NCBI GenBank assembly: GCA_963807635.1 | Contig: CAWEDJ010000093.1 | Location: 34,119-98,118, forward strand | Length of the DNA: 64,000 bases | Direction of reading: 5' to 3' | Source of the DNA: an uncultured cyanobacterium | GTDB lineage: Bacteria > Cyanobacteriota > Cyanobacteriia > Cyanobacteriales > Microcystaceae | In this document: one piece after another, positions 1-64,000 of the stretch | Layout of the letters: each line of letters opens with the position of its first letter | How positions within the stretch are numbered: the stretch's first letter is position 1 | The notes under the pieces: generated by a model | Databases searched by the model: none | Seen by the model: the letters and a program-made list of their open reading frames with translations, nothing else | What the model was told of the DNA's origin: nothing | Translations under genes and position numbers: made by a program

Positions 1-394
1 CGCCTCTTGTTTTAGCCCAACTTTCTGCTTGTTGTAACAGAATTTTAGCAATGCCCCGACGACGATATTCAGGAACAACATACAGTAAAAAAATATGAGC
101 GTAACGACTACCATTAATCTGATCAATGGCATTTCCCATCCACAATCCTGCGATCGGTAAAATTAGATTAGGAGTGGGCGATAAATTATGCTCAGATTCT
201 ATCCACCAGAGGGGCGTTTCTGACGAAAAATATTGTTCAACGGTAATGCTCAAATGATTAAAATCTTTCTGATTAAGAAAAAGTTCTTGATACATTAAAT
301 TCATGAATTGAATCAATTGGGCTTTATCTTTGCTCGATCCTTTAATAACGCGATCGCGTAGCGACACTTGGTGATCGCTGATTTTAAATTCCAT
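1..394 (-). CDS. GNAT family N-acetyltransferase (3' end runs off the window)
   Basis: Manual translation from ATG at 394: MEFKISDH...ETPLWWIE...IAGLWMGNAIDQINGSRYAHIFLLYVVPEYRRRGIAKILLQQAESWAKTRG, with the acetyl-CoA motif A (V.PEYRRRGIA). Not in the ORF track because it has no stop in the window. Confidence 0.85.
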   Translation of the reverse strand, partial: MEFKISDHQVSLRDRVIKGSSKDKAQLIQFMNLMYQELFLNQKDFNHLSITVEQYFSSETPLWWIESEHNLSPTPNLILPIAGLWMGNAIDQINGSRYAHIFLLYVVPEYRRRGIAKILLQQAESWAKTRG

Positions 395-631
395 GTTTAT
401 CTTGTAAAAAATGGTTGCTCTTCAACTATTTTAGGGAATTCTGGCGTTAGGGCATATTTTTCCAAACGGAGACATTATGAAAAATCCCGCAATGGGTCTG
501 ATCGGAAAAATGTCATTGAATTAAAACTTTGCCAACCTTCGTGTAAATAAATTTATCCCAATTTTTAAAGCAAGCTTTATAATACCATTAAGATTTATCC
601 ATAGATTTTTGCTATCTTAGGATCAAATCAA

Positions 632-1021
632 TTGTCGTTTTTATTATTCCTAAAAAAGCTAATGTTTGGACAATCTCCTAAAAATATTGATGATAAGGAT
701 ACGTCAGATTTAGAGTCTATTTTATTTTCCCAAGAATCACAACAAAGTGAAATTGACATGGCTATTAATGATACAGAATCAACGCTATCCAACTCTTATG
801 CTCAGCCCGAAGTCGTTAATATCGTCGAAAAAATTAGTGGGATTCTTTCACCTTATTTTATTGTCTTAGTGGGTTTATTTCTCTATGAAAATAATTTTTT
901 TATTGGCACGCTATTAATTTTTGTGGGAATTTTTTCGTTATTAAAACTTTCTTGGAAAGACATAACATTAGTTTTGGATAAAGTTCAAAGTTTTTTTAAG
1001 TCCGATTCTAATATTTCTTGA
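632..1021 (+). CDS. Hypothetical membrane protein (two C-terminal TM helices)
   Basis: Acidic N-terminus followed by hydrophobic segments LSPYFIVLVGLFLY and FFIGTLLIFVGIFSLL. Confidence 0.65.
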   Translation: MSFLLFLKKLMFGQSPKNIDDKDTSDLESILFSQESQQSEIDMAINDTESTLSNSYAQPEVVNIVEKISGILSPYFIVLVGLFLYENNFFIGTLLIFVGIFSLLKLSWKDITLVLDKVQSFFKSDSNIS

Positions 1022-1077
1022 ATTGAGTTTTAATTACTTTCCAATAATCGATAGCTTACGAGTAAATTTAGTTTATT

Positions 1078-1587
1078 CTAGGGTTTTTCGAGAGAAGAAA
1101 TATTTTTGATAATTTGCTCATAACCAATCGTATTGTCTTGTTTTTTGTACAATTCGGCCGCTTTTTTAAAGTCTTTGATTGCTTGATTTTTATCTTTTAA
1201 TTTTAACCATAGATTACCTCTTTCTTCATAGGCTTCTGCTAGATTGGTGTCAATTTTAATCGCTTCGTTATAGTCCGCGATCGCTCCTTGCTTGTCTCCT
1301 AACTTAGTCTTAGCAAGACCTCGATTGTAATAAGCATCGGCATAATGGGGATAGGATTGAATTAATCGAGAAAAAATCTGAATCGCACCTGAATAGTTGC
1401 CTTTCATTCCTTGATCCATTCCTTCAATTAACTGTTCTTCTATTTCCTCCGATGGTTGAAACGGGATTGTTTTTTGAGACAAAAAAAATTGAGGAAAGAA
1501 AAATTCTTGATGATACAATAAATTATTATGCGGTGATGCACTCAAGAATAATCCCATCAAGGAGCCAAAGATTTTATTGTCTATCAT
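1078..1587 (-). CDS. Tetratricopeptide repeat protein
   Basis: TPR motifs: YADAYYNRGLAKTKLGDKQGAIADYNEAIKID, AEAYEERG. Confidence 0.85.
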   Translation of the reverse strand: MIDNKIFGSLMGLFLSASPHNNLLYHQEFFFPQFFLSQKTIPFQPSEEIEEQLIEGMDQGMKGNYSGAIQIFSRLIQSYPHYADAYYNRGLAKTKLGDKQGAIADYNEAIKIDTNLAEAYEERGNLWLKLKDKNQAIKDFKKAAELYKKQDNTIGYEQIIKNISSLEKP

Positions 1588-1738
1588 TGTTCTTTTGGAA
1601 ATGCGAGAGTATTAAAAATTATTAGAAAAATTAGAAGAACTATAAACGATTGAAGCCTATGATAATGCTATTTTATCAGATGAGGAAGAAATTTCCTTTG
1701 AAGTAGTAATTTCTGAAATCGAAAATCATCGTCAATGA
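1586..1738 (+). pseudogene. Degraded antitoxin-like relic (RelB/prevent-host-death-like C-terminal part)
   Basis: Reads IVLLEMREY*KLLEKLEEL*TIEAYDNAILSDEEEISFEVVISEIENHRQ* with two in-frame TAA stops. It resembles the small cyanobacterial antitoxins of the 'Y..LLEELEEL..IRAYD.A....E.IPFE' type and ends in ATGA, as in coupled TA pairs. Confidence 0.55.
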
Positions 1739-1862
1739 ATGATTAGAAAAACGCGATCGCCTTTTCAACAAAGAATCACTTCAAAAGCGATCGCCCCAAA
1801 TCTTTCAAACATCAACCCAATCAATGATAATAAAAAGATAGTCGCTTAACTGAGGAAACCGT

Positions 1863-3007
1863 GTGCTGCTAACCAAAGGCGTAGAAGTTGAAATTTATAC
1901 AGGCACTCCCGATGGAGAAATCATCGGCTTATCAGACCGCATCGTGCGAGATCTAGACGGATTTGTGCGAGAACCCGATAGCCGCAACGTAGAATATACT
2001 ACCGCCCCCTACAGCAATTATGAACGTCTGCTCTGTGCCTTACTCCGTCCTAGACGAGAATTACGCGCTTATTTGAAACGTCTGGGTGATTATACCCTGA
2101 TTCCTGGGAGTTGTTTACCCCTGAGCGGCGGCGATCGCTTCTGATCGATCCGATCCTCAAAATCCCTACCACGACTATATTGAACAAACCTACGGAACCA
2201 AAGTTGTCACCGCCAGTGTACACCTCAATATTGGCATCAGTGACCCTGATTTACTGTTACAAGCCTGTCGTCTGATTCGGGTAGAAGCCCCTTTGTATTT
2301 AGCCCTCAGTGCCTCCTCTCCCTTTTTTAACGGTCAAATTACAGGTTCCCACTCCAGCCGTTGGCAAGTTTTCCCCAAAACCCCTGCCCAAGTTCCCCTA
2401 TTTAGCAGTCATGCCGACTTTATTCAATGGACAAAAACCCAATTAGACTTGGGAACCATGCAGAACGTCCGTCATCTTTGGTCATCGGTGCGACCCAATG
2501 GCGATAATCGTCCCTACAATCTCAATCGCTTGGAATTACGCATCTGTGACTTAGTAACCAATCCCCTTTCTCTTTCGGCGATTATTGCCTTTTTAGAAGC
2601 CAGAATCTCCCAAATGTTGGCTAATCCCCGCATTGATCCCCTAGCGCAAAGTTGTTTTTCCCCCGAAGAACTGATGGAACTTTGTGATGCGAATGAAACT
2701 GCCGCCGCCGAACTCAGTCTAGATGCCACGCTTCAACATTGGCAGGATGGCCGAAAGCGGTTGGCGAGAGATTGGATCGAAGAACTCTATGAAAGTGTTT
2801 ATCCCTTGGCAAAAAAGCAAGGATTTAGCTGTTTTCTGTCTCCTCTCAAACAAATTCTCCGTCAGGGGAAATCTGGCCCAGCAGTGGCTCCGACAAACCG
2901 AACAGGGTTTATCTTTGCCAACGGTGATTCAACAGGCGATTCAAACCCTGGATCAGGAAGAAATGGCCCTAGAGGATAGTTTGTGCGAATCGGTATCCGT
3001 TGCCTAG
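1863..3007 (+). CDS. gshA: Glutamate--cysteine ligase, cyanobacterial type; split by two apparent indels (~2142, ~2866)
   Basis: MLLTKGVEVEIYTG, REPDSRNVEYTT, VVTASVHLNIG (2203-2235), HLWSSVRPNG..NRLELRICD. The three ORF pieces join into one protein. Confidence 0.9.
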
Positions 3008-3234
3008 ACTTTCACCTGGGGCTACGAGATCAACGGGAAAAAATCCTATTACAGAATTGATCGAAAACATCACTTAAAATTTATAAAAATTAATGAATTC
3101 CCAAGAGCGATCAATTAATAAGTTTTTCTGATTAATCGAGTCACCAATCAAGAAAATATCGTAACTTAACTCACAACTGTTTAAATTAGCCAGTAATTAT
3201 ACTCATGGCGAGTATTTATACTTATTCACTATCT

Positions 3235-3720
3235 ATGCTCAAAGTCGTTCTAGTTCATCCCCAAATTCCCCCGAATACTGGAAATATTGCCCGTACCTGT
3301 GCCGTGACGGAGACAGAGCTTCATTTAGTCGGCCCTTTGGGCTTTGAACTCAGCGATCGCTATTTAAAAAGGGCGGGTTTAGATTATTCGCCCTATGTCA
3401 ATCTCCACTATCACCCTACCCTGCAAGACTTTCAAGAACATTATCAAGCCAGGGATGGAAGACTGATTGGATTTAGCGTGAGCGGCCAAAAAAGTTATAC
3501 CGATTATCATTTTCAACCAGAAGATTGGCTCGTCTTTGGCAGTGAATCCGATGGTCTGCCAAGAGATTTTCGGAAACAATGTACGGATTTAGTCTATATT
3601 CCCATGCCCCAATCCCATATTCGGAGCCTGAATCTTTCGGTCAGTGTGGGGGTTGGCTTGTTTGAAGTCTATCGGCAATTGGGCAGTTTTGAGACCAAAA
3701 TAAATTGCAATCGACCCTGA
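3235..3720 (+). CDS. trmL: tRNA (cytidine(34)-2'-O)-methyltransferase, SPOUT family
   Basis: VVLVHPQIPPNTGNIARTC, LKRAGLDY, FGSESDGLP, RSLNLSVSVG. Confidence 0.92.
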   Translation: MLKVVLVHPQIPPNTGNIARTCAVTETELHLVGPLGFELSDRYLKRAGLDYSPYVNLHYHPTLQDFQEHYQARDGRLIGFSVSGQKSYTDYHFQPEDWLVFGSESDGLPRDFRKQCTDLVYIPMPQSHIRSLNLSVSVGVGLFEVYRQLGSFETKINCNRP

Positions 3721-4246
3721 TTTTTTTTGCTTTTGACTTTGGATGTTTGCGAAATTAAAATAGCCAATGTAACGATTGAACCGTCCTAGCTCAGGAAAAG
3801 TCTGTGAAATTACTGATTTTTAGGATTGGATTTTATCGTACCGATAAGAAATTTATATAGGGCGATCGGAGACCCGTTGCCAAAGTTAGATAAATTTGCC
3901 TCATCGTTGATCCCGCTATGGTTTTCCTAAAATTGCCTATGCTAGTCCTGCAAAGGAAACCTTAGAACTCAAGGAATAGAGGGTTTGGAACGGAAACATT
4001 GTTGAAGCACTTTCGTCAACTTCCCCAGCTTAGACCAGGCAACTCTCAGAGAGTCCGCTTGTTCCTCGACTCGATTGACTATACTTGTCGAAATTCACAA
4101 AGCAGGTTAACCTTGCTAAGAACGTGAAATCAGGTATTGAATTCTGATTGGTGATAGCCTAAAACACTTACCCTTAACAATTACTCGGCTGTCTTCAGCA
4201 GCTACATAAGCGTTTAAACGCTTGTTCACACACTAGGAGGTTCTTC

Positions 4247-6578
4247 TTGAAAGACATATTCATCCAGAAAGTCACACAAATCCCCTCATGCTTAACCGAC
4301 TCGGCGGACGCATCCTTGAGGCTGTTGGTTAAGGTCTCTGGCGACTCATTGACTCAAAGCGAGGGATATCGTCGGGTTCGTCGTTCAGCCGCAATGATCG
4401 GTTTAGCCATTTCCATGAGCGCGACAGGCATGGTGCTATCCCACAAAGCAACGGCAACGACGGGAACCGCAAGTCTCCAGGGATCGACCCTGGCGGATCT
4501 TTTTAATAGTGTCGAAGCAGAAATTCATTCTGATTCAGTAGCCGAATTCAGTCAGCCTCATCCGATTCAATCAACAACGACTGCTCTTAAGCCTCCTGCC
4601 CTGAAGTATGAAGTCCAGGAAGGTGAATCTATTTTGGAAATCAGTAAGGAATTTCAAGTCCAGCCGAGCGCGATCGCGTCATCCAATAAAATTTCTACCG
4701 ACAGTGATTTGGTGCCAGGACAAACCATTAAAATTCCTGTCTCCACTGCTGAAAATACTGGGTCAAAGGCTCAACCTCTACAAACAGCTTTGGCTCCTTC
4801 CGTTATCCAGAATCCTAGAAATCTGAATTCGGGTCTCCGCCCTGATGCTCTGCAAAGCACAAACAATATTCAGTCTGATCGTAATATTCCAACGGTTACA
4901 CCCATTGCCCTATCCAGTCCCGCCCCAGAGAACCAAGAGATCGCGGACGTGGCTGATGTAAGTCAACCCATAGAAGTTATTCCCGCCGATCAGTCGGGTA
5001 TTCGTCAAAATGCCACTAGCGGACAAGTCAACGTTGCGATCGGTAATTTTGAGCGACCCATTCCCATCGCTGTCCCGACCCCCGAAAGCGTCGGACTAAG
5101 ACCTGTTTCTGAATTTTCATTGCCCCAGATGAAAACTCCCGTTCCCCTGTCTGCTCCCTCGACAGTGGTTCCTCTACCCAGAAAGCTGGAAAATTATTCA
5201 TCAAACCAGTCCAGTCAAACGATTCCTCAAGGCTCTGCTTCCCAGCTTGCAGTTTCTAAACTAGAATCCGTCGGGAACGGTTCTACTCTCCCTCAAAATT
5301 CTGTTGGCTTGAATCCCCCTATTCCCATTCCTGTTCCAACTCCCGAAACTGCCTCTTTGTCCCCCAATGCTCAGTGGATTGAAGAAGCCCCCAGTTCCCC
5401 AACTAAACCCAATTCCGCCCTCCCAGAGTCCCTCCCAACGGAATCTACAGACGCGAACAATTTTTCCGATAATTCGTCAGAAACCTATGCTATTCAGCCT
5501 GGGGATACCATCAACAGCATTGCCCAACGCTATGGTCTTGATCGTGAAGCCGTGATTAAGGCGAATCATCTGAGCGATCCTAACCTGATTAAGGTAAACC
5601 AGAAACTGGTCATTCCCTCTGCTCCCCAAATTCAGGCAACGGATTATCCAGTGGCTTCTGCGTCACCCCTAAGAAATAATAATTGGCAGGCTCTTCCTAC
5701 TCCTATCGCTTTAGCGGCCCCTAAAATTTCAGTCAAAACCATTGAACCCGCAACAACGATTCCTATTACAGTGGATGCACCGACAGCAACTTATACCAAT
5801 CAGTTGAAAAGCGAGGTGGCAACTCTTCAGCAGTCCTACAAAAGTCAGTCCCGTCCCCTTACGATCCCTGTTCAAACCGTTGCTCAGCTTGCTAATCGTC
5901 AAGATGTTCTAGAAGACGAAGAAGTTAATCCCGAATGGAGTACTAAATCAAACGTTAAAAGGATTCCAACACGCTCCTTACCGAGCCAATATACGTCTCC
6001 TCAAACCTCTCTGCAAAGATTGCAAAGGCAATACGCCCCTTCAGGTGATCATCCTTCTCAGCTCATTGGTTCTGCTCCTATTGATGTGGAAGAGTATAAT
6101 AATAATTTCAATACTCCCGTGGGCAAAGAAGTCAGTCCAGATTTACCTGCGCTTTCGACCCCAGATTTTCCAAATGGAGAGAACAATCTCAGCAATAATT
6201 ATATTTGGCCCGCTAAGGGGGTTTTGAGTTCTGGCTATGGCCGCCGTTGGGGAAGGATGCACAAGGGAATTGATATTGCCGCTCCCATTGGTACGCCAAT
6301 TGTTGCTTCTGCCTCTGGTGAAGTGATTGCGGCGGGTTGGAATTCGGGTGGTTATGGAAATTTGGTAAAAATTCGCCATCCTGACGGTAGTGTGACGTTC
6401 TACGCCCATAACAGTCGTGTGTTGGTTCGTACGGGAGAAGAAGTTGCCCAGGGTCAACAAATTTCTGAAATGGGAAGCACTGGCCGAAGCACTGCGCCCC
6501 CATCTCCATTTTGAGGTTCGTCCTAACGGGCAAAATGCGGTGAATCCTATTGCTTTTTTACCGAATAATCGCTATTAA
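4247..6578 (+). CDS. LysM-domain M23 family peptidoglycan endopeptidase (NlpD-like); +1 indel near 6494
   Basis: Two LysM motifs (YEVQEGESI, YAIQPGDTINSIA) and M23 HKGIDIAA/YAHNS. The shifted frame supplies HLHFEVRPNGQNAVNPIAFLP to TAA at 6578. AGGAGG RBS precedes the TTG start. Confidence 0.9.
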
Positions 6579-6625
6579 TTTTCGATTGGTCGTTAACTAA
6601 ATCTTTAAGATTTTGGCCATGATAG

Positions 6626-6662
6626 TCACCATTTGCCCAAAGGTCTATGGTGATTTTTTTTG
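6626..6662 (+). terminator. Rho-independent terminator
   Basis: TCACCAT...ATGGTGA hairpin followed by a T-run after the M23 gene. Confidence 0.55.
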
Positions 6663-6871
6663 CGATCGCGTTTTTTTACATCAAAAAGGATAATGGAGAA
6701 GTTAAGCTGACTTTGATTGTTGATTGTTTTAAATTAACCCTGCCCTAAAATACTTCTCTACAATTGAAGGATCAGTTCATGATGAGCATTTCGTACTGAA
6801 AACAATTTGCTACTGTGATACTCTGAGGACTCTCTGTCTAATAAACTCGCTTTAAAATCAATTTATCCAGC

Positions 6872-8548
6872 ATGATTTCCCCTTCTGCTCCTATTACTTC
6901 CGCCACGTCATCCATCAAAACCATTCGCCCCGTTGCTGCCACTTCAATTCACGGCATTGCTTTTTATGGCGATCGCCTGTTGGCCGTTGATAACAAAAAT
7001 GGTTACTTGTTTTCGATTGACCCCATCAGCCAAAATACCCAAATCCTCAATGCCCAACATACCCAGGAATTCATCGGCTCAACAGGGTTAGCGGTCGTCG
7101 ATGGCTTGCTTTGGTTTACCGCAGATAATGGCATATACCATTGCAATCTGGAGCAGGAAGATTTTGAACCCGAATTATTCGCTCGTTTAGACTACTCCAT
7201 CAGTGGTGTCGCCGTTTGGGAATCCACCGTTTATGTGGCTTGTCAAAAAACAGGTGATATTTTGGTCTTTAATCGAGATACCAAACAAGTCATTATTCGT
7301 TTCTATGCCCCAGGCATCGGCGTTGAGAATATTACGGTCAAAGGCGAAGAATTATGGCTGACGGATACCCTAGAACAATCGGTTTATTGTCTAGACCGAG
7401 CAACAGGACAAGTGATTTTTAGTGTCCTCACGCCCTTTGAATGTCCAACGGGTTTATCCTTTTATACCGATCCCCAGACCAGCAAAGAAACGCTTTATGT
7501 TTCCTACGTTCTTCAGGAACCCTATATTCGCGATAATCCTAACGCTGACCCGAATCATGAACTGCACTATCGTCCCCGCACTTTTATCCATCCGCTCTAT
7601 TTCTATTATGATCCCGACAAAAAGTTTGCTCTCTCCAATGGCTATCTGGTGGAAATGACCTATGTGGAAGAATTAGAACCCCTAGATCCCATTACTCTCA
7701 AAAATGTAGAATGGCGCATTGCTCTCCCTGCTGAAACCAATCGTCAAAAAATTCGCAGTGTGGAAGCGATCGGGATGCCTTTTACGGAAATTGATGAAAA
7801 TGGTCACAAAATTGCTGTTTTTAAATTTGATGAGTTAACCATTGATACCCGTGCAATTTTCGGTTGGAAAGTGGTGATGGAAGTTTGGAGCATCAAATAC
7901 CGTATTCTTCCCAAGGACTGTGAAAAGATTGAACCTCTACCCAGGGGATTTGCCGAACGTTATCTGGTAGATAATGATAATTTGGCGATGGATTCCGACA
8001 TTATTATCCGTGCCGCCGCCGAAGCGATCGGAAGAGAGACGAATTTAATGCGAAAAATGTATAGTATTCGCAATTATGTCTACGATCGCCTATCCTATGG
8101 TATCAAACCCCATATTGATACCCCTGATTTGGCTCTACGACGGGGCGTAGGTTCCTGTGGTGAATACGTGGGGGTATTATTAGCTCTTGCCCGTTTGAAT
8201 GGTATTGCCTGTCGCACAGTGGGCCGTTATAAATGTCCTACCCATCCTCTCACTCGCAATATCCCGATGGAGCCAGATTTTAACCATGTCTGGATGGAAT
8301 TTTATTTGCCTGGGTTCGGTTGGTTGCCGATGGAATCCAATCCCGATGATCTCAACGATGGCGGCCCCTATCCGACTCGCTTTTTCACGGGTTTAGCTTG
8401 GTATCATGCAGAAATGGCCAAGGATGTTCCCTTTGCGATTCTCATTAGTGAAGGTATTCCTGTCAATAAACAAAAGGTTTCTATTGGAACGTTGGCGATT
8501 AATCATGTCCAGTTCACTATTTTGGATGAGTTATCGCCAGAGCCTTAA
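6872..8548 (+). CDS. Transglutaminase-like domain protein with N-terminal beta-propeller-like repeats
   Basis: GSCGEY (Cys), NHVWMEFYLPGFGWLPME (His/acid). The N-terminus has repeated G(L/I)A(F/V)..G.LW blades. Confidence 0.85.
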   Translation: MISPSAPITSATSSIKTIRPVAATSIHGIAFYGDRLLAVDNKNGYLFSIDPISQNTQILNAQHTQEFIGSTGLAVVDGLLWFTADNGIYHCNLEQEDFEPELFARLDYSISGVAVWESTVYVACQKTGDILVFNRDTKQVIIRFYAPGIGVENITVKGEELWLTDTLEQSVYCLDRATGQVIFSVLTPFECPTGLSFYTDPQTSKETLYVSYVLQEPYIRDNPNADPNHELHYRPRTFIHPLYFYYDPDKKFALSNGYLVEMTYVEELEPLDPITLKNVEWRIALPAETNRQKIRSVEAIGMPFTEIDENGHKIAVFKFDELTIDTRAIFGWKVVMEVWSIKYRILPKDCEKIEPLPRGFAERYLVDNDNLAMDSDIIIRAAAEAIGRETNLMRKMYSIRNYVYDRLSYGIKPHIDTPDLALRRGVGSCGEYVGVLLALARLNGIACRTVGRYKCPTHPLTRNIPMEPDFNHVWMEFYLPGFGWLPMESNPDDLNDGGPYPTRFFTGLAWYHAEMAKDVPFAILISEGIPVNKQKVSIGTLAINHVQFTILDELSPEP

Positions 8549-8759
8549 GGGTTATTGTTTAAGTTAGAGGGAAATCACAAAGCCTCACTTTATCAGGTCA
8601 ATAGCATTAAGAGTCGCTATGATTAAAATTGCGATCGCGAACTATCCTGAATTAGGAAAAATTCGCACAGAATACTTTTATCCCGCAAGCTCATCAATAT
8701 TGCCTATTAAACTAATCAAAACTCTTATAGATATAAGAAAATTTAGGATTAATGACTTT

Positions 8760-9453
8760 TTAAATACGACATAAAATACTTTCACCGTGGGAATCCGTCC
8801 CGCAGGTATTCCATAAACCATAGAGTTCCCCTAACTTTAGGACTTCTTCCATTTGAGGCTCGCTACTTTCCCAAGGTTTAGGGTTCCCGTAGGCGTAATA
8901 GGCTTCCAAGCCATCGACTCCCAATTGGGCCGCCGCAGGAATGACTCGACAAGCGGGCTGACGATAACGGGCGGGATGGGCTAAAACCACCAATCCTCCT
9001 GCTTGATGAAGAGCATTAATCACCTTTTCGGCAGATTCATCTCCATTACGAGGGCGATCGCCTTGAAGATAGGGGGTTAGGGCGGAATGTTTAGGATTAA
9101 AACCGTAGCCGAGAATATGAACTTCAGTTCCCAATAAATTAGAAGTAATTTCCATCCCTGTCCACAGCTTCGGTAAAGGGCTATCAGGTTGCTCATTTTG
9201 GAGAGCCTCTAACCGAGATTGGGCGCGGTAATAGCCTTTCACAGAATGGTGATCGGTGATTGCAAGTCCTTTTAATCCAATGTTAACCGCTTGTTCAATC
9301 AAGGCATCTGGGGTTAGCCGACCATCAGAAAAAAAGGGTATGTAGATGAAAATTATAGTGATAGGGACAACTCCTGGGTTCTAGGGTTTCCCAAACCTCT
9401 ATTAGAGCTTGAGTTGTATTCACAGTGGTCTGGGTTGAAAACGTAACAACCAT
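8760..9453 (-). CDS. PHP domain metal-dependent phosphoesterase; +1 indel in the A7 run at ~9330
   Basis: NFHLHT.(F)SDG from ATG 9453, AITDHH, EVHILGY, LAHPARY, GTDSHG. Confidence 0.88.
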
Positions 9454-9545
9454 ATTTAGTCCCGTCCGTGCAGAAAAGATGACAGATTGTTCATTACCAC
9501 CATAACAAATCTTTACATAAACTGTGGAGAAATCAGTTACGATAA

Positions 9546-11843
9546 CTACATTTTTGAATTTTTGCTAGAAATTTCCCGTATTGCTCCCAAAATTTGTCCG
9601 ACAGAAATACCTCCATCATTAGATGGAATCTGGTGATGCCAATAGGGAACAAAATTTTCAGCTTTTAGTCTATCAATCGTTTTTTCAACTAAATAAAGAT
9701 TCTGAAAACAGCCTCCCGTTAATACGACTTTTTTTTCTCCTACGAATTTGGCGATCACGATAATTATTTCAACCAGGGTATTATGAAATTTAGCGGAGAT
9801 AAAACTAATGGGTAAGTCATGATTCAGATCCTCTAAAATTGCTGTCAACATCGGTTGCCATTGAATAATTATATTTTGAGTCAAACTAAAATCATAAAAT
9901 TCATTGGTCTTCGTTTTTAAGGCGGCAAATTCTAAGGCGATCGCGGCTTGTCCTTCAAAGCTTACTTGATGACTTATTCCGAGGATTGAACTCACACCAT
10001 CAAATAATCTACCGACACTAGAAGTTAGTGGGCAATTTAATTTTTTTGCTAAAATATTTTTAAATAAAATTAATTCACTTTTAATAAACTGATTTTTGAG
10101 AGTGACAGGTAAATTTTCTAATAAATTAATCTCTAATTGAGCGAGTAAACTTAGGGCAATTCTTTTAGGTTCTTTGACAGATTTTTCTCCCCCTAATAGT
10201 TTAAAAGGTTGAAAATAAGCAATCCTTTGCCAATTGTTTTGAGTAACATGAATAAATTCTCCTCCCCAAAGCGTATGATCGGCTCCATAACCCGTTCCAT
10301 CCCAAGCAATTCCTAACACGGGCGGCTCTAGTTGATTATCTACTAAACAGGATAAAATATGGGCATAGTGATGTTGAATCGGGATTAATTCCAAATTTTG
10401 AGTATGGGCGTATTGACTAGAAAGGTAATCGGGATGGGCATCGTGGGCAATTATTTTGGGTTTAAATTCGTATAAATTATTTAGATTTTCAATAATTTGA
10501 TTAAAAGTTTGATAGGTCAATGTATTCGACAAATCGCCAATATGTTGACTCAAATAAATATTTTGATAATGCGCGATCGCGATCGTATTTTTAAGATGGC
10601 CACCCACTGCCAAAATAGGAGGTAAATCTGAAGTATTAAAATCTAACGGGATAGAAAATGGTGCGTAGCCCCTCGCCCTGCGTAATAGAGTTTCTTGATG
10701 GTTAATAATACGGGCGATCGAATCATCTAAGGGTCGGACAATGGGACGATTATGGCATAAAAAAAGATCGGCAATATTACCAAGTCTTAATAGAGCCTCT
10801 TGTTCATCAATACAAATCGGTTCATCGGATAAATTAGCACTGGTTGCGACAAGGGGAATATTTAATTGGGCTAATAATAAATGATGTAACGGTGTGTAGG
10901 GTAACATTACACCTAAATAGGGATTATTCGGTGCTATTTCAGAGGCTAAATTTTGAGAATGATGATGTTTCTTTTTTAAAATGACAATAGGAGCTTCGGA
11001 GGAAGTTAATAATTTTTCTTCTAGATCATTCACTTCACAATCTTGTTTAACTAAGTCCAAATTGGGATACATCAGGGCAAAGGGTTTGTCGGGGCGGTGT
11101 TTACGCTGTCTCAATTTTTGAACTGCAACAGAATCTATGGCACTGACGATTAACTGAAATCCCCCTAAACCTTTTATCGCTACAATTTTCCCCTGTTGAA
11201 TGGCATTAATGGCATCTAATAACGCTTGATTTTTAATCGATAATATTTCTTCCTGGCGATTTTGAAAAGTTAATTGAGGGCCACAAACAGGACAAGCATT
11301 GGGTTGGGCATGAAATCGGCGATCGCAGGGATTTTCGTATTCCGTTTGGCACTCCGCGCACATGACAAACCCTTTCATACTTGTATTAGGGCGATCGTAG
11401 GGAAGAGAATCAATAATGCTATAGCGGGGCCCACAATTCGTGCAGTTCGTAAAAGGATAATAATAGCGTCGATTATGGGGATCAAAAATCTCTTTTAAGC
11501 AATCAGAACAGGTCGATAAATCAGGTAAAATGGGAGTTGTTTTATTCCCGTCAATACTTTCTCTGATTTCAAAATTTTGATAATGAATCGCTTCTATCGG
11601 CTTAAATTTTAGCGAATAAATTTGCGATCGCGGTGGATTTTCAGATTGTAATTTATTTAAAAATTGTGTTAAATTGTCAGGACTTCCTTCTACTTGAATT
11701 AAGACACCTTCGGCTGAATTATTGACCCAGCCATTTAACCCTAAGTTCCGAGCAAGATGATACACAAAAGGACGAAATCCGACTCCTTGGACTAGACCTG
11801 TGATGTTAATTTCTAAAGCTTGATTTATCAGTTGATCGTTCAT
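9546..11843 (-). CDS. hypF: Hydrogenase maturation carbamoyltransferase HypF
   Basis: Acylphosphatase GLVQGVGFRPFV, zinc fingers CSDC..CTNCGPR and CAEC..CPVCGP, AIKGLGGF, QHHYAH, DGTGYG, NDGGIS. Confidence 0.97.
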   Translation of the reverse strand: MNDQLINQALEINITGLVQGVGFRPFVYHLARNLGLNGWVNNSAEGVLIQVEGSPDNLTQFLNKLQSENPPRSQIYSLKFKPIEAIHYQNFEIRESIDGNKTTPILPDLSTCSDCLKEIFDPHNRRYYYPFTNCTNCGPRYSIIDSLPYDRPNTSMKGFVMCAECQTEYENPCDRRFHAQPNACPVCGPQLTFQNRQEEILSIKNQALLDAINAIQQGKIVAIKGLGGFQLIVSAIDSVAVQKLRQRKHRPDKPFALMYPNLDLVKQDCEVNDLEEKLLTSSEAPIVILKKKHHHSQNLASEIAPNNPYLGVMLPYTPLHHLLLAQLNIPLVATSANLSDEPICIDEQEALLRLGNIADLFLCHNRPIVRPLDDSIARIINHQETLLRRARGYAPFSIPLDFNTSDLPPILAVGGHLKNTIAIAHYQNIYLSQHIGDLSNTLTYQTFNQIIENLNNLYEFKPKIIAHDAHPDYLSSQYAHTQNLELIPIQHHYAHILSCLVDNQLEPPVLGIAWDGTGYGADHTLWGGEFIHVTQNNWQRIAYFQPFKLLGGEKSVKEPKRIALSLLAQLEINLLENLPVTLKNQFIKSELILFKNILAKKLNCPLTSSVGRLFDGVSSILGISHQVSFEGQAAIALEFAALKTKTNEFYDFSLTQNIIIQWQPMLTAILEDLNHDLPISFISAKFHNTLVEIIIVIAKFVGEKKVVLTGGCFQNLYLVEKTIDRLKAENFVPYWHHQIPSNDGGISVGQILGAIREISSKNSKM

Positions 11844-12130
11844 TTATTTTTCCATAAACTTTAACAACTATACCAGTTTTCCATGAATATTACAGATGCA
11901 AATCTCGCTTATTTTCTTGAGTAAACCTCAATAATGAGCTTTTGGGAGTATTATGGGTGTTACGATATCTAGACTCAAAAATATCTATAAAAGCTTGGCG
12001 ATCGCGTTTTTTATGGTCAGTGATTAGGCCATATATATCTAAATTTAACCCATCGCTCTTTATTTAGCCTTTTCATCGACAGGAGCATCAATATCGAAAC
12101 AAATGACAACCTGATATATCTGAAAAAACT

Positions 12131-12252
12131 CAGGATCTTAATTTTTAAACTTGATACAACTGCATAACTTCTGTAATCGGTAAACGCGATCGCACTCTCA
12201 AATTTAGATCAAAAAAAGATCGCCTTTTTTAGGTTTAACGAAAACGATCGCC
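12131..12252. repeat. Copy of the tsaD 3' end and flank plus a HIP1-to-HIP1 segment (distal repeat)
   Basis: CAGGATCT...AAACTTGATACAACTGCATAACTTCTGTAATCGGTAAACGCGATCGCACTCTCAAATTTAGATCA matches 13204-13285. Positions 12186-12251 also match 12939-13005. Confidence 0.9.
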
Positions 12253-12266
12253 CTTTGACAAGAAAG

Positions 12267-12593
12267 CTATTCATCATCTTCAGGTAATAAAGGCTTTTGG
12301 GCTGAATGTCTGACAAAAAGAACTTGTACCTCATCCTCTATAACTGTAAACAAAATTCTGTAGGTATTCCGTCCTTTGCCATAAATAAGCTGCCGAATTT
12401 CTTCTCCAAAAAAAGAATTTTCAAAGGCAAGAGAACAACGCAACGGCATTTGTTGAAGGGACATAATTGATTTGTATAAACCTTCCAGCCAAATTCGACC
12501 CTGTCGTGGAGACGAGAGACTTAACCATAGGTAAACATCCTTAATTCCTTGCTCTGCTTCAGGCTGAATAATAACCCGATATTGACCAGTCAT
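12267..12593 (-). CDS. Type II toxin, RelE/ParE family
   Basis: YRVIIQPEAEQGI..., LQQMPLRC, YRILFTVIEDEVQVLFVRH. ATGA-coupled to the upstream antitoxin. Confidence 0.85.
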   Translation of the reverse strand: MTGQYRVIIQPEAEQGIKDVYLWLSLSSPRQGRIWLEGLYKSIMSLQQMPLRCSLAFENSFFGEEIRQLIYGKGRNTYRILFTVIEDEVQVLFVRHSAQKPLLPEDDE

Positions 12594-12881
12594 TGTTCAA
12601 TGTCCCACTGGGCAAACAATTCTACAAAAACTTCTTCTGCTCTTTTACCTTGACCTTGCTTCATTTGTTCGAGGGCCACGCTTAAGGCCCTTAATCGTTT
12701 CCAGTAATTCCGCAGCATTGAGAAGTTCCTGATAGGATTGAGCATCCTGTACGACTAATTCTGCTTTACCATTAACCGTAAGGATCAGAGGGTGTTTGGT
12801 TCGCTTTAAATTTTCTAAAAACTCGGTTGTATTTCGCTTGAAATCAGTGAGAGACCGGATATCTTTGGTTAGCTCAATCAT
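12590..12881 (-). CDS. Type II antitoxin, Phd/YefM family; +1 indel at GGCC ~12674
   Basis: DIRSLTDFKRNTTEF...PLILTVNGKAELVVQD. The corrected frame ends ...LEQMKQGQGKRAEEVFVELFAQWDIEQ* and overlaps the toxin ATG. Confidence 0.88.
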
Positions 12882-12938
12882 AGTTTTAGCACCTAATACG
12901 CATTGAATTATATGCTATCACAAATTCATTTCTTCTGT

Positions 12939-13005
12939 GCGATCGCACCCTCAAATTTATATCAAAAAAAAGACCGCCTTTTTTCGGTTTAACTAAAGCG
13001 ATCGC
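12939..13005. repeat. HIP1-bounded direct repeat (proximal), partly derived from the tsaD 3' end
   Basis: GCGATCGCACCCTCAAATTTATATCAAAAAAAAGACCGCCTTTTTTCGGTTTAACTAAAGCGATCGC resembles 12186-12251. Confidence 0.85.
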
Positions 13006-13217
13006 GCATTAATTTTAAAAAATAGACTAATTTAGTCCTTATTAAGGGGTTTAGCTAATTTACGTTTTGTCCAAACTCCTCCTTCAAAAAGAAGTGTGCT
13101 ACCAATAACGGAAAGTGCAAGTGATTTTGGCGTAATCAAGTAGCATTCAGTAGAAATGGAGACATGACTTCTTTTTATCTGCATTCCCATCCGTATTATC
13201 ACCCAGGATCTCAAAAG

Positions 13218-14260
13218 CTAAACTTGATATAACTGCATGACTTCAGTAATCGGTAAACGCGATCGCACTCCCAAATTGAGATCAGAAAAATGACCGAGAT
13301 CGCAATGATCGGCCGCCGCACAGGCAATCATGGCCGCATTATCGGTACAAAATTTAAGAGGGGGAAAATAAACCTGAAGATTATGTTTTTCAGCCGCTTC
13401 TTGTAAATGGTGACGCAAACCACTATTGGCCGCCACTCCTCCCCCGATCGCGATCGCTTTAATGCCGTAATCTAAGGCACACTGAATGGTTTTTTGCGTT
13501 AAAGATCGAGCCACCGTTTCCTGAAAACTAGCCGCTAAATCCTCGATCGGTAAGGTATCGGTTTCTTTTTCTAATTGGTTCACTAATCGCAAAACCGCCG
13601 TTTTCAAACCACTAAAACTAGAATCGTAGGGATGATAACCGCCCTGGGGCAAGGAAATTCGACCAACTGGCAGAGGAAATGCTTTAGGATTGCCTGTTTT
13701 AGCCAGTTTATCGATCACGGGCCGCCTGGATAACCCAACTTTAATAAACGAGCCACCTTATCAAAGGCTTCTCCTGCGGCATCATCACGGGTTATGCCCA
13801 ATTGTTCGTATTTTCCGCAATCTTTCACCAAAATCAGGCTAGTATGTCCCCCTGAAACCAATAAACAAAGAAAAGGAGGCTCTAATTCGGGATAGCTCAA
13901 ATAACTGGCGTAAATATGTCCTTCTAGGTGATGCACCCCAATAAATCTTTTTTGATGAACCAACGCCAACGTTTTGGCCGCTGTCATCCCCACCATCAAA
14001 GCTCCCACCAGACCTGGCGCAACCGTCGCCGCGATCGCGTCAATGCCAGACCAATCTAACTGACTTTCCGCTAACACCTGTTCAATACAGGGATTAATCA
14101 GGGTTAAATGTTGACGAGAAGCTACCTCTGGAACAACTCCGCCATAACTAGCGTGAACTGCAATTTGGGAGGCCACAATATTACTGCAAACGTTACGATT
14201 CTTTACAATGGCGACGGCAGTTTCATCACAGCTTGTTTCGATTGCTAAAACGGTTGCCAT
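13218..14260 (-). CDS. tsaD: tRNA N6-adenosine threonylcarbamoyltransferase TsaD; -1 indel at GGCCC ~13718
   Basis: [73 protein letters not shown]. Confidence 0.95.
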
Positions 14261-14410
14261 GCTCTGTTAATTTAAGGTTAAAGACTACTTTTTATTGCTA
14301 AATCTTTACTCTATCCACTGGTCAGAGTAAGATCACTTCAAGGTACTCACTGATCCTGTCACGTTTTGTACAAAAAACTTAGCCTTTTGTAATAAAAGGA
14401 AACAATTCTT

Positions 14411-14905
14411 ATGAAACAACTGTTGGCTTTCTTGCTGGCCCTGACCCTCTGGTTTAATTTTGCTCCCTCTGCTTCGGCGGATTTCGCGAATCTTACCCCT
14501 TGTAGCGAAAATGCGGCCTATTTAGCAAAATCTAAAAACTTCCTCAATACCACCAGTGATCCCAACTCTGGAAAAATTCGGGCGGAACGTTACGCCGAGT
14601 CGCTCTGTGGCCCCGAAGGCTATCCCCACCTCATTGTAGATGGTCGTTTTAGCCACGCAGGGGATTTTCTGATTCCTAGCATTCTTTTCCTTTATATTGC
14701 AGGTTGGATTGGCTGGGTTGGTCGGGCATACTTAATTGACATTCGCAAGGAAAAAGATGCTGAACTCAAAGAGATCATCATTGATGTGCCTTTAGCGATC
14801 AAAAAAATGTTAGGCGGTTTCCTGTGGCCTTTAGCAGCAGTCGGAGAATATACTTCGGGCAAATTGATTGTTAAAGATTCCGATGTCCCCACTTCTCCGC
14901 GCTAG
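14411..14905 (+). CDS. psaF: Photosystem I reaction centre subunit III
   Basis: LTPC..., [30 protein letters not shown], ends SPR. Confidence 0.98.
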
Positions 14906-14955
14906 AGTTGATTTTTGTCCTGTTTAATTACGTTTATATCTTTGGAGACTCATTT

Positions 14956-15084
14956 ATGGAAGGTTTGACTAAGTTTTTGTCTACTGCTCCTGTCATGATC
15001 ATGGCCCTCTTAACTTTTACGGCTGGTATCTTGATCGAATTCAATCGTTTCTTTCCTGATCTTCTTTTCCACCCGATGGGATAG
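14956..15084 (+). CDS. psaJ: Photosystem I reaction centre subunit IX
   Basis: Manual translation [42 protein letters not shown], with GGAG RBS, directly after psaF. Confidence 0.97.
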
Positions 15085-15104
15085 GTTTTAGGAAGTCAAA
15101 AAAT

Positions 15105-15146
15105 AGGGGATTGGTTATGGGATTTATTTCCTGGGCCAATCCCTTA
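15105..15146 (+). terminator. Hairpin after psaFJ
   Basis: GGGATTGG...CCAATCCC inverted repeat. Confidence 0.5.
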
Positions 15147-15671
15147 AATTTATCTGTAGATTGCGTTGGTTGTAATTAGGAACGGGCGATCGCGAGAAAA
15201 TTCATCATGAGTTGATAACATTGTTAGAAATTACAGAATTTTGCTTGATGATGGGCGGAGAAAATTGAGCAATTCAAAGACAATCTAACAAGTGGCTTGA
15301 TGATCTTTTTAGTTAATGAAAAAGATATTGAACAACGACTTACTGATAATAAAATACTGCTAGCTTCCCATAACTTAATCCGTTACGATTCCCAGGAGGG
15401 CATACTTGGTAATTGTCTATGGTTGATGCAACCTTCATTTGTTTTATTCAATGATAATAGAAGGGAGAGCATCTATTCCTTCTGACTGGATTTGTGACCT
15501 AATTAATCGACTCTTTTTTACCCAATGCTTTATTACATAAGGATTTTAACTTTTTTGCGTATTGTACCACTTCGATTTAAGCGAACGGTGAGAAAAGAGA
15601 CTAACTCCCTTCTCAGAATAGGTTATGCTAAAAATTAGCAATCAAAATTAGCAATCGGAGTGAGATAACCT

Positions 15672-17252
15672 ATGTCCAGTGAAATTATTTATCAAGTGGG
15701 CGGAATTGCTATTATTTTAGGAGGTAGTATTTGGGGATTAAAATTCCTGAATAATCAGACTTCAAAAGAAAAATTATCTTCTTCAGAGGAAAATGTTAAC
15801 GCGATCGAGAGCCTTAAAAATGATTTTGAAAAACAATTAAAACAATCCAAAGAAACCCAGTTTTCATTACAAGAAGAGAATATCTTTTTAAAAAATAAGA
15901 CCCACCATTTGGAAAAGCAAATAATCTCTTTTCAAGAGTCTTTAAGTACAGTTTTAGCTGAAAAAAATCATTTTGAGACTCAATTGAATCAGGACAAACT
16001 CACTATTGCTGAACTCCAAAAGAAACTACAAACGTTGGAAAATTCTCGTAAACAGGTTGAACTTGACAGTCAAAAAAAGATACAAGAATTACTGACAGAA
16101 ACTCAGTATTTGTCTGAAAACTTTCGTCACGAAGTCGCCAAAAGAACGGAAATTCAGCAAAAGTTAACTTCTTTTGAGCTAATTCAAAAACAATTTGACC
16201 TAAAAGAAAAACGCCAACAAGAAGCAATCCATGAATTAGAACAAAAAAATAGAGAGTTAAGTCAATCCTGTATAGCGACAAATGTGACCTTACAGCAAGA
16301 AATTGAGCATTTACGAGGAGCAAAAAATCAATTACAACAAGTTATAGAACAACGCACGGTGAATACCGAAAAGCTCCAATCGGAAATTGCCCAGTTAATT
16401 GCGGCTAGTCTTGAAAGTAAGGAATCTTATCAAAAGGCGATCGCGGAAATTAATACCTTAAAACCCCAAATCAAGGCTTTAGAAACCGAAAAAATCCGTT
16501 TACAGGGAGAAGTTCAATCCCAAACGGAGCAATTGATTCAAGAAAATGTGCGAAAGGAACAGGCGATCGCAGAGGTTGACATTTTGACGCAGACGATTGA
16601 ACAGTTAGAATCTGAGAAACAACAACTACAAGAGGAACTAGTCACTTCTCGTCAGGATGCGGCGGCAAAACAGACTAAAATTCTTGAAGCCGAGGCAGAA
16701 ATCGAGAAAAAGACGATTGAGATTGCTGAAAGCCACAAGAAAATGTTGGAAAGTATTGAATCAATCACTACCCCCGTCGAAGAAGTCCTTGAGAGTCCCC
16801 CACCAGTTGTGGATGCGATCGCCGAATCTCCTATTCCTTTAGAGATCGCAGAAATTCCAGAAATAATGGAAACGCCTGTACTGCAAGCTGAACCTCTCCC
16901 TGACGCGATCGCAACTCTCCCATCGGAAGCTGAATCTCTCCCTAACGCGATCGCAACGCCCCTACTGACCGAAACTCCCCTAGAAGAACTAGAAGAAAAT
17001 ATTCCCCAGGCGACGAACTTCTTTGCTAACAAAAAATTTATTATTGTCGGAACATTGAGTAAAATGAACCGAGAACAAGCCAAAACGCTCATACAGGACG
17101 CAGGGGGCAGCGTAACCAGTTCACCCAGTTCCAAAACCAACTATGTCCTAGTCGGCAAATCCCCCGGAGATAAGTTGAAAAAAGCCCAAAAACTAGGAAT
17201 TTCCCAACTCACCGAGTCTAAATTTCTCAGTCTATTGGGGATGGAACCCTAA
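15672..17252 (+). CDS. Membrane-anchored coiled-coil protein with C-terminal BRCT domain
   Basis: N-terminal TM (IIYQVGGIAIILGGSIWGL), long Q/E-rich heptads and a Pro/Glu linker. The C-terminus is a LigA-like BRCT (FIIVGTLSKMNREQAK..AGGSVTSSPSSKTNYVLVG..PGDKLKKAQKLGI). Confidence 0.85.
   Translation: MSSEIIYQVGGIAIILGGSIWGLKFLNNQTSKEKLSSSEENVNAIESLKNDFEKQLKQSKETQFSLQEENIFLKNKTHHLEKQIISFQESLSTVLAEKNHFETQLNQDKLTIAELQKKLQTLENSRKQVELDSQKKIQELLTETQYLSENFRHEVAKRTEIQQKLTSFELIQKQFDLKEKRQQEAIHELEQKNRELSQSCIATNVTLQQEIEHLRGAKNQLQQVIEQRTVNTEKLQSEIAQLIAASLESKESYQKAIAEINTLKPQIKALETEKIRLQGEVQSQTEQLIQENVRKEQAIAEVDILTQTIEQLESEKQQLQEELVTSRQDAAAKQTKILEAEAEIEKKTIEIAESHKKMLESIESITTPVEEVLESPPPVVDAIAESPIPLEIAEIPEIMETPVLQAEPLPDAIATLPSEAESLPNAIATPLLTETPLEELEENIPQATNFFANKKFIIVGTLSKMNREQAKTLIQDAGGSVTSSPSSKTNYVLVGKSPGDKLKKAQKLGISQLTESKFLSLLGMEP
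16885..16957 (+). repeat. 42-bp-period in-frame duplication containing HIP1
   Basis: AAGCTGAA(C/T)CTCTCCCT(G/A)ACGCGATCGCAAC at 16885 and 16927. Confidence 0.8.
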
Positions 17253-17431
17253 TCTTGATTCTGAGTCGCAACCGATAATGCCGATGTTTCAGGGTTTGGT
17301 CGCCAGGCAATTGCGGAATCTTGAGTCAAACCACTCAACTCACGAATCTTTTGTTCCGTCCGTCTGGTCAATTCCAGAAGCTCATTGAGTTCCGATAAAT
17401 TGCGTTCACTCCAACAAGAGGATTGCATCAT
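17249..17431 (-). CDS. Small hypothetical protein
   Basis: 60 aa helical ORF with an AGG upstream; no recognised family. Confidence 0.35.
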   Translation of the reverse strand: MMQSSCWSERNLSELNELLELTRRTEQKIRELSGLTQDSAIAWRPNPETSALSVATQNQD

Positions 17432-17668
17432 ACCTTTTTTCCTCGATTTCTCAACACCACATTTCTAATTTTAATGGATGGTTCTAATTTTGGCGGTGTT
17501 CCCCCATCGCCGAATAGTGACATCAAACTTCACACCCAGGAGGATTGAGAGCAACAAAATCAGGAAAATTCATGAATAATCCCATCATTTCCTTCGGACA
17601 GTTCCCCCCATTGCCTACAATAAGGATAAAAGACTTCATTTTTTGACCCCGCTTATCAATCTGCCGTT

Positions 17669-18130
17669 ATGAATAAAACCGTTGGGGAAGTGATGTCCCC
17701 GAATCCCATCACCGTCAAGCCCGAAACCGCCCTACAAGATGCCATCAAACTCCTGGCGGAAAATCGCATCAGTGGTTTACCCGTTGTAGATGATACGGGC
17801 AAATTAATTGGTGTCATCTCAGAATCGGATTTGATGTGGCAAGAATCGGGGGTAGAAGCACCTCCTTACATCATGTTGTTAGATAGCATTATTTATCTAC
17901 AAAATCCTGCCCGTCATGAAAAAGAAATTCATAAAGCCCTGGGACAAACCGTCTGTGAAGTAATGAGTGATGCCCCAATTTCTCTCAAAGCTGACCAATC
18001 TCTACGAGAAGCTGCCCACATTATGAATGATAAAAAAATTCGTCTTTTACCCGTAATTGATGCCGAAAATCACCAAGTCATTGGAATTCTGACCCAGGGA
18101 GATATTATTCGAGCAATGGCTAATTCTTAA
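17669..18130 (+). CDS. CBS domain pair protein
   Basis: TVGEVMSPNPITV, ISGLPVVD..GKLIGVISESDL, second CBS repeat. Confidence 0.9.
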   Translation: MNKTVGEVMSPNPITVKPETALQDAIKLLAENRISGLPVVDDTGKLIGVISESDLMWQESGVEAPPYIMLLDSIIYLQNPARHEKEIHKALGQTVCEVMSDAPISLKADQSLREAAHIMNDKKIRLLPVIDAENHQVIGILTQGDIIRAMANS

Positions 18131-18493
18131 ACTTTTGTATTTCCTTCAGCGAATTAAAATAATCGCATCGCTTTATAGTCAATATTAGGAAATTTAATCC
18201 AATCTTTAACCTAATATTGACTTCTCCACTATTCAGACAATTAGACGGAATAAATAATGGTCATTTTTTTGATTGAATTGTAGATTTTGTATAAGTTTGT
18301 CTAACAATTTACTTAACAATCGACGTTGTTTTTTGCGAATCGCCTGAAATTAATTTGATTAATTTGTTAAATCGTGTAGAAATATTAATTTAAAGAACAA
18401 AAATCTAAAAAGTATAGCGCGTCATTATAAAAAGAGCGAGAATGAAGGTAGATGGGATCACTGATAAAACACTTCACCCAGGGGGTGATCGTT

Positions 18494-18715
18494 ATGCTGA
18501 CAACTTCTCGATATTCAATTGATGACATCAAAGAAGAAGCCGAGCAATTGGTTCATCAGGGTCGCTTAGATCGCCAACAATGTCTTTATACCCTTTGTGA
18601 GTTTTTACCTTGTGGTGAGTGGGAGTGTGTCGAAGCAGAGCTAGAAGATAATGGCTTTTTATTGCGGGATCATCTGGTTGATTTGCTAAGTTCGGAAGAG
18701 TGGACAGAGGATTAA
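18494..18715 (+). CDS. DUF4327 family protein
   Basis: YSIDDIKEEAEQLV..G.LDRQQ.LY.LC...EW..VE.ELE...FLLRD...DLL..E.W.ED signature. Confidence 0.8.
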   Translation: MLTTSRYSIDDIKEEAEQLVHQGRLDRQQCLYTLCEFLPCGEWECVEAELEDNGFLLRDHLVDLLSSEEWTED

Positions 18716-18985
18716 GCTCGTTTTTCTTACATTCTTCTTTAGTTTCCTTAAATTTCTCATTTCTGAATCGTTTAGAAGATTATCAATTTATGGTTCTTCA
18801 GTGAATAGAATACTAACAGATCTCGCTATGTAGTGAAATCAGTTTGATGTATTAGGGTTGTTTTTCCTGAACCTAACGCTGAAGGACCGACAGTATCTTA
18901 ATAAAAGAAGATTATTGCTTTTTTGATTAAATCAGAAATTTTATTAACAGCTTACTCATTTTTGAACTCATTGGAGGTTACTATC

Positions 18986-19207
18986 ATGATTGCGGAAACA
19001 CAAAACCAATATTTTTATATTGTTAGCTATTTTTTAGACGGTCGTTTTATCAAGTGGGAAGAAGTCATTGGAGAAACTCGATTTGAGCTAGATGTTGCTG
19101 ATGAAATGACTTTATTTGTGCCTGATCAAGATAGTTCAGTTAAGGCAAAAGTCGTTAGTACGGAAGCACTGAGTGATGATGAATATAGAGTTTTTCTGGT
19201 TTCTTAA
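18986..19207 (+). CDS. Small hypothetical protein
   Basis: GGAGG RBS before ATG 18986, acidic beta-rich sequence, followed by a terminator. Confidence 0.55.
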   Translation: MIAETQNQYFYIVSYFLDGRFIKWEEVIGETRFELDVADEMTLFVPDQDSSVKAKVVSTEALSDDEYRVFLVS

Positions 19208-19233
19208 CTTGAAAGAAAGACAAGGGAATTGAA

Positions 19234-19277
19234 CGGGGTGTTGCTGACTCAGAGGGAGCAGTGACATCTCTTTTTTA
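19234..19277 (+). terminator. Rho-independent terminator
   Basis: GGGGTGTTGCTG...CAGTGACATCTC stem (G-U pairs) followed by T6. Confidence 0.55.
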
Positions 19278-19520
19278 ACAAATAAAAAGCAGATAAAAAA
19301 AGGTGTAATACTTCAGATTTTTTCTTCTTCTGATATTTAATCCCTCATTTTTTGAACTTGTTTGCTATGCGATCGCATTAATATTATGAATAATTGGATC
19401 ATCCGTTAGGTTTAATTTGACTAAAATTTTGACTAATGTTAAATTATCTGATACTATCTCCCTTGAGAATATTTATAGAACAATCCCTTTCTTCACTTCC
19501 TCCTCTTTAGGATCACCACT

Positions 19521-19832
19521 ATGAAAAAAACGCAATTTTTCGCTCTGATATTTTCCTTGATTACTACGGTGATCCTTTCTCCTTCCATTGCCAATGCAGA
19601 GAAAATACAACTAACTCCTTCTCAACAGAAACAAATTTTAGAAATTCAAAAAGACGCTACCACTAAACTCAAAGCAATTTTAACTCCAGAACAAAGAGCG
19701 CAAGCAGAAGCCGCCGTCAAAAATGGCGACAAAAAAGTCAATCTTAAATTAACTGAAGACCAAAAAATAAAAATTAAAAAGTTGAGTGAAGAGGCGAATA
19801 AACAAGTTAATGCTGTTTTAAAATCTAAATAA
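19521..19832 (+). CDS. Secreted Spy/CpxP-like (LTxxQ motif) protein
   Basis: Signal peptide ending ANA, repeated LTPSQQ/LTPEQR/LTEDQK motifs. Confidence 0.75.
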   Translation: MKKTQFFALIFSLITTVILSPSIANAEKIQLTPSQQKQILEIQKDATTKLKAILTPEQRAQAEAAVKNGDKKVNLKLTEDQKIKIKKLSEEANKQVNAVLKSK

Positions 19833-19870
19833 TTATTTAAATAGTTTATCATCACAAAATTGATAGATCG

Positions 19871-21106
19871 CTATCTAATAATTTTGTAAGATTTTGAAGA
19901 TAAGTCAGTTTGAGATTCCCATTGCTTATTCTGATTCTCACTTAAAAATTCAGCGATTTTCTGTACTGCGTTTTCTAAAATCTCAGGTTCATAAACGAGG
20001 GCAAAACGCACATAGCCCTCTCCTGCTTTGCCAAACCCCGCCACCTGGGGAAACTGCGATTCCTGTGGATAAAACCAACTCAGTACAAAATTTGATGGAA
20101 TCTTTTTGCCAGGGTTCGGGTAATTTTGCCCAGACGTACATGGTGGCTTGGGGAGTGGGAACTTGCCACCCAATGTTGCTCAGAGCTTGCACAAAGGCAT
20201 CTCGACGAATTGCAAAATGTTTGATCGTTTCTTTGATTAAACTAGGCGGACTTTTTAGAGCGCGATCGCGCCATTTAAAATGCCTTGATATTGATTAAAA
20301 TCGACCATTGCTTTAATTTTGCGGAGATTAAGAACCAGTTCCGCATTACCGATCGCAAAGCCAACCCGAAAGCCGCCCATATTGTGGGATTTGGAAAAGG
20401 TAAAAAACTCAATGGAAAGTTCTTTTTGGCGGTCTGCTTGTAAAACCGAGGGTGGCAGGGGTTTTTCACCGAAAACAAAATCAAAATAGGGAAAATCATG
20501 CACCAACACTAACTGATTTTTCCGACAAAAATGAACCGCTTCTTCAAAAAAACTTAAGGGCGCGATCGCGGTGGTGGGATTGTGGGGATAACTCAAAACC
20601 ATTAATTTTGACTGGTCTAAAATGGTCTTGGGAATATCGGCAAAAATCGCTAAAAATTCATTTTCAGCGAGTAAGGGCATGGGGTAAATTTGACCACCCG
20701 CTAAATACACGCCTCCTGCATGGGACGGATAACCAGGGTCGAGTAATAGGGCATAATCCCCAGGATTGAGAATCGCTAGGGGTAAATGGGCAGTTCCTTC
20801 CTGGGAGCCAATGAGGGGCAGGACTTCTGTATCAGGATCAACCGCAATACCATAACGCTCGGAATACCACTGGGCGACGGCTTCCCGAAATGCCTGGGTT
20901 CCATTGTGCAAAAGATAACCGTGCGTACTAGGGTCATTCAGCGATCGCGCAATTTCGTCCAAAATCGTTTTATCCGTCGATAAATCCGAAGATCCCAAGG
21001 AGAGATCGATAATCGTTTTTCCCGCGAGTTTTGCCTGGGTTTTCGTCCGATCCATATCGGCAAAAACATTGGATTGTAAAGCCTGTAAACGTTGAGCAAA
21101 TTGCAT
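19871..21106 (-). CDS. PLP-dependent class I/II aminotransferase (LL-DAP aminotransferase-like); two compensating indels (~20258, ~20040)
   Basis: IIDLSLGSSDL, GSQEGTAHL, YPHNPT, HDFPY, TFSKSHNMGGFRVG, and GFGKAGEGYVRFALV in the last piece. Confidence 0.88.
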
Positions 21107-21629
21107 AATTTTTTATAATATTAGGATATTTTATATTTTCTCTCAGAATACACGAAGGCAGGTCGTAGAGGCTCAAGGCTTACACCCAAAAGTAGAAAAT
21201 TTAACAACTGAAACCAGTGACTCAAGAGAGTTAATGGCTATAAACCTTTCTATTATTGGATTATAAAAACAATAAGTAAAACAATCTGCTGAATGTGGAA
21301 TAAAATATGATAATACTTATGAAGTTCTACCAAACCCGTGAAGTCAAAAATCAGAAATTCACGTCTGAAAGCGTTCCCCGATTTGTCAAACTGTCATCCT
21401 TCCCTTAGCGAGTAATGTCTAGGAAAACTATTATCTCATTAAGACAAACCCTTTTCAAACATCCTTGACTAGGGTATTGAGTTTTTTTAAGATTGATTTT
21501 GATTTTTTTAGACTAAATTCTTGAATTTACAGCCGTTTTGAAGTTAGGATGACTCTTAAACCTGCTAGAGATTTGCTTGTTAGGCTTCTAGGTAAAAATA
21601 ATTGTATTAAATAAACAAGCTATTTAACT

Positions 21630-22601
21630 TTGTTATTATTAGCTATCCCATCAATAGTAAACTTCCTGAAAAAAATTAATGCTATGATTAACTTCTTCGG
21701 ACTAGAAATACAAAATAACGAACTTACAGAAAATAGTTCTACAAATATTGAAGAAAAGCTTAAACTTTTCTCTTTCTTAAAACCTAAAGCATCACCCTAT
21801 AATCTTATCCGAATTGGTGGTAATGGTGATGGGGCGTACCTTTTACCCGATGATATGACTGATATTAAAGCATGCTTTTCTCCTGGTGTTAACAATTTTA
21901 AAAATTTTGAGGATGCTCTCACCTCTTCCTATCAGATCAAATGCCATATGTGCGATAAGTCTAGTGATCCAGAAAAATTAAAAACGCCTTTGATAAGTGG
22001 AATGCAAACCTTTGCAAAAAAATGGCTAGATGTCGATCACAAAGACGACAGTATTTCTCTAGAAGAATGGGTTCTTGAACATAATCCCGATAGCAAAGAT
22101 GACCTCATTTTACAAATGGATATTGAAGGTGCTGAGTATAGAAATATTCTTAATGCTCCAGAAACAATCTTAAAGAGATTTAGGATTATGGTTATTGAGT
22201 TTCATGGACTTGATAGTATTACTGATTCTCAAATTCTTTCTACAGTATTACTTCCTACTTTTTCAAAAATTGATCAGTATTTTCAGTGTGTTCATGCCCA
22301 TGCGAATAACTTTTGTGAAGACCACATCATACCAGGAACGGCTATCAATCTTCCACCTCTTATCGAACTAACTTTCCTCAGAAGAGATCGATTTGCAATC
22401 AACGGCTCGAAGCCCCTGCAAAGTATTAATATTCCTCACCCCCAAGATATTACGAATGTTCGACATAATCCCCCTTTATTCTTAAATAAAGCTTGGAGTG
22501 GAGATAAACGCTCATTTCAGTCTAATTGTAAGATTATCAATGATTGGATTTATTATATTCTTTATGCTTCACTTAGAGGAATAGTGAAGTTTTTTGTTTA
22601 G
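21630..22601 (+). CDS. FkbM-like / Methyltransf_22-type SAM methyltransferase (true start probably ~21684)
   Basis: LIRIGGNGDGAYLLPD, FSPGV, LILQMDIEGAEY, MVIEFH, HAHANN, IELTFLR. Confidence 0.75.
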   Translation: MLLLAIPSIVNFLKKINAMINFFGLEIQNNELTENSSTNIEEKLKLFSFLKPKASPYNLIRIGGNGDGAYLLPDDMTDIKACFSPGVNNFKNFEDALTSSYQIKCHMCDKSSDPEKLKTPLISGMQTFAKKWLDVDHKDDSISLEEWVLEHNPDSKDDLILQMDIEGAEYRNILNAPETILKRFRIMVIEFHGLDSITDSQILSTVLLPTFSKIDQYFQCVHAHANNFCEDHIIPGTAINLPPLIELTFLRRDRFAINGSKPLQSINIPHPQDITNVRHNPPLFLNKAWSGDKRSFQSNCKIINDWIYYILYASLRGIVKFFV

Positions 22602-22640
22602 CGTTATGCAATCGAATTAAATAAAGTCTTTCCGCTTATT

Positions 22641-24599
22641 TTAGTGCATTAAAGTTATTGGCAATACAGACGATTGATAAACCGCTAAATCAAACCAAAA
22701 AGTTGTCCCAATTCCCACTTCACTAATGAGGTGAATTTGACTGTGGTGCTTATCAATAATATTTTTGACAATCGACAATCCTAAGCCTGTGCCTTCTAGG
22801 GTATGCACCCGATTTTCTACGCGATAGAAACGATCAAAAATTGCTTCCTGATCTTCTAAATCAATTCCAATTCCCGTATCTGCAATTTCAATTCGGACAT
22901 AGGGAACGGGTTCATTCTCTTCGGAATAGCCTTGGATTTTAGAAGCTCGAATGACGATTTTACCGCCTGATGGAGTGAATTTAACCGCATTACCCACTAA
23001 ATTCGTGAGAACCTGTAGGAGTAAATCATAATGTCCTAAGACGGGCGGTAAATTAGCTTCAATCTCTTGGGAGAGTTGTAGTCCTTTATCCTTGGCATTT
23101 AACTGATACGTCCGCAGGGTTTGTTCGATAAATTGACTAATATCGATCGCGTCCAATTGGTAAATCCGAGAAGACTCTAGACGAGAGAGATCCAAGACAT
23201 CATTGACTAAACGGGTTAGGCGATCGGTCTCATTATTAGCTGTTTCGAGGAATTCATGACGCTCAACTTCGGTTAAATCTTCCCCAAATTCACAGAGGGT
23301 TTCAATAAAAGATTTGATATTAAATAAAGGGGTGCGTAATTCATGGGAAACATTACTAATAAATTGACTTTTTGCTTCATTTAATTCTACTTCCCTGGTG
23401 ATATCTTGAACGGTCATCACAATCCCTTTGAGGCTTTCTCGATGTTGATCAAAGACCTGGGTTAACATCAAGCGCAATGTGCGGGGAATGGGCTGGCTGA
23501 GAGTTAGGCGAAATTCTTCAGAGGCAAAGGGTTCAGAGGAGGGATTTAATTGATGAGCATGGTGTCCAGTATCGCTGGCCATTTCCCTTAACGGTTTGGT
23601 CAGTTGGGCGGTGATTTCGCTGGGTAAATGTTCCAAAACGTTTTTGCCCGTAAAATCCTGACCTTCCCACACAAATAAACGTCTTGCTGTCGGATTGGCT
23701 AATAATAATTGGAGATTGGTATCGACTAAAATCGCACCATCGGCAATGGTGGAAACGAGAATATCTAGTTTGGCTTTTTCTGCGGTTAGTTCTTCAATAT
23801 TTTGTTCTTCATAACTTTCTAACCGTTCGGCCATTTCATTAAAACTAACAATTAATTCCCCTAATTCTCCACCAAAGGGTAAATCAATGCGTTGTTTAAA
23901 GTTTCCTGTAGCAATATTTTTAACCCCTAATAGTAATTCCTTAATGGGTTGGGTAATGGTTAGGGCATTAAACACGGCTCCTAAAATCACCATCACCCAA
24001 ATGGAAATGAAAACGGCGATCGTGACATCACGGGTCAGGTTAGAGGAATTCACCACCGCCGCATTGGGATTAATCCCTAAAGCCAAAACCCCTAAATATT
24101 GGCCATCGTGTTTGAGGGGAATGAAAACATCGGTGACTTCTCCGTTGGGGGTGGAATGTTGACGAACGAGGGGTAGATCAGTGTCAGTAAAGTTACTTTC
24201 GGGTAGCTCAATATGACGTTCGATCATGAGGGAATTTTGAACTTCCGCTTCTGAGTAGGGAACGCCAAAAAAAATCTTGCCCTGTTGATCTGCATAGATC
24301 ATGTAACGCACGCTGGTGGTGCTTTCGTAAAAACGACTGGAAAAACGGGCAACTTCGGTTAAATTTTGTTCTGCGACTAGGGGGGCGACATTGGCGGCGA
24401 GTAATAAGCCCAAATCCCGACCGAAACGGGTATCACTCAGTTGGGCATCCTGTTGAATGGTATTAACTGCCCAAAAGGTTAGTCCGCTCATGAAGAGGGA
24501 AACGACCAACGTTGCGGCCGCCATTAGTCGAGTTTGTAGGGGAAACTCTGACCACCAGCGACGGATTAATTCTCGAATCGTTTGCAGAAATACCAACAA
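22641..24599 (-). CDS. nblS: Multi-stress sensor histidine kinase Hik33/NblS/DspA
   Basis: RRWWSEFPLQTRLMAAATLVVSLFMSGLTFWAVN, HAMP and PAS domains, SNVSHELRTPLFNIKSFIETL, RVENRVHTLEGTGLGL. Confidence 0.95.
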   Translation of the reverse strand: MLVFLQTIRELIRRWWSEFPLQTRLMAAATLVVSLFMSGLTFWAVNTIQQDAQLSDTRFGRDLGLLLAANVAPLVAEQNLTEVARFSSRFYESTTSVRYMIYADQQGKIFFGVPYSEAEVQNSLMIERHIELPESNFTDTDLPLVRQHSTPNGEVTDVFIPLKHDGQYLGVLALGINPNAAVVNSSNLTRDVTIAVFISIWVMVILGAVFNALTITQPIKELLLGVKNIATGNFKQRIDLPFGGELGELIVSFNEMAERLESYEEQNIEELTAEKAKLDILVSTIADGAILVDTNLQLLLANPTARRLFVWEGQDFTGKNVLEHLPSEITAQLTKPLREMASDTGHHAHQLNPSSEPFASEEFRLTLSQPIPRTLRLMLTQVFDQHRESLKGIVMTVQDITREVELNEAKSQFISNVSHELRTPLFNIKSFIETLCEFGEDLTEVERHEFLETANNETDRLTRLVNDVLDLSRLESSRIYQLDAIDISQFIEQTLRTYQLNAKDKGLQLSQEIEANLPPVLGHYDLLLQVLTNLVGNAVKFTPSGGKIVIRASKIQGYSEENEPVPYVRIEIADTGIGIDLEDQEAIFDRFYRVENRVHTLEGTGLGLSIVKNIIDKHHSQIHLISEVGIGTTFWFDLAVYQSSVLPITLMH

Positions 24600-24982
24600 G
24601 TTAATTTAGAGGGAATAAAAAATAAGAATATTTTGAAATCTTCTCCTAATTATATCGTTATCGTCTAGTCAAGTCGGGTCTGTTGCGGATTGTTCCCTTG
24701 CATTGATCCCTGGTCGAGATTAAAATTGCCGATATTAAAAATTCCTTTAACCCTTTCTATATATGCTTTATAGTCATTCAAAATTCAATTTATTGTCGCT
24801 CGCATTGCCGATCGCGATCGCTGATAACGACCAATGACACTATGGCCACTTAAACCGCAAAACATCAGGGAGCAGAGGGAAAATTTTTTCGACACTTTAC
24901 GTTAAAATCAAGCAAAAGCCTTTTTTTAGAGCATTTTAATATATTCATCTTAATTAAATTGGTTTTGTGATAGTCAGTTTTT

Positions 24983-26158
24983 GTGCCACACTCCAGTAAT
25001 ATGTCAACAACGTCTGGACAAAATTCCCCCGCTCCTGTGTTGCTGCAACTCTTGCTGTTTGTCGATGATCGTCCCCATTCCCAGGAAAATGTTCAACAAA
25101 TTCAAGCCTATTTAAAAGAGCTAAAAACGGATTATCCTTTTGAACTCCAGGTGATTGAAATTACCGAACAGCCCCACCTCGTTGAACATTTTCGTTTGGT
25201 GGCGACTCCTTCTTTGGTTAAAAATTCCCCCGCTCCTCGACAAACCTTGACGGGGAGTAATATTGTCAATCAATTAAAAAAATGGTGGCCCCATTGGGAA
25301 CAGGCGATCGCAGAACAACTATTTGAGCGTTCCAAACTCGAAGAGGCAACCACGATTATTAGCAATCATCCCCTTTCCTTTAGCGATTCGGCGGAATCCA
25401 TGCGACTGTGCGATGAAATTTTTCGTTTAAAGCAAGAAAAAGAAGCCCTGTTAGAACAAGTTAAGTTTAAAGATCAAATTTTGGCCATGTTGGCTCACGA
25501 TTTGCGGAGTCCCCTGACTGCCGCCACGATTGCCGTAGATACCCTAGAACTCCTCCAGCAGAAACCCGAAGGCGATCGCAAGCCCGACCTAGAGCAACGT
25601 ATTTATTATCAAGCCCGTCAGCAGTTTCGCATTATGAATCGCCTGATCAAAGACATCCTCCAGGCCTCCAAAAACTTTAGTTCTCATTTTGAAATCCACA
25701 ATCATCAATTTTATCTCCAAAATCTCTGTGGTGAAATTCTCAGCCTCTATCGCGATCGCTGTGATGCCAAATCCCTCACCCTAGAAATCGATATTCCCCA
25801 GGATTTACCCTCAATTTACGCCGACGAAGAACTCATTCAGCAGGTTTTTGCCAATCTATTAGACAATGCGATTAAATACACCCCCAAGGGGGGAAAAATT
25901 AATGTTTCTATTCTCCATCGCACCAACCAAAGAATCCAAGTCAGTATTACTGATACAGGGCCAGGCATTCCCGAATCGAAACGAGAAAATATTTTTGAAG
26001 GACATTTTCGGCTAACCAGGGACGCAGAAAAAGAAGGTTATGGGTTGGGTTTATCCTTTTGTCGTAAAATTATTCGAGCGCATTATGGCCAGATTTGGGT
26101 GGATAGCGTTCTGGGACAGGGAAGTTGTTTTCAATTTACCCTACCCGTCTATCCCTAA
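24983..26158 (+). CDS. sasA: Circadian output histidine kinase SasA (Hik8)
   Basis: KaiB-like N-domain LQLLLFVDDRP..EQPHLVEHFRLVATPSLVK, MLAHDLRSPLTA, HATPase boxes. Confidence 0.93.
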   Translation: MPHSSNMSTTSGQNSPAPVLLQLLLFVDDRPHSQENVQQIQAYLKELKTDYPFELQVIEITEQPHLVEHFRLVATPSLVKNSPAPRQTLTGSNIVNQLKKWWPHWEQAIAEQLFERSKLEEATTIISNHPLSFSDSAESMRLCDEIFRLKQEKEALLEQVKFKDQILAMLAHDLRSPLTAATIAVDTLELLQQKPEGDRKPDLEQRIYYQARQQFRIMNRLIKDILQASKNFSSHFEIHNHQFYLQNLCGEILSLYRDRCDAKSLTLEIDIPQDLPSIYADEELIQQVFANLLDNAIKYTPKGGKINVSILHRTNQRIQVSITDTGPGIPESKRENIFEGHFRLTRDAEKEGYGLGLSFCRKIIRAHYGQIWVDSVLGQGSCFQFTLPVYP

Positions 26159-26213
26159 AGTCAGGGAAAATGTATGATTAAGGCATTCATTATAGGGAAG
26201 GAAGCTAGATATA

Positions 26214-26948
26214 GTGAGCAATCAGCAGTTAAAAAAACCCAGGATGAGCGGGCGGGTCTGTATTATCGTCAATGCCAAGGTCAAACAGGAGGGGCGATTG
26301 ATTGCCGCTTCTCCCGTGACTGAGCGAATGTTAACCGCTTTAAAACAGTCGATTATTGCTAATTCTCCCGATACCCTCATTGATGTGATTGCTGTTGCTT
26401 CCCTCTGGTCTGAAACGGACCAGAAGCAAACCTCGACTGCTGGCCGTATTTACTGTCCTCTGACGATCCAACTTCCCAAGTGGTTGGTTTTTCCTTCCCA
26501 ACAGGTCTATCAAGCTTGTCAAGATGTTTTAGGTCGTCGTGCTTGGGTTGAAGAGCATTTAAAGTATAAAAGTAATGCCAGTGTGAATTGGCTCGGTGAT
26601 CTTTGGTTACCGATTGTCTGGACAGCGAAGGGGCCGCTCTATGCGGAAGTGATTGGAGAAGGGGCAATGCCGAATGCTTATCAGCAACCCATTGAACTGT
26701 CTGATAATTTGCGCCAACAACTCTATTCTTTAGCCTATCAATCTCTAGAGGCTCTAGAAGCTCCTCCTTCTGTGTATTTACTACAATTTGGGGTGATAGA
26801 GCAAGAAATTATTTTTGATCGTCTCTGGCCCTTTCCTGCGGCTCCGGCGATCGCGTCTTTGGGGGTTCAATCTCCTGATTTATATAGCTGTCATTGGCAA
26901 TGTTTAACCAATCAGGCGATCGCGGATATTCAGATCACCGCCCATTAA
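26214..26948 (+). CDS. Conserved cyanobacterial hypothetical protein (ATP-grasp-like C-terminus)
   Basis: YCPLTIQLP, WLPIVWTAKGPLYAEVIG, VYLLQF...IFDRLWPFPAAPAIAS. Confidence 0.7.
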   Translation: MSNQQLKKPRMSGRVCIIVNAKVKQEGRLIAASPVTERMLTALKQSIIANSPDTLIDVIAVASLWSETDQKQTSTAGRIYCPLTIQLPKWLVFPSQQVYQACQDVLGRRAWVEEHLKYKSNASVNWLGDLWLPIVWTAKGPLYAEVIGEGAMPNAYQQPIELSDNLRQQLYSLAYQSLEALEAPPSVYLLQFGVIEQEIIFDRLWPFPAAPAIASLGVQSPDLYSCHWQCLTNQAIADIQITAH

Positions 26949-27009
26949 AAATGCGTTAAGTTAGTCATTATGTTAATCATAAAATCCCCCATATTCAGGA
27001 GTCTAGACC

Positions 27010-27219
27010 ATGTTTTTAACTGAATTACAACCCATTGTCAAAGAATTAGTCCAACAACCCATTGCTTTTACGGGGGGCTTCGTTTCGGGAATGCTACGGA
27101 TCAAATTGTCTTCTGATCCTTTAAAAAGTTGGTTAGAAAAACAAGGAGTGACGGATTTTAGTGGTGCAGAAATGGAGAGCGAATCGAGTCAGCGTCCCCA
27201 ATCCATCATGATTGATTAA
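27010..27219 (+). CDS. Small conserved cyanobacterial protein
   Basis: MFLTELQPIVKELVQQPIAFTGGFVSGMLR...DPLKSWLEKQG...PQSIMID, with AGGAG RBS. Confidence 0.75.
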   Translation: MFLTELQPIVKELVQQPIAFTGGFVSGMLRIKLSSDPLKSWLEKQGVTDFSGAEMESESSQRPQSIMID

Positions 27220-27242
27220 ATTGATTAAATTTATCGTCACAA

Positions 27243-28095
27243 TCACGAAGAACGGTGTTGAATGCCTGGGGATGAATTCATCCTCGGTAGATTCAACTGT
27301 TGGAAAACCTGGCGATTTTGGATCAATACAAAGGTCGCCACTGCCAACAAAAAATAACCAAAGCTTTTTTGTAATTGTTTAGCTGAAACAAATTGGGCTA
27401 AATAACTTCCTGCGATTGTTCCCAGGGCGGCGGCAAAGGTAAACGAAACCGTCAGAGGCCAATCGATCGCAATATGCCCCAGATAACCTAGTAAACCCGC
27501 GATCGAATTCAGCGCAATAATTAACAGAGAAGTCGCGATCGCCGCTTTCATCGGGATATTCCCCAACAAAACCAAAGCGGGAACAATAGCAAATCCTCCC
27601 CCCACGCCCACCAATCCTGTCAGAATCCCCACTCCAATGCCTTCCGTCATTAGCCAAAGCCAGCAGTATCTACAGACAGGTTCGGGATACAGTTCCAACT
27701 CTGACGGCAGATCCTTGGGTTTCTGAATCTGGGAGACGCGACGAATCATAAATCCTGCGGCCAATAACATCATCACTGCAAATAAAAGCATCTGAAAGGT
27801 TGCCGTAATAAAGGGCATAGTAGCCAATCTTGCTCCCCCAAAGAGCCCCGATCATGGTTGCCGAACCAAAAATCAACACGGTTTTCAGATTGATATTGCC
27901 CCGTTTCCAGTGGGGAATGGTTCCCAAAAGGCTCACTGTTCCCACAATAATCAGGGTCATGGCGATCGCGGTTTTAGGGGATACTCCCATGAAATAAACC
28001 AGAATAGGCAAGGCAAGAACCGATCCACCGCCCCCCAAAAGCCCCAGGCTAATACCAATGCAAACGGCGAGAAAATGCCCAACAAGCCAGGTCAT
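27243..28095 (-). CDS. Sulfite exporter TauE/SafE (TSUP) family; +1 indel in G-run ~27835
   Basis: GISLGLLGGGGSVLALPILVY, GILTGLVGVGGGFAIVPAL, AIATSLLIIA. Confidence 0.9.
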
Positions 28096-28655
28096 GAGCC
28101 GATTCTCCGTTGATTATTGTGTTGATTGTAGGGAAGTTTCGCAAGTAGCATTCCCATTGCACAGGTGTTGGTAAGCCCTGCAAAAACCAAACCACAGCCC
28201 ACAAAACCACTTAAGATTAAAAATTTAGAGGAAACTAACACACCCAATACGGTTCCGATAACGACGAGGGAACCTGCCACAATTTGTACCTGCCGAAATA
28301 AACTAATCGGCGCATTTTTTTCTGTTTGTGTCGAAAATCCTGCGGCTGTCCAGGTAGGGATTCCTCCTTTGAGGTGGGCGACCTGGGGAAATCCTGCTTC
28401 TAGAAGTTTTTGGGCGGCTTGAGCAGAACGTCGGCCAGATTGGCAATAGAGAGCGATGGTTTTATTTTTTTCTGCAATAAGAAGGGATGGGTCAAAGCTA
28501 GAAAGGGGAAAGGATGCCGCGCCTGTGATATGTTCGTTGGCGTATTCTCCTGGTTCGCGTACATCGACTAAAACTGCCTTTTGGTCAGTGAGCCATTGCT
28601 GTAGGGTTAAAGCGTCGATTTCTTGTAATTGGGATTGATTGAGAGAGGTAGTCAT
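28092..28655 (-). CDS. Rhodanese-domain sulfurtransferase with DUF2892 membrane domain (YgaP-like)
   Basis: LVDVREPGEY..EHI.GA, active-site YCQSGRRS, RQVQIVAG..., CAMGMLLAKLPYN. Confidence 0.9.
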   Translation of the reverse strand: MTTSLNQSQLQEIDALTLQQWLTDQKAVLVDVREPGEYANEHITGAASFPLSSFDPSLLIAEKNKTIALYCQSGRRSAQAAQKLLEAGFPQVAHLKGGIPTWTAAGFSTQTEKNAPISLFRQVQIVAGSLVVIGTVLGVLVSSKFLILSGFVGCGLVFAGLTNTCAMGMLLAKLPYNQHNNQRRIGS

Positions 28656-28693
28656 GGTTGAAAGTTAACTCCTGTTTACATTAAAGTTTTTTG

Positions 28694-29392
28694 TTAAGAA
28701 ATTAGAGCAATATTGCCACAGCGTTCATTAGCGGGGACAGCTTCCATGATTTTTTTGGGATTCGGTAAGTCCAAACTGTCCATAAATTCGATGAATTGTT
28801 GGCGATCGCGCCCTTAAAACGGGGATTAAATTGTTTTTCTTCGCCGATGGTAGAAACGGTTAAACCCCGATAATCGTGACCAGGATAAATCTGGGTGCTA
28901 TCAGGTAGGGTAAATAATCGTTGGGTCACCGAATCAAACAGAATACCCGCATCTCCACTCTGGAAATCCGTCCGACCACAACCCCGAATAAAGAGTGCAT
29001 CTCCTGTCAACAGGTGAGTCCCATTAACCAAATAGGCCATGTGGCTATCGGTATCGGCCTGGTGTTGCGATCGCCCGAATCACGATGTTTCCCAGGGTGA
29101 TTTCTTCCCCGTCTTCGATAAAGAGATCGGCACAGTCGGCCTGGGCATTTTTAGGAACAATACCTTGACATCCCGTCATTTTACGAAACTGTCCCGTTGC
29201 TGTGATGTGATCGGCGTGGATATGGGTTTCTAGGGAATATTTGAGGGTAAGTTCTAATTGCTCCAATACTTGAAAATCCCGTTCAAATTGCTCCAAAACG
29301 GGATCAACCAAGAGTGCTTCCTGGGTAACGGAATCAGCGACGAGGTAAGTATAGGTACTGGTTTCAGGGTCAAACAACTGACGAAATAACAT
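28694..29392 (-). CDS. MBL-fold persulfide dioxygenase (ETHE1/PDO-like); two compensating indels at GGCC sites (~29055, ~28810)
   Basis: [62 protein letters not shown], and AVPANERCG in the corrected frame. Confidence 0.9.
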
Positions 29393-29453
29393 GGTCTTCT
29401 CCTGAGATAGGGATCGGGTAAGCCTAGAAAATCTCAACTAAGCTCATAACGTT

Positions 29454-29473
29454 ATATTACTATGTGGTAGTAT
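29454..29473. promoter_or_regulatory. Candidate ArsR-family operator in the divergent promoter
   Basis: Imperfect inverted repeat ATATTACTAT/GTGGTAGTAT between the PDO and ArsR starts. Confidence 0.4.
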
Positions 29474-29519
29474 AGTTTGATAAAGAAAATCTTGTCACCT
29501 TACTTTTGGAATAGGTTGA

Positions 29520-29864
29520 ATGATGGAAATTACTCCCAGGGCGTTAGCTCAATTGGCCGACTATTTTAAGGTTTTGTCTGAAGTGAACCGTCTTAGGGTG
29601 TTGTGTTGTCTCAAGTCGGGAGCCAAAAATGTGACTGAGATCATGGTCGAAACCGAGTTAGGGCAAGCCAATGTGTCAAAACACCTCAAAATTTTAGCCC
29701 AGGCGGGAATGGTGGATCGTAAACCCGAAGGAGTCAGTGCCTATTACGAAATCGTTGATCCGTTGATTTTTGATCTCTGTGAAATGGTCTGCGATCGCCT
29801 GACGTTAAAGTTAGAAACCCAATCTCAGCAATTAAAGGAGCTAGAGGTCTGGAAACATTCCTAA
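29520..29864 (+). CDS. ArsR/SmtB family transcriptional regulator
   Basis: FKVLSEVNRLRVL, GQANVSKHLKIL, with Cys residues in LCC and LCEMVC. Confidence 0.9.
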   Translation: MMEITPRALAQLADYFKVLSEVNRLRVLCCLKSGAKNVTEIMVETELGQANVSKHLKILAQAGMVDRKPEGVSAYYEIVDPLIFDLCEMVCDRLTLKLETQSQQLKELEVWKHS

Positions 29865-29956
29865 CCTGCCAAACCTAAAAAATATTTCTCATCCGACCCT
29901 GATCGCGATAATCTGTGAGATTGATCAAGAATGTTACAACAGGAATCACAACTATT

Positions 29957-30490
29957 ATGAATCAGCGAGGAGTTACCCTTTGGTTTACGGGATTAAGTGG
30001 TGCGGGGAAAACCACTATTACTCAGGCTCTAGAAAAAAAGTTAAGGGAAAGCAGTTACGGAATTGAGGTTTTAGACGGAGATGTGGTTCGTACCAATCTG
30101 ACGAAGGGCTTGGGTTTTAGCAAGGCAGACCGAGATGAAAATATTCGTCGTATCGGCTTTGTTTCCCATCTTTTGACCCGTCATGGTGTAATTGTCTTAG
30201 TTTCCGCGATTTCCCCCTATCGCGATATTCGTGAAGAAGTCAGACAAAAAATTGGTGATTTTGTAGAAATTTTTGTCAATGCTCCCCTAGCAGTGTGTGA
30301 AGGGCGAGATGTCAAGGGTCTTTACGAAAAGGCAAGAAAGGGAGAGATCAAGGGATTTACAGGCATTGATGACCCCTATGAAGAGCCGTTAAATCCTGAA
30401 GTGGAATGTCGCACGGACTTAGAAAGTTTGGAAGAAAGCGTCGCAAAGGTCTGGGCAAAGTTGATAGAACTCGGTTATGTTGCGGGTTAA
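29957..30490 (+). CDS. cysC: Adenylyl-sulfate kinase
   Basis: WFTGLSGAGKTT, LDGDVVRTNL, DRDENIRRIG, ISPYR, RDVKGLY, FTGIDDPYE. Confidence 0.97.
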   Translation: MNQRGVTLWFTGLSGAGKTTITQALEKKLRESSYGIEVLDGDVVRTNLTKGLGFSKADRDENIRRIGFVSHLLTRHGVIVLVSAISPYRDIREEVRQKIGDFVEIFVNAPLAVCEGRDVKGLYEKARKGEIKGFTGIDDPYEEPLNPEVECRTDLESLEESVAKVWAKLIELGYVAG

Positions 30491-30524
30491 AGATTGAATT
30501 TTTCAGTGATTTTGAAAATAAGGA

Positions 30525-30554
30525 AAAGAGGGATAGGCGCATCTCTCTTTTTTT
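30525..30554 (+). terminator. Rho-independent terminator of cysC
   Basis: AAAGAGGGAT...ATCTCTC followed by T7. Confidence 0.6.
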
Positions 30555-30563
30555 ATGAACAGT

Positions 30564-30592
30564 ATTCCCATTTTTTCAAGTGATCGCACTTA
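30564..30592. repeat. Degenerate copy 4 of the glycosyltransferase 3' end (HIP1 variant GTGATCGC)
   Basis: ATTCCCATTTTTTCAAGTGATCGC versus native ATTCCCATTTCTTCCAGCGATCGC (21/24). Confidence 0.7.
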
Positions 30593-30594
30593 TT

Positions 30595-30918
30595 CTAAAC
30601 ACAAGAAACTGAATAAACCTTTATATCAACCTTCAATATTTTTCGTAAAATATCGAAAATTAACGTCAAATTTTCCATTGTCGGATTGCCTTTTGCTGAT
30701 AACATACGATGCAAACTTTTACTGGGTTTTGATGTGGCAATTGCTAGTTCTTCAAATCCAATAGTGGCATTAATCAATTCTCTTAAAATAAGTCTAGCGG
30801 TTTCTGGCTCACCATTTAGAAAAAGAGAAACTGCTTCATCTAATAAAGCTTGTGCGAAAGCGGGATCACCTTGAATGCGGGAATTAATTGTTTCACTATA
30901 ATCTCTAGTTAAGGACAT
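30595..30918 (-). CDS. Addiction module antidote (HigA-like HTH antitoxin)
   Basis: MSLTRDYSETI...DPAFAQALLDEA...LRELINATIGFEELA...KSLHRMLSAKGNPTMENL. Confidence 0.85.
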   Translation of the reverse strand: MSLTRDYSETINSRIQGDPAFAQALLDEAVSLFLNGEPETARLILRELINATIGFEELAIATSKPSKSLHRMLSAKGNPTMENLTLIFDILRKILKVDIKVYSVSCV

Positions 30919-30932
30919 AATAATCACCTATT

Positions 30933-31264
30933 TTATTCTGTATTTTGAGAATTTTTCTTGCGTTTTTTGTATTCCTGAAATAATTCGAGAGACTTTTGAA
31001 TATCCGATTGTTGGCGTTTCTTAGTTCCACCCCCAAATAGGATAATCAATTCTTTGCCATCCTGAGCTAAGTAAATCCGATAACCTGGCCAAAGTCGATT
31101 CTATATTCACCGATTCCATCAAACCATTTAATATTTGATGTATTACCTAAAGCCAAGCGAGATATGGCAACAGTTATTTTTACAGCCGCTTGAGCATCCA
31201 AGCTATCAAACCATTTTTGATAAGGAATTGAGCCGTCTTCTCTGACATATTCTTGAACTCTCAT
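30933..31264 (-). CDS. Addiction module killer (HigB/RelE-like toxin); -1 indel at GGCC ~31086
   Basis: EYVREDGSIPYQKWFDSLD, RLALGNTSNIK, EYRIDFG(P)GYRIYLAQDG...LFGGGTKKRQQSDI. Confidence 0.85.
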
Positions 31265-31275
31265 ATTGATTTAGA

Positions 31276-31291
31276 GTAACTTATAAGTTAC
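31276..31291. promoter_or_regulatory. Perfect 16-bp palindrome, probable antitoxin operator
   Basis: GTAACTTATAAGTTAC just upstream of the toxin ATG. Confidence 0.65.
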
Positions 31292-31310
31292 CTTTGGTCA
31301 ATGGAGTTAC

Positions 31311-31342
31311 TCCAATTTCTCAAGTGATCGCATTAATTTTCC
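31311..31342. repeat. Degenerate copy 3 of the glycosyltransferase 3' end
   Basis: TCCAATTTCTCAAGTGATCGCATTAATTTTCC versus native CCCATTTCTTCCAGCGATCGCGTTAATTTTTC (24/32). Confidence 0.6.
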
Positions 31343-31412
31343 CATTCCAACAGACTGACGACTCACTTACCCTATTGATTTAGCTAAAATATAGATTATT
31401 GAGGAAAAACTG

Positions 31413-31775
31413 ATGACAACTACGATTGAAACTGATTTAAAAGAAATCTTGAGCGAATTTAAGCAAGAATTTGTCAAAATCAACCAAAGATTAGACAAAA
31501 TTGATGAAACTGTCACAGATCTCAAAGTGAATCAAGTCCTTATGGAAGAACGATTATCAGGACAAATTAACCTACTTGATGAAAGATTATCAGGACAGAT
31601 TAACTTGCTGGATGAAAGATTATCAGGACAAATTAACCTACTTGATGAAAAAGTGTCAGGACTAGGTAAACGCCTAGAAAATCAAGAATTTACCAACCGA
31701 GGTATTTTAATTGGGTTGATCGTTGTTGTTTTAGGAGGAGCGGCTAAAGTCTTTGGCTTTTTTCCTAATCCCTAA
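31413..31775 (+). CDS. Small coiled-coil protein with C-terminal TM anchor (cyanobacterial DUF4164/XhlA-like type)
   Basis: TIETDLKEIL..INQRLDKID..., KRLENQEFTNRGILIGLIVVVLGGAAKVFGF, with GAGG RBS. Confidence 0.75.
   Translation: MTTTIETDLKEILSEFKQEFVKINQRLDKIDETVTDLKVNQVLMEERLSGQINLLDERLSGQINLLDERLSGQINLLDEKVSGLGKRLENQEFTNRGILIGLIVVVLGGAAKVFGFFPNP
31548..31661 (+). repeat. 33-bp in-frame tandem repeat (3 copies plus a partial)
   Basis: GAAAGATTATCAGGACAAATTAACCTACTTGAT units encoding ERLSGQINLLD. Confidence 0.95.
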
Positions 31776-31780
31776 GATCA

Positions 31781-31834
31781 AACTAGATCATTCCCATTCC
31801 TTCCAGCGATCGCGTTAATTTTTCTGCTTCAGGA
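31781..31834. repeat. Near-perfect copy 2 of the glycosyltransferase 3' end (52/54 nt)
   Basis: AACTAGATCATTCCCATTCCTTCCAGCGATCGCGTTAATTTTTCTGCTTCAGGA versus 32318-32371. Confidence 0.95.
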
Positions 31835-32005
31835 AACTGCTTTAGTTTTCTGCTTGACAGGACGATAAAACAAACCCCGTTGAGCATCGCTCCAGTCCGT
31901 AACCTCTGGAATATCATTAGTATTAATCTGATCATCTGGTAAAGCGGCCAACGCTTCGAGTTCTGCCTTTTGTTCAGCAGTCAGATCAGAAATTGCCTTC
32001 TTCAT
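31829..32005 (-). pseudogene. BrnA-type antitoxin, C-terminally truncated
   Basis: MKKAISDL..ELEALAALPDDQINTNDIPEVTDWSDAQRGLFYRPVKQ then stops inside the repeat. The usual 'ITLRLD...GYQ' RHH half is absent. Confidence 0.7.
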
Positions 32006-32276
32006 AAGCCCTCCGTTCATGCTGTGTTGCTTTACGTGCGCTGATAATTCGTCCAACTTCTTCACCACTTTGGGGATCATACCCAGGGGATGTATGTACT
32101 ACAAATATTATTACATAATTTACAAAACCGAGAGTTTGCCAACGCTCTTCATTAGGATAGGGATCGCGCCGACTCATGGCTAGAGGATCATCAAAGATAA
32201 GCTGTGCAACCTCAAAACTAAGACCATGCTTTAGCTTATTTGACCTATTTTTTGCTTCATTCCAAATCCAATGCAA
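31986..32276 (-). CDS. BrnT family toxin
   Basis: WNEAKNRSNKLKHGLSFEVA..IFDDP, EERWQTLG, VVHT, RIISARKAT.HERRAY. Confidence 0.9.
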   Translation of the reverse strand: MHWIWNEAKNRSNKLKHGLSFEVAQLIFDDPLAMSRRDPYPNEERWQTLGFVNYVIIFVVHTSPGYDPQSGEEVGRIISARKATQHERRAYEEGNF

Positions 32277-32319
32277 ATTCTATCCTCACATTCTAGTCTA
32301 ACATTAACATTTAGGATAA

Positions 32320-33511
32320 CTAGATCATTCCCATTTCTTCCAGCGATCGCGTTAATTTTTCGGCTTCAGGAGATTGTTGTAATTCATATAAACTAATCGC
32401 TTTTTTAAACGCTTCTAAACTTTCCTGTAATAAACCCGCTTTAAAACAAGTGACTCCTAAATTTTGATAAGCCTCTGCATAATTTGGATTGAGATTAATG
32501 GCTTTTTGATAAAGCGCGATCGCGTCCTGTAATTGTCCCTTATCTTTTAGTAACATGGCTAAGTTGTAATAACCGACTGCAAAGGTTGGATTCGATTTTG
32601 AGAATCGTTTCGTAGGCTATTTGAGCATTTTTAACATCTCCGACCGATTGTAATAAACCTGCAAAATTATTAAAAGCTCCAATTTTTAATTGGGGTAAAA
32701 TCGGCTGATTAATCGCTTTTTGATAATGTTTATTAGCCAGTTCCCATTTCTTTTGATGTAAATAGGCATTGGCTAAATGGTAATGTAATTCAAAGGAAAT
32801 AGGGACACTCGCGGTATTGACTTTTAATCCTTGTTTTAATAATTTTAATCCTTCTTTTTCCTGTCCTAGTTGTAAATATAAAGCTCCTAATTTACTGCAA
32901 ACATAGGGATCATTCGGATTTTCTTTAAAAGCGTTTTCTAATAAAGATTTAGCGCGACTAGCTTTATCGTTGGTTTGTAAAGCTTCGGGAGTATAGCCAG
33001 AATGGAGAATACTAACTATGGGGAACTCGACAATATTCCAGTGGGGTTCCTGTTTCAATAACTCTAAAACACTATCATCAATGGTTTCGTGGTAGGGACG
33101 GGAAAATTTGATTGCGGGATGGTTCCGAAACAGTCGAGAAACGGCAGAATAGGGAGACTGGACGGCACCAATTTCATGACGAATCAGGTTAACTACTAGG
33201 GTATTTTCTTGGGCAATAGCAGATTTTACATCCTTAATTGCATTGCTATTAAATATTTCATCGCCATCTAAGACCAAAATCCAATCGCCTGTGACCAATT
33301 TCAATGCTTCATTTCTCGCGATCGCAAAATCGTCTCCCCATTCCTGAGATGCGGTAACGGCTCCAAACTCCTGAGCAATTTCTAGGGTGCGATCGCTTGA
33401 TCCCGTATCTAAAACGACAATCTCATCGACTAAATCTTTAACGCTGGTAAGACATTGGGCTAAATTCGCGGATTCATTTTTGACGATCATGCAAAGGCTG
33501 AGTTGAACCAT
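32320..33511 (-). CDS. GT2 glycosyltransferase with C-terminal TPRs; +1 indel in GATC ~32591
   Basis: LSLCMIVKNE, VVLDTGSSD, DFAIARN, WILVLDGDE, with TPRs continuing into ORF 32320-32556. Confidence 0.9.
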
Positions 33512-33592
33512 AGGATTTTTTGGGATAGGGGGCGTGTGATACTTTAAAGAGACTGTCTTTTTTTCTATCGTTTCCGACTTTTCCAATTTACT

Positions 33593-34645
33593 ATGCTTGA
33601 GACTCCTCCCGTTGCCGAAGATATTGTTGCCGCCCTACAAATGCCCGTTGATCTGAATTTTGATATCCCCGATCCAGAGGATGAAGGGATTCAGGAACTC
33701 GATTTTCAATTGCAACTAGACGGTTTTTGGAAGATTTGCGATCGCTTTGATTTACAAACGGAGATTTGGCGGGGCAGAATTATTCGGGCGATTCGCGATC
33801 GCGAGAAAAAGGGGGGAGACGGACGGGGGACGGGTTTCTTGGATTGGCTCAAGCAACGAGAAATTACCAAAAGTCAAGCCTATGCGATGATTCAACTGGC
33901 CAATAGTGCGGATTCTCTCCTAGCAGAAGGTCAACTCGATCCCAATACCATTAACAATTTCAGTAAACGGGCTTTTATTGAAACCGCCAAATCTTCCCCC
34001 GAAGTCCAACGCCTAATCAGTGAATCGGCCCAAAGTGGCGATCGCATTACCCGTCGAGAAGTGAAGCAATTATCCGATGAATGGACGGCGGTAAGTTCGG
34101 ATCTCTTACCCGATGAAATCAAACAAAAAGCCTCGGATGGCAGTTTACCGTCGCGTCATTTAGCTCCCCTGGTCAAGGAGATGGAAAAGTTACCCGATAC
34201 CCATCTGGCCGCGATTCAACAGGAAGCCGCCTCAAATCCTGATGTGGATACGGTCAAAAATTTGACTTCTTCGGCCCGCAATTTAGCAAAATATCTGGAT
34301 GCGGCGGCCCAGGTACAAACCCTCAAGCAATATCCATTGGATTCAGAAATGGCCCTAGAAGAGGCTCTGCGATTAGATTGTCTCAACACTGCGGCTGATT
34401 TGGTAAAACAAGCCACTCAATTAGAACAAACCGTTGCTAGACTTTATACGACTTGGAAACGTTTGGGGAGTCTCGCCGATCGTCTTTATGTGGACACAGG
34501 TGCGAGTAGTCCTAATCTGCGATCGCTCTTGACGGCATTAGAAATGTTGACCAGTGAGGTGATTGAGGTGCAGTTGGATGAGGGCGGAGAAAGAACCGTG
34601 CGTCTGCGGATCTTGACGGATAATGAAACTAAAGAGTTGGAATAA
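33593..34645 (+). CDS. Conserved cyanobacterial hypothetical protein
   Basis: 350 aa ORF with CDRFDLQTEIWRGRI, GTGFLDWLK..EITKSQAY, FSKRAFIETA; host-like HIP1 content. Confidence 0.8.
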   Translation: MLETPPVAEDIVAALQMPVDLNFDIPDPEDEGIQELDFQLQLDGFWKICDRFDLQTEIWRGRIIRAIRDREKKGGDGRGTGFLDWLKQREITKSQAYAMIQLANSADSLLAEGQLDPNTINNFSKRAFIETAKSSPEVQRLISESAQSGDRITRREVKQLSDEWTAVSSDLLPDEIKQKASDGSLPSRHLAPLVKEMEKLPDTHLAAIQQEAASNPDVDTVKNLTSSARNLAKYLDAAAQVQTLKQYPLDSEMALEEALRLDCLNTAADLVKQATQLEQTVARLYTTWKRLGSLADRLYVDTGASSPNLRSLLTALEMLTSEVIEVQLDEGGERTVRLRILTDNETKELE

Positions 34646-34799
34646 TTTTATCGCTACATTTTTGAAGATTAGCGGTCATTTTTCATTTCGAGAAAGTACA
34701 TATGATGTTTGAAGATTAAAATCGCCGATTCATTTGATTTTTCTATTTAAGCATCAAAATCTTCTAATATCTTGTTTATAAAAATGAGTTCTCATTCTA

Positions 34800-36300
34800 G
34801 TGAGTTGTTTAAGGGCAATGAATAAAAAAACGTTAGTTTCCCGCATTTTTCGGATTTTACTAGGAAAGAGATCTAAAAAAAATAAATCGAGAGTGGGAAT
34901 TACAAAAAATCCTAATACAAATACCGTTACTAATTTAGACTCTTTTTTTCTTTATTATCAAACCAAATTAGGGTTGAAATTAAGATGGTTTTTGAACCAT
35001 ACATTAGGATATCTAATTGGCTTTCCCATATCAATGACGACTGAGTCTTGTTTTAAGATTGTTAAGAAGTTTAATATCGGCTTTTTTGGATTAGAAGAAG
35101 AGAAATACAATCAAATAATAAATCAACATAAAAAACAGTTTTCAACTTATTATGATCTTGCCATAATTATTTTATTGATAAGTTTAAGCTTCTTCATGTT
35201 TTTTCTGCAATCATCTAATATTTTAAAAGTTTTTTTCGATTCCACTATTGCTACTCTTATATTTTTTATTTTTTCTGCAATAATTATGCCGTCTATATTC
35301 TTTAGACTACTATTTAGACTTATGGATTATTTAAGTCCTGAAGCTTTATGTGCGATGCAGATTATAGATTTAAATCTTGAATTGTCAAGAGATGATGTCA
35401 TTTATAAAAGAAATGTTAAAAGTATGGTTCTTTTTAGGATGGACTATTTAGCTAGGGTGACAATGCTAATTCCTTGGCATTATAGTATAGGAAGAAATGC
35501 TAATCAAAAATGGATTCAACAACATTTTCAAAATATAGCTTATTATATTCGAGAAAGGCGAAGATGGCTAATTACTCCAACGGAAACAACCCTAGAAGAT
35601 ATCAGAAAAGATTTTCGACAATTGGCTTATTTATATTTGACGGGATTATATGGAAATTGGCAATGGCAATCTGTTAATTTAGAAACTGAAGTTGTCAAAC
35701 CCACATTCCGCAGGTTGACTCAATGAAAGAGACAATACATTTGTACTACTTTTTTTCTCCATAGATTAATTTGTTGATTAGCAAAACTCTTGGAAAAGCT
35801 ATGTTTCTTATTTGGCAAGGCTTTGAAGGTTTTTGGACTAAAAATATTTCCCTTTTTCATTGATCTTTTCATCAAACGAAATGAGATCATTTGTCATCAA
35901 TAAAAAGATACTTGCTTGATTCCGTATCATCCCAAGCCTCTTTTTCGTTTTGGCATAAACTCATGACAAAAATGAAGATCGTCAAAACACTTGCTCTGTA
36001 AGGATTTCAAAATTGTTTAAAAGTTCCTCAGAACCTGCGGAATGTGGGGTCAAACAAACTCGTTTTCAAAAAATACAAGAGACTTTAATCAGATTTTTTG
36101 GTATTCTTTTACCACTTATAATTATGGGATTATTGATGTTATTTCCTGGTACATTTACCAATCCTAATGCAAAAATTCTTGAAAACTTACCTTATATTTT
36201 TATTGCCTGGCTTCTTGTTTCTCTTGATATAACCTTAAAGTTAGGTGTAATCGAATCATTAACAAAATTAATTACAGGATTAAAAGATTTAAGTAAATAA
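34800..36300 (+). pseudogene. AT-rich multi-TM hypothetical protein interrupted by a MITE
   Basis: Removing 35700-36054 joins ...LETEVVK to QTRFQKIQETLIRFFG... in frame (~381 aa from GTG 34800). Confidence 0.8.
35700..36048. mobile_element. 349-bp non-autonomous MITE with IS1634-like ends
   Basis: Perfect 17-bp TIRs CCCACATTCCGCAGGTT (35700-35716) and AACCTGCGGAATGTGGG (36032-36048), 6-bp TSD GTCAAA (35694-35699, 36049-36054), no transposase ORF. Confidence 0.92.
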
Positions 36301-36337
36301 ATAAATTTATGTCAGACGAATCATTTTTTAGTCAGGT

Positions 36338-36360
36338 AGAAAATTAAACGCGATCGCCGA
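36338..36360. repeat. HIP1-containing direct repeat, left of hicAB
   Basis: TAGAAAATTAAACGCGATCG resembles TAGAAAATAAACGCGATCG at 36983-37001. Confidence 0.6.
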
Positions 36361-36375
36361 TTAAACTTACAAATA

Positions 36376-36588
36376 TTATACTGAAATTAATTTTGAATAA
36401 CGGGGTACAGGAACTGGATCGCTAAATTCTTGAGCCGTATCAATCCATAATTGAATCGCTTCTTGAATATTTTCTAAAGCAGAAACTTGAGTTTTTCCAT
36501 GTGCCATACAACCTGGTAATTCAGGAACTTCAACCACAAATATCTGATCTTCTTCACTCCAATACATAAATAATTGATACTTATACAT
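36376..36588 (-). CDS. hicB: HicB family antitoxin (short form)
   Basis: YWSEEDQIFVVEVPELPGCMAHGKT...ALENIQEAIQLWI...PVPVP. Confidence 0.9.
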   Translation of the reverse strand: MYKYQLFMYWSEEDQIFVVEVPELPGCMAHGKTQVSALENIQEAIQLWIDTAQEFSDPVPVPRYSKLISV

Positions 36589-36593
36589 TAAAA

Positions 36594-36842
36594 TTACTCT
36601 CCTAACTGATATTTAATAATAATTTCTTTGACCTGACGAACTTGATAGCCCTTGGCTTTATTGCCATCTTTCTGCAAATTCGGCTTTTCTTCAATTCCTT
36701 TTTTTCTGAAGATGTGATGTCCCCCACGAATCCGTTCTTCAAAGCCTAAACGTTTTAATAATTGATACAATTCGTCGAAGAGAATATTAGAGTCGGAATT
36801 CCCTGCGACAATTTTTTGTAGTAGTTTTTCATATTTACCCAT
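36594..36842 (-). CDS. hicA: HicA family toxin
   Basis: LKRLGFEERIRGGHHIFRK...NLQKDGNKAKGYQVRQV. Confidence 0.9.
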   Translation of the reverse strand: MGKYEKLLQKIVAGNSDSNILFDELYQLLKRLGFEERIRGGHHIFRKKGIEEKPNLQKDGNKAKGYQVRQVKEIIIKYQLGE

Positions 36843-36982
36843 TTCTAAAGATTATATCAAAATCAATTTCATTCAACAAGATGAAAAATACACACTGTGA
36901 CTTAAACTAACGAGAGATTTTTCTCTAATAATTCTATCAATTAATTTGCTAAATATGATTATCCCATTGATAAAAAGTCGAT

Positions 36983-37003
36983 TAGAAAATAAACGCGATC
37001 GTC
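36983..37003. repeat. HIP1-variant direct repeat, right of hicAB
   Basis: TAGAAAATAAACGCGATCGTC. Confidence 0.6.
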
Positions 37004-37069
37004 CTTTTCGTGATTCCGTCTATGGTGACTACGAGGATTGAGTCAAATTAGTCGGAATCTGGTTCTGGA

Positions 37070-37903
37070 CTAAACTGTAGGCGGAAGATTTACTTTTTGC
37101 ACTAAACCCAAACTTTTCAATACCCAAATTGACCACCAAGTTACATCAACTTCCCACCACCGCCAACCTGCTTTGGCAACCTGGGGATAGGCGTGATGAT
37201 TATTGTGCCAACCTTCGCCATAGGTAAAGATAGCAGCCCACCATAAATTGCGAGAATTATCGGGAACATCAAACGTACGATAACCCCACATATGGGTGAC
37301 AGAATTAATCATCCAGGTGCTATGCCAGAGCAGAACAACTCGCACTAGCATTCCGTAAATTACCCATGACCAACCCCCGATTAAATAAAGAATGATCGCC
37401 AGGGGAATTTGTAAGAAAAGAAAATAACGATTTAACCAGCGATAAAAACCTTGGCGGACTAAATCGGGCGCAAATTTTTGATATTTTTCGTATTCAAAAA
37501 ATTCAGGTTGGGGATAAAAAATCCAGAGCATATGGCTCCACCAAAAACCCCGTTTAGCAGAGTAGGGATCTTGATCAATATCTTCTGTGTGAGCATGGTG
37601 CAAACGATGACCCGCGACCCAGAAGATCGGCCCACCTTGTAACGCTAAGGCTCCAATAATCGCGATCGTGTATTCGAGCCAATGGGGAACTTGTAAACTA
37701 CGGTGACTTAATAAACGATGATAGCCGAGACAAATGCCGATACTGCCAAATAACCAATGAAGAAAAAGGGTTACCGCAACGGCAGACCAGGAGAAGAACC
37801 AAGGAGCCAATAGAGTAAGAACGTGAATGGTTCCAAAGAAGAAAACAGCAACCCAATCTAGTGGCGCACGAGTCGGTTGAGCGGGAATTAAATTAGTTGT
37901 CAT
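37070..37903 (-). CDS. desF: Delta-9-type acyl-lipid desaturase of the low-oxygen operon (DesF/DesC2-like)
   Basis: His boxes HRLLSH, HRLHH, HNNHH. It is the last gene of acsF-ho2-hemN, as in Synechococcus sp. PCC 7002. Confidence 0.8.
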   Translation of the reverse strand: MTTNLIPAQPTRAPLDWVAVFFFGTIHVLTLLAPWFFSWSAVAVTLFLHWLFGSIGICLGYHRLLSHRSLQVPHWLEYTIAIIGALALQGGPIFWVAGHRLHHAHTEDIDQDPYSAKRGFWWSHMLWIFYPQPEFFEYEKYQKFAPDLVRQGFYRWLNRYFLFLQIPLAIILYLIGGWSWVIYGMLVRVVLLWHSTWMINSVTHMWGYRTFDVPDNSRNLWWAAIFTYGEGWHNNHHAYPQVAKAGWRWWEVDVTWWSIWVLKSLGLVQKVNLPPTV

Positions 37904-37973
37904 GAATTCTGGAAAAAGTACAAATAGAAGAAATGGGTAAAAGTTTTTTCAGTGATATATGAAAAGAACTCTT

Positions 37974-39371
37974 TTAAATGGCTTTGGAGAAAGTTCCCTC
38001 ACTTTTTTTACTTAAATAAGTATCAAAAACGGCGGCAATATTTCGGATTAATAAGCGTCCACTGGGAGTCACTTCGATTCCATCTCCCCAACGTTGAATT
38101 AGTCCATCTTTTTCTAGGGCATCTAAACCTGCCAGTTCGGAAGCAAAATAATCATTAAAATCTAGATCAAATCCTAAATGATATTTGGACTCTAGATCGG
38201 GGGCAGAGAGTTTAAATTGACACATTAATTCCATAATAATTGTGCGACGAATCAGATCATCTTGAGTGAGTTGGACACCCTTTTCGATAGGAATTTGATG
38301 GGAGTCAATAGCTTGATAAAAGTCCTTTAAGCGTTTGTGATTTTGGATATAAACATCTTGCAACATACTAATGGAAGTCATGCCAAAACCTAATAAATCC
38401 GATTCGGGTTGGATGGTATAGCCTTGGAAATTACGATGGAGTTCTCCTTTTTGTTGCGCGATCGCCAATTCATCATCGGGTTTAGCAAAGTGATCCATGC
38501 CGATAAAAACATACTCATTTTGGGTTAATTCTGCGATCGTCATTTGCAGAATATCTAATTTCTCCTCACCGACGGGCATTTCCGATTGGGGCATTTTTTT
38601 CTGGATGGGCTTCATCCAAGGTACATAGGCAAAATTAAATACCGCAACGCGATCGGGGTTAAGCTGAATCATTTTTTGAATGGTTTCCTTAAAAGTTTCT
38701 AGGGTTTGGAAAGGCAGACCATAAATCAAATCTACGTTTACACTTTCAAAGCCTGCTTCCCGAATCCAAGACATCACATTAAAGAGCATTTCTTCGGGTT
38801 GAATGCGATTAACAGCTTCTTGAACTTTGGGATTAAAATCTTGAATGCCAAAACTAATGCGATTAAAGCCCAATTTTTTCAAGAATAAAATATAGTCTCG
38901 ATCCACATAACAGGGATTAATTTCAATGGAAATTTCCGCATTAGGATCAAAGGAAAAATTTTCGTGAAAGGCATTCCATAAAAATTCTAGTTGTTCTTGA
39001 TTCAAATAATTCGGTGTACCGCCGCCCCAGTGCATTTGCTGAACCAAGCGATCGCTTTTAACTAAAGGTGCGATTTGTTGAATATGTTTTTTGACATAAT
39101 CCAGATAGGGCTGAACCACTTGTTTTAGCTGGGTAATAATCGTGTTGCAACCGCAGAAATAACAGGCTTTTTCACAAAAGGGAATGTGGCAATACAGCGA
39201 TAGAGGTGTTTTTTTATAATTGCCCGCCGCGATCGCGCCTCGAAATAAAGATTCATCAAAATTTTCCGTTAATTCTGTCGCAGGAGGATAACTGGTATAA
39301 CGGGGAACGGGTTGGTCGTATTTATGAAGTAAATCAGAATTAAATTTAACGTTTTGGCAAAGGGATTTCAT
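37974..39371 (-). CDS. hemN: Oxygen-independent coproporphyrinogen III oxidase (radical SAM)
   Basis: PRYTSYP, HIPFCEKACYFCGC, WGGGTP, RISFGIQDF, GMDHFA, HRNFQGY. Start taken as ATG 39371. Confidence 0.95.
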   Translation of the reverse strand: MKSLCQNVKFNSDLLHKYDQPVPRYTSYPPATELTENFDESLFRGAIAAGNYKKTPLSLYCHIPFCEKACYFCGCNTIITQLKQVVQPYLDYVKKHIQQIAPLVKSDRLVQQMHWGGGTPNYLNQEQLEFLWNAFHENFSFDPNAEISIEINPCYVDRDYILFLKKLGFNRISFGIQDFNPKVQEAVNRIQPEEMLFNVMSWIREAGFESVNVDLIYGLPFQTLETFKETIQKMIQLNPDRVAVFNFAYVPWMKPIQKKMPQSEMPVGEEKLDILQMTIAELTQNEYVFIGMDHFAKPDDELAIAQQKGELHRNFQGYTIQPESDLLGFGMTSISMLQDVYIQNHKRLKDFYQAIDSHQIPIEKGVQLTQDDLIRRTIIMELMCQFKLSAPDLESKYHLGFDLDFNDYFASELAGLDALEKDGLIQRWGDGIEVTPSGRLLIRNIAAVFDTYLSKKSEGTFSKAI

Positions 39372-39411
39372 AGGAAATTTATGGGTTAAATAATGCGCTT
39401 TTATGATGATT

Positions 39412-39435
39412 GTAGGGGCGTATAGCGTACGCCCT
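39412..39435 (+). repeat. GTAG-type REP-like palindrome
   Basis: GTAG GGGCGTA TAGCG TACGCCC between ho2 and hemN. Confidence 0.7.
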
Positions 39436-39444
39436 TTATTTAAT

Positions 39445-40197
39445 TTATTCCGCCGCAACTAAAGCAACTGTGCTGTGATTGGAACGATGACGTTCTGTGC
39501 TACCAGGACGATCTTGGCGAGTCAGTAAATCGAAGGTATGATCCCCGATCGCAGCTTTAACATCGGGTTCTAAATCATGCATCACATCTCGGTTCAACGC
39601 AAAAGCATAATTGGCTTCTTCCACAATGGCTTTAATTGTTTGAGCATCTAAGGGCAAATCATCTAAAGCTTGACGATAAACATCTTTAAAAGCACGTCGT
39701 TCGGCAGGCGTTGAAAATGCTTCAAATTCATAAAAGCGTGTGCCTTTTTCATCGGGTAATTCTAGGGCAGAATGGATGATTCCTTTTAAACTTTGACCTC
39801 CCGATAAATCTCCCATGTAACGAGTATAGGCATGGGCAATTAATAAAACAGGATTCTTTTCAATCAGTTCTTGGAGGCGATCACAATAAATTTTTGCCGC
39901 AGATAAGGGCGCAATATCATTTTTCCAATTTTCGCCGTAATAAAAAGCAAGATCTTGTTCTAAATTAGCAGTGCGATTCAATTCAGGGAAATATAAACGA
40001 CCAATAATTTCATGATCTTTATGTTGTTCAAAACCTGCTTCTAGGGTGCTATAAACGAAATATAAATTGGCGAGTAATTTACGGAAAGGTTCCCGTTCAA
40101 CAATGCCTTTTAGAAAACATTTCATATAGGCTGTATTTTCGGCAAGTGTATGGGAAGCTTGGGTTCCTTCGCGTAATTGAGTTGATAAATGAGTCAT
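39445..40197 (-). CDS. ho2: Heme oxygenase 2 (low-oxygen type)
   Basis: LREGTQASHTLAENTAYMKCFLKG, HAYTRYMGDLSGGQ, EANYAFALN, with the Ho2-type C-terminal extension RQDRPGSTE. Confidence 0.93.
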   Translation of the reverse strand: MTHLSTQLREGTQASHTLAENTAYMKCFLKGIVEREPFRKLLANLYFVYSTLEAGFEQHKDHEIIGRLYFPELNRTANLEQDLAFYYGENWKNDIAPLSAAKIYCDRLQELIEKNPVLLIAHAYTRYMGDLSGGQSLKGIIHSALELPDEKGTRFYEFEAFSTPAERRAFKDVYRQALDDLPLDAQTIKAIVEEANYAFALNRDVMHDLEPDVKAAIGDHTFDLLTRQDRPGSTERHRSNHSTVALVAAE

Positions 40198-40249
40198 GGA
40201 TAATTCAGGGTTATTTTGAGTTAATGAGATTTAAAAAAATTGAGAAGAA

Positions 40250-40412
40250 GATCCCCCCTACCCCCCTTGATAAGGGGGGCTAAATTCTAATGAATAGCCT
40301 AGCCTTTAGCGAAATAAAATACCGTACCGATATTAGTTTTGATAAGAGGGGCTAAATTCCGATAAATAACCCAGTCCCCCTTATCAAGGGGGATGCCGTA
40401 GGCAGGGGGATC
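40250..40412. repeat. Cyanobacterial CCCCCTT..AAGGGGG palindromic repeat cluster
   Basis: GATCCCCCC...CCCCTTGATAAGGGGGGCTAAATTC, a second TGATAAGAGGGGCTAAATTC, and an inverted CCCCCTTATCAAGGGGG...GGGGGATC. Confidence 0.75.
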
Positions 40413-40443
40413 AAACCTTGGTTGATAGAGAAACATTTGTAAA

Positions 40444-41520
40444 CTAATGAACTTGGCCGCGTAGGGCTTCGGCGTTAATGGGTTTTTGCAGAAAAATCAA
40501 TAACATATTCCAGACGATTTGGGCAATCCAAGGTAATTTCTGGAAGAATTTAATCACAGTCGGCTGATTATTTTGGGCGATCGCGGATAATTTTTCGTTA
40601 GCTTGGGAACTTTTTTCTAGGCGATTAAAAAACTTGGGATGATTGGTATCCAAAACTTCGGGAAAAGCACGGGCGGCGGTTTCGTTGGTGTGACGAACGA
40701 CATCGAGGTTGTACTGACGCGCATCCATGCCGATGGATTTATAAAAATCGGATCGTTCAAATACCGTTAACGTGTGGGTCACAAAGACTGTCAAGAGGAA
40801 AAATCTTGCCCAAAGCCGAGATTGCCAAGTTTTCCAGAGATTTGGCTGCGATCGCAATAGAGCTTTAAAAAAGTCACCGTGACGGTTTTCATCTTGACAC
40901 CAATTTTCAAAATAACGGAAGAGGGGATAAATGCGGTGTTCAGGATGCTCTTCTAGATGACGATAAACGAGGATATAACGCCAATAACCGATTTTTTCGG
41001 ACAAATAAACCGTATAGATAACCCATTCGGGCGGAAAGAAAGTATAGGTGCGCTTTTGCATCAAATATTTCAAATCTAAAGATAACCCAAAATCCGACAT
41101 TGCTTTATTAATAAAACCAGCATGACGGGCTTCATCGCGGGCCAAGAGAGCAAAGGCTTCTGCTAACTGGGGATTGCGACCTTTGAGTTGGCGAGACAGT
41201 TCTTTAAATAAGAGAAAACCAGAGAATTCTGAGGTGCAGGAGCGTTCTAGGAAATCAATGAAAGCGTGGCGGGTCTCTCCATCAATATGATCCCAAGATT
41301 GCTTAAATTCCTCATCTCTAACAAAATGATAACGGTTATAGTCTGCTCTTAACTCGTCCAACGAGGCTTGAATTTCTTCTTCCTGAAGCTCAAGAGCCAT
41401 ATTCGCGATCGCGTTAAAATCGGTGGTATAAAATCTAGGGGTTAATAAAGTTTCTTTAACAGGGGCTTTAATACCAGGACGTAAAATATCGAAAGTCGGC
41501 GTAGGAGCGGCAGTAACCAT
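40444..41520 (-). CDS. acsF: Mg-protoporphyrin IX monomethyl ester oxidative cyclase (low-oxygen paralog AcsF2/ChlAII)
   Basis: ETLLTPRFYTTDF, ERSCTSEFSGFLL, RDEARHAG, YLSEKIGYWRY, WCQDENRHGD. Confidence 0.96.
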   Translation of the reverse strand: MVTAAPTPTFDILRPGIKAPVKETLLTPRFYTTDFNAIANMALELQEEEIQASLDELRADYNRYHFVRDEEFKQSWDHIDGETRHAFIDFLERSCTSEFSGFLLFKELSRQLKGRNPQLAEAFALLARDEARHAGFINKAMSDFGLSLDLKYLMQKRTYTFFPPEWVIYTVYLSEKIGYWRYILVYRHLEEHPEHRIYPLFRYFENWCQDENRHGDFFKALLRSQPNLWKTWQSRLWARFFLLTVFVTHTLTVFERSDFYKSIGMDARQYNLDVVRHTNETAARAFPEVLDTNHPKFFNRLEKSSQANEKLSAIAQNNQPTVIKFFQKLPWIAQIVWNMLLIFLQKPINAEALRGQVH

Positions 41521-41598
41521 AAAGTTGTAAAAAATCGAGAATAAAAAAACATTGCTGAATCTTATCTTTCTGTAAGCTCAAGGAAATTACAAGATAGT

Positions 41599-41632
41599 TT
41601 CTCCTAGTACCCCTTAGTTACCTAAAGTAAAA
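41599..41632. promoter_or_regulatory. Candidate ChlR-binding region
   Basis: TTACC-TAA-AGTAA is one mismatch from the TTMCC-N3/4-GGWAA ChlR motif (recalled from literature), in the divergent promoter. Confidence 0.35.
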
Positions 41633-41716
41633 AATTATTGTCCTTAAAGGGATACAGCTACATCTAAAGAAATGTTAAAGTTTAAAATCAGGCTTCCTTT
41701 CCGCACGATCCATCCC

Positions 41717-42088
41717 ATGCCAGAAGATAATCTTTGTTCTGATATCAGTTTTCAATGTCCCATCCAATTTATCGTGAATTTATTGGGGAATAAATGGTCG
41801 ATTCTCCTGTTGCGCGAACTATTTGATGGCGATCGCCGTACCAATGAGTTACTCAAGATTTTGCCTGGCATCAGTAGCAAAACCCTGACCATTCGTCTGC
41901 GAGAGTTAGAAACTCATGGTTTGGTCGAAAGGCGCGTCTATGCCGAAATTCCGCCCCATGTGGAGTATTCCCTGACGGATAAGGGCAAACAAATCCAACC
42001 CGTAATGACCGCGATGTACCAACTCGGTTCTCAGTGGCTCGATCAAAAAAGTTGTATTTGTCCGATAGAAAAAGCTTCTTTCCTCTAA
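41717..42088 (+). CDS. chlR: MarR/HxlR-type oxygen-sensing activator ChlR
   Basis: HxlR fold (CPIQ..LLGNKWSILLLREL, ISSKTLT.RLRELE, PPHVEYSLT) with Cys at both ends (LC..QCP, SCICP), divergent from acsF. Confidence 0.8.
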   Translation: MPEDNLCSDISFQCPIQFIVNLLGNKWSILLLRELFDGDRRTNELLKILPGISSKTLTIRLRELETHGLVERRVYAEIPPHVEYSLTDKGKQIQPVMTAMYQLGSQWLDQKSCICPIEKASFL

Positions 42089-42095
42089 AAAATGT

Positions 42096-43823
42096 TTAAT
42101 TCGTCGGATTTAACCACAGTGATCGCACATCATCGATACGATAATTTTGATTTTGAAAAGCTAAGGGAAAATGGGTTTTATAATATTCTTCATTTGCCTG
42201 AAACTCCTGTAATTCACTAGAGCCGATCACGACATAACTGATACGATATTTTTTTAACAAATTGCTTGTATTTTTACCCCCTTTAAACATTAATTTTAAA
42301 TCTTTCTCTTGTTGTTCATATAAAAAACCAAAATTAGCAACCCAAGCCGTATAACCCATCAAAATCGGTCGAGCCGCCCAGAGCATAATGAAATGATTAT
42401 GACTGGTTGCCGTTAAAAATCTCGCTAAAGGATCGGTTTTTTCCCGAATTTTAATTCCCAGTTGAATATCATCATTGCTTGTGATCAATAGATAATTACT
42501 CGTCTGGAGTCGAACAAGTTCCAGAAAACCACTAAAGCTTAAAAAAATTACCAAGAAAATAACAGAAAGTTTATTAATAATTTTCCATTGAGTTTTCGCT
42601 GTCCAGGTTAAACTTAATGATTGGGCCGCTAGACCTGAAAACCCCAGATAAACCCATAAAAATAATTTAGAATTATCCCAAGAAATCGGTTGAAAGGTAA
42701 TTAAATTAGCCACACCAAAAAGCATAAAAAAGCCAAAAAAGAAAGCTTTAATCTCAGGCGATCGCTCTGATAGACGACTAAATCCAAAAACTGCAACGGG
42801 AAGCATCAAACCCCAGAGTTTCAGCCACATGATAATCCAACCCCAAAAGCCTCCCTGGGATGTCCAACCTGGAGTCCAACTCATAAAGTTGGAACTTTCA
42901 ATTCCTCCCGCAATAAAAATTAAATAGAGAGTAATGGCAATAATTGTTGTCGGAATAATGTAATAAAACAATAACTTTTGCCACTGTTGATAGGAAACAA
43001 TAAAGACAGGTATCAGAATAAAAAACAAAGCAATTAAACTGTGCATATGAGTAATTGCTAATATTCCTGATAGTAAAGATGAAATAAGGAGAATTAATTG
43101 ATGATTTTGGTGATTTTTGGGATTATCTAAAAGAACATAAAGAATGCTGACTAATGCCCAAATCGCTAAAGTAATTCCTAATAAAAAAGCTCGCTGGGGT
43201 AATAGCATTCCGACAATGACATTCCCTGAATACCATTGATAGTTTTCCCGTCGGGTATAGTCTAGGGTTTTTTCAAAAAAAGATAAATTTAAAATATTGT
43301 TTAAAGAATGGTCTTGAATAATGTGTAGAATAAAATCGATAAATCCTAATCCCGAAGAAAGGAAAAATAAAGAAATTGCAATTAACGCTTGAGCCTGAGA
43401 TTTTAGGACTAAATTAAAAAGCGTATAGATTCCTAATAAGAGAAAAAAAACATAAAATAGGGAAGGAATAATTAAAGCAAAATACAATGAAAAACCTGCT
43501 CTAATTAACATTCCAGAAATAAAATTGATAAGAAAGCCATAGGTGAATTTACCATCGGCGTAAATAGGATGATAGGCAAACCAATCCTGCGGATTTTTGT
43601 AGGCAAAAATATTGACCATACTAATATGTAACGGCCAATCACTCCAGACATTAACATGGCTAACGGATACACCGTCGGCATTAAATTTGATGACTCGAAT
43701 AAATAAAAATAAAAAGTAAATTCCCCAGGTACCGTAGAGAATCATCAGAGATTTTTGATGAGCCTGATAAAGCGAGATTAAATCGTCCAAATATAGCTTT
43801 TTTTTCTGAACAATTTTAATCAT
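42096..43823 (-). CDS. Polytopic membrane protein, GT-C-like glycosyltransferase candidate
   Basis: WSDWPLH luminal motif, about 12 TM helices, LPQRAF, WDNSK, soluble C-terminal domain. Confidence 0.7.
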   Translation of the reverse strand: MIKIVQKKKLYLDDLISLYQAHQKSLMILYGTWGIYFLFLFIRVIKFNADGVSVSHVNVWSDWPLHISMVNIFAYKNPQDWFAYHPIYADGKFTYGFLINFISGMLIRAGFSLYFALIIPSLFYVFFLLLGIYTLFNLVLKSQAQALIAISLFFLSSGLGFIDFILHIIQDHSLNNILNLSFFEKTLDYTRRENYQWYSGNVIVGMLLPQRAFLLGITLAIWALVSILYVLLDNPKNHQNHQLILLISSLLSGILAITHMHSLIALFFILIPVFIVSYQQWQKLLFYYIIPTTIIAITLYLIFIAGGIESSNFMSWTPGWTSQGGFWGWIIMWLKLWGLMLPVAVFGFSRLSERSPEIKAFFFGFFMLFGVANLITFQPISWDNSKLFLWVYLGFSGLAAQSLSLTWTAKTQWKIINKLSVIFLVIFLSFSGFLELVRLQTSNYLLITSNDDIQLGIKIREKTDPLARFLTATSHNHFIMLWAARPILMGYTAWVANFGFLYEQQEKDLKLMFKGGKNTSNLLKKYRISYVVIGSSELQEFQANEEYYKTHFPLAFQNQNYRIDDVRSLWLNPTN

Positions 43824-43870
43824 GGGGATTATAAAATTTTTACATCAACAAAGTATCCCTGACTTTTATA

Positions 43871-43895
43871 AACAAGGGGTTTAAACCCCTTGCCT
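43871..43895. repeat. Short palindromic repeat (CAAGGGG-TTTAAA-CCCCTTG type)
   Basis: AACAAGGGGTTTAAACCCCTTGCCT, with a related copy at 58384-58408. Confidence 0.7.
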
Positions 43896-43926
43896 CAACT
43901 TGTTTAATTGCACATCGCCATCTAAA

Positions 43927-44907
43927 TTATTGACTCGCAGTAATGCCCCTTTCTTTAAGTTGACGGATAAAATATTCCTCTAAAGAAGCCCTTGCTAAAT
44001 TCAGATTAATTAATTGAATATCCAAGGCTGGTAAATGATCAATAAATGCCTGGGGGTCTCCCTTAAGTTGGCCGTGCCATAAATTATCTTCTAATTTTAA
44101 GCCCGTTATCCATTCTTCTAATTGGCTTTCCGTTCCGCCTTTAACTACTACTTGATAGACATTGGCACTCCCTAAAATTTGTTCTAAAGACCCCACACAA
44201 ATTAATTCTCCCCTCGCTAAAATGGCAATGCGATCGCAGATTTGTTCGACATCCGTTAATACATGGGAATTGAAAAAAATGGTTTTTCCCTGTTCTTTTA
44301 AAGACAAAATAATTTCCCTAACTTGATAGCGTCCCAGGGGGTCTAAACCTGACATGGGTTCATCGAAAAAGACTAATTCAGGATCATTAATTAAAGCCTG
44401 GGCCATGCCGACCCGTTGCATCATGCCCTTAGAATATTGGCGCAATTGTTTTTTCTTAGCGGTTTTTTGGGCTAATCCGACGAGATCAAGTAATTGGGGA
44501 ATCCGTTGTTTTTGTTTTGACGCAGGAATCTGAAACAATCCACCGACAAATTCTAAAAATTCCCAAGCCGTTAAAAAGTCGTAAAAATAGGGATTTTCAG
44601 GCAAATAACCGACTTTTTGTTTGGTAGCGCGATCGCCGATGGGTCTTCCTAATAACACTGCTCGACCAGAGGTAGGACGAATAACGCCCAAAAGAATTTT
44701 TAAAAGGGTCGTTTTTCCTGCTCCATTGGGGCCTAATAGACCAAAGGTTTCACCCTGACGCACAGAAAGAGAAAAATTAGTCAGAGATTGTACCTTTTGA
44801 TTAAGCCAAAAACCCGTTCGGTAAATTTTATTAATATTCCAAGTTTCAACAACAGCAGTTTCGGTCGGGAGAGTTGGCGATAGGGGTAAATCTTGAACAG
44901 TATCCAT
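43927..44907 (-). CDS. ABC transporter ATP-binding protein
   Basis: GPNGAGKTT, YSKGMMQR, FFDEPMSGLD, SH switch. Confidence 0.95.
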   Translation of the reverse strand: MDTVQDLPLSPTLPTETAVVETWNINKIYRTGFWLNQKVQSLTNFSLSVRQGETFGLLGPNGAGKTTLLKILLGVIRPTSGRAVLLGRPIGDRATKQKVGYLPENPYFYDFLTAWEFLEFVGGLFQIPASKQKQRIPQLLDLVGLAQKTAKKKQLRQYSKGMMQRVGMAQALINDPELVFFDEPMSGLDPLGRYQVREIILSLKEQGKTIFFNSHVLTDVEQICDRIAILARGELICVGSLEQILGSANVYQVVVKGGTESQLEEWITGLKLEDNLWHGQLKGDPQAFIDHLPALDIQLINLNLARASLEEYFIRQLKERGITASQ

Positions 44908-44981
44908 ATTTCTTGAATGACTTATAAAGAACGATCAAAATGAACTGAATAATCACAATAAAATGATACTTTCAATCATTA

Positions 44982-45878
44982 CTAGGAAATTACAGGAAAA
45001 ACTAACTGATCTGCTTCAATCATTTTAGGAAGGTCGCGAAAAATCATTGAACAAGATTTCACATATTTCTTAGCCCACTGTTGAGATAATTCAATTTGAG
45101 CAGGGGTCAATTTTTCCTTAATAGATCCCTTAAAGCTTACCTTAGCGGAGGCACGATTGATTTCAAACTGTTGAAACCATTCCAGATCAGGACGGGAAGA
45201 TTGAAAATAGCGGCTACACATGGTATTACCTAAATAGTGATTCCCTAGATCGGTTAAATGATTAAAAGTCATCAATATATCTTCGACGGTAAGGGATAAA
45301 TTTTCAAGATTGATTTCGGGTGGACTAGGCGGACTATTCTCAACAACTTGGGATTTTTTAACCACAGTACTTGGCATGGTGACAACAACTTCACCGACTT
45401 TTTTCATGCCATTTTTTTCGGGATTAAAGGCCGCATCAAAACGACTTTTTTTATCGTATTTCGCATTCGTTAAATCTACTCCCGTCAAATTTGCTCCATT
45501 CAAATAGGCTCCTTTAAGAGAACTTGCCTTGAGGTTAGTTTTGGTTAAGTAAGCTCCCGTAAAATAAACTTCATCAAGAATGGCATCCTCTAAATTAGCC
45601 TTAATTAAATAGGTTTTGATCAAAGAAGCCCCTTTCAAATTCGCTTTTTGCAGATTCGCCCCCGACAAATCCGCCTCATTAAAATAGGTTCCTTGCAGAT
45701 TTGCGCCACTCAAATTGGCATCCCGTAGATTGGCATAGCTCAGATCAGCCCCACTAAAATCGGCATTGCTGAGGTCTAATCCGTGTAAGTCTGCACGCCG
45801 CAATTGGCAATTTTGGAAGTTGCGATCGCCAGCTTCGTAATGTTCCTGTATTTCTGATGGGCTGCTACTCTGAACCAT
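44982..45878 (-). CDS. Pentapeptide repeat protein with an additional C-terminal domain
   Basis: A(D/N)LxG repeats in the N-terminal half, C-terminal HYLGNTMCSRYFQSSRP domain. Confidence 0.9.
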   Translation of the reverse strand: MVQSSSPSEIQEHYEAGDRNFQNCQLRRADLHGLDLSNADFSGADLSYANLRDANLSGANLQGTYFNEADLSGANLQKANLKGASLIKTYLIKANLEDAILDEVYFTGAYLTKTNLKASSLKGAYLNGANLTGVDLTNAKYDKKSRFDAAFNPEKNGMKKVGEVVVTMPSTVVKKSQVVENSPPSPPEINLENLSLTVEDILMTFNHLTDLGNHYLGNTMCSRYFQSSRPDLEWFQQFEINRASAKVSFKGSIKEKLTPAQIELSQQWAKKYVKSCSMIFRDLPKMIEADQLVFPVIS

Positions 45879-46075
45879 AGGTAACTCTTTTTAAACGCAA
45901 TCGTATTCTACACAAAATATTGACGAAAAGGAAGGATAGATTTACGGAATTTCTGGGGGAATCTGTTCGCTCTGAAACAAATTGGGGGAGTATCAGATTT
46001 TAAAAATCCGTTGTCATTTAGTTTACGTTCATCCTGGGTTGACACTCAAGATTGTTTCAAAAAACGAAAGATAAT

Positions 46076-48394
46076 TTACTGTAACATATTTTTAAGCGTC
46101 GTTAGGGGAACCTTACAAAAGTATTGACGTTGAAATTTTTCTTCTTCAATGACATCACAAAAAAGTTGTATTTTTATATTATCGATAGGCTTTATTTGAT
46201 TAATAAAATTAAATCCCATATTCTCTTCATAATCAATAATTTCAAACCCTGTTTTCGATAAAATCTGTAATCCTAATTTTAGGGACTGATCACTCAGTTC
46301 AAGCTGATTTTTTAATTGTTCTACTGGAATAATTAACTGAGTCCGACTGAGGTATTTGGCGATACCGAGCAGTTTTTTTAAAGTTTCAATCCCTGTTTCT
46401 GGAAAGGCAGAATAGGCGAGGGCTAATTTTTCTTGATCTTGAGTTGCTTGGTGATAGGCGGTTTGTAACTCTTGCCAATCAGTGGGACATTGTTCTAAGG
46501 CTTGATAGTTTTCTTCTAGGGTATTTTTAGTTTGGTTAATATCTTGATTTCGCCAATCGATTAACTGAATTGAGGGGTTTAAGTTACTTTTAATTAAAGC
46601 ATTATTACTAATTTTAAAATCAATTAAGCGAACTTCATAACGCTCCTGACGAGACTGATAGGGCGGATTGTAATCTAACTCTACTACTACGTCACAGGCT
46701 TGATCGACGGGAATTTCATCTTTATAGTGTCCCCACCATACCCCTGGGAATCCAGTCGTAACGGTTTCATCAATTACCTCAAAAGTTGTTTTAATATATT
46801 CAATTTTTTTACCCCTAAAATCTGTGGGTTTATTATGCCAAGGACTTTTAAAATAACAATTTTTAATCAATAATTTAGGAGTCGGATTGCCCATGCCACA
46901 GGGTTCTAGTAATTTCATTTCTTGAAAAAGAGATTTTCCTAATTCAGACACTTTAACGATGAGATCGATTTTAATTTGAGCTTCTAATGAGGATTTATCT
47001 GGATTATATTGCCAAAATTGTTGATTAATTGCTTCCTGAAAAACAGGAATATTTTCTACTCGCAGACTCAAACCTGCCGCAAAGGGATGACCACCAAAAC
47101 TTTCCAATAAATGTTGTTGGGATTTCATTAATTGATAGAGGTCAATATTATTCAGCGATCGCGCCGATCCCCTAGCTAAAGGATCGCTTTGTAAATCATG
47201 ATGACGAGTGGTTAATAAAACCGTTGGGCGACCGTATTCCTGAGCAATTTGACCCGCCACTAAACCTAAAACGCCATTGGGCCATTGATTATCCACTAAG
47301 ACAATCACACTGGTAGTCGATAAATCCAGAGTGGCTAATTTTTTCTTAATTTCATTGGTAACAGTTTTTTGGAGAGCCTTGCGTCGAGTATTAGCTAATT
47401 CGGTTTCCATTGCTAATTTTTGACAGCGTTCCTGATCGCGACTCGTTAGTAACTCCACCGCAAAATGGGCATCTCCCTGAATCCGACTAATCGCATTAAT
47501 TCTGGGGCCAATGCCAAAGGAAATATCCGTCGGGCGATCGCCACTTCGTTGACAAAAATTCAAGAGATTAGCAATACCAGGGCGAGTAGGATTAGACGTT
47601 TGTAATTGTAATTTCTGGATTCCTTTTTGGGCTAAATAACGACAATCACCACTGAGTTGGACTAAATCCGCAATCAAACCGATCGCCACTAAATCTAATA
47701 AATTTTCGACGGGTTGTTGGGGAATATCGGGCAACGTTTGATACAAAGCTTCAACTAATTTATAGGCAACTGCCACTCCTGAAAGATGATAAAGCGGATG
47801 ATTATCAGCAAAATAACGCGGGTTAATGATTGCAATGACATCAGGACGATCTTCAGGTAAAGTGTGATGATCGGTAATAATTAAATCAATTCCTAATTCT
47901 TGGGCATATTTAATCTCTTTTAAATTCGTACTGCCCGTATCGCAGGTAATAATTAATTTCGTACCCGTCACGGCTAATTTTTCTAACTGGGCTATATTTA
48001 AACCGTGCGATTCAGTTAAACGATTAGGAATATAATAGGTTAACTGTAAATCAGGAATAAAAAATTGTCCTAATCCTTCCCAAAGGACACTCGTGGCCGT
48101 AATACCATCCGCATCAAAGTCTCCCCAAATAGCAATTTTTTCACCTAATTCTAAGGCTTTTTTAATTCGATTCATCGCCCATTTCATTTCTTGTCCAAAG
48201 GCAAAAGGGGTAGTGGGTTGATAAAATTTAGTATCAATAAATCCTGCTAGTTTTTCCCTATCCCTAATGCCCCTTTTCCAGAGTAATTGGGCGGCGTAGT
48301 TTCCTGAAGATTTTGTACAATAGGTCTGGACTGCTTTCAAAAAGTTTGGAGGGATTTTTTCGGGGAGAGAAATTTGCCAGTTAGAGTTTGCCAT
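46076..48394 (-). CDS. recJ: Single-stranded-DNA exonuclease RecJ (long cyanobacterial form)
   Basis: WGDFDADGITAT, TCDTG, TDHH, ADLV, PRINA, ARGSARS, GGHPFAAG, LEPCGMGNP. Confidence 0.93.
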   Translation of the reverse strand: MANSNWQISLPEKIPPNFLKAVQTYCTKSSGNYAAQLLWKRGIRDREKLAGFIDTKFYQPTTPFAFGQEMKWAMNRIKKALELGEKIAIWGDFDADGITATSVLWEGLGQFFIPDLQLTYYIPNRLTESHGLNIAQLEKLAVTGTKLIITCDTGSTNLKEIKYAQELGIDLIITDHHTLPEDRPDVIAIINPRYFADNHPLYHLSGVAVAYKLVEALYQTLPDIPQQPVENLLDLVAIGLIADLVQLSGDCRYLAQKGIQKLQLQTSNPTRPGIANLLNFCQRSGDRPTDISFGIGPRINAISRIQGDAHFAVELLTSRDQERCQKLAMETELANTRRKALQKTVTNEIKKKLATLDLSTTSVIVLVDNQWPNGVLGLVAGQIAQEYGRPTVLLTTRHHDLQSDPLARGSARSLNNIDLYQLMKSQQHLLESFGGHPFAAGLSLRVENIPVFQEAINQQFWQYNPDKSSLEAQIKIDLIVKVSELGKSLFQEMKLLEPCGMGNPTPKLLIKNCYFKSPWHNKPTDFRGKKIEYIKTTFEVIDETVTTGFPGVWWGHYKDEIPVDQACDVVVELDYNPPYQSRQERYEVRLIDFKISNNALIKSNLNPSIQLIDWRNQDINQTKNTLEENYQALEQCPTDWQELQTAYHQATQDQEKLALAYSAFPETGIETLKKLLGIAKYLSRTQLIIPVEQLKNQLELSDQSLKLGLQILSKTGFEIIDYEENMGFNFINQIKPIDNIKIQLFCDVIEEEKFQRQYFCKVPLTTLKNMLQ

Positions 48395-48584
48395 AAAATT
48401 ATAATAATGAGAGATAGATTATGGGATTTGTATCGCGATGATTAAAATGGTTCAAATAAATAATATTTTTCAGTTTTTTGATAAATTAAAAATCAGGCAT
48501 TCTAATTTTTTTAGACAATAACTAAAAACTTCTAAATCATATCGAATATAATAGAAAAATCATTGTTTCCTTGGGATTATTTCC

Positions 48585-50243
48585 ATGCCGCTTCCCCGTC
48601 TCATTACCCTTGCTGTTGGTTTAAGTATCGTTCTGGGGCTAATGATTTGGCTGATTAATTCGATTTATCGGCTTTATTTTCAGGTTTCCTGGACATCTCC
48701 TTTTTTAGCCAATATTTTAATCCTACTCGTCATTGGATTGCTCGGTTTATTGATCTATGCTTTTGTTTACTATTTTAATCTGGCTCGCCAGCAACAAGCC
48801 CGCAAAAAAAATCAAAAGAATCGTAAATCTCGCTTAGATCTGAAATTGCCTGAACAGAAAACCGAAGCCGCAGGAGAAACCCTCAAAGCAGTACGTCGTC
48901 AAGTTCAACAAATCCAGGATAAGGTCGCTCAAGAAGCTCTTTTTAAGCGATCGCAACAAATTGAGGAAAGTTTAGCACGGGGAAATTTACACGTCGTTGT
49001 ATTTGGGACGGGATCGGCGGGCAAAACCTCCTTAGTCAACGCTTTAATTGGCGAAATCGTCGGAAGTGTGGCGGCAACAATGGGAACCACCCAAATCGGC
49101 GAAACCTATCATTTACCCCTCAAAGGATTGGCGCGAGAAATTTTAATTACGGATACCCCAGGCATTTTAGAAGCAGGCATTGCGGGAACGGAACGAGAAA
49201 AATTAGCCCGACAATTGGCCACCGAAGCCGATTTATTATTATTTGTGGTGGATAATGACCTCAGACAATCGGAATATGAACCCTTAAAGGCATTAGCAGA
49301 AATTGGAAAACGCTCTCTTTTGGTGTTTAATAAAACCGATCTTTATACGGATGAAGACTTAAATATTCTTCTGAGTACCCTACAAAAACGAGTCCAAAAT
49401 TTTATTCTTTCTGTTGATATTATTCCCATCGCCGCTAATCCCCAACCCCTGCGATCGCGATCGGGGGAAATGGTTAAACCAGAGCCAGAAATCGCGCCTT
49501 TGATTCAGCGTTTGGTGGCAGTTTTACGGTCAGAAGGGGAAGATTTAATTGCAGATAATATTCTCTTACAATCCCAACGCTTAGGGGAAGAAGCTCGAAA
49601 TTTAATCGATCAACAACGTCGTCGAGAGGCGGATAAAGTGATTGAGCGTTATCAATGGATTGGGGCAGGAGTGATTGCGGTAACGCCCTTACCCGTTGTG
49701 GATATGTTGGCGACAGCGGCGGTAAATGCTCAAATGGTGATGGAAATTGGCAAAATTTATGGCTGTGAATTAAATAGCGATCGCGGCAAAGATTTAGCGG
49801 TTTCCTTGGGGAAAACCTTTGTAAGTTTAGGAGTCGTTAAAGGAGCCATTGAACTATTAGCCAGAGCCTTACAATTCCAGTTAGCAACCTATCTCGTGGG
49901 AAAAGTGATTCAAGGCATTACGGCGGCCTATTTAACCCGCATTGCTGGTAAAAGTTTTGTCGAATATTTTCGTCAAGATCAAGATTGGGGTGATGGCGGT
50001 ATTACGGAAGTGGTGCAACGTCAATTTCAACTCAGTCGTAAGGATGAATTTATTAAGTCCTTCGTGAAAGACGCGATCGCCAAAGTGGTTCAACCTTTAG
50101 CCGAAGTTTGGGAAGATCCCGAAGAAGAGGAAGAAATCGAAGAACCTTTATTAGAAATGTCTGAATTACCCGAATTAGAGAAAGAATTGATTCGTGATTT
50201 TAGTGATTGGGAAAAACCCAGAACAAAATATGATGATTGGTAA
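48585..50243 (+). CDS. YcjF/DUF697 family membrane GTPase
   Basis: Two N-terminal TMs, GTGSAGKTS, DTPG, NKTD, DUF697 region (TPLPVVDML). Confidence 0.88.
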   Translation: MPLPRLITLAVGLSIVLGLMIWLINSIYRLYFQVSWTSPFLANILILLVIGLLGLLIYAFVYYFNLARQQQARKKNQKNRKSRLDLKLPEQKTEAAGETLKAVRRQVQQIQDKVAQEALFKRSQQIEESLARGNLHVVVFGTGSAGKTSLVNALIGEIVGSVAATMGTTQIGETYHLPLKGLAREILITDTPGILEAGIAGTEREKLARQLATEADLLLFVVDNDLRQSEYEPLKALAEIGKRSLLVFNKTDLYTDEDLNILLSTLQKRVQNFILSVDIIPIAANPQPLRSRSGEMVKPEPEIAPLIQRLVAVLRSEGEDLIADNILLQSQRLGEEARNLIDQQRRREADKVIERYQWIGAGVIAVTPLPVVDMLATAAVNAQMVMEIGKIYGCELNSDRGKDLAVSLGKTFVSLGVVKGAIELLARALQFQLATYLVGKVIQGITAAYLTRIAGKSFVEYFRQDQDWGDGGITEVVQRQFQLSRKDEFIKSFVKDAIAKVVQPLAEVWEDPEEEEEIEEPLLEMSELPELEKELIRDFSDWEKPRTKYDDW

Positions 50244-50263
50244 AATCTACCTGCTGAAATAAA

Positions 50264-50328
50264 AGGGCGATCGCAATTCATCCCTACCATTCTTAAAAAG
50301 ATTCTGTAGGGGCGCAACGCTTGCGCCC
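50264..50328. repeat. Inverted pair of GTAG-type REP-like palindromes
   Basis: AGGGCGATCGCAATTCATCCCTAC (reverse copy) and GTAGGGGCGCAACGCTTGCGCCC between convergent genes. Confidence 0.65.
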
Positions 50329-50360
50329 AAAGTCTAATTTATGTACACAAGAATCCGAAC

Positions 50361-50971
50361 TTAAGTATCATAAACTCTCGATTCAAAAGCATCAGGATTT
50401 TCTTCACAATACTCATCAAAATGACTCTTTTCTAGTTTCTTAGCGCGTTGATGGGCGCCTCTGCCTGGAGTTCTTCCACCGTGTCCCAAGCCGCCGCGCA
50501 TTCAGGAGATTTAGCTCCTTTTTTGGCACAAATTGCCCTCGCATTTTCCAAGGCTTTTTGAATATTTTCATCCAAAAGTAAGGATTTAGGCTGTTCAACA
50601 AAATCACTCTTATTTAAAATATCCGTAACAGAGACAATTCCCAATAATCCATTTTGAATAACGGGGGCATGGCGAATGCGATTTTGGGCAAATAACCGAG
50701 CAACATACTCGACCTCTAATTCGGGATTGATGAGAATGCAAGGTTTCGTCATGATTTCATAAACACGAACCGTTTTAGGATCGGTGCCAAAGGCCGCAAC
50801 TTTATAAATAATGTCAGTCTGGGTCACAATCCCGTAGGCATCACCCTCATGACGGAGTTCGACGATGAGGGAACGAATTTTTTTACTCTTCATTAAATGA
50901 ACGGCATCGGCAACTGTCGCGCTTCCTTTGATTGTCACGACCTCTTTGCTCATAATATCGGCAGCTTTCAT
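50361..50971 (-). CDS. CBS-CP12 fusion protein; -1 indel ~50456
   Basis: CBS pair, then ICAKKGAKSPECAAAWDTVEELQAE. The corrected frame ends HQRAKKLEKSHFDEYCEENPDAFESRVYDT*. Confidence 0.9.
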
Positions 50972-51256
50972 AATTTCTCAACGATTATTTGGTTTAAAAG
51001 TTACTCTCCCAAAAATTATCCATCAGAATGTCCCCTTCCGCACAGATTAATTAAGGCTTTAGACTGAAAAAATGGCAAACCTTTTTAAATTTTCGTTTTT
51101 ATGAGATTTATCGCTATTATTTATGATTTTGAGGCGATCGCCCGCCTATTTTTAGTCTTCTTGGCTAGTAACATTCACGTTAAAATGAGGTGTTGTCACT
51201 TTGCTTCTTCTCTTTAGAATCTTTCCCAAAATCCCCTTTGCTGGTAAATCATTTTT

Positions 51257-53077
51257 ATGTCTGTCGCCAAATCTCCCCAGAAAGCTAAAACACCTCAAAC
51301 CGACAATGATTGGCGATTATTACTAAAATTATTGCCCTATGCCCGCCGTTATCCCCGTTTATTGATTCTTTCAGTGATTTTATTAATCCCAGTTTCCTTT
51401 GCAGGGGCGATCCAGCCTTTAATTATTGGACAATCGGTTTCTTTGTTACGACAGGAACCCACCTGGTCTTTTTTGCAAAAATTGCCGTTAACGAACGCTC
51501 TTCATTTGTTAGTGGGGATATTATTTGTAACCATTATTATTCGACTGATCTTTGCGGCGGTACAGGGCTATTTAGTCCAAAAAATGGGTCAGGAAATTAC
51601 CGCAGATGTGAGACAAGATTTATTTATTCATATCACTTCTTTATCGGTTAGTTATTTTCAAAAAACTCCCGTTGGTAGCTTGGTGACTCGTATGACCAAT
51701 GATGTAGAAGCTTTGGGAGATGTTTTCGCTAGTGGGGCGATCGGGGTTGTCAGCGATTTTATTTCTATTTTAGTCATCATCGTAACTATCTTTTTTTTGC
51801 AGTGGCAATTAGCGTTAATGTTGGTTGCGATGTTAATTCCTGTTACGGCTCTGATTATTTATTTTCAGCAGGAATATCGTAAAGCAAATTATCAAGTGAA
51901 GGAAGAACTTTCTCGCTTAAATTCGATGTTACAGGAAAATGTAACAGGCATTAATGTGGTGCAATTATTTCGTCGAGAAAAATATAATGCTGAGTTATTT
52001 CGTACCGTTAATCTCCGATATCGCAAGGAAGTCGACCGCACGATTTTCCATGATTCGGCGGTGTCCGCAACGTTAGAATGGATTAGTTTAGTTGCGATCG
52101 CGGGAGTTTTATTTTTAGGGGGAATTTTAGTTCTAAAAACAGGCTTAAACTTTGGGACATTGGCCGCCTTTGTCCTCTATGCTCAACGATTATTTAATCC
52201 CCTCCGACAATTTGCCGATAAATTTACCATGTTTCAGGCGGGATTTACCGCTATTCAACGCATTGGGGAATTAATGGATAAACCCATTGAAATTCGAGAT
52301 GTGGAGAATGTTACCGCCCTTGATATCAGTATTGATCCCAATTTGAGGGGAGAAATTCGCTTTGAAAATGTTTGGTTTGCCTACAAATCCGATGAATATG
52401 TCTTAAAAAATTTAGACTTTACCATTAAACCTGGCGAAAAAATAGCTTTTGTCGGCCCTACGGGGGCGGGAAAAAGTTCAATTATTCGTTTATTATGCCG
52501 TCTCTATGAACCGAGTCAGGGACGAATTTTAGTCGATGGAATTGATATTCGCCAACTTTCTCAGGTACAGCTCAGAAAATATGTCGGGGTTATTCTCCAG
52601 GAAAGTTTTCTTTTTACAGGAGATGTTAAACGCAATATTACCTTAGGAGAAAATTATAGTCTTTCAGAAATTCAAAAAGCGGCCCAATTAACCAATGTGG
52701 ATCGACTAATTGAAGACCTACCTCAGGGATATAATACCGAACTACGAGAACGGGGCAGTAATCTATCGGGCGGTCAAAAACAGTTACTCGCCTTTGCGAG
52801 AGCCGCTATTCGTGAACCCCATGTTTTGGTATTAGATGAAGCAACTTCTAGTTTGGATGTGATCACGGAATCGTTAATCCAAGAAGCATTATTACATTTG
52901 TTAGAAAACCGAACAGCGATTATTATTGCCCATCGTCTTTCTACTATTCGGGATGTGGACAGAATTTTTGTACTGAAACAGGGAGAAATTGTTGAGTCAG
53001 GCAGTCATGAAATTCTATTAGACAAACAAGGTTTATACGCGAGTTTATATCAATTACAAATGCTCGGAAAAAATTAG
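51257..53077 (+). CDS. ABC exporter, fused permease/ATPase (MsbA/MdlB-like)
   Basis: TM domain, GPTGAGKSS, LSGGQKQ, LDEATSSLD, IAHRLST. Confidence 0.95.
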   Translation: MSVAKSPQKAKTPQTDNDWRLLLKLLPYARRYPRLLILSVILLIPVSFAGAIQPLIIGQSVSLLRQEPTWSFLQKLPLTNALHLLVGILFVTIIIRLIFAAVQGYLVQKMGQEITADVRQDLFIHITSLSVSYFQKTPVGSLVTRMTNDVEALGDVFASGAIGVVSDFISILVIIVTIFFLQWQLALMLVAMLIPVTALIIYFQQEYRKANYQVKEELSRLNSMLQENVTGINVVQLFRREKYNAELFRTVNLRYRKEVDRTIFHDSAVSATLEWISLVAIAGVLFLGGILVLKTGLNFGTLAAFVLYAQRLFNPLRQFADKFTMFQAGFTAIQRIGELMDKPIEIRDVENVTALDISIDPNLRGEIRFENVWFAYKSDEYVLKNLDFTIKPGEKIAFVGPTGAGKSSIIRLLCRLYEPSQGRILVDGIDIRQLSQVQLRKYVGVILQESFLFTGDVKRNITLGENYSLSEIQKAAQLTNVDRLIEDLPQGYNTELRERGSNLSGGQKQLLAFARAAIREPHVLVLDEATSSLDVITESLIQEALLHLLENRTAIIIAHRLSTIRDVDRIFVLKQGEIVESGSHEILLDKQGLYASLYQLQMLGKN

Positions 53078-53113
53078 ATTTTCAAGGTTTTAAGACTTAA
53101 AATCCATATAGAA

Positions 53114-53140
53114 TAAGGACATAATATATTATGTCCCTAC
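53114..53140 (-). repeat. GTAG-type REP-like palindrome
   Basis: Reverse complement GTAGGGACATAATATATTATGTCCTTA matches 57273-57299 at 24/27. Confidence 0.7.
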
Positions 53141-53194
53141 CAATATTTTTCTATCATTACAAACCAATCTGCTGTATTGACTACGGATTTAACA

Positions 53195-53755
53195 ATGAAA
53201 CTATTAACGCCTCATCCTAAAAAATTCACAACAGAATCCTATCACAAAATGTCTGAGCTAGGACTTTTTCAAGAAGGCGATCGCCTAGAATTAATTAAAG
53301 GAGAAATCATTGAAATGTCCCCCGTCGAATTGAAACACGCTTCTTGTGTTAAAAGATTGAATCATTTATTTATGAAAAAACTGGGAGATCAAGTTATTGT
53401 AGGAGTACAAGACCCTATTCAGCTTGACGATAATTCTGAACCTCAGCCCGATTTAGTATTATTAAAACCTCGTTCAGATTTCTATGCTAATGAACATCCC
53501 CAACCAAAGGATATTTTACTGTTGATTGAAGTTTCAGATAGTAGCGTTGAGTATGATCGAACTGTTAAAATTCCCCTTTATGCGGAAAATCAAATTAGTG
53601 AAGTTTGGTTAGTTGATCTCAATGAAAGCTGTTTGGAAATTTACCGAAAGCCCTATCAAAATTATTATCAAAATACCCAAAAACTCTCAGTTATCAACAG
53701 TATTATTTTAAGCAATTTTCCTGAATTTGAAATTAAAATTAGTGATTTATTTTAA
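53195..53755 (+). CDS. Uma2 family (DUF820) PD-(D/E)xK endonuclease
   Basis: FTTESYHKM, RLELIKGEIIEMSP, EPQPDLVLL, LLIEVSDSS..YDR.VK..LYA...EVWLVDL. Confidence 0.93.
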   Translation: MKLLTPHPKKFTTESYHKMSELGLFQEGDRLELIKGEIIEMSPVELKHASCVKRLNHLFMKKLGDQVIVGVQDPIQLDDNSEPQPDLVLLKPRSDFYANEHPQPKDILLLIEVSDSSVEYDRTVKIPLYAENQISEVWLVDLNESCLEIYRKPYQNYYQNTQKLSVINSIILSNFPEFEIKISDLF

Positions 53756-53777
53756 TTATTAAACCCCTGGGAGGCCT

Positions 53778-55715
53778 ATGGCAACTATCCGTTTAGCAAA
53801 GTGGCAATGGTTTATCCTAATCTTACCGATCGCGAGTATCGTGATTTTTCTTCTGGTGGCTGCGTCCTGGCAAATCCATGCCTGGGGAATAAGCTGGATT
53901 TGGGCGATTTTTACCTTCGTTTTTGTTGGTTGGCGATGGTTATTAGTCAAATGGTCAAAACCTGCGGTTAATCAATTAGAAACGGTATTAACGGAAATTC
54001 AACAGGAATTAATGGTTGATCCCGCCGAAGAAATTCCAACTAATCCCGATCGCGATCGCTTAACCCAACTGGAAGCAAATTTACAAAGTATTCTCGAAAA
54101 AGCTCAACAAGACCGACCTATTTGGGAAGATTGGCCGACGTTTTGGGGGCGTTGCCAGGAGGTAATCGTTGCCGTCGCCCATCACTATCATCCCGAAGTC
54201 AAATATCCCCTGCTCAATATCTACATTCCCCAAGCCTACGGACTGATGCGGGGAACGGTGGATGATTTAGACCAATGGATGCAGAAATTATCGCCCACCC
54301 TCAATCAAGTGACTATCGGTCAAGCCTATCAATCCTACGAGGTTTATCAACGCTTAGAACCGTCGTTGCGTAAATTGTGGAAAGTCTGGAATTGGGCCCA
54401 ATGGCTCCTTAATCCTGCCGCCGCCCTAGCCAATCAAGCCAGTAAACGCTCCAACAGCGAAGCCAGTCAGCAATTATTAGTCAATTTAATGCAACTGCTC
54501 CGAGAAGCGGCCCTCAGAAATCTTTCTCGTCAGGCGATCGCACTTTATAGTGGCAACACCCTACCGCCCGATATTTTCGCCACGCCCCAGACAACCTTAG
54601 CCAAAGCCCAAACCCAAACCCTCAAACAACTTTTATTAGAAGCCGAATCCCCTGAAATCGTCCAAGCCAAACCCCTGAACATTTTGCTCGTCGGTCGAAC
54701 GGGTGCAGGGAAAAGCAGTTTAATTAATACGCTCTTTCAATCGCAACTCGCGGTCATTGATCTATTGCCCAGCACAGAGGCAGTCCAGGAATATCAATGG
54801 CAAACCGATGATGGTCAAACCCTAACGCTGTGGGATACACCAGGCTACGAGCAAGCTGAGCGGTCAGATTTACGGGAACAGGTTTTAGCCTATGCCAGCA
54901 CCGCCGATCTCCTGTTATTAATTAATCCCGCCCTCGATCCCGCTTTACAGATGGATGCGGATTTTTTGCGAGATATGGCTCAACAAGTTCCCGATTTACC
55001 AACCCTCGTTTTAGTGAGTCAAGTCGATCGCCTGCGTCCGTTTCGGGAATGGAATCCACCCTACAATTGGCAATCAGGAGATCAGCCCAAGGAAAAATCC
55101 ATTCGAGAAGCCGTTACCTATCGGGTTGAACAATTAGGGGATTATTGCTCCCAGGTTCTGCCCGTAGTCATGGGTGATCCCAGTGTTAACCGAAATTCCT
55201 GGGGAATCGATGCGTTATCTGTTGCCCTCCTAGACGCGATCGCCCCTGCCAAACAACTACGCCTAGCCCGCTTTTTGCAAAACCTAGAAGCCCGAACTTT
55301 AGCGGCGGCCAAAATCATTGATCATTACGTTTTCCAAATGGGAACAACCCAAGGATTAACTGCTTTATTAAAAAGTCCCGTCTTACAGTTTATTTCAACC
55401 CTGTCCACAGGTTCCCCGACGCTGGCCTATTTACTCGCCGAAAAAATTCCCATTGAACAATTGCCCCTCGTGATCGGCAAATTACAAATGGCCTACGATT
55501 TATTTTCCCTATTTAATAGCACCAGTGAGCAAGACCTCAATTTTGATCTGCTCAAGCTTTGGCCCCTGTTATTAGAAAATGACGCAACCTGCGATCGCAA
55601 TGCTTGGGCCTTTGGTCATGCCTTAGTTGAATATTGGACGCAATCCTTAACGCCTGTTCAACTAGAAGCAAAATTCAAGTCCTATCTCCAATCAACCGAG
55701 AGAAACTTTTCATGA
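53778..55715 (+). CDS. Membrane-anchored GTPase family protein (YcjF-related)
   Basis: Two N-terminal TMs, GRTGAGKSSLIN, WDTPGY, SQVDRL.P.REW.PPY. Confidence 0.85.
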   Translation: MATIRLAKWQWFILILPIASIVIFLLVAASWQIHAWGISWIWAIFTFVFVGWRWLLVKWSKPAVNQLETVLTEIQQELMVDPAEEIPTNPDRDRLTQLEANLQSILEKAQQDRPIWEDWPTFWGRCQEVIVAVAHHYHPEVKYPLLNIYIPQAYGLMRGTVDDLDQWMQKLSPTLNQVTIGQAYQSYEVYQRLEPSLRKLWKVWNWAQWLLNPAAALANQASKRSNSEASQQLLVNLMQLLREAALRNLSRQAIALYSGNTLPPDIFATPQTTLAKAQTQTLKQLLLEAESPEIVQAKPLNILLVGRTGAGKSSLINTLFQSQLAVIDLLPSTEAVQEYQWQTDDGQTLTLWDTPGYEQAERSDLREQVLAYASTADLLLLINPALDPALQMDADFLRDMAQQVPDLPTLVLVSQVDRLRPFREWNPPYNWQSGDQPKEKSIREAVTYRVEQLGDYCSQVLPVVMGDPSVNRNSWGIDALSVALLDAIAPAKQLRLARFLQNLEARTLAAAKIIDHYVFQMGTTQGLTALLKSPVLQFISTLSTGSPTLAYLLAEKIPIEQLPLVIGKLQMAYDLFSLFNSTSEQDLNFDLLKLWPLLLENDATCDRNAWAFGHALVEYWTQSLTPVQLEAKFKSYLQSTERNFS

Positions 55716-55824
55716 TGACTGATTCCCCATGCAATCCGTCTTGCTAAAAATAAGATTAATCAACTAATCTTAGCTCGCCACTTGATACAATTAGAATCAA
55801 TATACTGACTCTAGTGACAAGCTA

Positions 55825-57276
55825 ATGCTCCAAGTTTCTGAAAAAGAAATTAAAAACCGTCTGATTTTCGATAATCCTTGGTGGGATGAGGCACAAATAG
55901 ACGAGCGTTTCAATAATCTGCCCAGACGCTCCTATTTTGAATCATTTTTCGGGCTAATGACGGATAAATCAATCAATCGGGCCTTGATTTTGATGGGGCC
56001 AAGACGGGTTGGCAAAACAGTCATGGTTTATCACGCCATTCAAAGATTGATCAATGAAGGCTTGAAAGCGACTCAAATTTTATATGTCTCCATAGAAACA
56101 CCTGTTTATACGGGCTTAAGTTTAGAGAAACTGCTTAATTTATTTAATGAACTCCATACTCACGGTCGCAAAGATAATTTAGTAATATTTTTTGATGAAA
56201 TTCAATATCTAAAAAATTGGGAAGTTCATCTTAAATCTCTCGTTGATTCCTATCCTGACTATAAATTTGTGGCCACAGGATCGGCGGCAGCAGCTTTACG
56301 ATTAAAAAGTATTGAATCAGGGGCAGGACGTTTTTCTAATTTTATTCTTCCTCCTCTAACTTTTGCTGAATATTTAAGATTTATTGACCAAGAAAAAGAA
56401 TTTACTTTTAGAGAATCAGTCTTGAATAGTGAAATTGGAATAAAAGAATATGAATTTAAAGCACTTGATATTTATAAATTAAACCAAGAATTTATCAATT
56501 ATCTCAACTATGGAGGCTATCCTGAAGCGGTGTTTTCTAAAACGATTCAAAATGATAGTTCTCAATTTATTAAAAGTGATATTATTGACAAAGTTCTATT
56601 AAGAGATTTGCCCAGTTTATACGGTATTAATGATATTCAGGAGTTAAACAGATTATTTACTACCCTTGCTTATAATACAGGCAACGAAGTTAGTTTAGAA
56701 TCCCTTTCCCAATCAGCAGGTGTTGCCAAAAATACCCTGAAACGCTATTTAGAATATCTAGAAGCAGCCTTTTTAATTAAATGTGTCAATCGGATTGATC
56801 AGAATGCTAAACATTTTAAGCGTGTTACTGCCTTTAAAGTGTATTTAACCAATCCCTCTATGAGAGCGGCTTTATTTGGCTTTTTAACGGAAGATGATCC
56901 AGCAATGGGTTCTTTAACAGAAACAGCTCTTTTTAGTCAATGGTTACATAGTCGAGCAATTGATCAAATTTACTATGCTCGCTGGAAAAAAGGAGAAGTT
57001 GATCTAGTTTATGTATCTTCTTCTACTCAAAAGCCTGAATGGTGTGTGGAAGTCAAATGGTCGGATAGAATTGTCAATAATGTTAGTGAACTTGATGCTC
57101 TGGTTGAATTCACTCAGAATAATATTTTGTCTTTATCACCATTAGTCACAACCAAAACTCTTACGGATCAATTTTTAATAAAGGGAGTTATAGTGCGTTT
57201 TCAACCGATCGCAGAATATGTTTATAACGTAGGGAAAAATCTTCTCGAAAAAAAAGTCACAGACAAATCTTTGTAG
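55825..57276 (+). CDS. AAA_14 ATPase with DUF4143 and a C-terminal PD-(D/E)xK-like motif
   Basis: NPWW, GPRRVGKT, FFDEIQ, TGSAA, ESGAGR, GGYPE, EVDLV...VEVKWS. Confidence 0.88.
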   Translation: MLQVSEKEIKNRLIFDNPWWDEAQIDERFNNLPRRSYFESFFGLMTDKSINRALILMGPRRVGKTVMVYHAIQRLINEGLKATQILYVSIETPVYTGLSLEKLLNLFNELHTHGRKDNLVIFFDEIQYLKNWEVHLKSLVDSYPDYKFVATGSAAAALRLKSIESGAGRFSNFILPPLTFAEYLRFIDQEKEFTFRESVLNSEIGIKEYEFKALDIYKLNQEFINYLNYGGYPEAVFSKTIQNDSSQFIKSDIIDKVLLRDLPSLYGINDIQELNRLFTTLAYNTGNEVSLESLSQSAGVAKNTLKRYLEYLEAAFLIKCVNRIDQNAKHFKRVTAFKVYLTNPSMRAALFGFLTEDDPAMGSLTETALFSQWLHSRAIDQIYYARWKKGEVDLVYVSSSTQKPEWCVEVKWSDRIVNNVSELDALVEFTQNNILSLSPLVTTKTLTDQFLIKGVIVRFQPIAEYVYNVGKNLLEKKVTDKSL

Positions 57277-57299
57277 AGAAATAATATATTCTGTCCTTA
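57273..57299 (+). repeat. Degenerate GTAG-type REP overlapping the ATPase stop codon
   Basis: GTAGAGAAATAATATATTCTGTCCTTA. Confidence 0.6.
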
Positions 57300-57439
57300 A
57301 CCTGCAAGGACTTTAATCAAAAAGTACCATAAAAATCATGTTAGCATGACAGAATAAACTTTAACCTATCTAAGATTGTTGATCTTCAAACAATAAGCTA
57401 TATTTCATCAATGATCCTAGCAAAACTCATGTAAATTCT

Positions 57440-58303
57440 TTGAAAACCATGATTAAACTCGGCACTGAAGAACACAAAAAATGCTTTTGTCAACATTTTA
57501 TCAATACCCACCTCAACTATGAACCCGAAACCCTTCCTTGGCCAGAATTAAAAGGCGTTGCTCTAGAAAGAATGCGGTCAATCCCTTTCTGGAAAGAAGC
57601 CCTTTATACCGAACGAAAAGCAGGTATTATGGTCAGTCGTTTTGCCCAAAGCATTGAAGATCCCGTCCTCAAAGAAGCGATCGCCTTACAAGGAAGAGAA
57701 GAAACCCGTCATGGTCGGTTAATTGGTCATCTGATTAAACACTATGGCATTGAAATCGAAGAACCCGAAAGAGCAGAAATTCCCAAAAATATCGAAATAG
57801 CTTTTATCGATTTTGGTTTTGAAGAATGTTTAGATTCTTATTTTGCTTTTGGCATGTTTAATATCGCTCAACAAGCGAACTATTTACCCGATGAAATCTT
57901 TAACATTTTTGATCCAATTTTAGATGAAGAGGCCCGTCACATTGTCTTTTTTGTAAATTGGTTTACCTATTTCCAAATTCAACGGGGACAAGGTTTTTCT
58001 GCCTTGAGAGCCTTACGCACTAGTTGGCATTATGGCAGGGCTTTGAAAGGATTAATAGATGTGTTTGGAGGTGTGGCAGAAAGGGATGATCAAGCTTTTA
58101 CTGCAACCAGTGCCACCATGTTTATGGATGATCTTACCCCTGAATTATTTTTTGAAACTTGTTTACAACAAAATACTAAACGGATAAGTAAATTTTCTCC
58201 TGAACTTTTACAACCCGAATTATTACCTAATTTATCTAAAATTGCTCTCTTATTTTTGCGTTTACTACCAAAAAAAAAACGCGATCGCCCATTCTTAATT
58301 TAA
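57440..58303 (+). CDS. Ferritin-like diiron domain protein
   Basis: Two EExxH motifs (REETRHG, DEEARHI), EECLDSYFAFG, PETLPWPEL. Confidence 0.8.
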   Translation: MKTMIKLGTEEHKKCFCQHFINTHLNYEPETLPWPELKGVALERMRSIPFWKEALYTERKAGIMVSRFAQSIEDPVLKEAIALQGREETRHGRLIGHLIKHYGIEIEEPERAEIPKNIEIAFIDFGFEECLDSYFAFGMFNIAQQANYLPDEIFNIFDPILDEEARHIVFFVNWFTYFQIQRGQGFSALRALRTSWHYGRALKGLIDVFGGVAERDDQAFTATSATMFMDDLTPELFFETCLQQNTKRISKFSPELLQPELLPNLSKIALLFLRLLPKKKRDRPFLI

Positions 58304-58334
58304 AGTAACGAGATAGATTAAAAAATTGTTGCTC

Positions 58335-58436
58335 TAAGCTGTCGCGCATTTAAATTACATAGTGTTTTTTCTAAAAGCTTTTTAACAAGGAGCTTAAGCC
58401 CCTTGCCTGTATGCAGTTTAGATGATTAACAGCTTA
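58335..58436. mobile_element. ~100-bp miniature inverted-repeat element carrying an internal palindrome
   Basis: Imperfect TIRs TAAGCTGTCGCGCATTTAAATTACAT and ATGCAGTTTAGATGATTAACAGCTTA enclosing CAAGGAGCTTAAGCCCCTTG. Confidence 0.55.
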
Positions 58437-58782
58437 CCGAACCTGTCTTGCCAAACTAACAAACAAAATGCCAAAATCAAATTCCTCAAAAAGGTTTAAA
58501 CAACTTCCTGTTTCTTAAATTCTCTAAAATCAATTAATAAATCATCAATTTCGGTTTGTCGCATTCGGAACGCTTCATTATAAATAATGGACAAACATTT
58601 ATTGAATTGTTTGGGTAATAGGGATTCATCTAGTAATTTATTAAATAATTTGGGGAATGAAAATAATCCATAGGTACTACCATAATTTTTGCTACTACCC
58701 GTTGCGGTGAATAAATAGTGATAGGGAAAGATATTTTTTTCAGAAATGTCGGAACAAAAGAAAGCCAAAAAGATAATAAATA

Positions 58783-60432
58783 GGGCTTGCTGAAAAAGTC
58801 AAAAAACAGGAAGAGGGGATTAATTTATGAATTTAAGGCGAGTAAAACATAAGGGTTAAATGAATTGTCAACACAAAGCATAAGCTGGGCTAATAAGAGG
58901 GCAGAAAAATAAGCTCTTCTTCCGAAAAAGACAAAAAAAACGTAAAACCTGCCGAAGCAGGGCAAAAAGATTGATGACTAAAAAGGTGATAGCAATAGCG
59001 GTTTCAGAGGTATCAGGAAGTTTTGTCATAACTCGATTGAGGCTAAATCGTCTCTTTGCTTGACCAAATTTGCCTTCAATAGCATTACGGTCTCTTTCAT
59101 CTTGAAGAGCTTCTTTCTTTTTTTCTGGACTAATATTTGTGGGTCGTCTTCCCAAGGGTGGGCCACTCAATCGAATTCCCTTCTCCTTACAAAAAGCGCG
59201 ATTTTCCCTTGTGCGATAGATTGCATCAGCATGAACAGACTGGGGATAGTAGCCTGTCTCACGTTTAAACTCTTCTATTTGTCCTTTGAAGTCGCCTGAT
59301 TCATTATAATTATCCCAACTTAATCGGTATAAATAAAGATATCCATTCACATAACTTGCTGATAGTTTTGCACCAAACTCTACTGGCGTTCCCGCTTTTC
59401 CTCTAACAATGGGACGAACATGAGGTTGAGTCAAACTCACAATTCTATTTTCTACCTTATTTTCTTTATTTTCATACATTCCTACTTGTTGCTCATAGGC
59501 TTTTTGTATTATCGACAGTATCTTTTCGTCTTTTTTACTTAATTTTGCGACCTCTTTATCTTCTCTTAATTTTTCTATATGGGAAAGGTTTCTTTTGATA
59601 TATTGGATTTGTTTTTTTATGCCCTTTCTCCTTTCTTTTCTCGACGGACGGCGTTTTTTTGACAATTTTAAGTAATCTTTTCTGGCTCTTATTCTATAGG
59701 TTCTTGGTTTTTTTCCTTTTTTTTTAGTTTTTTTATACAAGTTGTCTATTATTTTTTCGGTTTTTTCTCTTGCCTCATTCAAGATTCCTATATCTGTTGG
59801 ATATTTGATGTCTGCTGGTGCACAGGTTGCATCTATTAATAGCTTTCCTCTATTCTGATTTTCCCCTTCACTTTTTTCTTTTACTTCTGATAATATTTCT
59901 TCTTCTTTTTTTACCATTGCTTTATTTATTTGATTCACCAAGTCCATTCCTATTCTTTGACGGAAATGTACTAACAGTGACGCATCAAATGCCTCCTCAT
60001 TTTCATATACTTCTAGTCCTATAAAATATTGTAAGTAAGGGTTTTCTTTTATTTGTTCTACTGTTTCTCGGTCACTTATTCTCAATATTTCTTTTATTAT
60101 TAATGACCCTAATGCCATCCTAAATGGTTTGGCTGTCGCTCCTTTATTTTCTGAAAATTGTTTTGCATATTCTTCTTCAAATTCCTCCCACGGAATTATT
60201 TTTGACATGATTACCCAACGATTTTCTTCTTTTGGCTTCCACTCACTTGGTATTTTGAAGTTTTCAACAGTCGATTTTTCGGATTCTTTTTTGGGGTACA
60301 TCGTTCAATGCTCTGGAAGGGGAGGGGTGCAAGCCTTTTCACTCATTTTAGACCTTTTTTTTGCACTTTTTTTGCTCTCTAAATCCCCTCATCTCTTTTC
60401 TTATAAGGCTTTCAGCTTTTTTCAGCAAGCTC
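58783..60432 (-). mobile_element. IS5 family insertion sequence (~1.65 kb)
   Basis: TIRs GGGCTTGCTGAAAAA and TTTTTCAGCAAGCTC. Flanking duplication TAAATA (58777-58782, 60433-60438), equivalently AAAT if the TIRs are 1 nt longer. Confidence 0.93.
58868..60301 (-). CDS. IS5 family DDE transposase
   Basis: ENRWV..IPW, SDRETVEQIKENPYLQYF, LIDATC, RPIVRGKA..VEFGAK, HADAIY, RNAIEGKFGQAKR. Confidence 0.95.
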   Translation of the reverse strand: MYPKKESEKSTVENFKIPSEWKPKEENRWVIMSKIIPWEEFEEEYAKQFSENKGATAKPFRMALGSLIIKEILRISDRETVEQIKENPYLQYFIGLEVYENEEAFDASLLVHFRQRIGMDLVNQINKAMVKKEEEILSEVKEKSEGENQNRGKLLIDATCAPADIKYPTDIGILNEAREKTEKIIDNLYKKTKKKGKKPRTYRIRARKDYLKLSKKRRPSRKERRKGIKKQIQYIKRNLSHIEKLREDKEVAKLSKKDEKILSIIQKAYEQQVGMYENKENKVENRIVSLTQPHVRPIVRGKAGTPVEFGAKLSASYVNGYLYLYRLSWDNYNESGDFKGQIEEFKRETGYYPQSVHADAIYRTRENRAFCKEKGIRLSGPPLGRRPTNISPEKKKEALQDERDRNAIEGKFGQAKRRFSLNRVMTKLPDTSETAIAITFLVINLFALLRQVLRFFCLFRKKSLFFCPLISPAYALC

Positions 60433-61545
60433 TAAATAAGGGAATAACAATTGTTTGTTTTTCTACCGTATCTTTGAGAATTTGTTTAACGGTGATCTTG
60501 TGATAGCCAATATTACTATAGTCAGAATTTAACAATTCTTTCAAAGGAAGTTCCTGGGGATTATTGGGAAAATGTAACATCACACCCGAATCACTAAGGT
60601 CATAAATTAATTTTTGCCATTTATTAAAATTCACATTATCTAGACTGTAATTGAGATCGCAATAATTCACAATTTCTTTTAAAGCTTCTTCAAATTGGGG
60701 AGGAAGCATAACATCATCATATTGATAGAGATCATCTGGAATGGGAGGACGAAAATGACGGACTAAAAGTAGCCGATGAACTGTCGGATTGAAAAATTCG
60801 ATGAGCTTGTTTATATCGCGATCGCGATTTCTGAAGGAGGTGATAGATTGGTTATAACGGTCTTTAACGACCATTAAAAGATTACCTGGTTGCAGATTAA
60901 AAGATTGCTTATAAATTTTGCCTCTTAAGTTTTCTTTATGGTTTTCAAGGCTTTCTTTAATGGCATTCTCTATGCTGATTTTTAGGGGACTACCTTTGGG
61001 AAAATCAACTTCTATAAAATCGATAATATGTAAGGGTGTCCAAATGTCATCGTAAAGAAAATTTATAACAGATTTACCAAATTCATCAATGATTAATCGT
61101 TTACGTTGTTTTTGCCGTTCTTTTTGTTCTTCTATCGATAATTTTGCTTTCGGCTGAATGGTTTCTTCAGCGACAATTGGAGATTTAGATGGAATCGGTT
61201 CGGTCGTGGTTTCCAGTCGTTTTTTAAAAAATTTGTTAAGCATTATAAAAAATTGAATTAATAAATTGAGATTGGTAAAATTTTAGGACTAACCCTGTAA
61301 ACGATGCTCAGGATGCGGCGATCGCGACTTAAGCTGAAATATTCATACTAGGGGTCTAGACTTTTGTTTCGACTGCTTATCATGATTATTTTTCCAGCAT
61401 AAATGATCTTTCTAGAAATGAGAGTCGGAAAAAGTCAGTTTTTGTCTGTTGTTTTGAGTGATGACATAACTGAGCAAAATCTCTCAGGATTGACTACCCT
61501 AGAAAAAGAAACCGCGCCCCGTTAGTTTTCCTAACTGATAACGCC

Positions 61546-62886
61546 ATGATAGAGGAACAAAATGCCGAGAATGTGAATTTAACTGTGGAAACGGTGGAAC
61601 CCGTAACCGATGAGACATCTTTGGTAGACAACGCGGTGACTGTCGCTCCGTCCTGGGTCGATCATCTCGCCAGGCTCTGGAACACGACCACGACCAACCT
61701 CAACAAGCTACTTCCTGTAGAACAACTAACCCAGGGCATTGTCAAAGGATTTACGGTCAATGAAGAGCAAATGGCCGAAATTTTAGAAACAATTCGAGCT
61801 GAGTTGCCCACCACCGAAGCCCTGCTAATCGGCAAACCCCAGGCGGGGAAAAGCTCTATTATTCGGGGTTTAACGGGCGTTTCTGAAGCGATTGTTGGTC
61901 AGGGCTTTCGACCTCACACCCAACATACCCAGCGTTATGCCTATCCCTCGGCGGAAGTTCCCCTGCTCATTTTTACGGATACCGTTGGTTTAGGGGATAT
62001 TAATCAAAATATTGATGTAATTATCGAAGAATTGGTCAACGATCTCAAGGAATCTACCCATCGCGGGCGGGTCTTTATCCTGACGGTCAAGATTAATGAT
62101 TTTGCCACGGATACTCTGCGACAAGTGATTCAAAAATTACGTCAGGAATATCCTCAAATTCCCTGTTTATTAGTTGTTACCTGTCTCCACGAAGTTTATC
62201 CTACTGAAATGACCGATCATCCCGTGTATCCTCCCGATTTCCCTGAAATAAGCAGGGCTTTTACAGAAATCAAGGAAAATTTTGGGGATTTCTCCGACTG
62301 TCAGATATTAATCGATTTTACCTTGGAGAGCGATGGTTATACGCCGATTTTCTATGGATTAGAGTCTCTACGGGATACTTTAGCGGAGTTATTGCCTGAA
62401 GCCGAGGCGCGATCGATCCATCAATTATTAGATGGCGCAACGATGAAACAAATCGGGAATCTTTATCGAGATGTGGGGCGACGATATAGCCTAGCTTTTT
62501 CGATCATTGCGGCAACCTTGGCGGCGGTTCCCCTTCCCTTTGCGACGATGCCTGTTTTAACGGCTTTACAGGTTTCTTTGGTGGGTTTACTCGGTAAATT
62601 GTATGGACAAATTTTAACCCCTTCCCAAGCAGGTGGAGTTGTCAGTGCGATCGCGGGGGGATTTTTGGCTCAAGCAGTGGGGCGGGAATTAATCAAATTT
62701 GTACCTGGTTTTGGCAGTGTGATTGCGGCTTCTTGGGCGGCGGCCTATACCTGGGCATTAGGGGAAGGAGCTTGTGTCTATTTTGGAGATTTGATGGGAG
62801 GCAAGAAACCCGATCCGAAACAGATTCAATTGGTGATGAAAGAAGCGTTTAAATCAGCCCAAGAACGGTTTACCTCTAAAACTTAA
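61546..62886 (+). CDS. YcjF/DUF697 family GTPase
   Basis: GKPQAGKSS, DTVGLG, TCLHE, AAVPLPFATMPVLTALQ, KFVPGFGSVIAA. Confidence 0.88.
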   Translation: MIEEQNAENVNLTVETVEPVTDETSLVDNAVTVAPSWVDHLARLWNTTTTNLNKLLPVEQLTQGIVKGFTVNEEQMAEILETIRAELPTTEALLIGKPQAGKSSIIRGLTGVSEAIVGQGFRPHTQHTQRYAYPSAEVPLLIFTDTVGLGDINQNIDVIIEELVNDLKESTHRGRVFILTVKINDFATDTLRQVIQKLRQEYPQIPCLLVVTCLHEVYPTEMTDHPVYPPDFPEISRAFTEIKENFGDFSDCQILIDFTLESDGYTPIFYGLESLRDTLAELLPEAEARSIHQLLDGATMKQIGNLYRDVGRRYSLAFSIIAATLAAVPLPFATMPVLTALQVSLVGLLGKLYGQILTPSQAGGVVSAIAGGFLAQAVGRELIKFVPGFGSVIAASWAAAYTWALGEGACVYFGDLMGGKKPDPKQIQLVMKEAFKSAQERFTSKT

Positions 62887-63024
62887 GTCTATCTAAATTA
62901 ATCGTAGTTTTTAGCAGTTGGCTATCGGCGATCGCTTTCGGTTAGGTTAATGGCAAATCGGAGTCGATGATTGTGACTTCTTCATAATTAGTTCGTAAGG
63001 TTTATAAATAAAATTACCTATTTC

Positions 63025-63900
63025 TTAAAATGCTTCTAATGGTAATGTATCAACTTTCGTCATCCATCCTAGTCGGAATAAAACCAAAACGTATTATTTC
63101 CCGTCATGAGACTAAAATTTTGTTCAATAATATTTTCTGTAATTTCTACCCGCAATCTCTTGATCTTCGCCTAGAACTTGAGTATTTTTAACGTTTGGGT
63201 TTAGCATCAACCCAAGAATGAACTCCATCTTTTCCGCATCGGATTTAAAATGATAAAGTAGATAATCTTCACCCTCTATTGCTTGATTAGATTGTTTAAA
63301 AATAAATCCTTCATCTTGATAAATTCCGACAAAAAAGTCAGTAATTGATTGCAAAAGATCAGTTGATTGTTTCCATTATCTCGATTGTTAGAAGAGAACG
63401 CACAACTTCCAATAAAAAGAAGAGGATAAACCCACTAAAATACTATCCTCAGAAGCCTGAAACTGTTCAGCACTCATTGCTGCATAGTCATTCTTTTGGG
63501 GATCGTAAATCCATGTTGTTTTTCCATCAGAAACAAGTAAATATTTTTATTTTCGTACTGAATCTCTGAGCGAAATTGATTGGGTAAAACAATCATCGTT
63601 TGATTTTTATTGATACTATTGACCTCGCTGCCCTCCATTGTCGCTTTCATCGTTGTTTCTGAAGAAAGTTGGTAAGCGCCATATTGAAAAACTCATTCAA
63701 TGCTTTTTTAAGAGGTGCAAGATTCGTCGCTTTTTTCTCGTTTAAGCTACTTTGTACAGATTCCGCTGGCAGTCCGTCATTTCTCCCAAGGCGATCGCAG
63801 AAAAAATGAAAACAATATTTAATAAAATCAACCAACGGGGCTTAAAAATATGAAGAAACATAAATGTAATAATCAAAATAGTTAAATTTAATCATAACCT
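63025..63900 (-). pseudogene. Heavily fragmented LolA-like/DUF2092-type periplasmic protein
   Basis: Frame-hopping pieces: IVLPNQFRSEIQY.., YLLVSDGKTTWIYDPQKNDYA, EDSF.VGLSSSFLL, ITENIIEQ, DTLPLEAF*. Boundaries approximate. Confidence 0.5.
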
Positions 63901-64000
63901 TAACATTAATCATTAACCCGTTTTGGAAAGATTCCTTCATTCATTTCTGCTGATTTATGACCAAACTAAACCCTCCTAGCCCCAAAAATCGCATTGTTTA

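Follow-up and report, generated by a model that had tools for sequence, protein, structure and literature searches.

A gene array bounded by HIP1-containing copies of a host gene end points to recombinase-free collecting of small toxin–antitoxin genes in a cyanobacterium

How do toxin–antitoxin pairs enter chromosomes when no mobile-element genes are visible around them, and what function does the abundant HIP1 palindrome serve, a question that has stood for three decades? The genome studied here links these two puzzles. The integration of chromosomal toxin–antitoxin genes "remains unclear" according to the relevant part of a 2026 study (PMC13617665). The window that we analyzed is a stretch of 64,000 nucleotides from an uncultured cyanobacterium of the family Microcystaceae, taken from a 107-contig draft assembly with single-base indels. 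In it, small genes stand behind a glycosyltransferase gene and are separated by copies of that gene's own 3′ end, an arrangement that an earlier note, made from the sequence alone, had described as an integron-like cassette array. Are these copies more than chance resemblances around a common motif, do the units between them come and go, and what could move them?

The four copies are all in direct orientation and in register, with in-register starts at 30564, 31308, 31790 and 32327 in window coordinates, and from the outermost to the gene-proximal copy their spacings are 744, 482 and 537 bp. Our recount of matches to the copy at the gene's own end gave 52/54, 24/32 and 21/24, reproducing exactly the counts and spacings of the earlier note. 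Site A (32318..32384, HIP1 at 32343-32350) is the 3′ end of the glycosyltransferase gene itself; its right flank is the resident gene sequence, and its left flank moves with the BrnTA unit described below. Site B (31781..31847, HIP1 at 31806-31813) matches A over 67 nt when the pair is extended (31781-31847 against 32318-32384; 60/67, 90%); its left flank runs on into a coiled-coil gene, as in relatives that have no BrnTA, and its right flank is a diverged copy. Site C (31308..31357) has the core GTGATCGC at 31324-31331, where relatives have an intact HIP1. The outermost copy, site D (30564..30594), has the same core at 30580-30587 and adjoins an adenylyl-sulfate kinase gene.

HIP1 occurs at a density of 1.18 per kb in the 4.03-Mb genome. 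At each of the 9853 oriented G[CT]GATCGC sites we counted matches to copy A over 27 flank positions. Most genomic sites score 5-9 of a maximum of 27, against 27 for A, 26 for B, 19 for D and 17 for C. Since the copies rank 1, 2, 3 (D) and tied 5-7 (C) among these HIP1-like sites, they are not chance HIP1 flanks, and the suspicion that the distal copies score no better than random ones is not borne out. The shared GTGATCGC core, which has 170 sites plus 173 reverse-complement sites in the genome against 4758 of GCGATCGC, had been read as a sign that the distal copies were decayed. This reading is not supported, since a T at positions 30581 and 31325 occurs in this assembly alone; both positions are C in three relatives (G003, G004 and G001) and in contigs from three of four metagenome runs. 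As to the proposal that units were added serially and with polarity, the array is compatible with serial insertion at the gene-proximal HIP1, which falls short of proof, but strict polarity is not supported, as the left flank of the farthest copy, D, is nearer to A than that of C and similarity to A shows no steady drop with distance.

The host gene (32320..33586, minus strand) encodes a glycosyltransferase of the GT2 family that carries TPR repeats at its C-terminus (Pfam PF00535, E 8e-25, plus TPR families). In this assembly a 1-base indel near 32591 breaks it into two ORFs (32540-33586 and 32320-32556); contigs of all four metagenome runs are one base shorter at 32591/32592. All 24 genomes of the family that were searched have an orthologue, and its reading frame is open over about 400-460 aa. 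The adjacent unit carries a BrnT-family ribonuclease toxin gene (31986..32276, minus strand; PF04365, E 5e-23, 81.6 bits against a cut-off of 34.5; phrog_4399, E 3e-16) and, overlapping it, a short BrnA-like ORF (31829..32080, minus strand), which is a candidate antitoxin by position only and has its final codons inside repeat B. This ORF has no Pfam match even at E<=5 and no match to a BrnA model, and in BLASTP against a BrnA from this genome that does match PF14384 it reaches only E 0.94. Its homology to the G001 copy stops at about 31842, and the alignment at the end of the G001 BrnA has no HIP1 site there. The next gene (31413..31775, plus strand) encodes a coiled-coil protein with a C-terminal membrane helix; it has weak family hits and three 33-nt tandem repeats, and belongs to a multi-copy family with many paralogous matches in every congener. 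The idea that it is itself a mobile cassette finds no support, as it adjoins the glycosyltransferase gene in five of six genomes of the genus (G000, G001, G003, G004 and G005). Beyond it lies a RelE/ParE (HigB-like) toxin gene (30905..31264, minus strand; TIGR02683, E 9e-8; phrog_3445, "toxin"), split here into two frames (31067-31264 and 30905-31036) by a 1-base indel. In each of the four metagenome runs one more C follows 31088, and the frame is unsplit. The N-terminal piece, a 65-aa fragment, scores 32.4 bits with TIGR02683, below the cut-off of 62.85. Its 110-aa partner ORF (30595..30927, minus strand) is HigA-like by position only, with no family match even at E<=5, and shares 94-96% identity with its counterparts in G003 and G004. 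The adenylyl-sulfate kinase gene (29915-30490, plus strand; APS kinase PF01583, E 5e-66) closes the array, and it is conserved, as is the glycosyltransferase gene on the other side. For the five unit proteins PADLOC gave no match, and PHROGs gave nothing beyond "toxin" labels. The cargo of the units consists of toxin–antitoxin or coiled-coil genes only, with no element-encoded integrase.

Among four congeneric species, and among metagenome contigs, the array varies in content, and the breakpoints of this variation lie at the repeats, as the earlier note had proposed to check; its claim of a real array of units bounded by HIP1 is supported. BrnTA is exactly missing in some relatives and lies one unit farther out in one species. 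An empty allele with a single gene-end copy is found in G004, in G001 and, as an exact 537-bp skip (31780 to 32318), in contigs of two of the four metagenome runs, one of which also contains the BrnTA-filled form. The single site of G004 and that of G001 both combine the left flank of B with the right flank of A. The left flank that goes with BrnT adjoins, in G001, the coiled-coil unit's right flank, and that right flank occurs with three different left flanks. This reassortment of left and right flanks is confined to about 30 nt around HIP1, and in the G001 hybrid site the chimera appears inside the left flank, not at the core. The same array structure is present in an independent assembly (G003), and metagenome contigs span 29875-31581, 30386-31423 and 31787-32359. 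Two further joints, 30554 to 32327 and 31051 to 32333, were considered as empty arrays and set aside, their shorter side being 27 nt at most; they are probably the D or C site of a relative placed on copy A. A joint in one metagenome run that goes back 494 was likewise discarded as a circle, since its shorter side is 35 nt and it may stem from a tandem paralogue. Neither a circle nor an excision event was observed directly.

The glycosyltransferase array is not alone in this genome. Similar arrays are found at tsaD, in the same window, and at glyS and tadA, and these loci have nothing in common except HIP1. Copies of the tsaD 3′ end (12128-12217 and 13201-13290; array 12128..13290) enclose a ParE gene (12267-12593, minus strand) and a Phd/YefM gene (12645-12881, minus strand), and a partial copy begins exactly at the HIP1 of 12939. 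At both tsaD and tadA the outer flanks are orthologue-like and the inner flanks are diverged copies. The left flank of the distal tsaD copy has about 4/58 differences from G004 and its right flank is diverged (3/24), and the gene-proximal copy has the opposite pattern, with about 11/58 on the left and 0/24 on the right; the switch point falls within 26 nt that include HIP1. tadA shows a reciprocal chimera pattern like that of tsaD. On the sequences compared, this pattern of outer and inner flanks fits a reciprocal exchange between the resident site and an incoming copy of it, and not a simple target duplication. Exact single-copy sites exist in relatives for glyS (in G001, with a 72-nt overlap) and for tadA (in G004), and at glyS and in the tsaD partial copy similarity ends exactly at HIP1. 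The ParE/Phd core of the tsaD array also occurs in a different array in G004, without its flanking site, and therefore movement between loci needs a further, illegitimate step.

Does the association extend beyond these arrays? In this genome HIP1 lies at the repeat edge in 36 of 90 isolated short local direct repeats, where 6.6 are expected (5.5x, p 4e-18), and in both copies in 32 of the 90, against 8.5 expected. Toxin–antitoxin families are enclosed in 21 of 40 annotated repeat-bracketed regions. The genome-wide scan for HIP1-bearing duplicates with toxin–antitoxin enrichment that the earlier note had suggested is therefore positive. A strict need for HIP1 is not supported, as in two of the 21 bracketed toxin–antitoxin regions the repeats neither contain HIP1 nor adjoin it. 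Taken from the side of the genes, 11 of 30 BrnT, YoeB and Phd loci are bracketed by repeats, nine of them with HIP1, against 19 of 300 random intervals, two of them with HIP1; repeats are thus 5.8x commoner around toxin–antitoxin loci than around random intervals. These figures come from a scan that is blind to units integrated at HIP1 without flank homology, which tilts the picture toward a homology-based reading.

From the directly observed repeats, variable content, reassorted flanks and genome-wide link between HIP1 and toxin–antitoxin genes, we hold with moderate confidence that the locus is a stack of HIP1-to-HIP1 gene units that arose, and is rearranged, through recombination between short copies of the host gene end with HIP1 in them. 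The most likely process would be short-homology recombination with HIP1 as a hotspot. Gene-end copies of about 25-150 nt would be used, and a unit would enter when DNA bearing a diverged gene-end copy exchanges with the resident copy at or beside HIP1. Such DNA may be a circle that was released from this locus elsewhere, or else donor DNA acquired as a fragment via natural transformation. The product would combine resident outer flanks with incoming inner flanks, giving a direct repeat, and subsequent exchanges between repeats would remove, move or add units. Such a model requires no dedicated recombinase, and we propose that toxin–antitoxin pairs dominate the units on account of their small size and the difficulty of losing them. 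A circular or linear intermediate, general recombination and entry by transformation are inferred parts of the model. HIP1 within homology arms has been reported to give more integration in transformation, and a recombination hotspot has been proposed, in a preprint (10.1101/2024.09.10.611283). The diverged inner flanks could alternatively result from an old insertion followed by precise loss in relatives, and not from foreign origin.

Several other explanations have to be weighed. The abundance of HIP1 and a draft assembly with indels might suggest that HIP1 flanks resemble one another by chance, that the copies are a common regulatory motif or that the assembly is in error, but this is scarcely credible and was rejected, given the ranks of the copies, the same structure in the independent assembly G003 and the metagenome contigs that bridge stretches of the array. 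It is improbable, too, that we are dealing with an ordinary islet of variable content that moves by homologous recombination in its flanking core genes, the repeats being incidental relics. The conserved glycosyltransferase and kinase genes agree with such an islet, and the spread of compact toxin–antitoxin islets via recombination in flanking core genes is proposed in part of the 2026 Photorhabdus study (PMC13617665). However, gain, loss and re-ordering proceed unit by unit at the repeats and not by whole islets, exchange points lie at HIP1 rather than scattered through the flanks, and repeats are in excess at toxin–antitoxin loci over random intervals. Target-site duplication by a staggered break, as in transposition or in integration of the casposon or CRISPR-spacer type, would derive both copies from the resident site. 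We consider this very unlikely, although the direct repeats are copies of the target and several of them stretch between neighbouring HIP1 sites, the outcome expected of a pair of offset nicks there. Against it, repeat length is variable, from about 24 to 150 nt, the BrnT-borne flank relocates with its unit in G001, and the gene-proximal left flank at tsaD, which is coding, diverges more from orthologues than the non-coding distal one, whereas the reverse would be expected had the site been duplicated in situ and then decayed.

A dedicated enzyme, such as an unrecognized recombinase or a HIP1-directed nuclease or nickase, would perform site-specific exchange at HIP1 and make the arrays true integron analogues. 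Exchange windows that include HIP1 at three loci, similarity that ends exactly at HIP1 in glyS and the tsaD partial copy, the 5.5x excess of HIP1 at repeat edges and its being the sole feature common to the different loci all speak for it. Yet no recombinase candidate gene lies near any array examined. The window as a whole, and the surroundings of the glycosyltransferase array, lack any gene for a tyrosine or serine recombinase; the genome has six tyrosine (PF00589) and two serine recombinase matches, on other contigs or about 46 kb away, and the nearest PF00589 match from the whole-genome search (C93:18146-18643, about 46 kb from the array) falls outside the window. Every detected unit has 25-150 nt of flank homology, which would be superfluous in a pure site-specific system, and the bracketed regions that do without HIP1 and the apparent left-flank chimera of the G001 hybrid site also count against it. 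No attC-like fold was found in 91-nt windows around copies A-D on both strands (z +1.8 to -1.7, no useful gain over shuffles). The statement that the window holds no integrase, attC or transposase is thus correct for the recombinase and the attC-like fold, but not for the transposase: a DDE transposase gene lies at 58868-60301 on the minus strand, about 26 kb from the array. It is the only one in the window, none is found in or beside the units, and the inverted repeats around the units are short and weak. Integron-like site-specific chemistry is not supported, and we regard a dedicated enzyme as unlikely. A broader proposal makes HIP1 the working crossover site of a cassette-capture system, in which any HIP1-bearing gene end or leader would be an attachment site and small toxin–antitoxin and other units would join beside the anchor gene, leave and change order through a HIP1-recognizing activity, be it an unknown enzyme or a HIP1-stimulated branch of recombination. 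We entertain it only tentatively, as doubtful; if it held, the puzzle of 30 years would be answered by a definite role of HIP1 in gene flow, and the arrays would amount to an integron-like system that lacks an integrase.

How does recombination between gene-end copies at HIP1 compare with known systems? As in integron arrays, small and mostly single-function units are stacked by a fixed site and separated by repeated recombination sites, toxin–antitoxin cargo is common, and unit order varies between relatives. Unlike integron arrays, the present one has no IntI gene and no attC-like folding, its repeats are the host gene's own end and are locus-specific, one unit is inverted, and the units appear, from their sequence, to have their own promoters. 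Integrative elements at gene 3′ ends (attL/attR) likewise have direct repeats that duplicate the gene end, an inner copy that arrives with the insert and a single-copy empty allele, but the inserts here are only 0.5-1 kb, have no integrase, are stacked in several and cross over at HIP1. The Xer-dependent pdif modules of Acinetobacter plasmids are small modules, including BrnTA and HigBA, that are shuffled between replicons and bounded by 28-bp XerC/XerD sites in alternating orientation. They share with the array the small toxin–antitoxin modules between short recombination sites, whereas the sites here are direct repeats of chromosomal gene ends and do not alternate. In the homology-facilitated illegitimate recombination of transformable bacteria, one homologous anchor and a microhomology joint add foreign DNA without any mobile-element enzyme. 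This would put the newest unit beside the anchor gene, and we know of no report in which it produced ordered arrays or used a specific abundant palindrome as the joint.

Closest in terms of HIP1 are an smtB deletion flanked by HIP1 in Synechococcus PCC 6301 (Gupta et al. 1993, cited in PMC13756078) and the enhancement of transformation or recombination by HIP1 (10.1101/2024.09.10.611283). In the former HIP1 stands at a precise excision junction, and in the latter it raises integration when it lies inside homologous DNA. In the portions of these sources drawn on here, they concern a single deletion and engineered plasmids, with no natural arrays and no link to toxin–antitoxin genes. Part of the Photorhabdus study describes a ParE/RelE pair between two res-I-like palindromes, with one copy in the empty allele, and its authors suggest a hotspot of integration or excision (PMC13617665). 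The bracketing by repeated palindromic sites and the single-copy empty site of a relative resemble our locus; the sites described there derive from a Tn3-family resolution site, implying a resolvase, whereas here they are host gene ends with HIP1. In the main texts of a partly covered literature, we found no link of HIP1 to toxin–antitoxin cassettes or to gene-end duplications.

The array points to recombinase-free collecting of small toxin–antitoxin genes. About one third of the sampled toxin–antitoxin loci lie between short copies of host sequence with edges or exchange points at HIP1, and the units at a single locus differ between sister species exactly at HIP1 points. Short HIP1-containing gene-end arms are suggested as a design rule for marker integration, and the idea is directly testable with simple constructs in transformable model cyanobacteria. 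The pattern may not extend beyond this lineage: in 400-kb samples of two other genera (G022 and G018) none of the three and two short local repeats was HIP1-edged, and 24 glycosyltransferase loci of other genera had no gene-end duplicate in their 1.5-kb flanks. About ten repeat pairs in the genome are spaced 697-732 bp apart, and all-against-all BLAST of the intervals found no common sequence among these, which rejects a shared mobile element of about 700 bp. Within the window, a pilot tally by hand placed 4 of about 28 boundaries no more than 5 nt from HIP1, against about 0.7 expected.

The 3′ end of the GT2/TPR glycosyltransferase gene (32320-33586, minus strand) recurs behind the gene in copies that enclose small gene modules, which confirms the observation of the earlier note. 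A repeat search places site A at the gene's own end (32318-32384), site B (31781-31847), site C (31308-31357) and site D (30564-30594) in a single in-register family with spacings of 744, 482 and 537 bp; the A/B pair reaches 67 nt at 90% identity, and the earlier match counts of 52/54, 24/32 and 21/24 were reproduced exactly. The interval between B and A contains a short ORF and the gene for a BrnT toxin (31829-32276, minus strand), that between C and B a coiled-coil membrane-protein gene (31413-31775, plus strand), and that between D and C a 110-aa ORF, HigA-like by position, with a RelE/ParE-type toxin gene read in two frames (30595-31264, minus strand); an adenylyl-sulfate kinase gene (29915-30490, plus strand) is the outermost gene, beyond D. 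The short ORF, BrnA-like by position, ends inside repeat B (31829-31847) and drew no hit from the BrnA family model; it could be an antitoxin that was truncated when its 3′ end was swapped at the junction. Three tandem repeats of 33 nt (11-aa units) lie within the coiled-coil gene (31543-31662); their number varies, since a form skipping ~40 nt there was seen in all four metagenome runs. Its family has many paralogues per genome, with three in tandem on contig C47 of the source genome, G000.

HIP1, an abundant cyanobacterial palindrome, occurs at 4758 sites in G000 (4.03 Mb, 107 contigs, 41% G+C), or 1.18 per kb, with GTGATCGC and GCGATCAC found only 170 and 173 times. Each of the 9853 oriented HIP1-like sites of the genome (G[CT]GATCGC) was compared with copy A at 27 flank positions; A scored 27, B 26, D 19 (genome rank 3) and C 17 (tied ranks 5-7), against 5-9 for the bulk. 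By these ranks, the distal copies are no ordinary HIP1 flanks and the sequence family is confined to the locus. The suggestion that the cores of the distal copies have decayed found no support: the C and D positions carry an intact GCGATCGC in three other genomes of the genus (G003, G004 and G001), and three of the four metagenome runs have contigs with a C at 30581 and 31325. The change in G000 is C to T, at the CGATCG cytosine that M.Ssp6803I-type enzymes are described as methylating (PMC6105098). It has the look of deamination, but could also be an assembly error, as the same assembly has several single-base indels.

The glycosyltransferase is a core gene, present in 24/24 family genomes and 36/41 of all genomes searched, and the gene content downstream of it differs within the genus. 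G003 resembles G000 minus BrnT and the start of its partner ORF, with 249 bp left between B and A. The coiled-coil gene adjoins the glycosyltransferase in G004, G001 and G005, which have a single site; G001 carries BrnT and its partner on the far side of site C, where a contig end cuts the gene, and in G004 the kinase is adjoined by the 110-aa ORF only, with a different gene beyond site C. G002 has unrelated DNA downstream. Metagenome contigs supply natural alleles: a joint skipping exactly 537 bp (31780 to 32318) occurs in two of the four metagenome runs, from different studies, one of which also contains the filled form, and the G003-type deletion is present in two runs. Array content is thus variable among relatives, with breakpoints at the repeats. 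The array is not an assembly artefact, since metagenome contigs spanning 29875-31581, 30386-31423 and 31787-32359 bridge it. Several genes appear split into two ORFs that overlap or adjoin: tsaD (13218-14260), a TauE-family exporter (27243-28095), a metallo-beta-lactamase-fold gene (28702-29437; labelled from its translation alone, without a family-library scan), the glycosyltransferase (32320-33586) and the HigB-like gene (30905-31264). The splits of the last two, near 32591 and after 31088, are missing from the metagenome contigs, which differ there by one base, so that these are probably assembly indels and not pseudogenes. Two contig ends of G004, L125 (G004:C68) and L032 (G004:C127), share the same ~55-nt terminal sequence, which indicates that one repeated element interrupts both the ParE gene and, at its far end, the glycosyltransferase array in that genome. 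Only four species, all of this genus, had duplicates of the glycosyltransferase end at their loci; none turned up in 24 loci from other genera, and 400-kb samples of two other genera, one of them HIP1-rich, had almost no such repeats, so that this analysis documents the phenomenon for one genus only.

The architecture recurs in G000. A HIP1-anchored scan found that sites at the tsaD 3′ end (12186, 12939 and 13259) enclose ParE and Phd/YefM genes within the window, in an array spanning 12128-13290 whose partial copy starts exactly at the HIP1 of 12939, and that three sites in the glyS leader, on another contig, enclose YoeB/YefM and a second small pair. An unanchored self-BLAST of G000 yielded 90 isolated direct repeats of 30-160 nt whose copies lie 150-3000 bp apart and number no more than 3 genome-wide; 32 of them had a HIP1-like site in both copies (8.5 expected from density) and 36 had one within 3 nt of a repeat boundary (6.6 expected from 200 random placements; binomial p 4e-18). 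Of the 74 merged regions, 40 were annotated: the 30 in which both copies hold HIP1, plus the first 10 of the remaining 44. Toxin-antitoxin families lay between the repeats in 15/30 and 6/10, respectively; HIP1 was inside the repeat in 15 of these 21 regions, at its edge in 4 more, and absent from 2 (C5 29984 and C32 9087). From the gene side, 30 loci represented the BrnT, YoeB and Phd families; a direct repeat within 3 kb brackets 11 of these, in 9 cases with HIP1, against 19 and 2 of 300 random 600-bp intervals (Fisher p = 9e-6 and 6e-9). The proposed genome-wide search for HIP1-bearing duplicates with toxin-antitoxin genes was therefore positive (36/90 edges, 21/40 regions, 11/30 census loci).

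How the units come and go can be read from their flanks. Site A joins a BrnT-borne left flank to the gene's own right flank, site B joins a left flank running on from the coiled-coil gene to a diverged copy of the gene's right flank, and the single site of G004 and G001 has the B left flank and the A right flank; informative differences map the A/B exchange to an interval from 9 nt left of HIP1 to 12 nt right of it. In site C of G001 the left flank is BrnT-borne, and the right flank, that of the coiled-coil unit, elsewhere follows a HigB-side left flank (G000, G003) or that of another gene (G004). These combinations show the units to be HIP1-to-HIP1 segments, each retaining its own ends while the arrangement differs from genome to genome. 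Units also move between loci, leaving the site behind: in G004, a ParE/Phd core 91% identical to that of the tsaD array lies upstream of gltX, in another array that has HIP1 repeats of its own. The glyS repeat consists of a 50-nt left flank plus HIP1, where similarity stops; in G001, YoeB/YefM immediately precedes glyS and a further unit lies beyond it, and G004 has at least three units there. At tsaD, the distal copy has an orthologue-like left flank (~4/58 differences from G004) and a diverged right flank (3/24), and the gene-ending copy has a diverged left flank (~11/58) and a right flank identical to G004 (0/24). Simple target duplication followed by decay predicts the opposite pattern, the diverged flank here being the coding one. 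At tadA, G004 has a precise single site and the copies in G000 have resident outer and diverged inner flanks. The tsaD and tadA patterns fit a reciprocal exchange, at HIP1 or close to it, with an incoming site copy that had diverged; they also fit transfer of a filled allele in which each of the two HIP1 sites hosted one crossover.

The best-supported explanation is that recombination on short HIP1-containing homology, without a dedicated recombinase, adds, removes and re-orders units. This agrees with experimental data from Synechococcus PCC 7002, where HIP1 in homology arms is reported to raise integration independently of addAB, and whose authors propose a recombination hotspot role for HIP1 (10.1101/2024.09.10.611283); a precise deletion flanked by HIP1 has long been known (Gupta et al. 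1993, cited in PMC13756078). The three candidate routes are circle integration, a HIP1-directed enzyme, and one-sided homologous capture with a HIP1 microhomology joint, the last of which would explain polarity. Serial polar addition, as the earlier note had it, is compatible with the left flank of outermost site D, which nearly matches the end of the gene itself (15/16 in G004) and fits the leftover expected from repeated insertion at the gene-proximal HIP1, though this is not proof of polarity. The arrays can be likened to inserts that regenerate gene ends and to cassette arrays, but the integron-like interpretation stands only in part: the units are variable and HIP1-bounded, while the window holds no tyrosine recombinase gene (6 matches in G000, the nearest 46 kb from the array), its contig no serine recombinase, and no attC-like folding of the sites was found. 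The further statement that the window lacks a transposase needs correction, as it has one such gene (DDE, 58868-60301, minus strand), 26 kb from the array. No report in the literature searched connects toxin-antitoxin cassettes or duplicated gene ends with HIP1. Chromosomal toxin-antitoxin integration is called unclear in a 2026 study (PMC13617665), which describes one pair flanked by two res-like palindromes, of which the empty allele has a single copy. The present arrays tie HIP1 to gene capture in a testable form.

A pilot comparison of the window (1-60000) with G004, in which BLAST match ends were read by hand, placed 4 of ~28 boundaries within 5 nt of HIP1 (1789, 8627, 31321 and 36358; ~0.7 expected, binomial p 0.004) and one further boundary 9 nt away (12930). 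The segment at 36358-37963 (1.6 kb, with HicB-like and fatty-acid desaturase genes) begins directly after the HIP1 at 36350-36357, and G004 has ~86 bp instead. A Uma2-family gene (putative restriction endonuclease-like) occupies ~690 bp at 53083-53777, where G004 has ~30 bp, and HIP1 is absent at both boundaries. A ~350-bp segment (35698-36054), missing from the orthologous locus of G004 and with 73-83% matches on many G003 and G004 contigs, probably represents a miniature mobile element that inserted where a 308-aa ORF ends. At 58335-58436 and 58777-58920, a ~100-nt repeat, present in dozens of copies in G001, G003 and G004, lies beside an element end that coincides with many G001 contig ends and adjoins the DDE transposase gene. 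Finally, a 78-nt element at 40339-40416 has several copies in G003 and G004.
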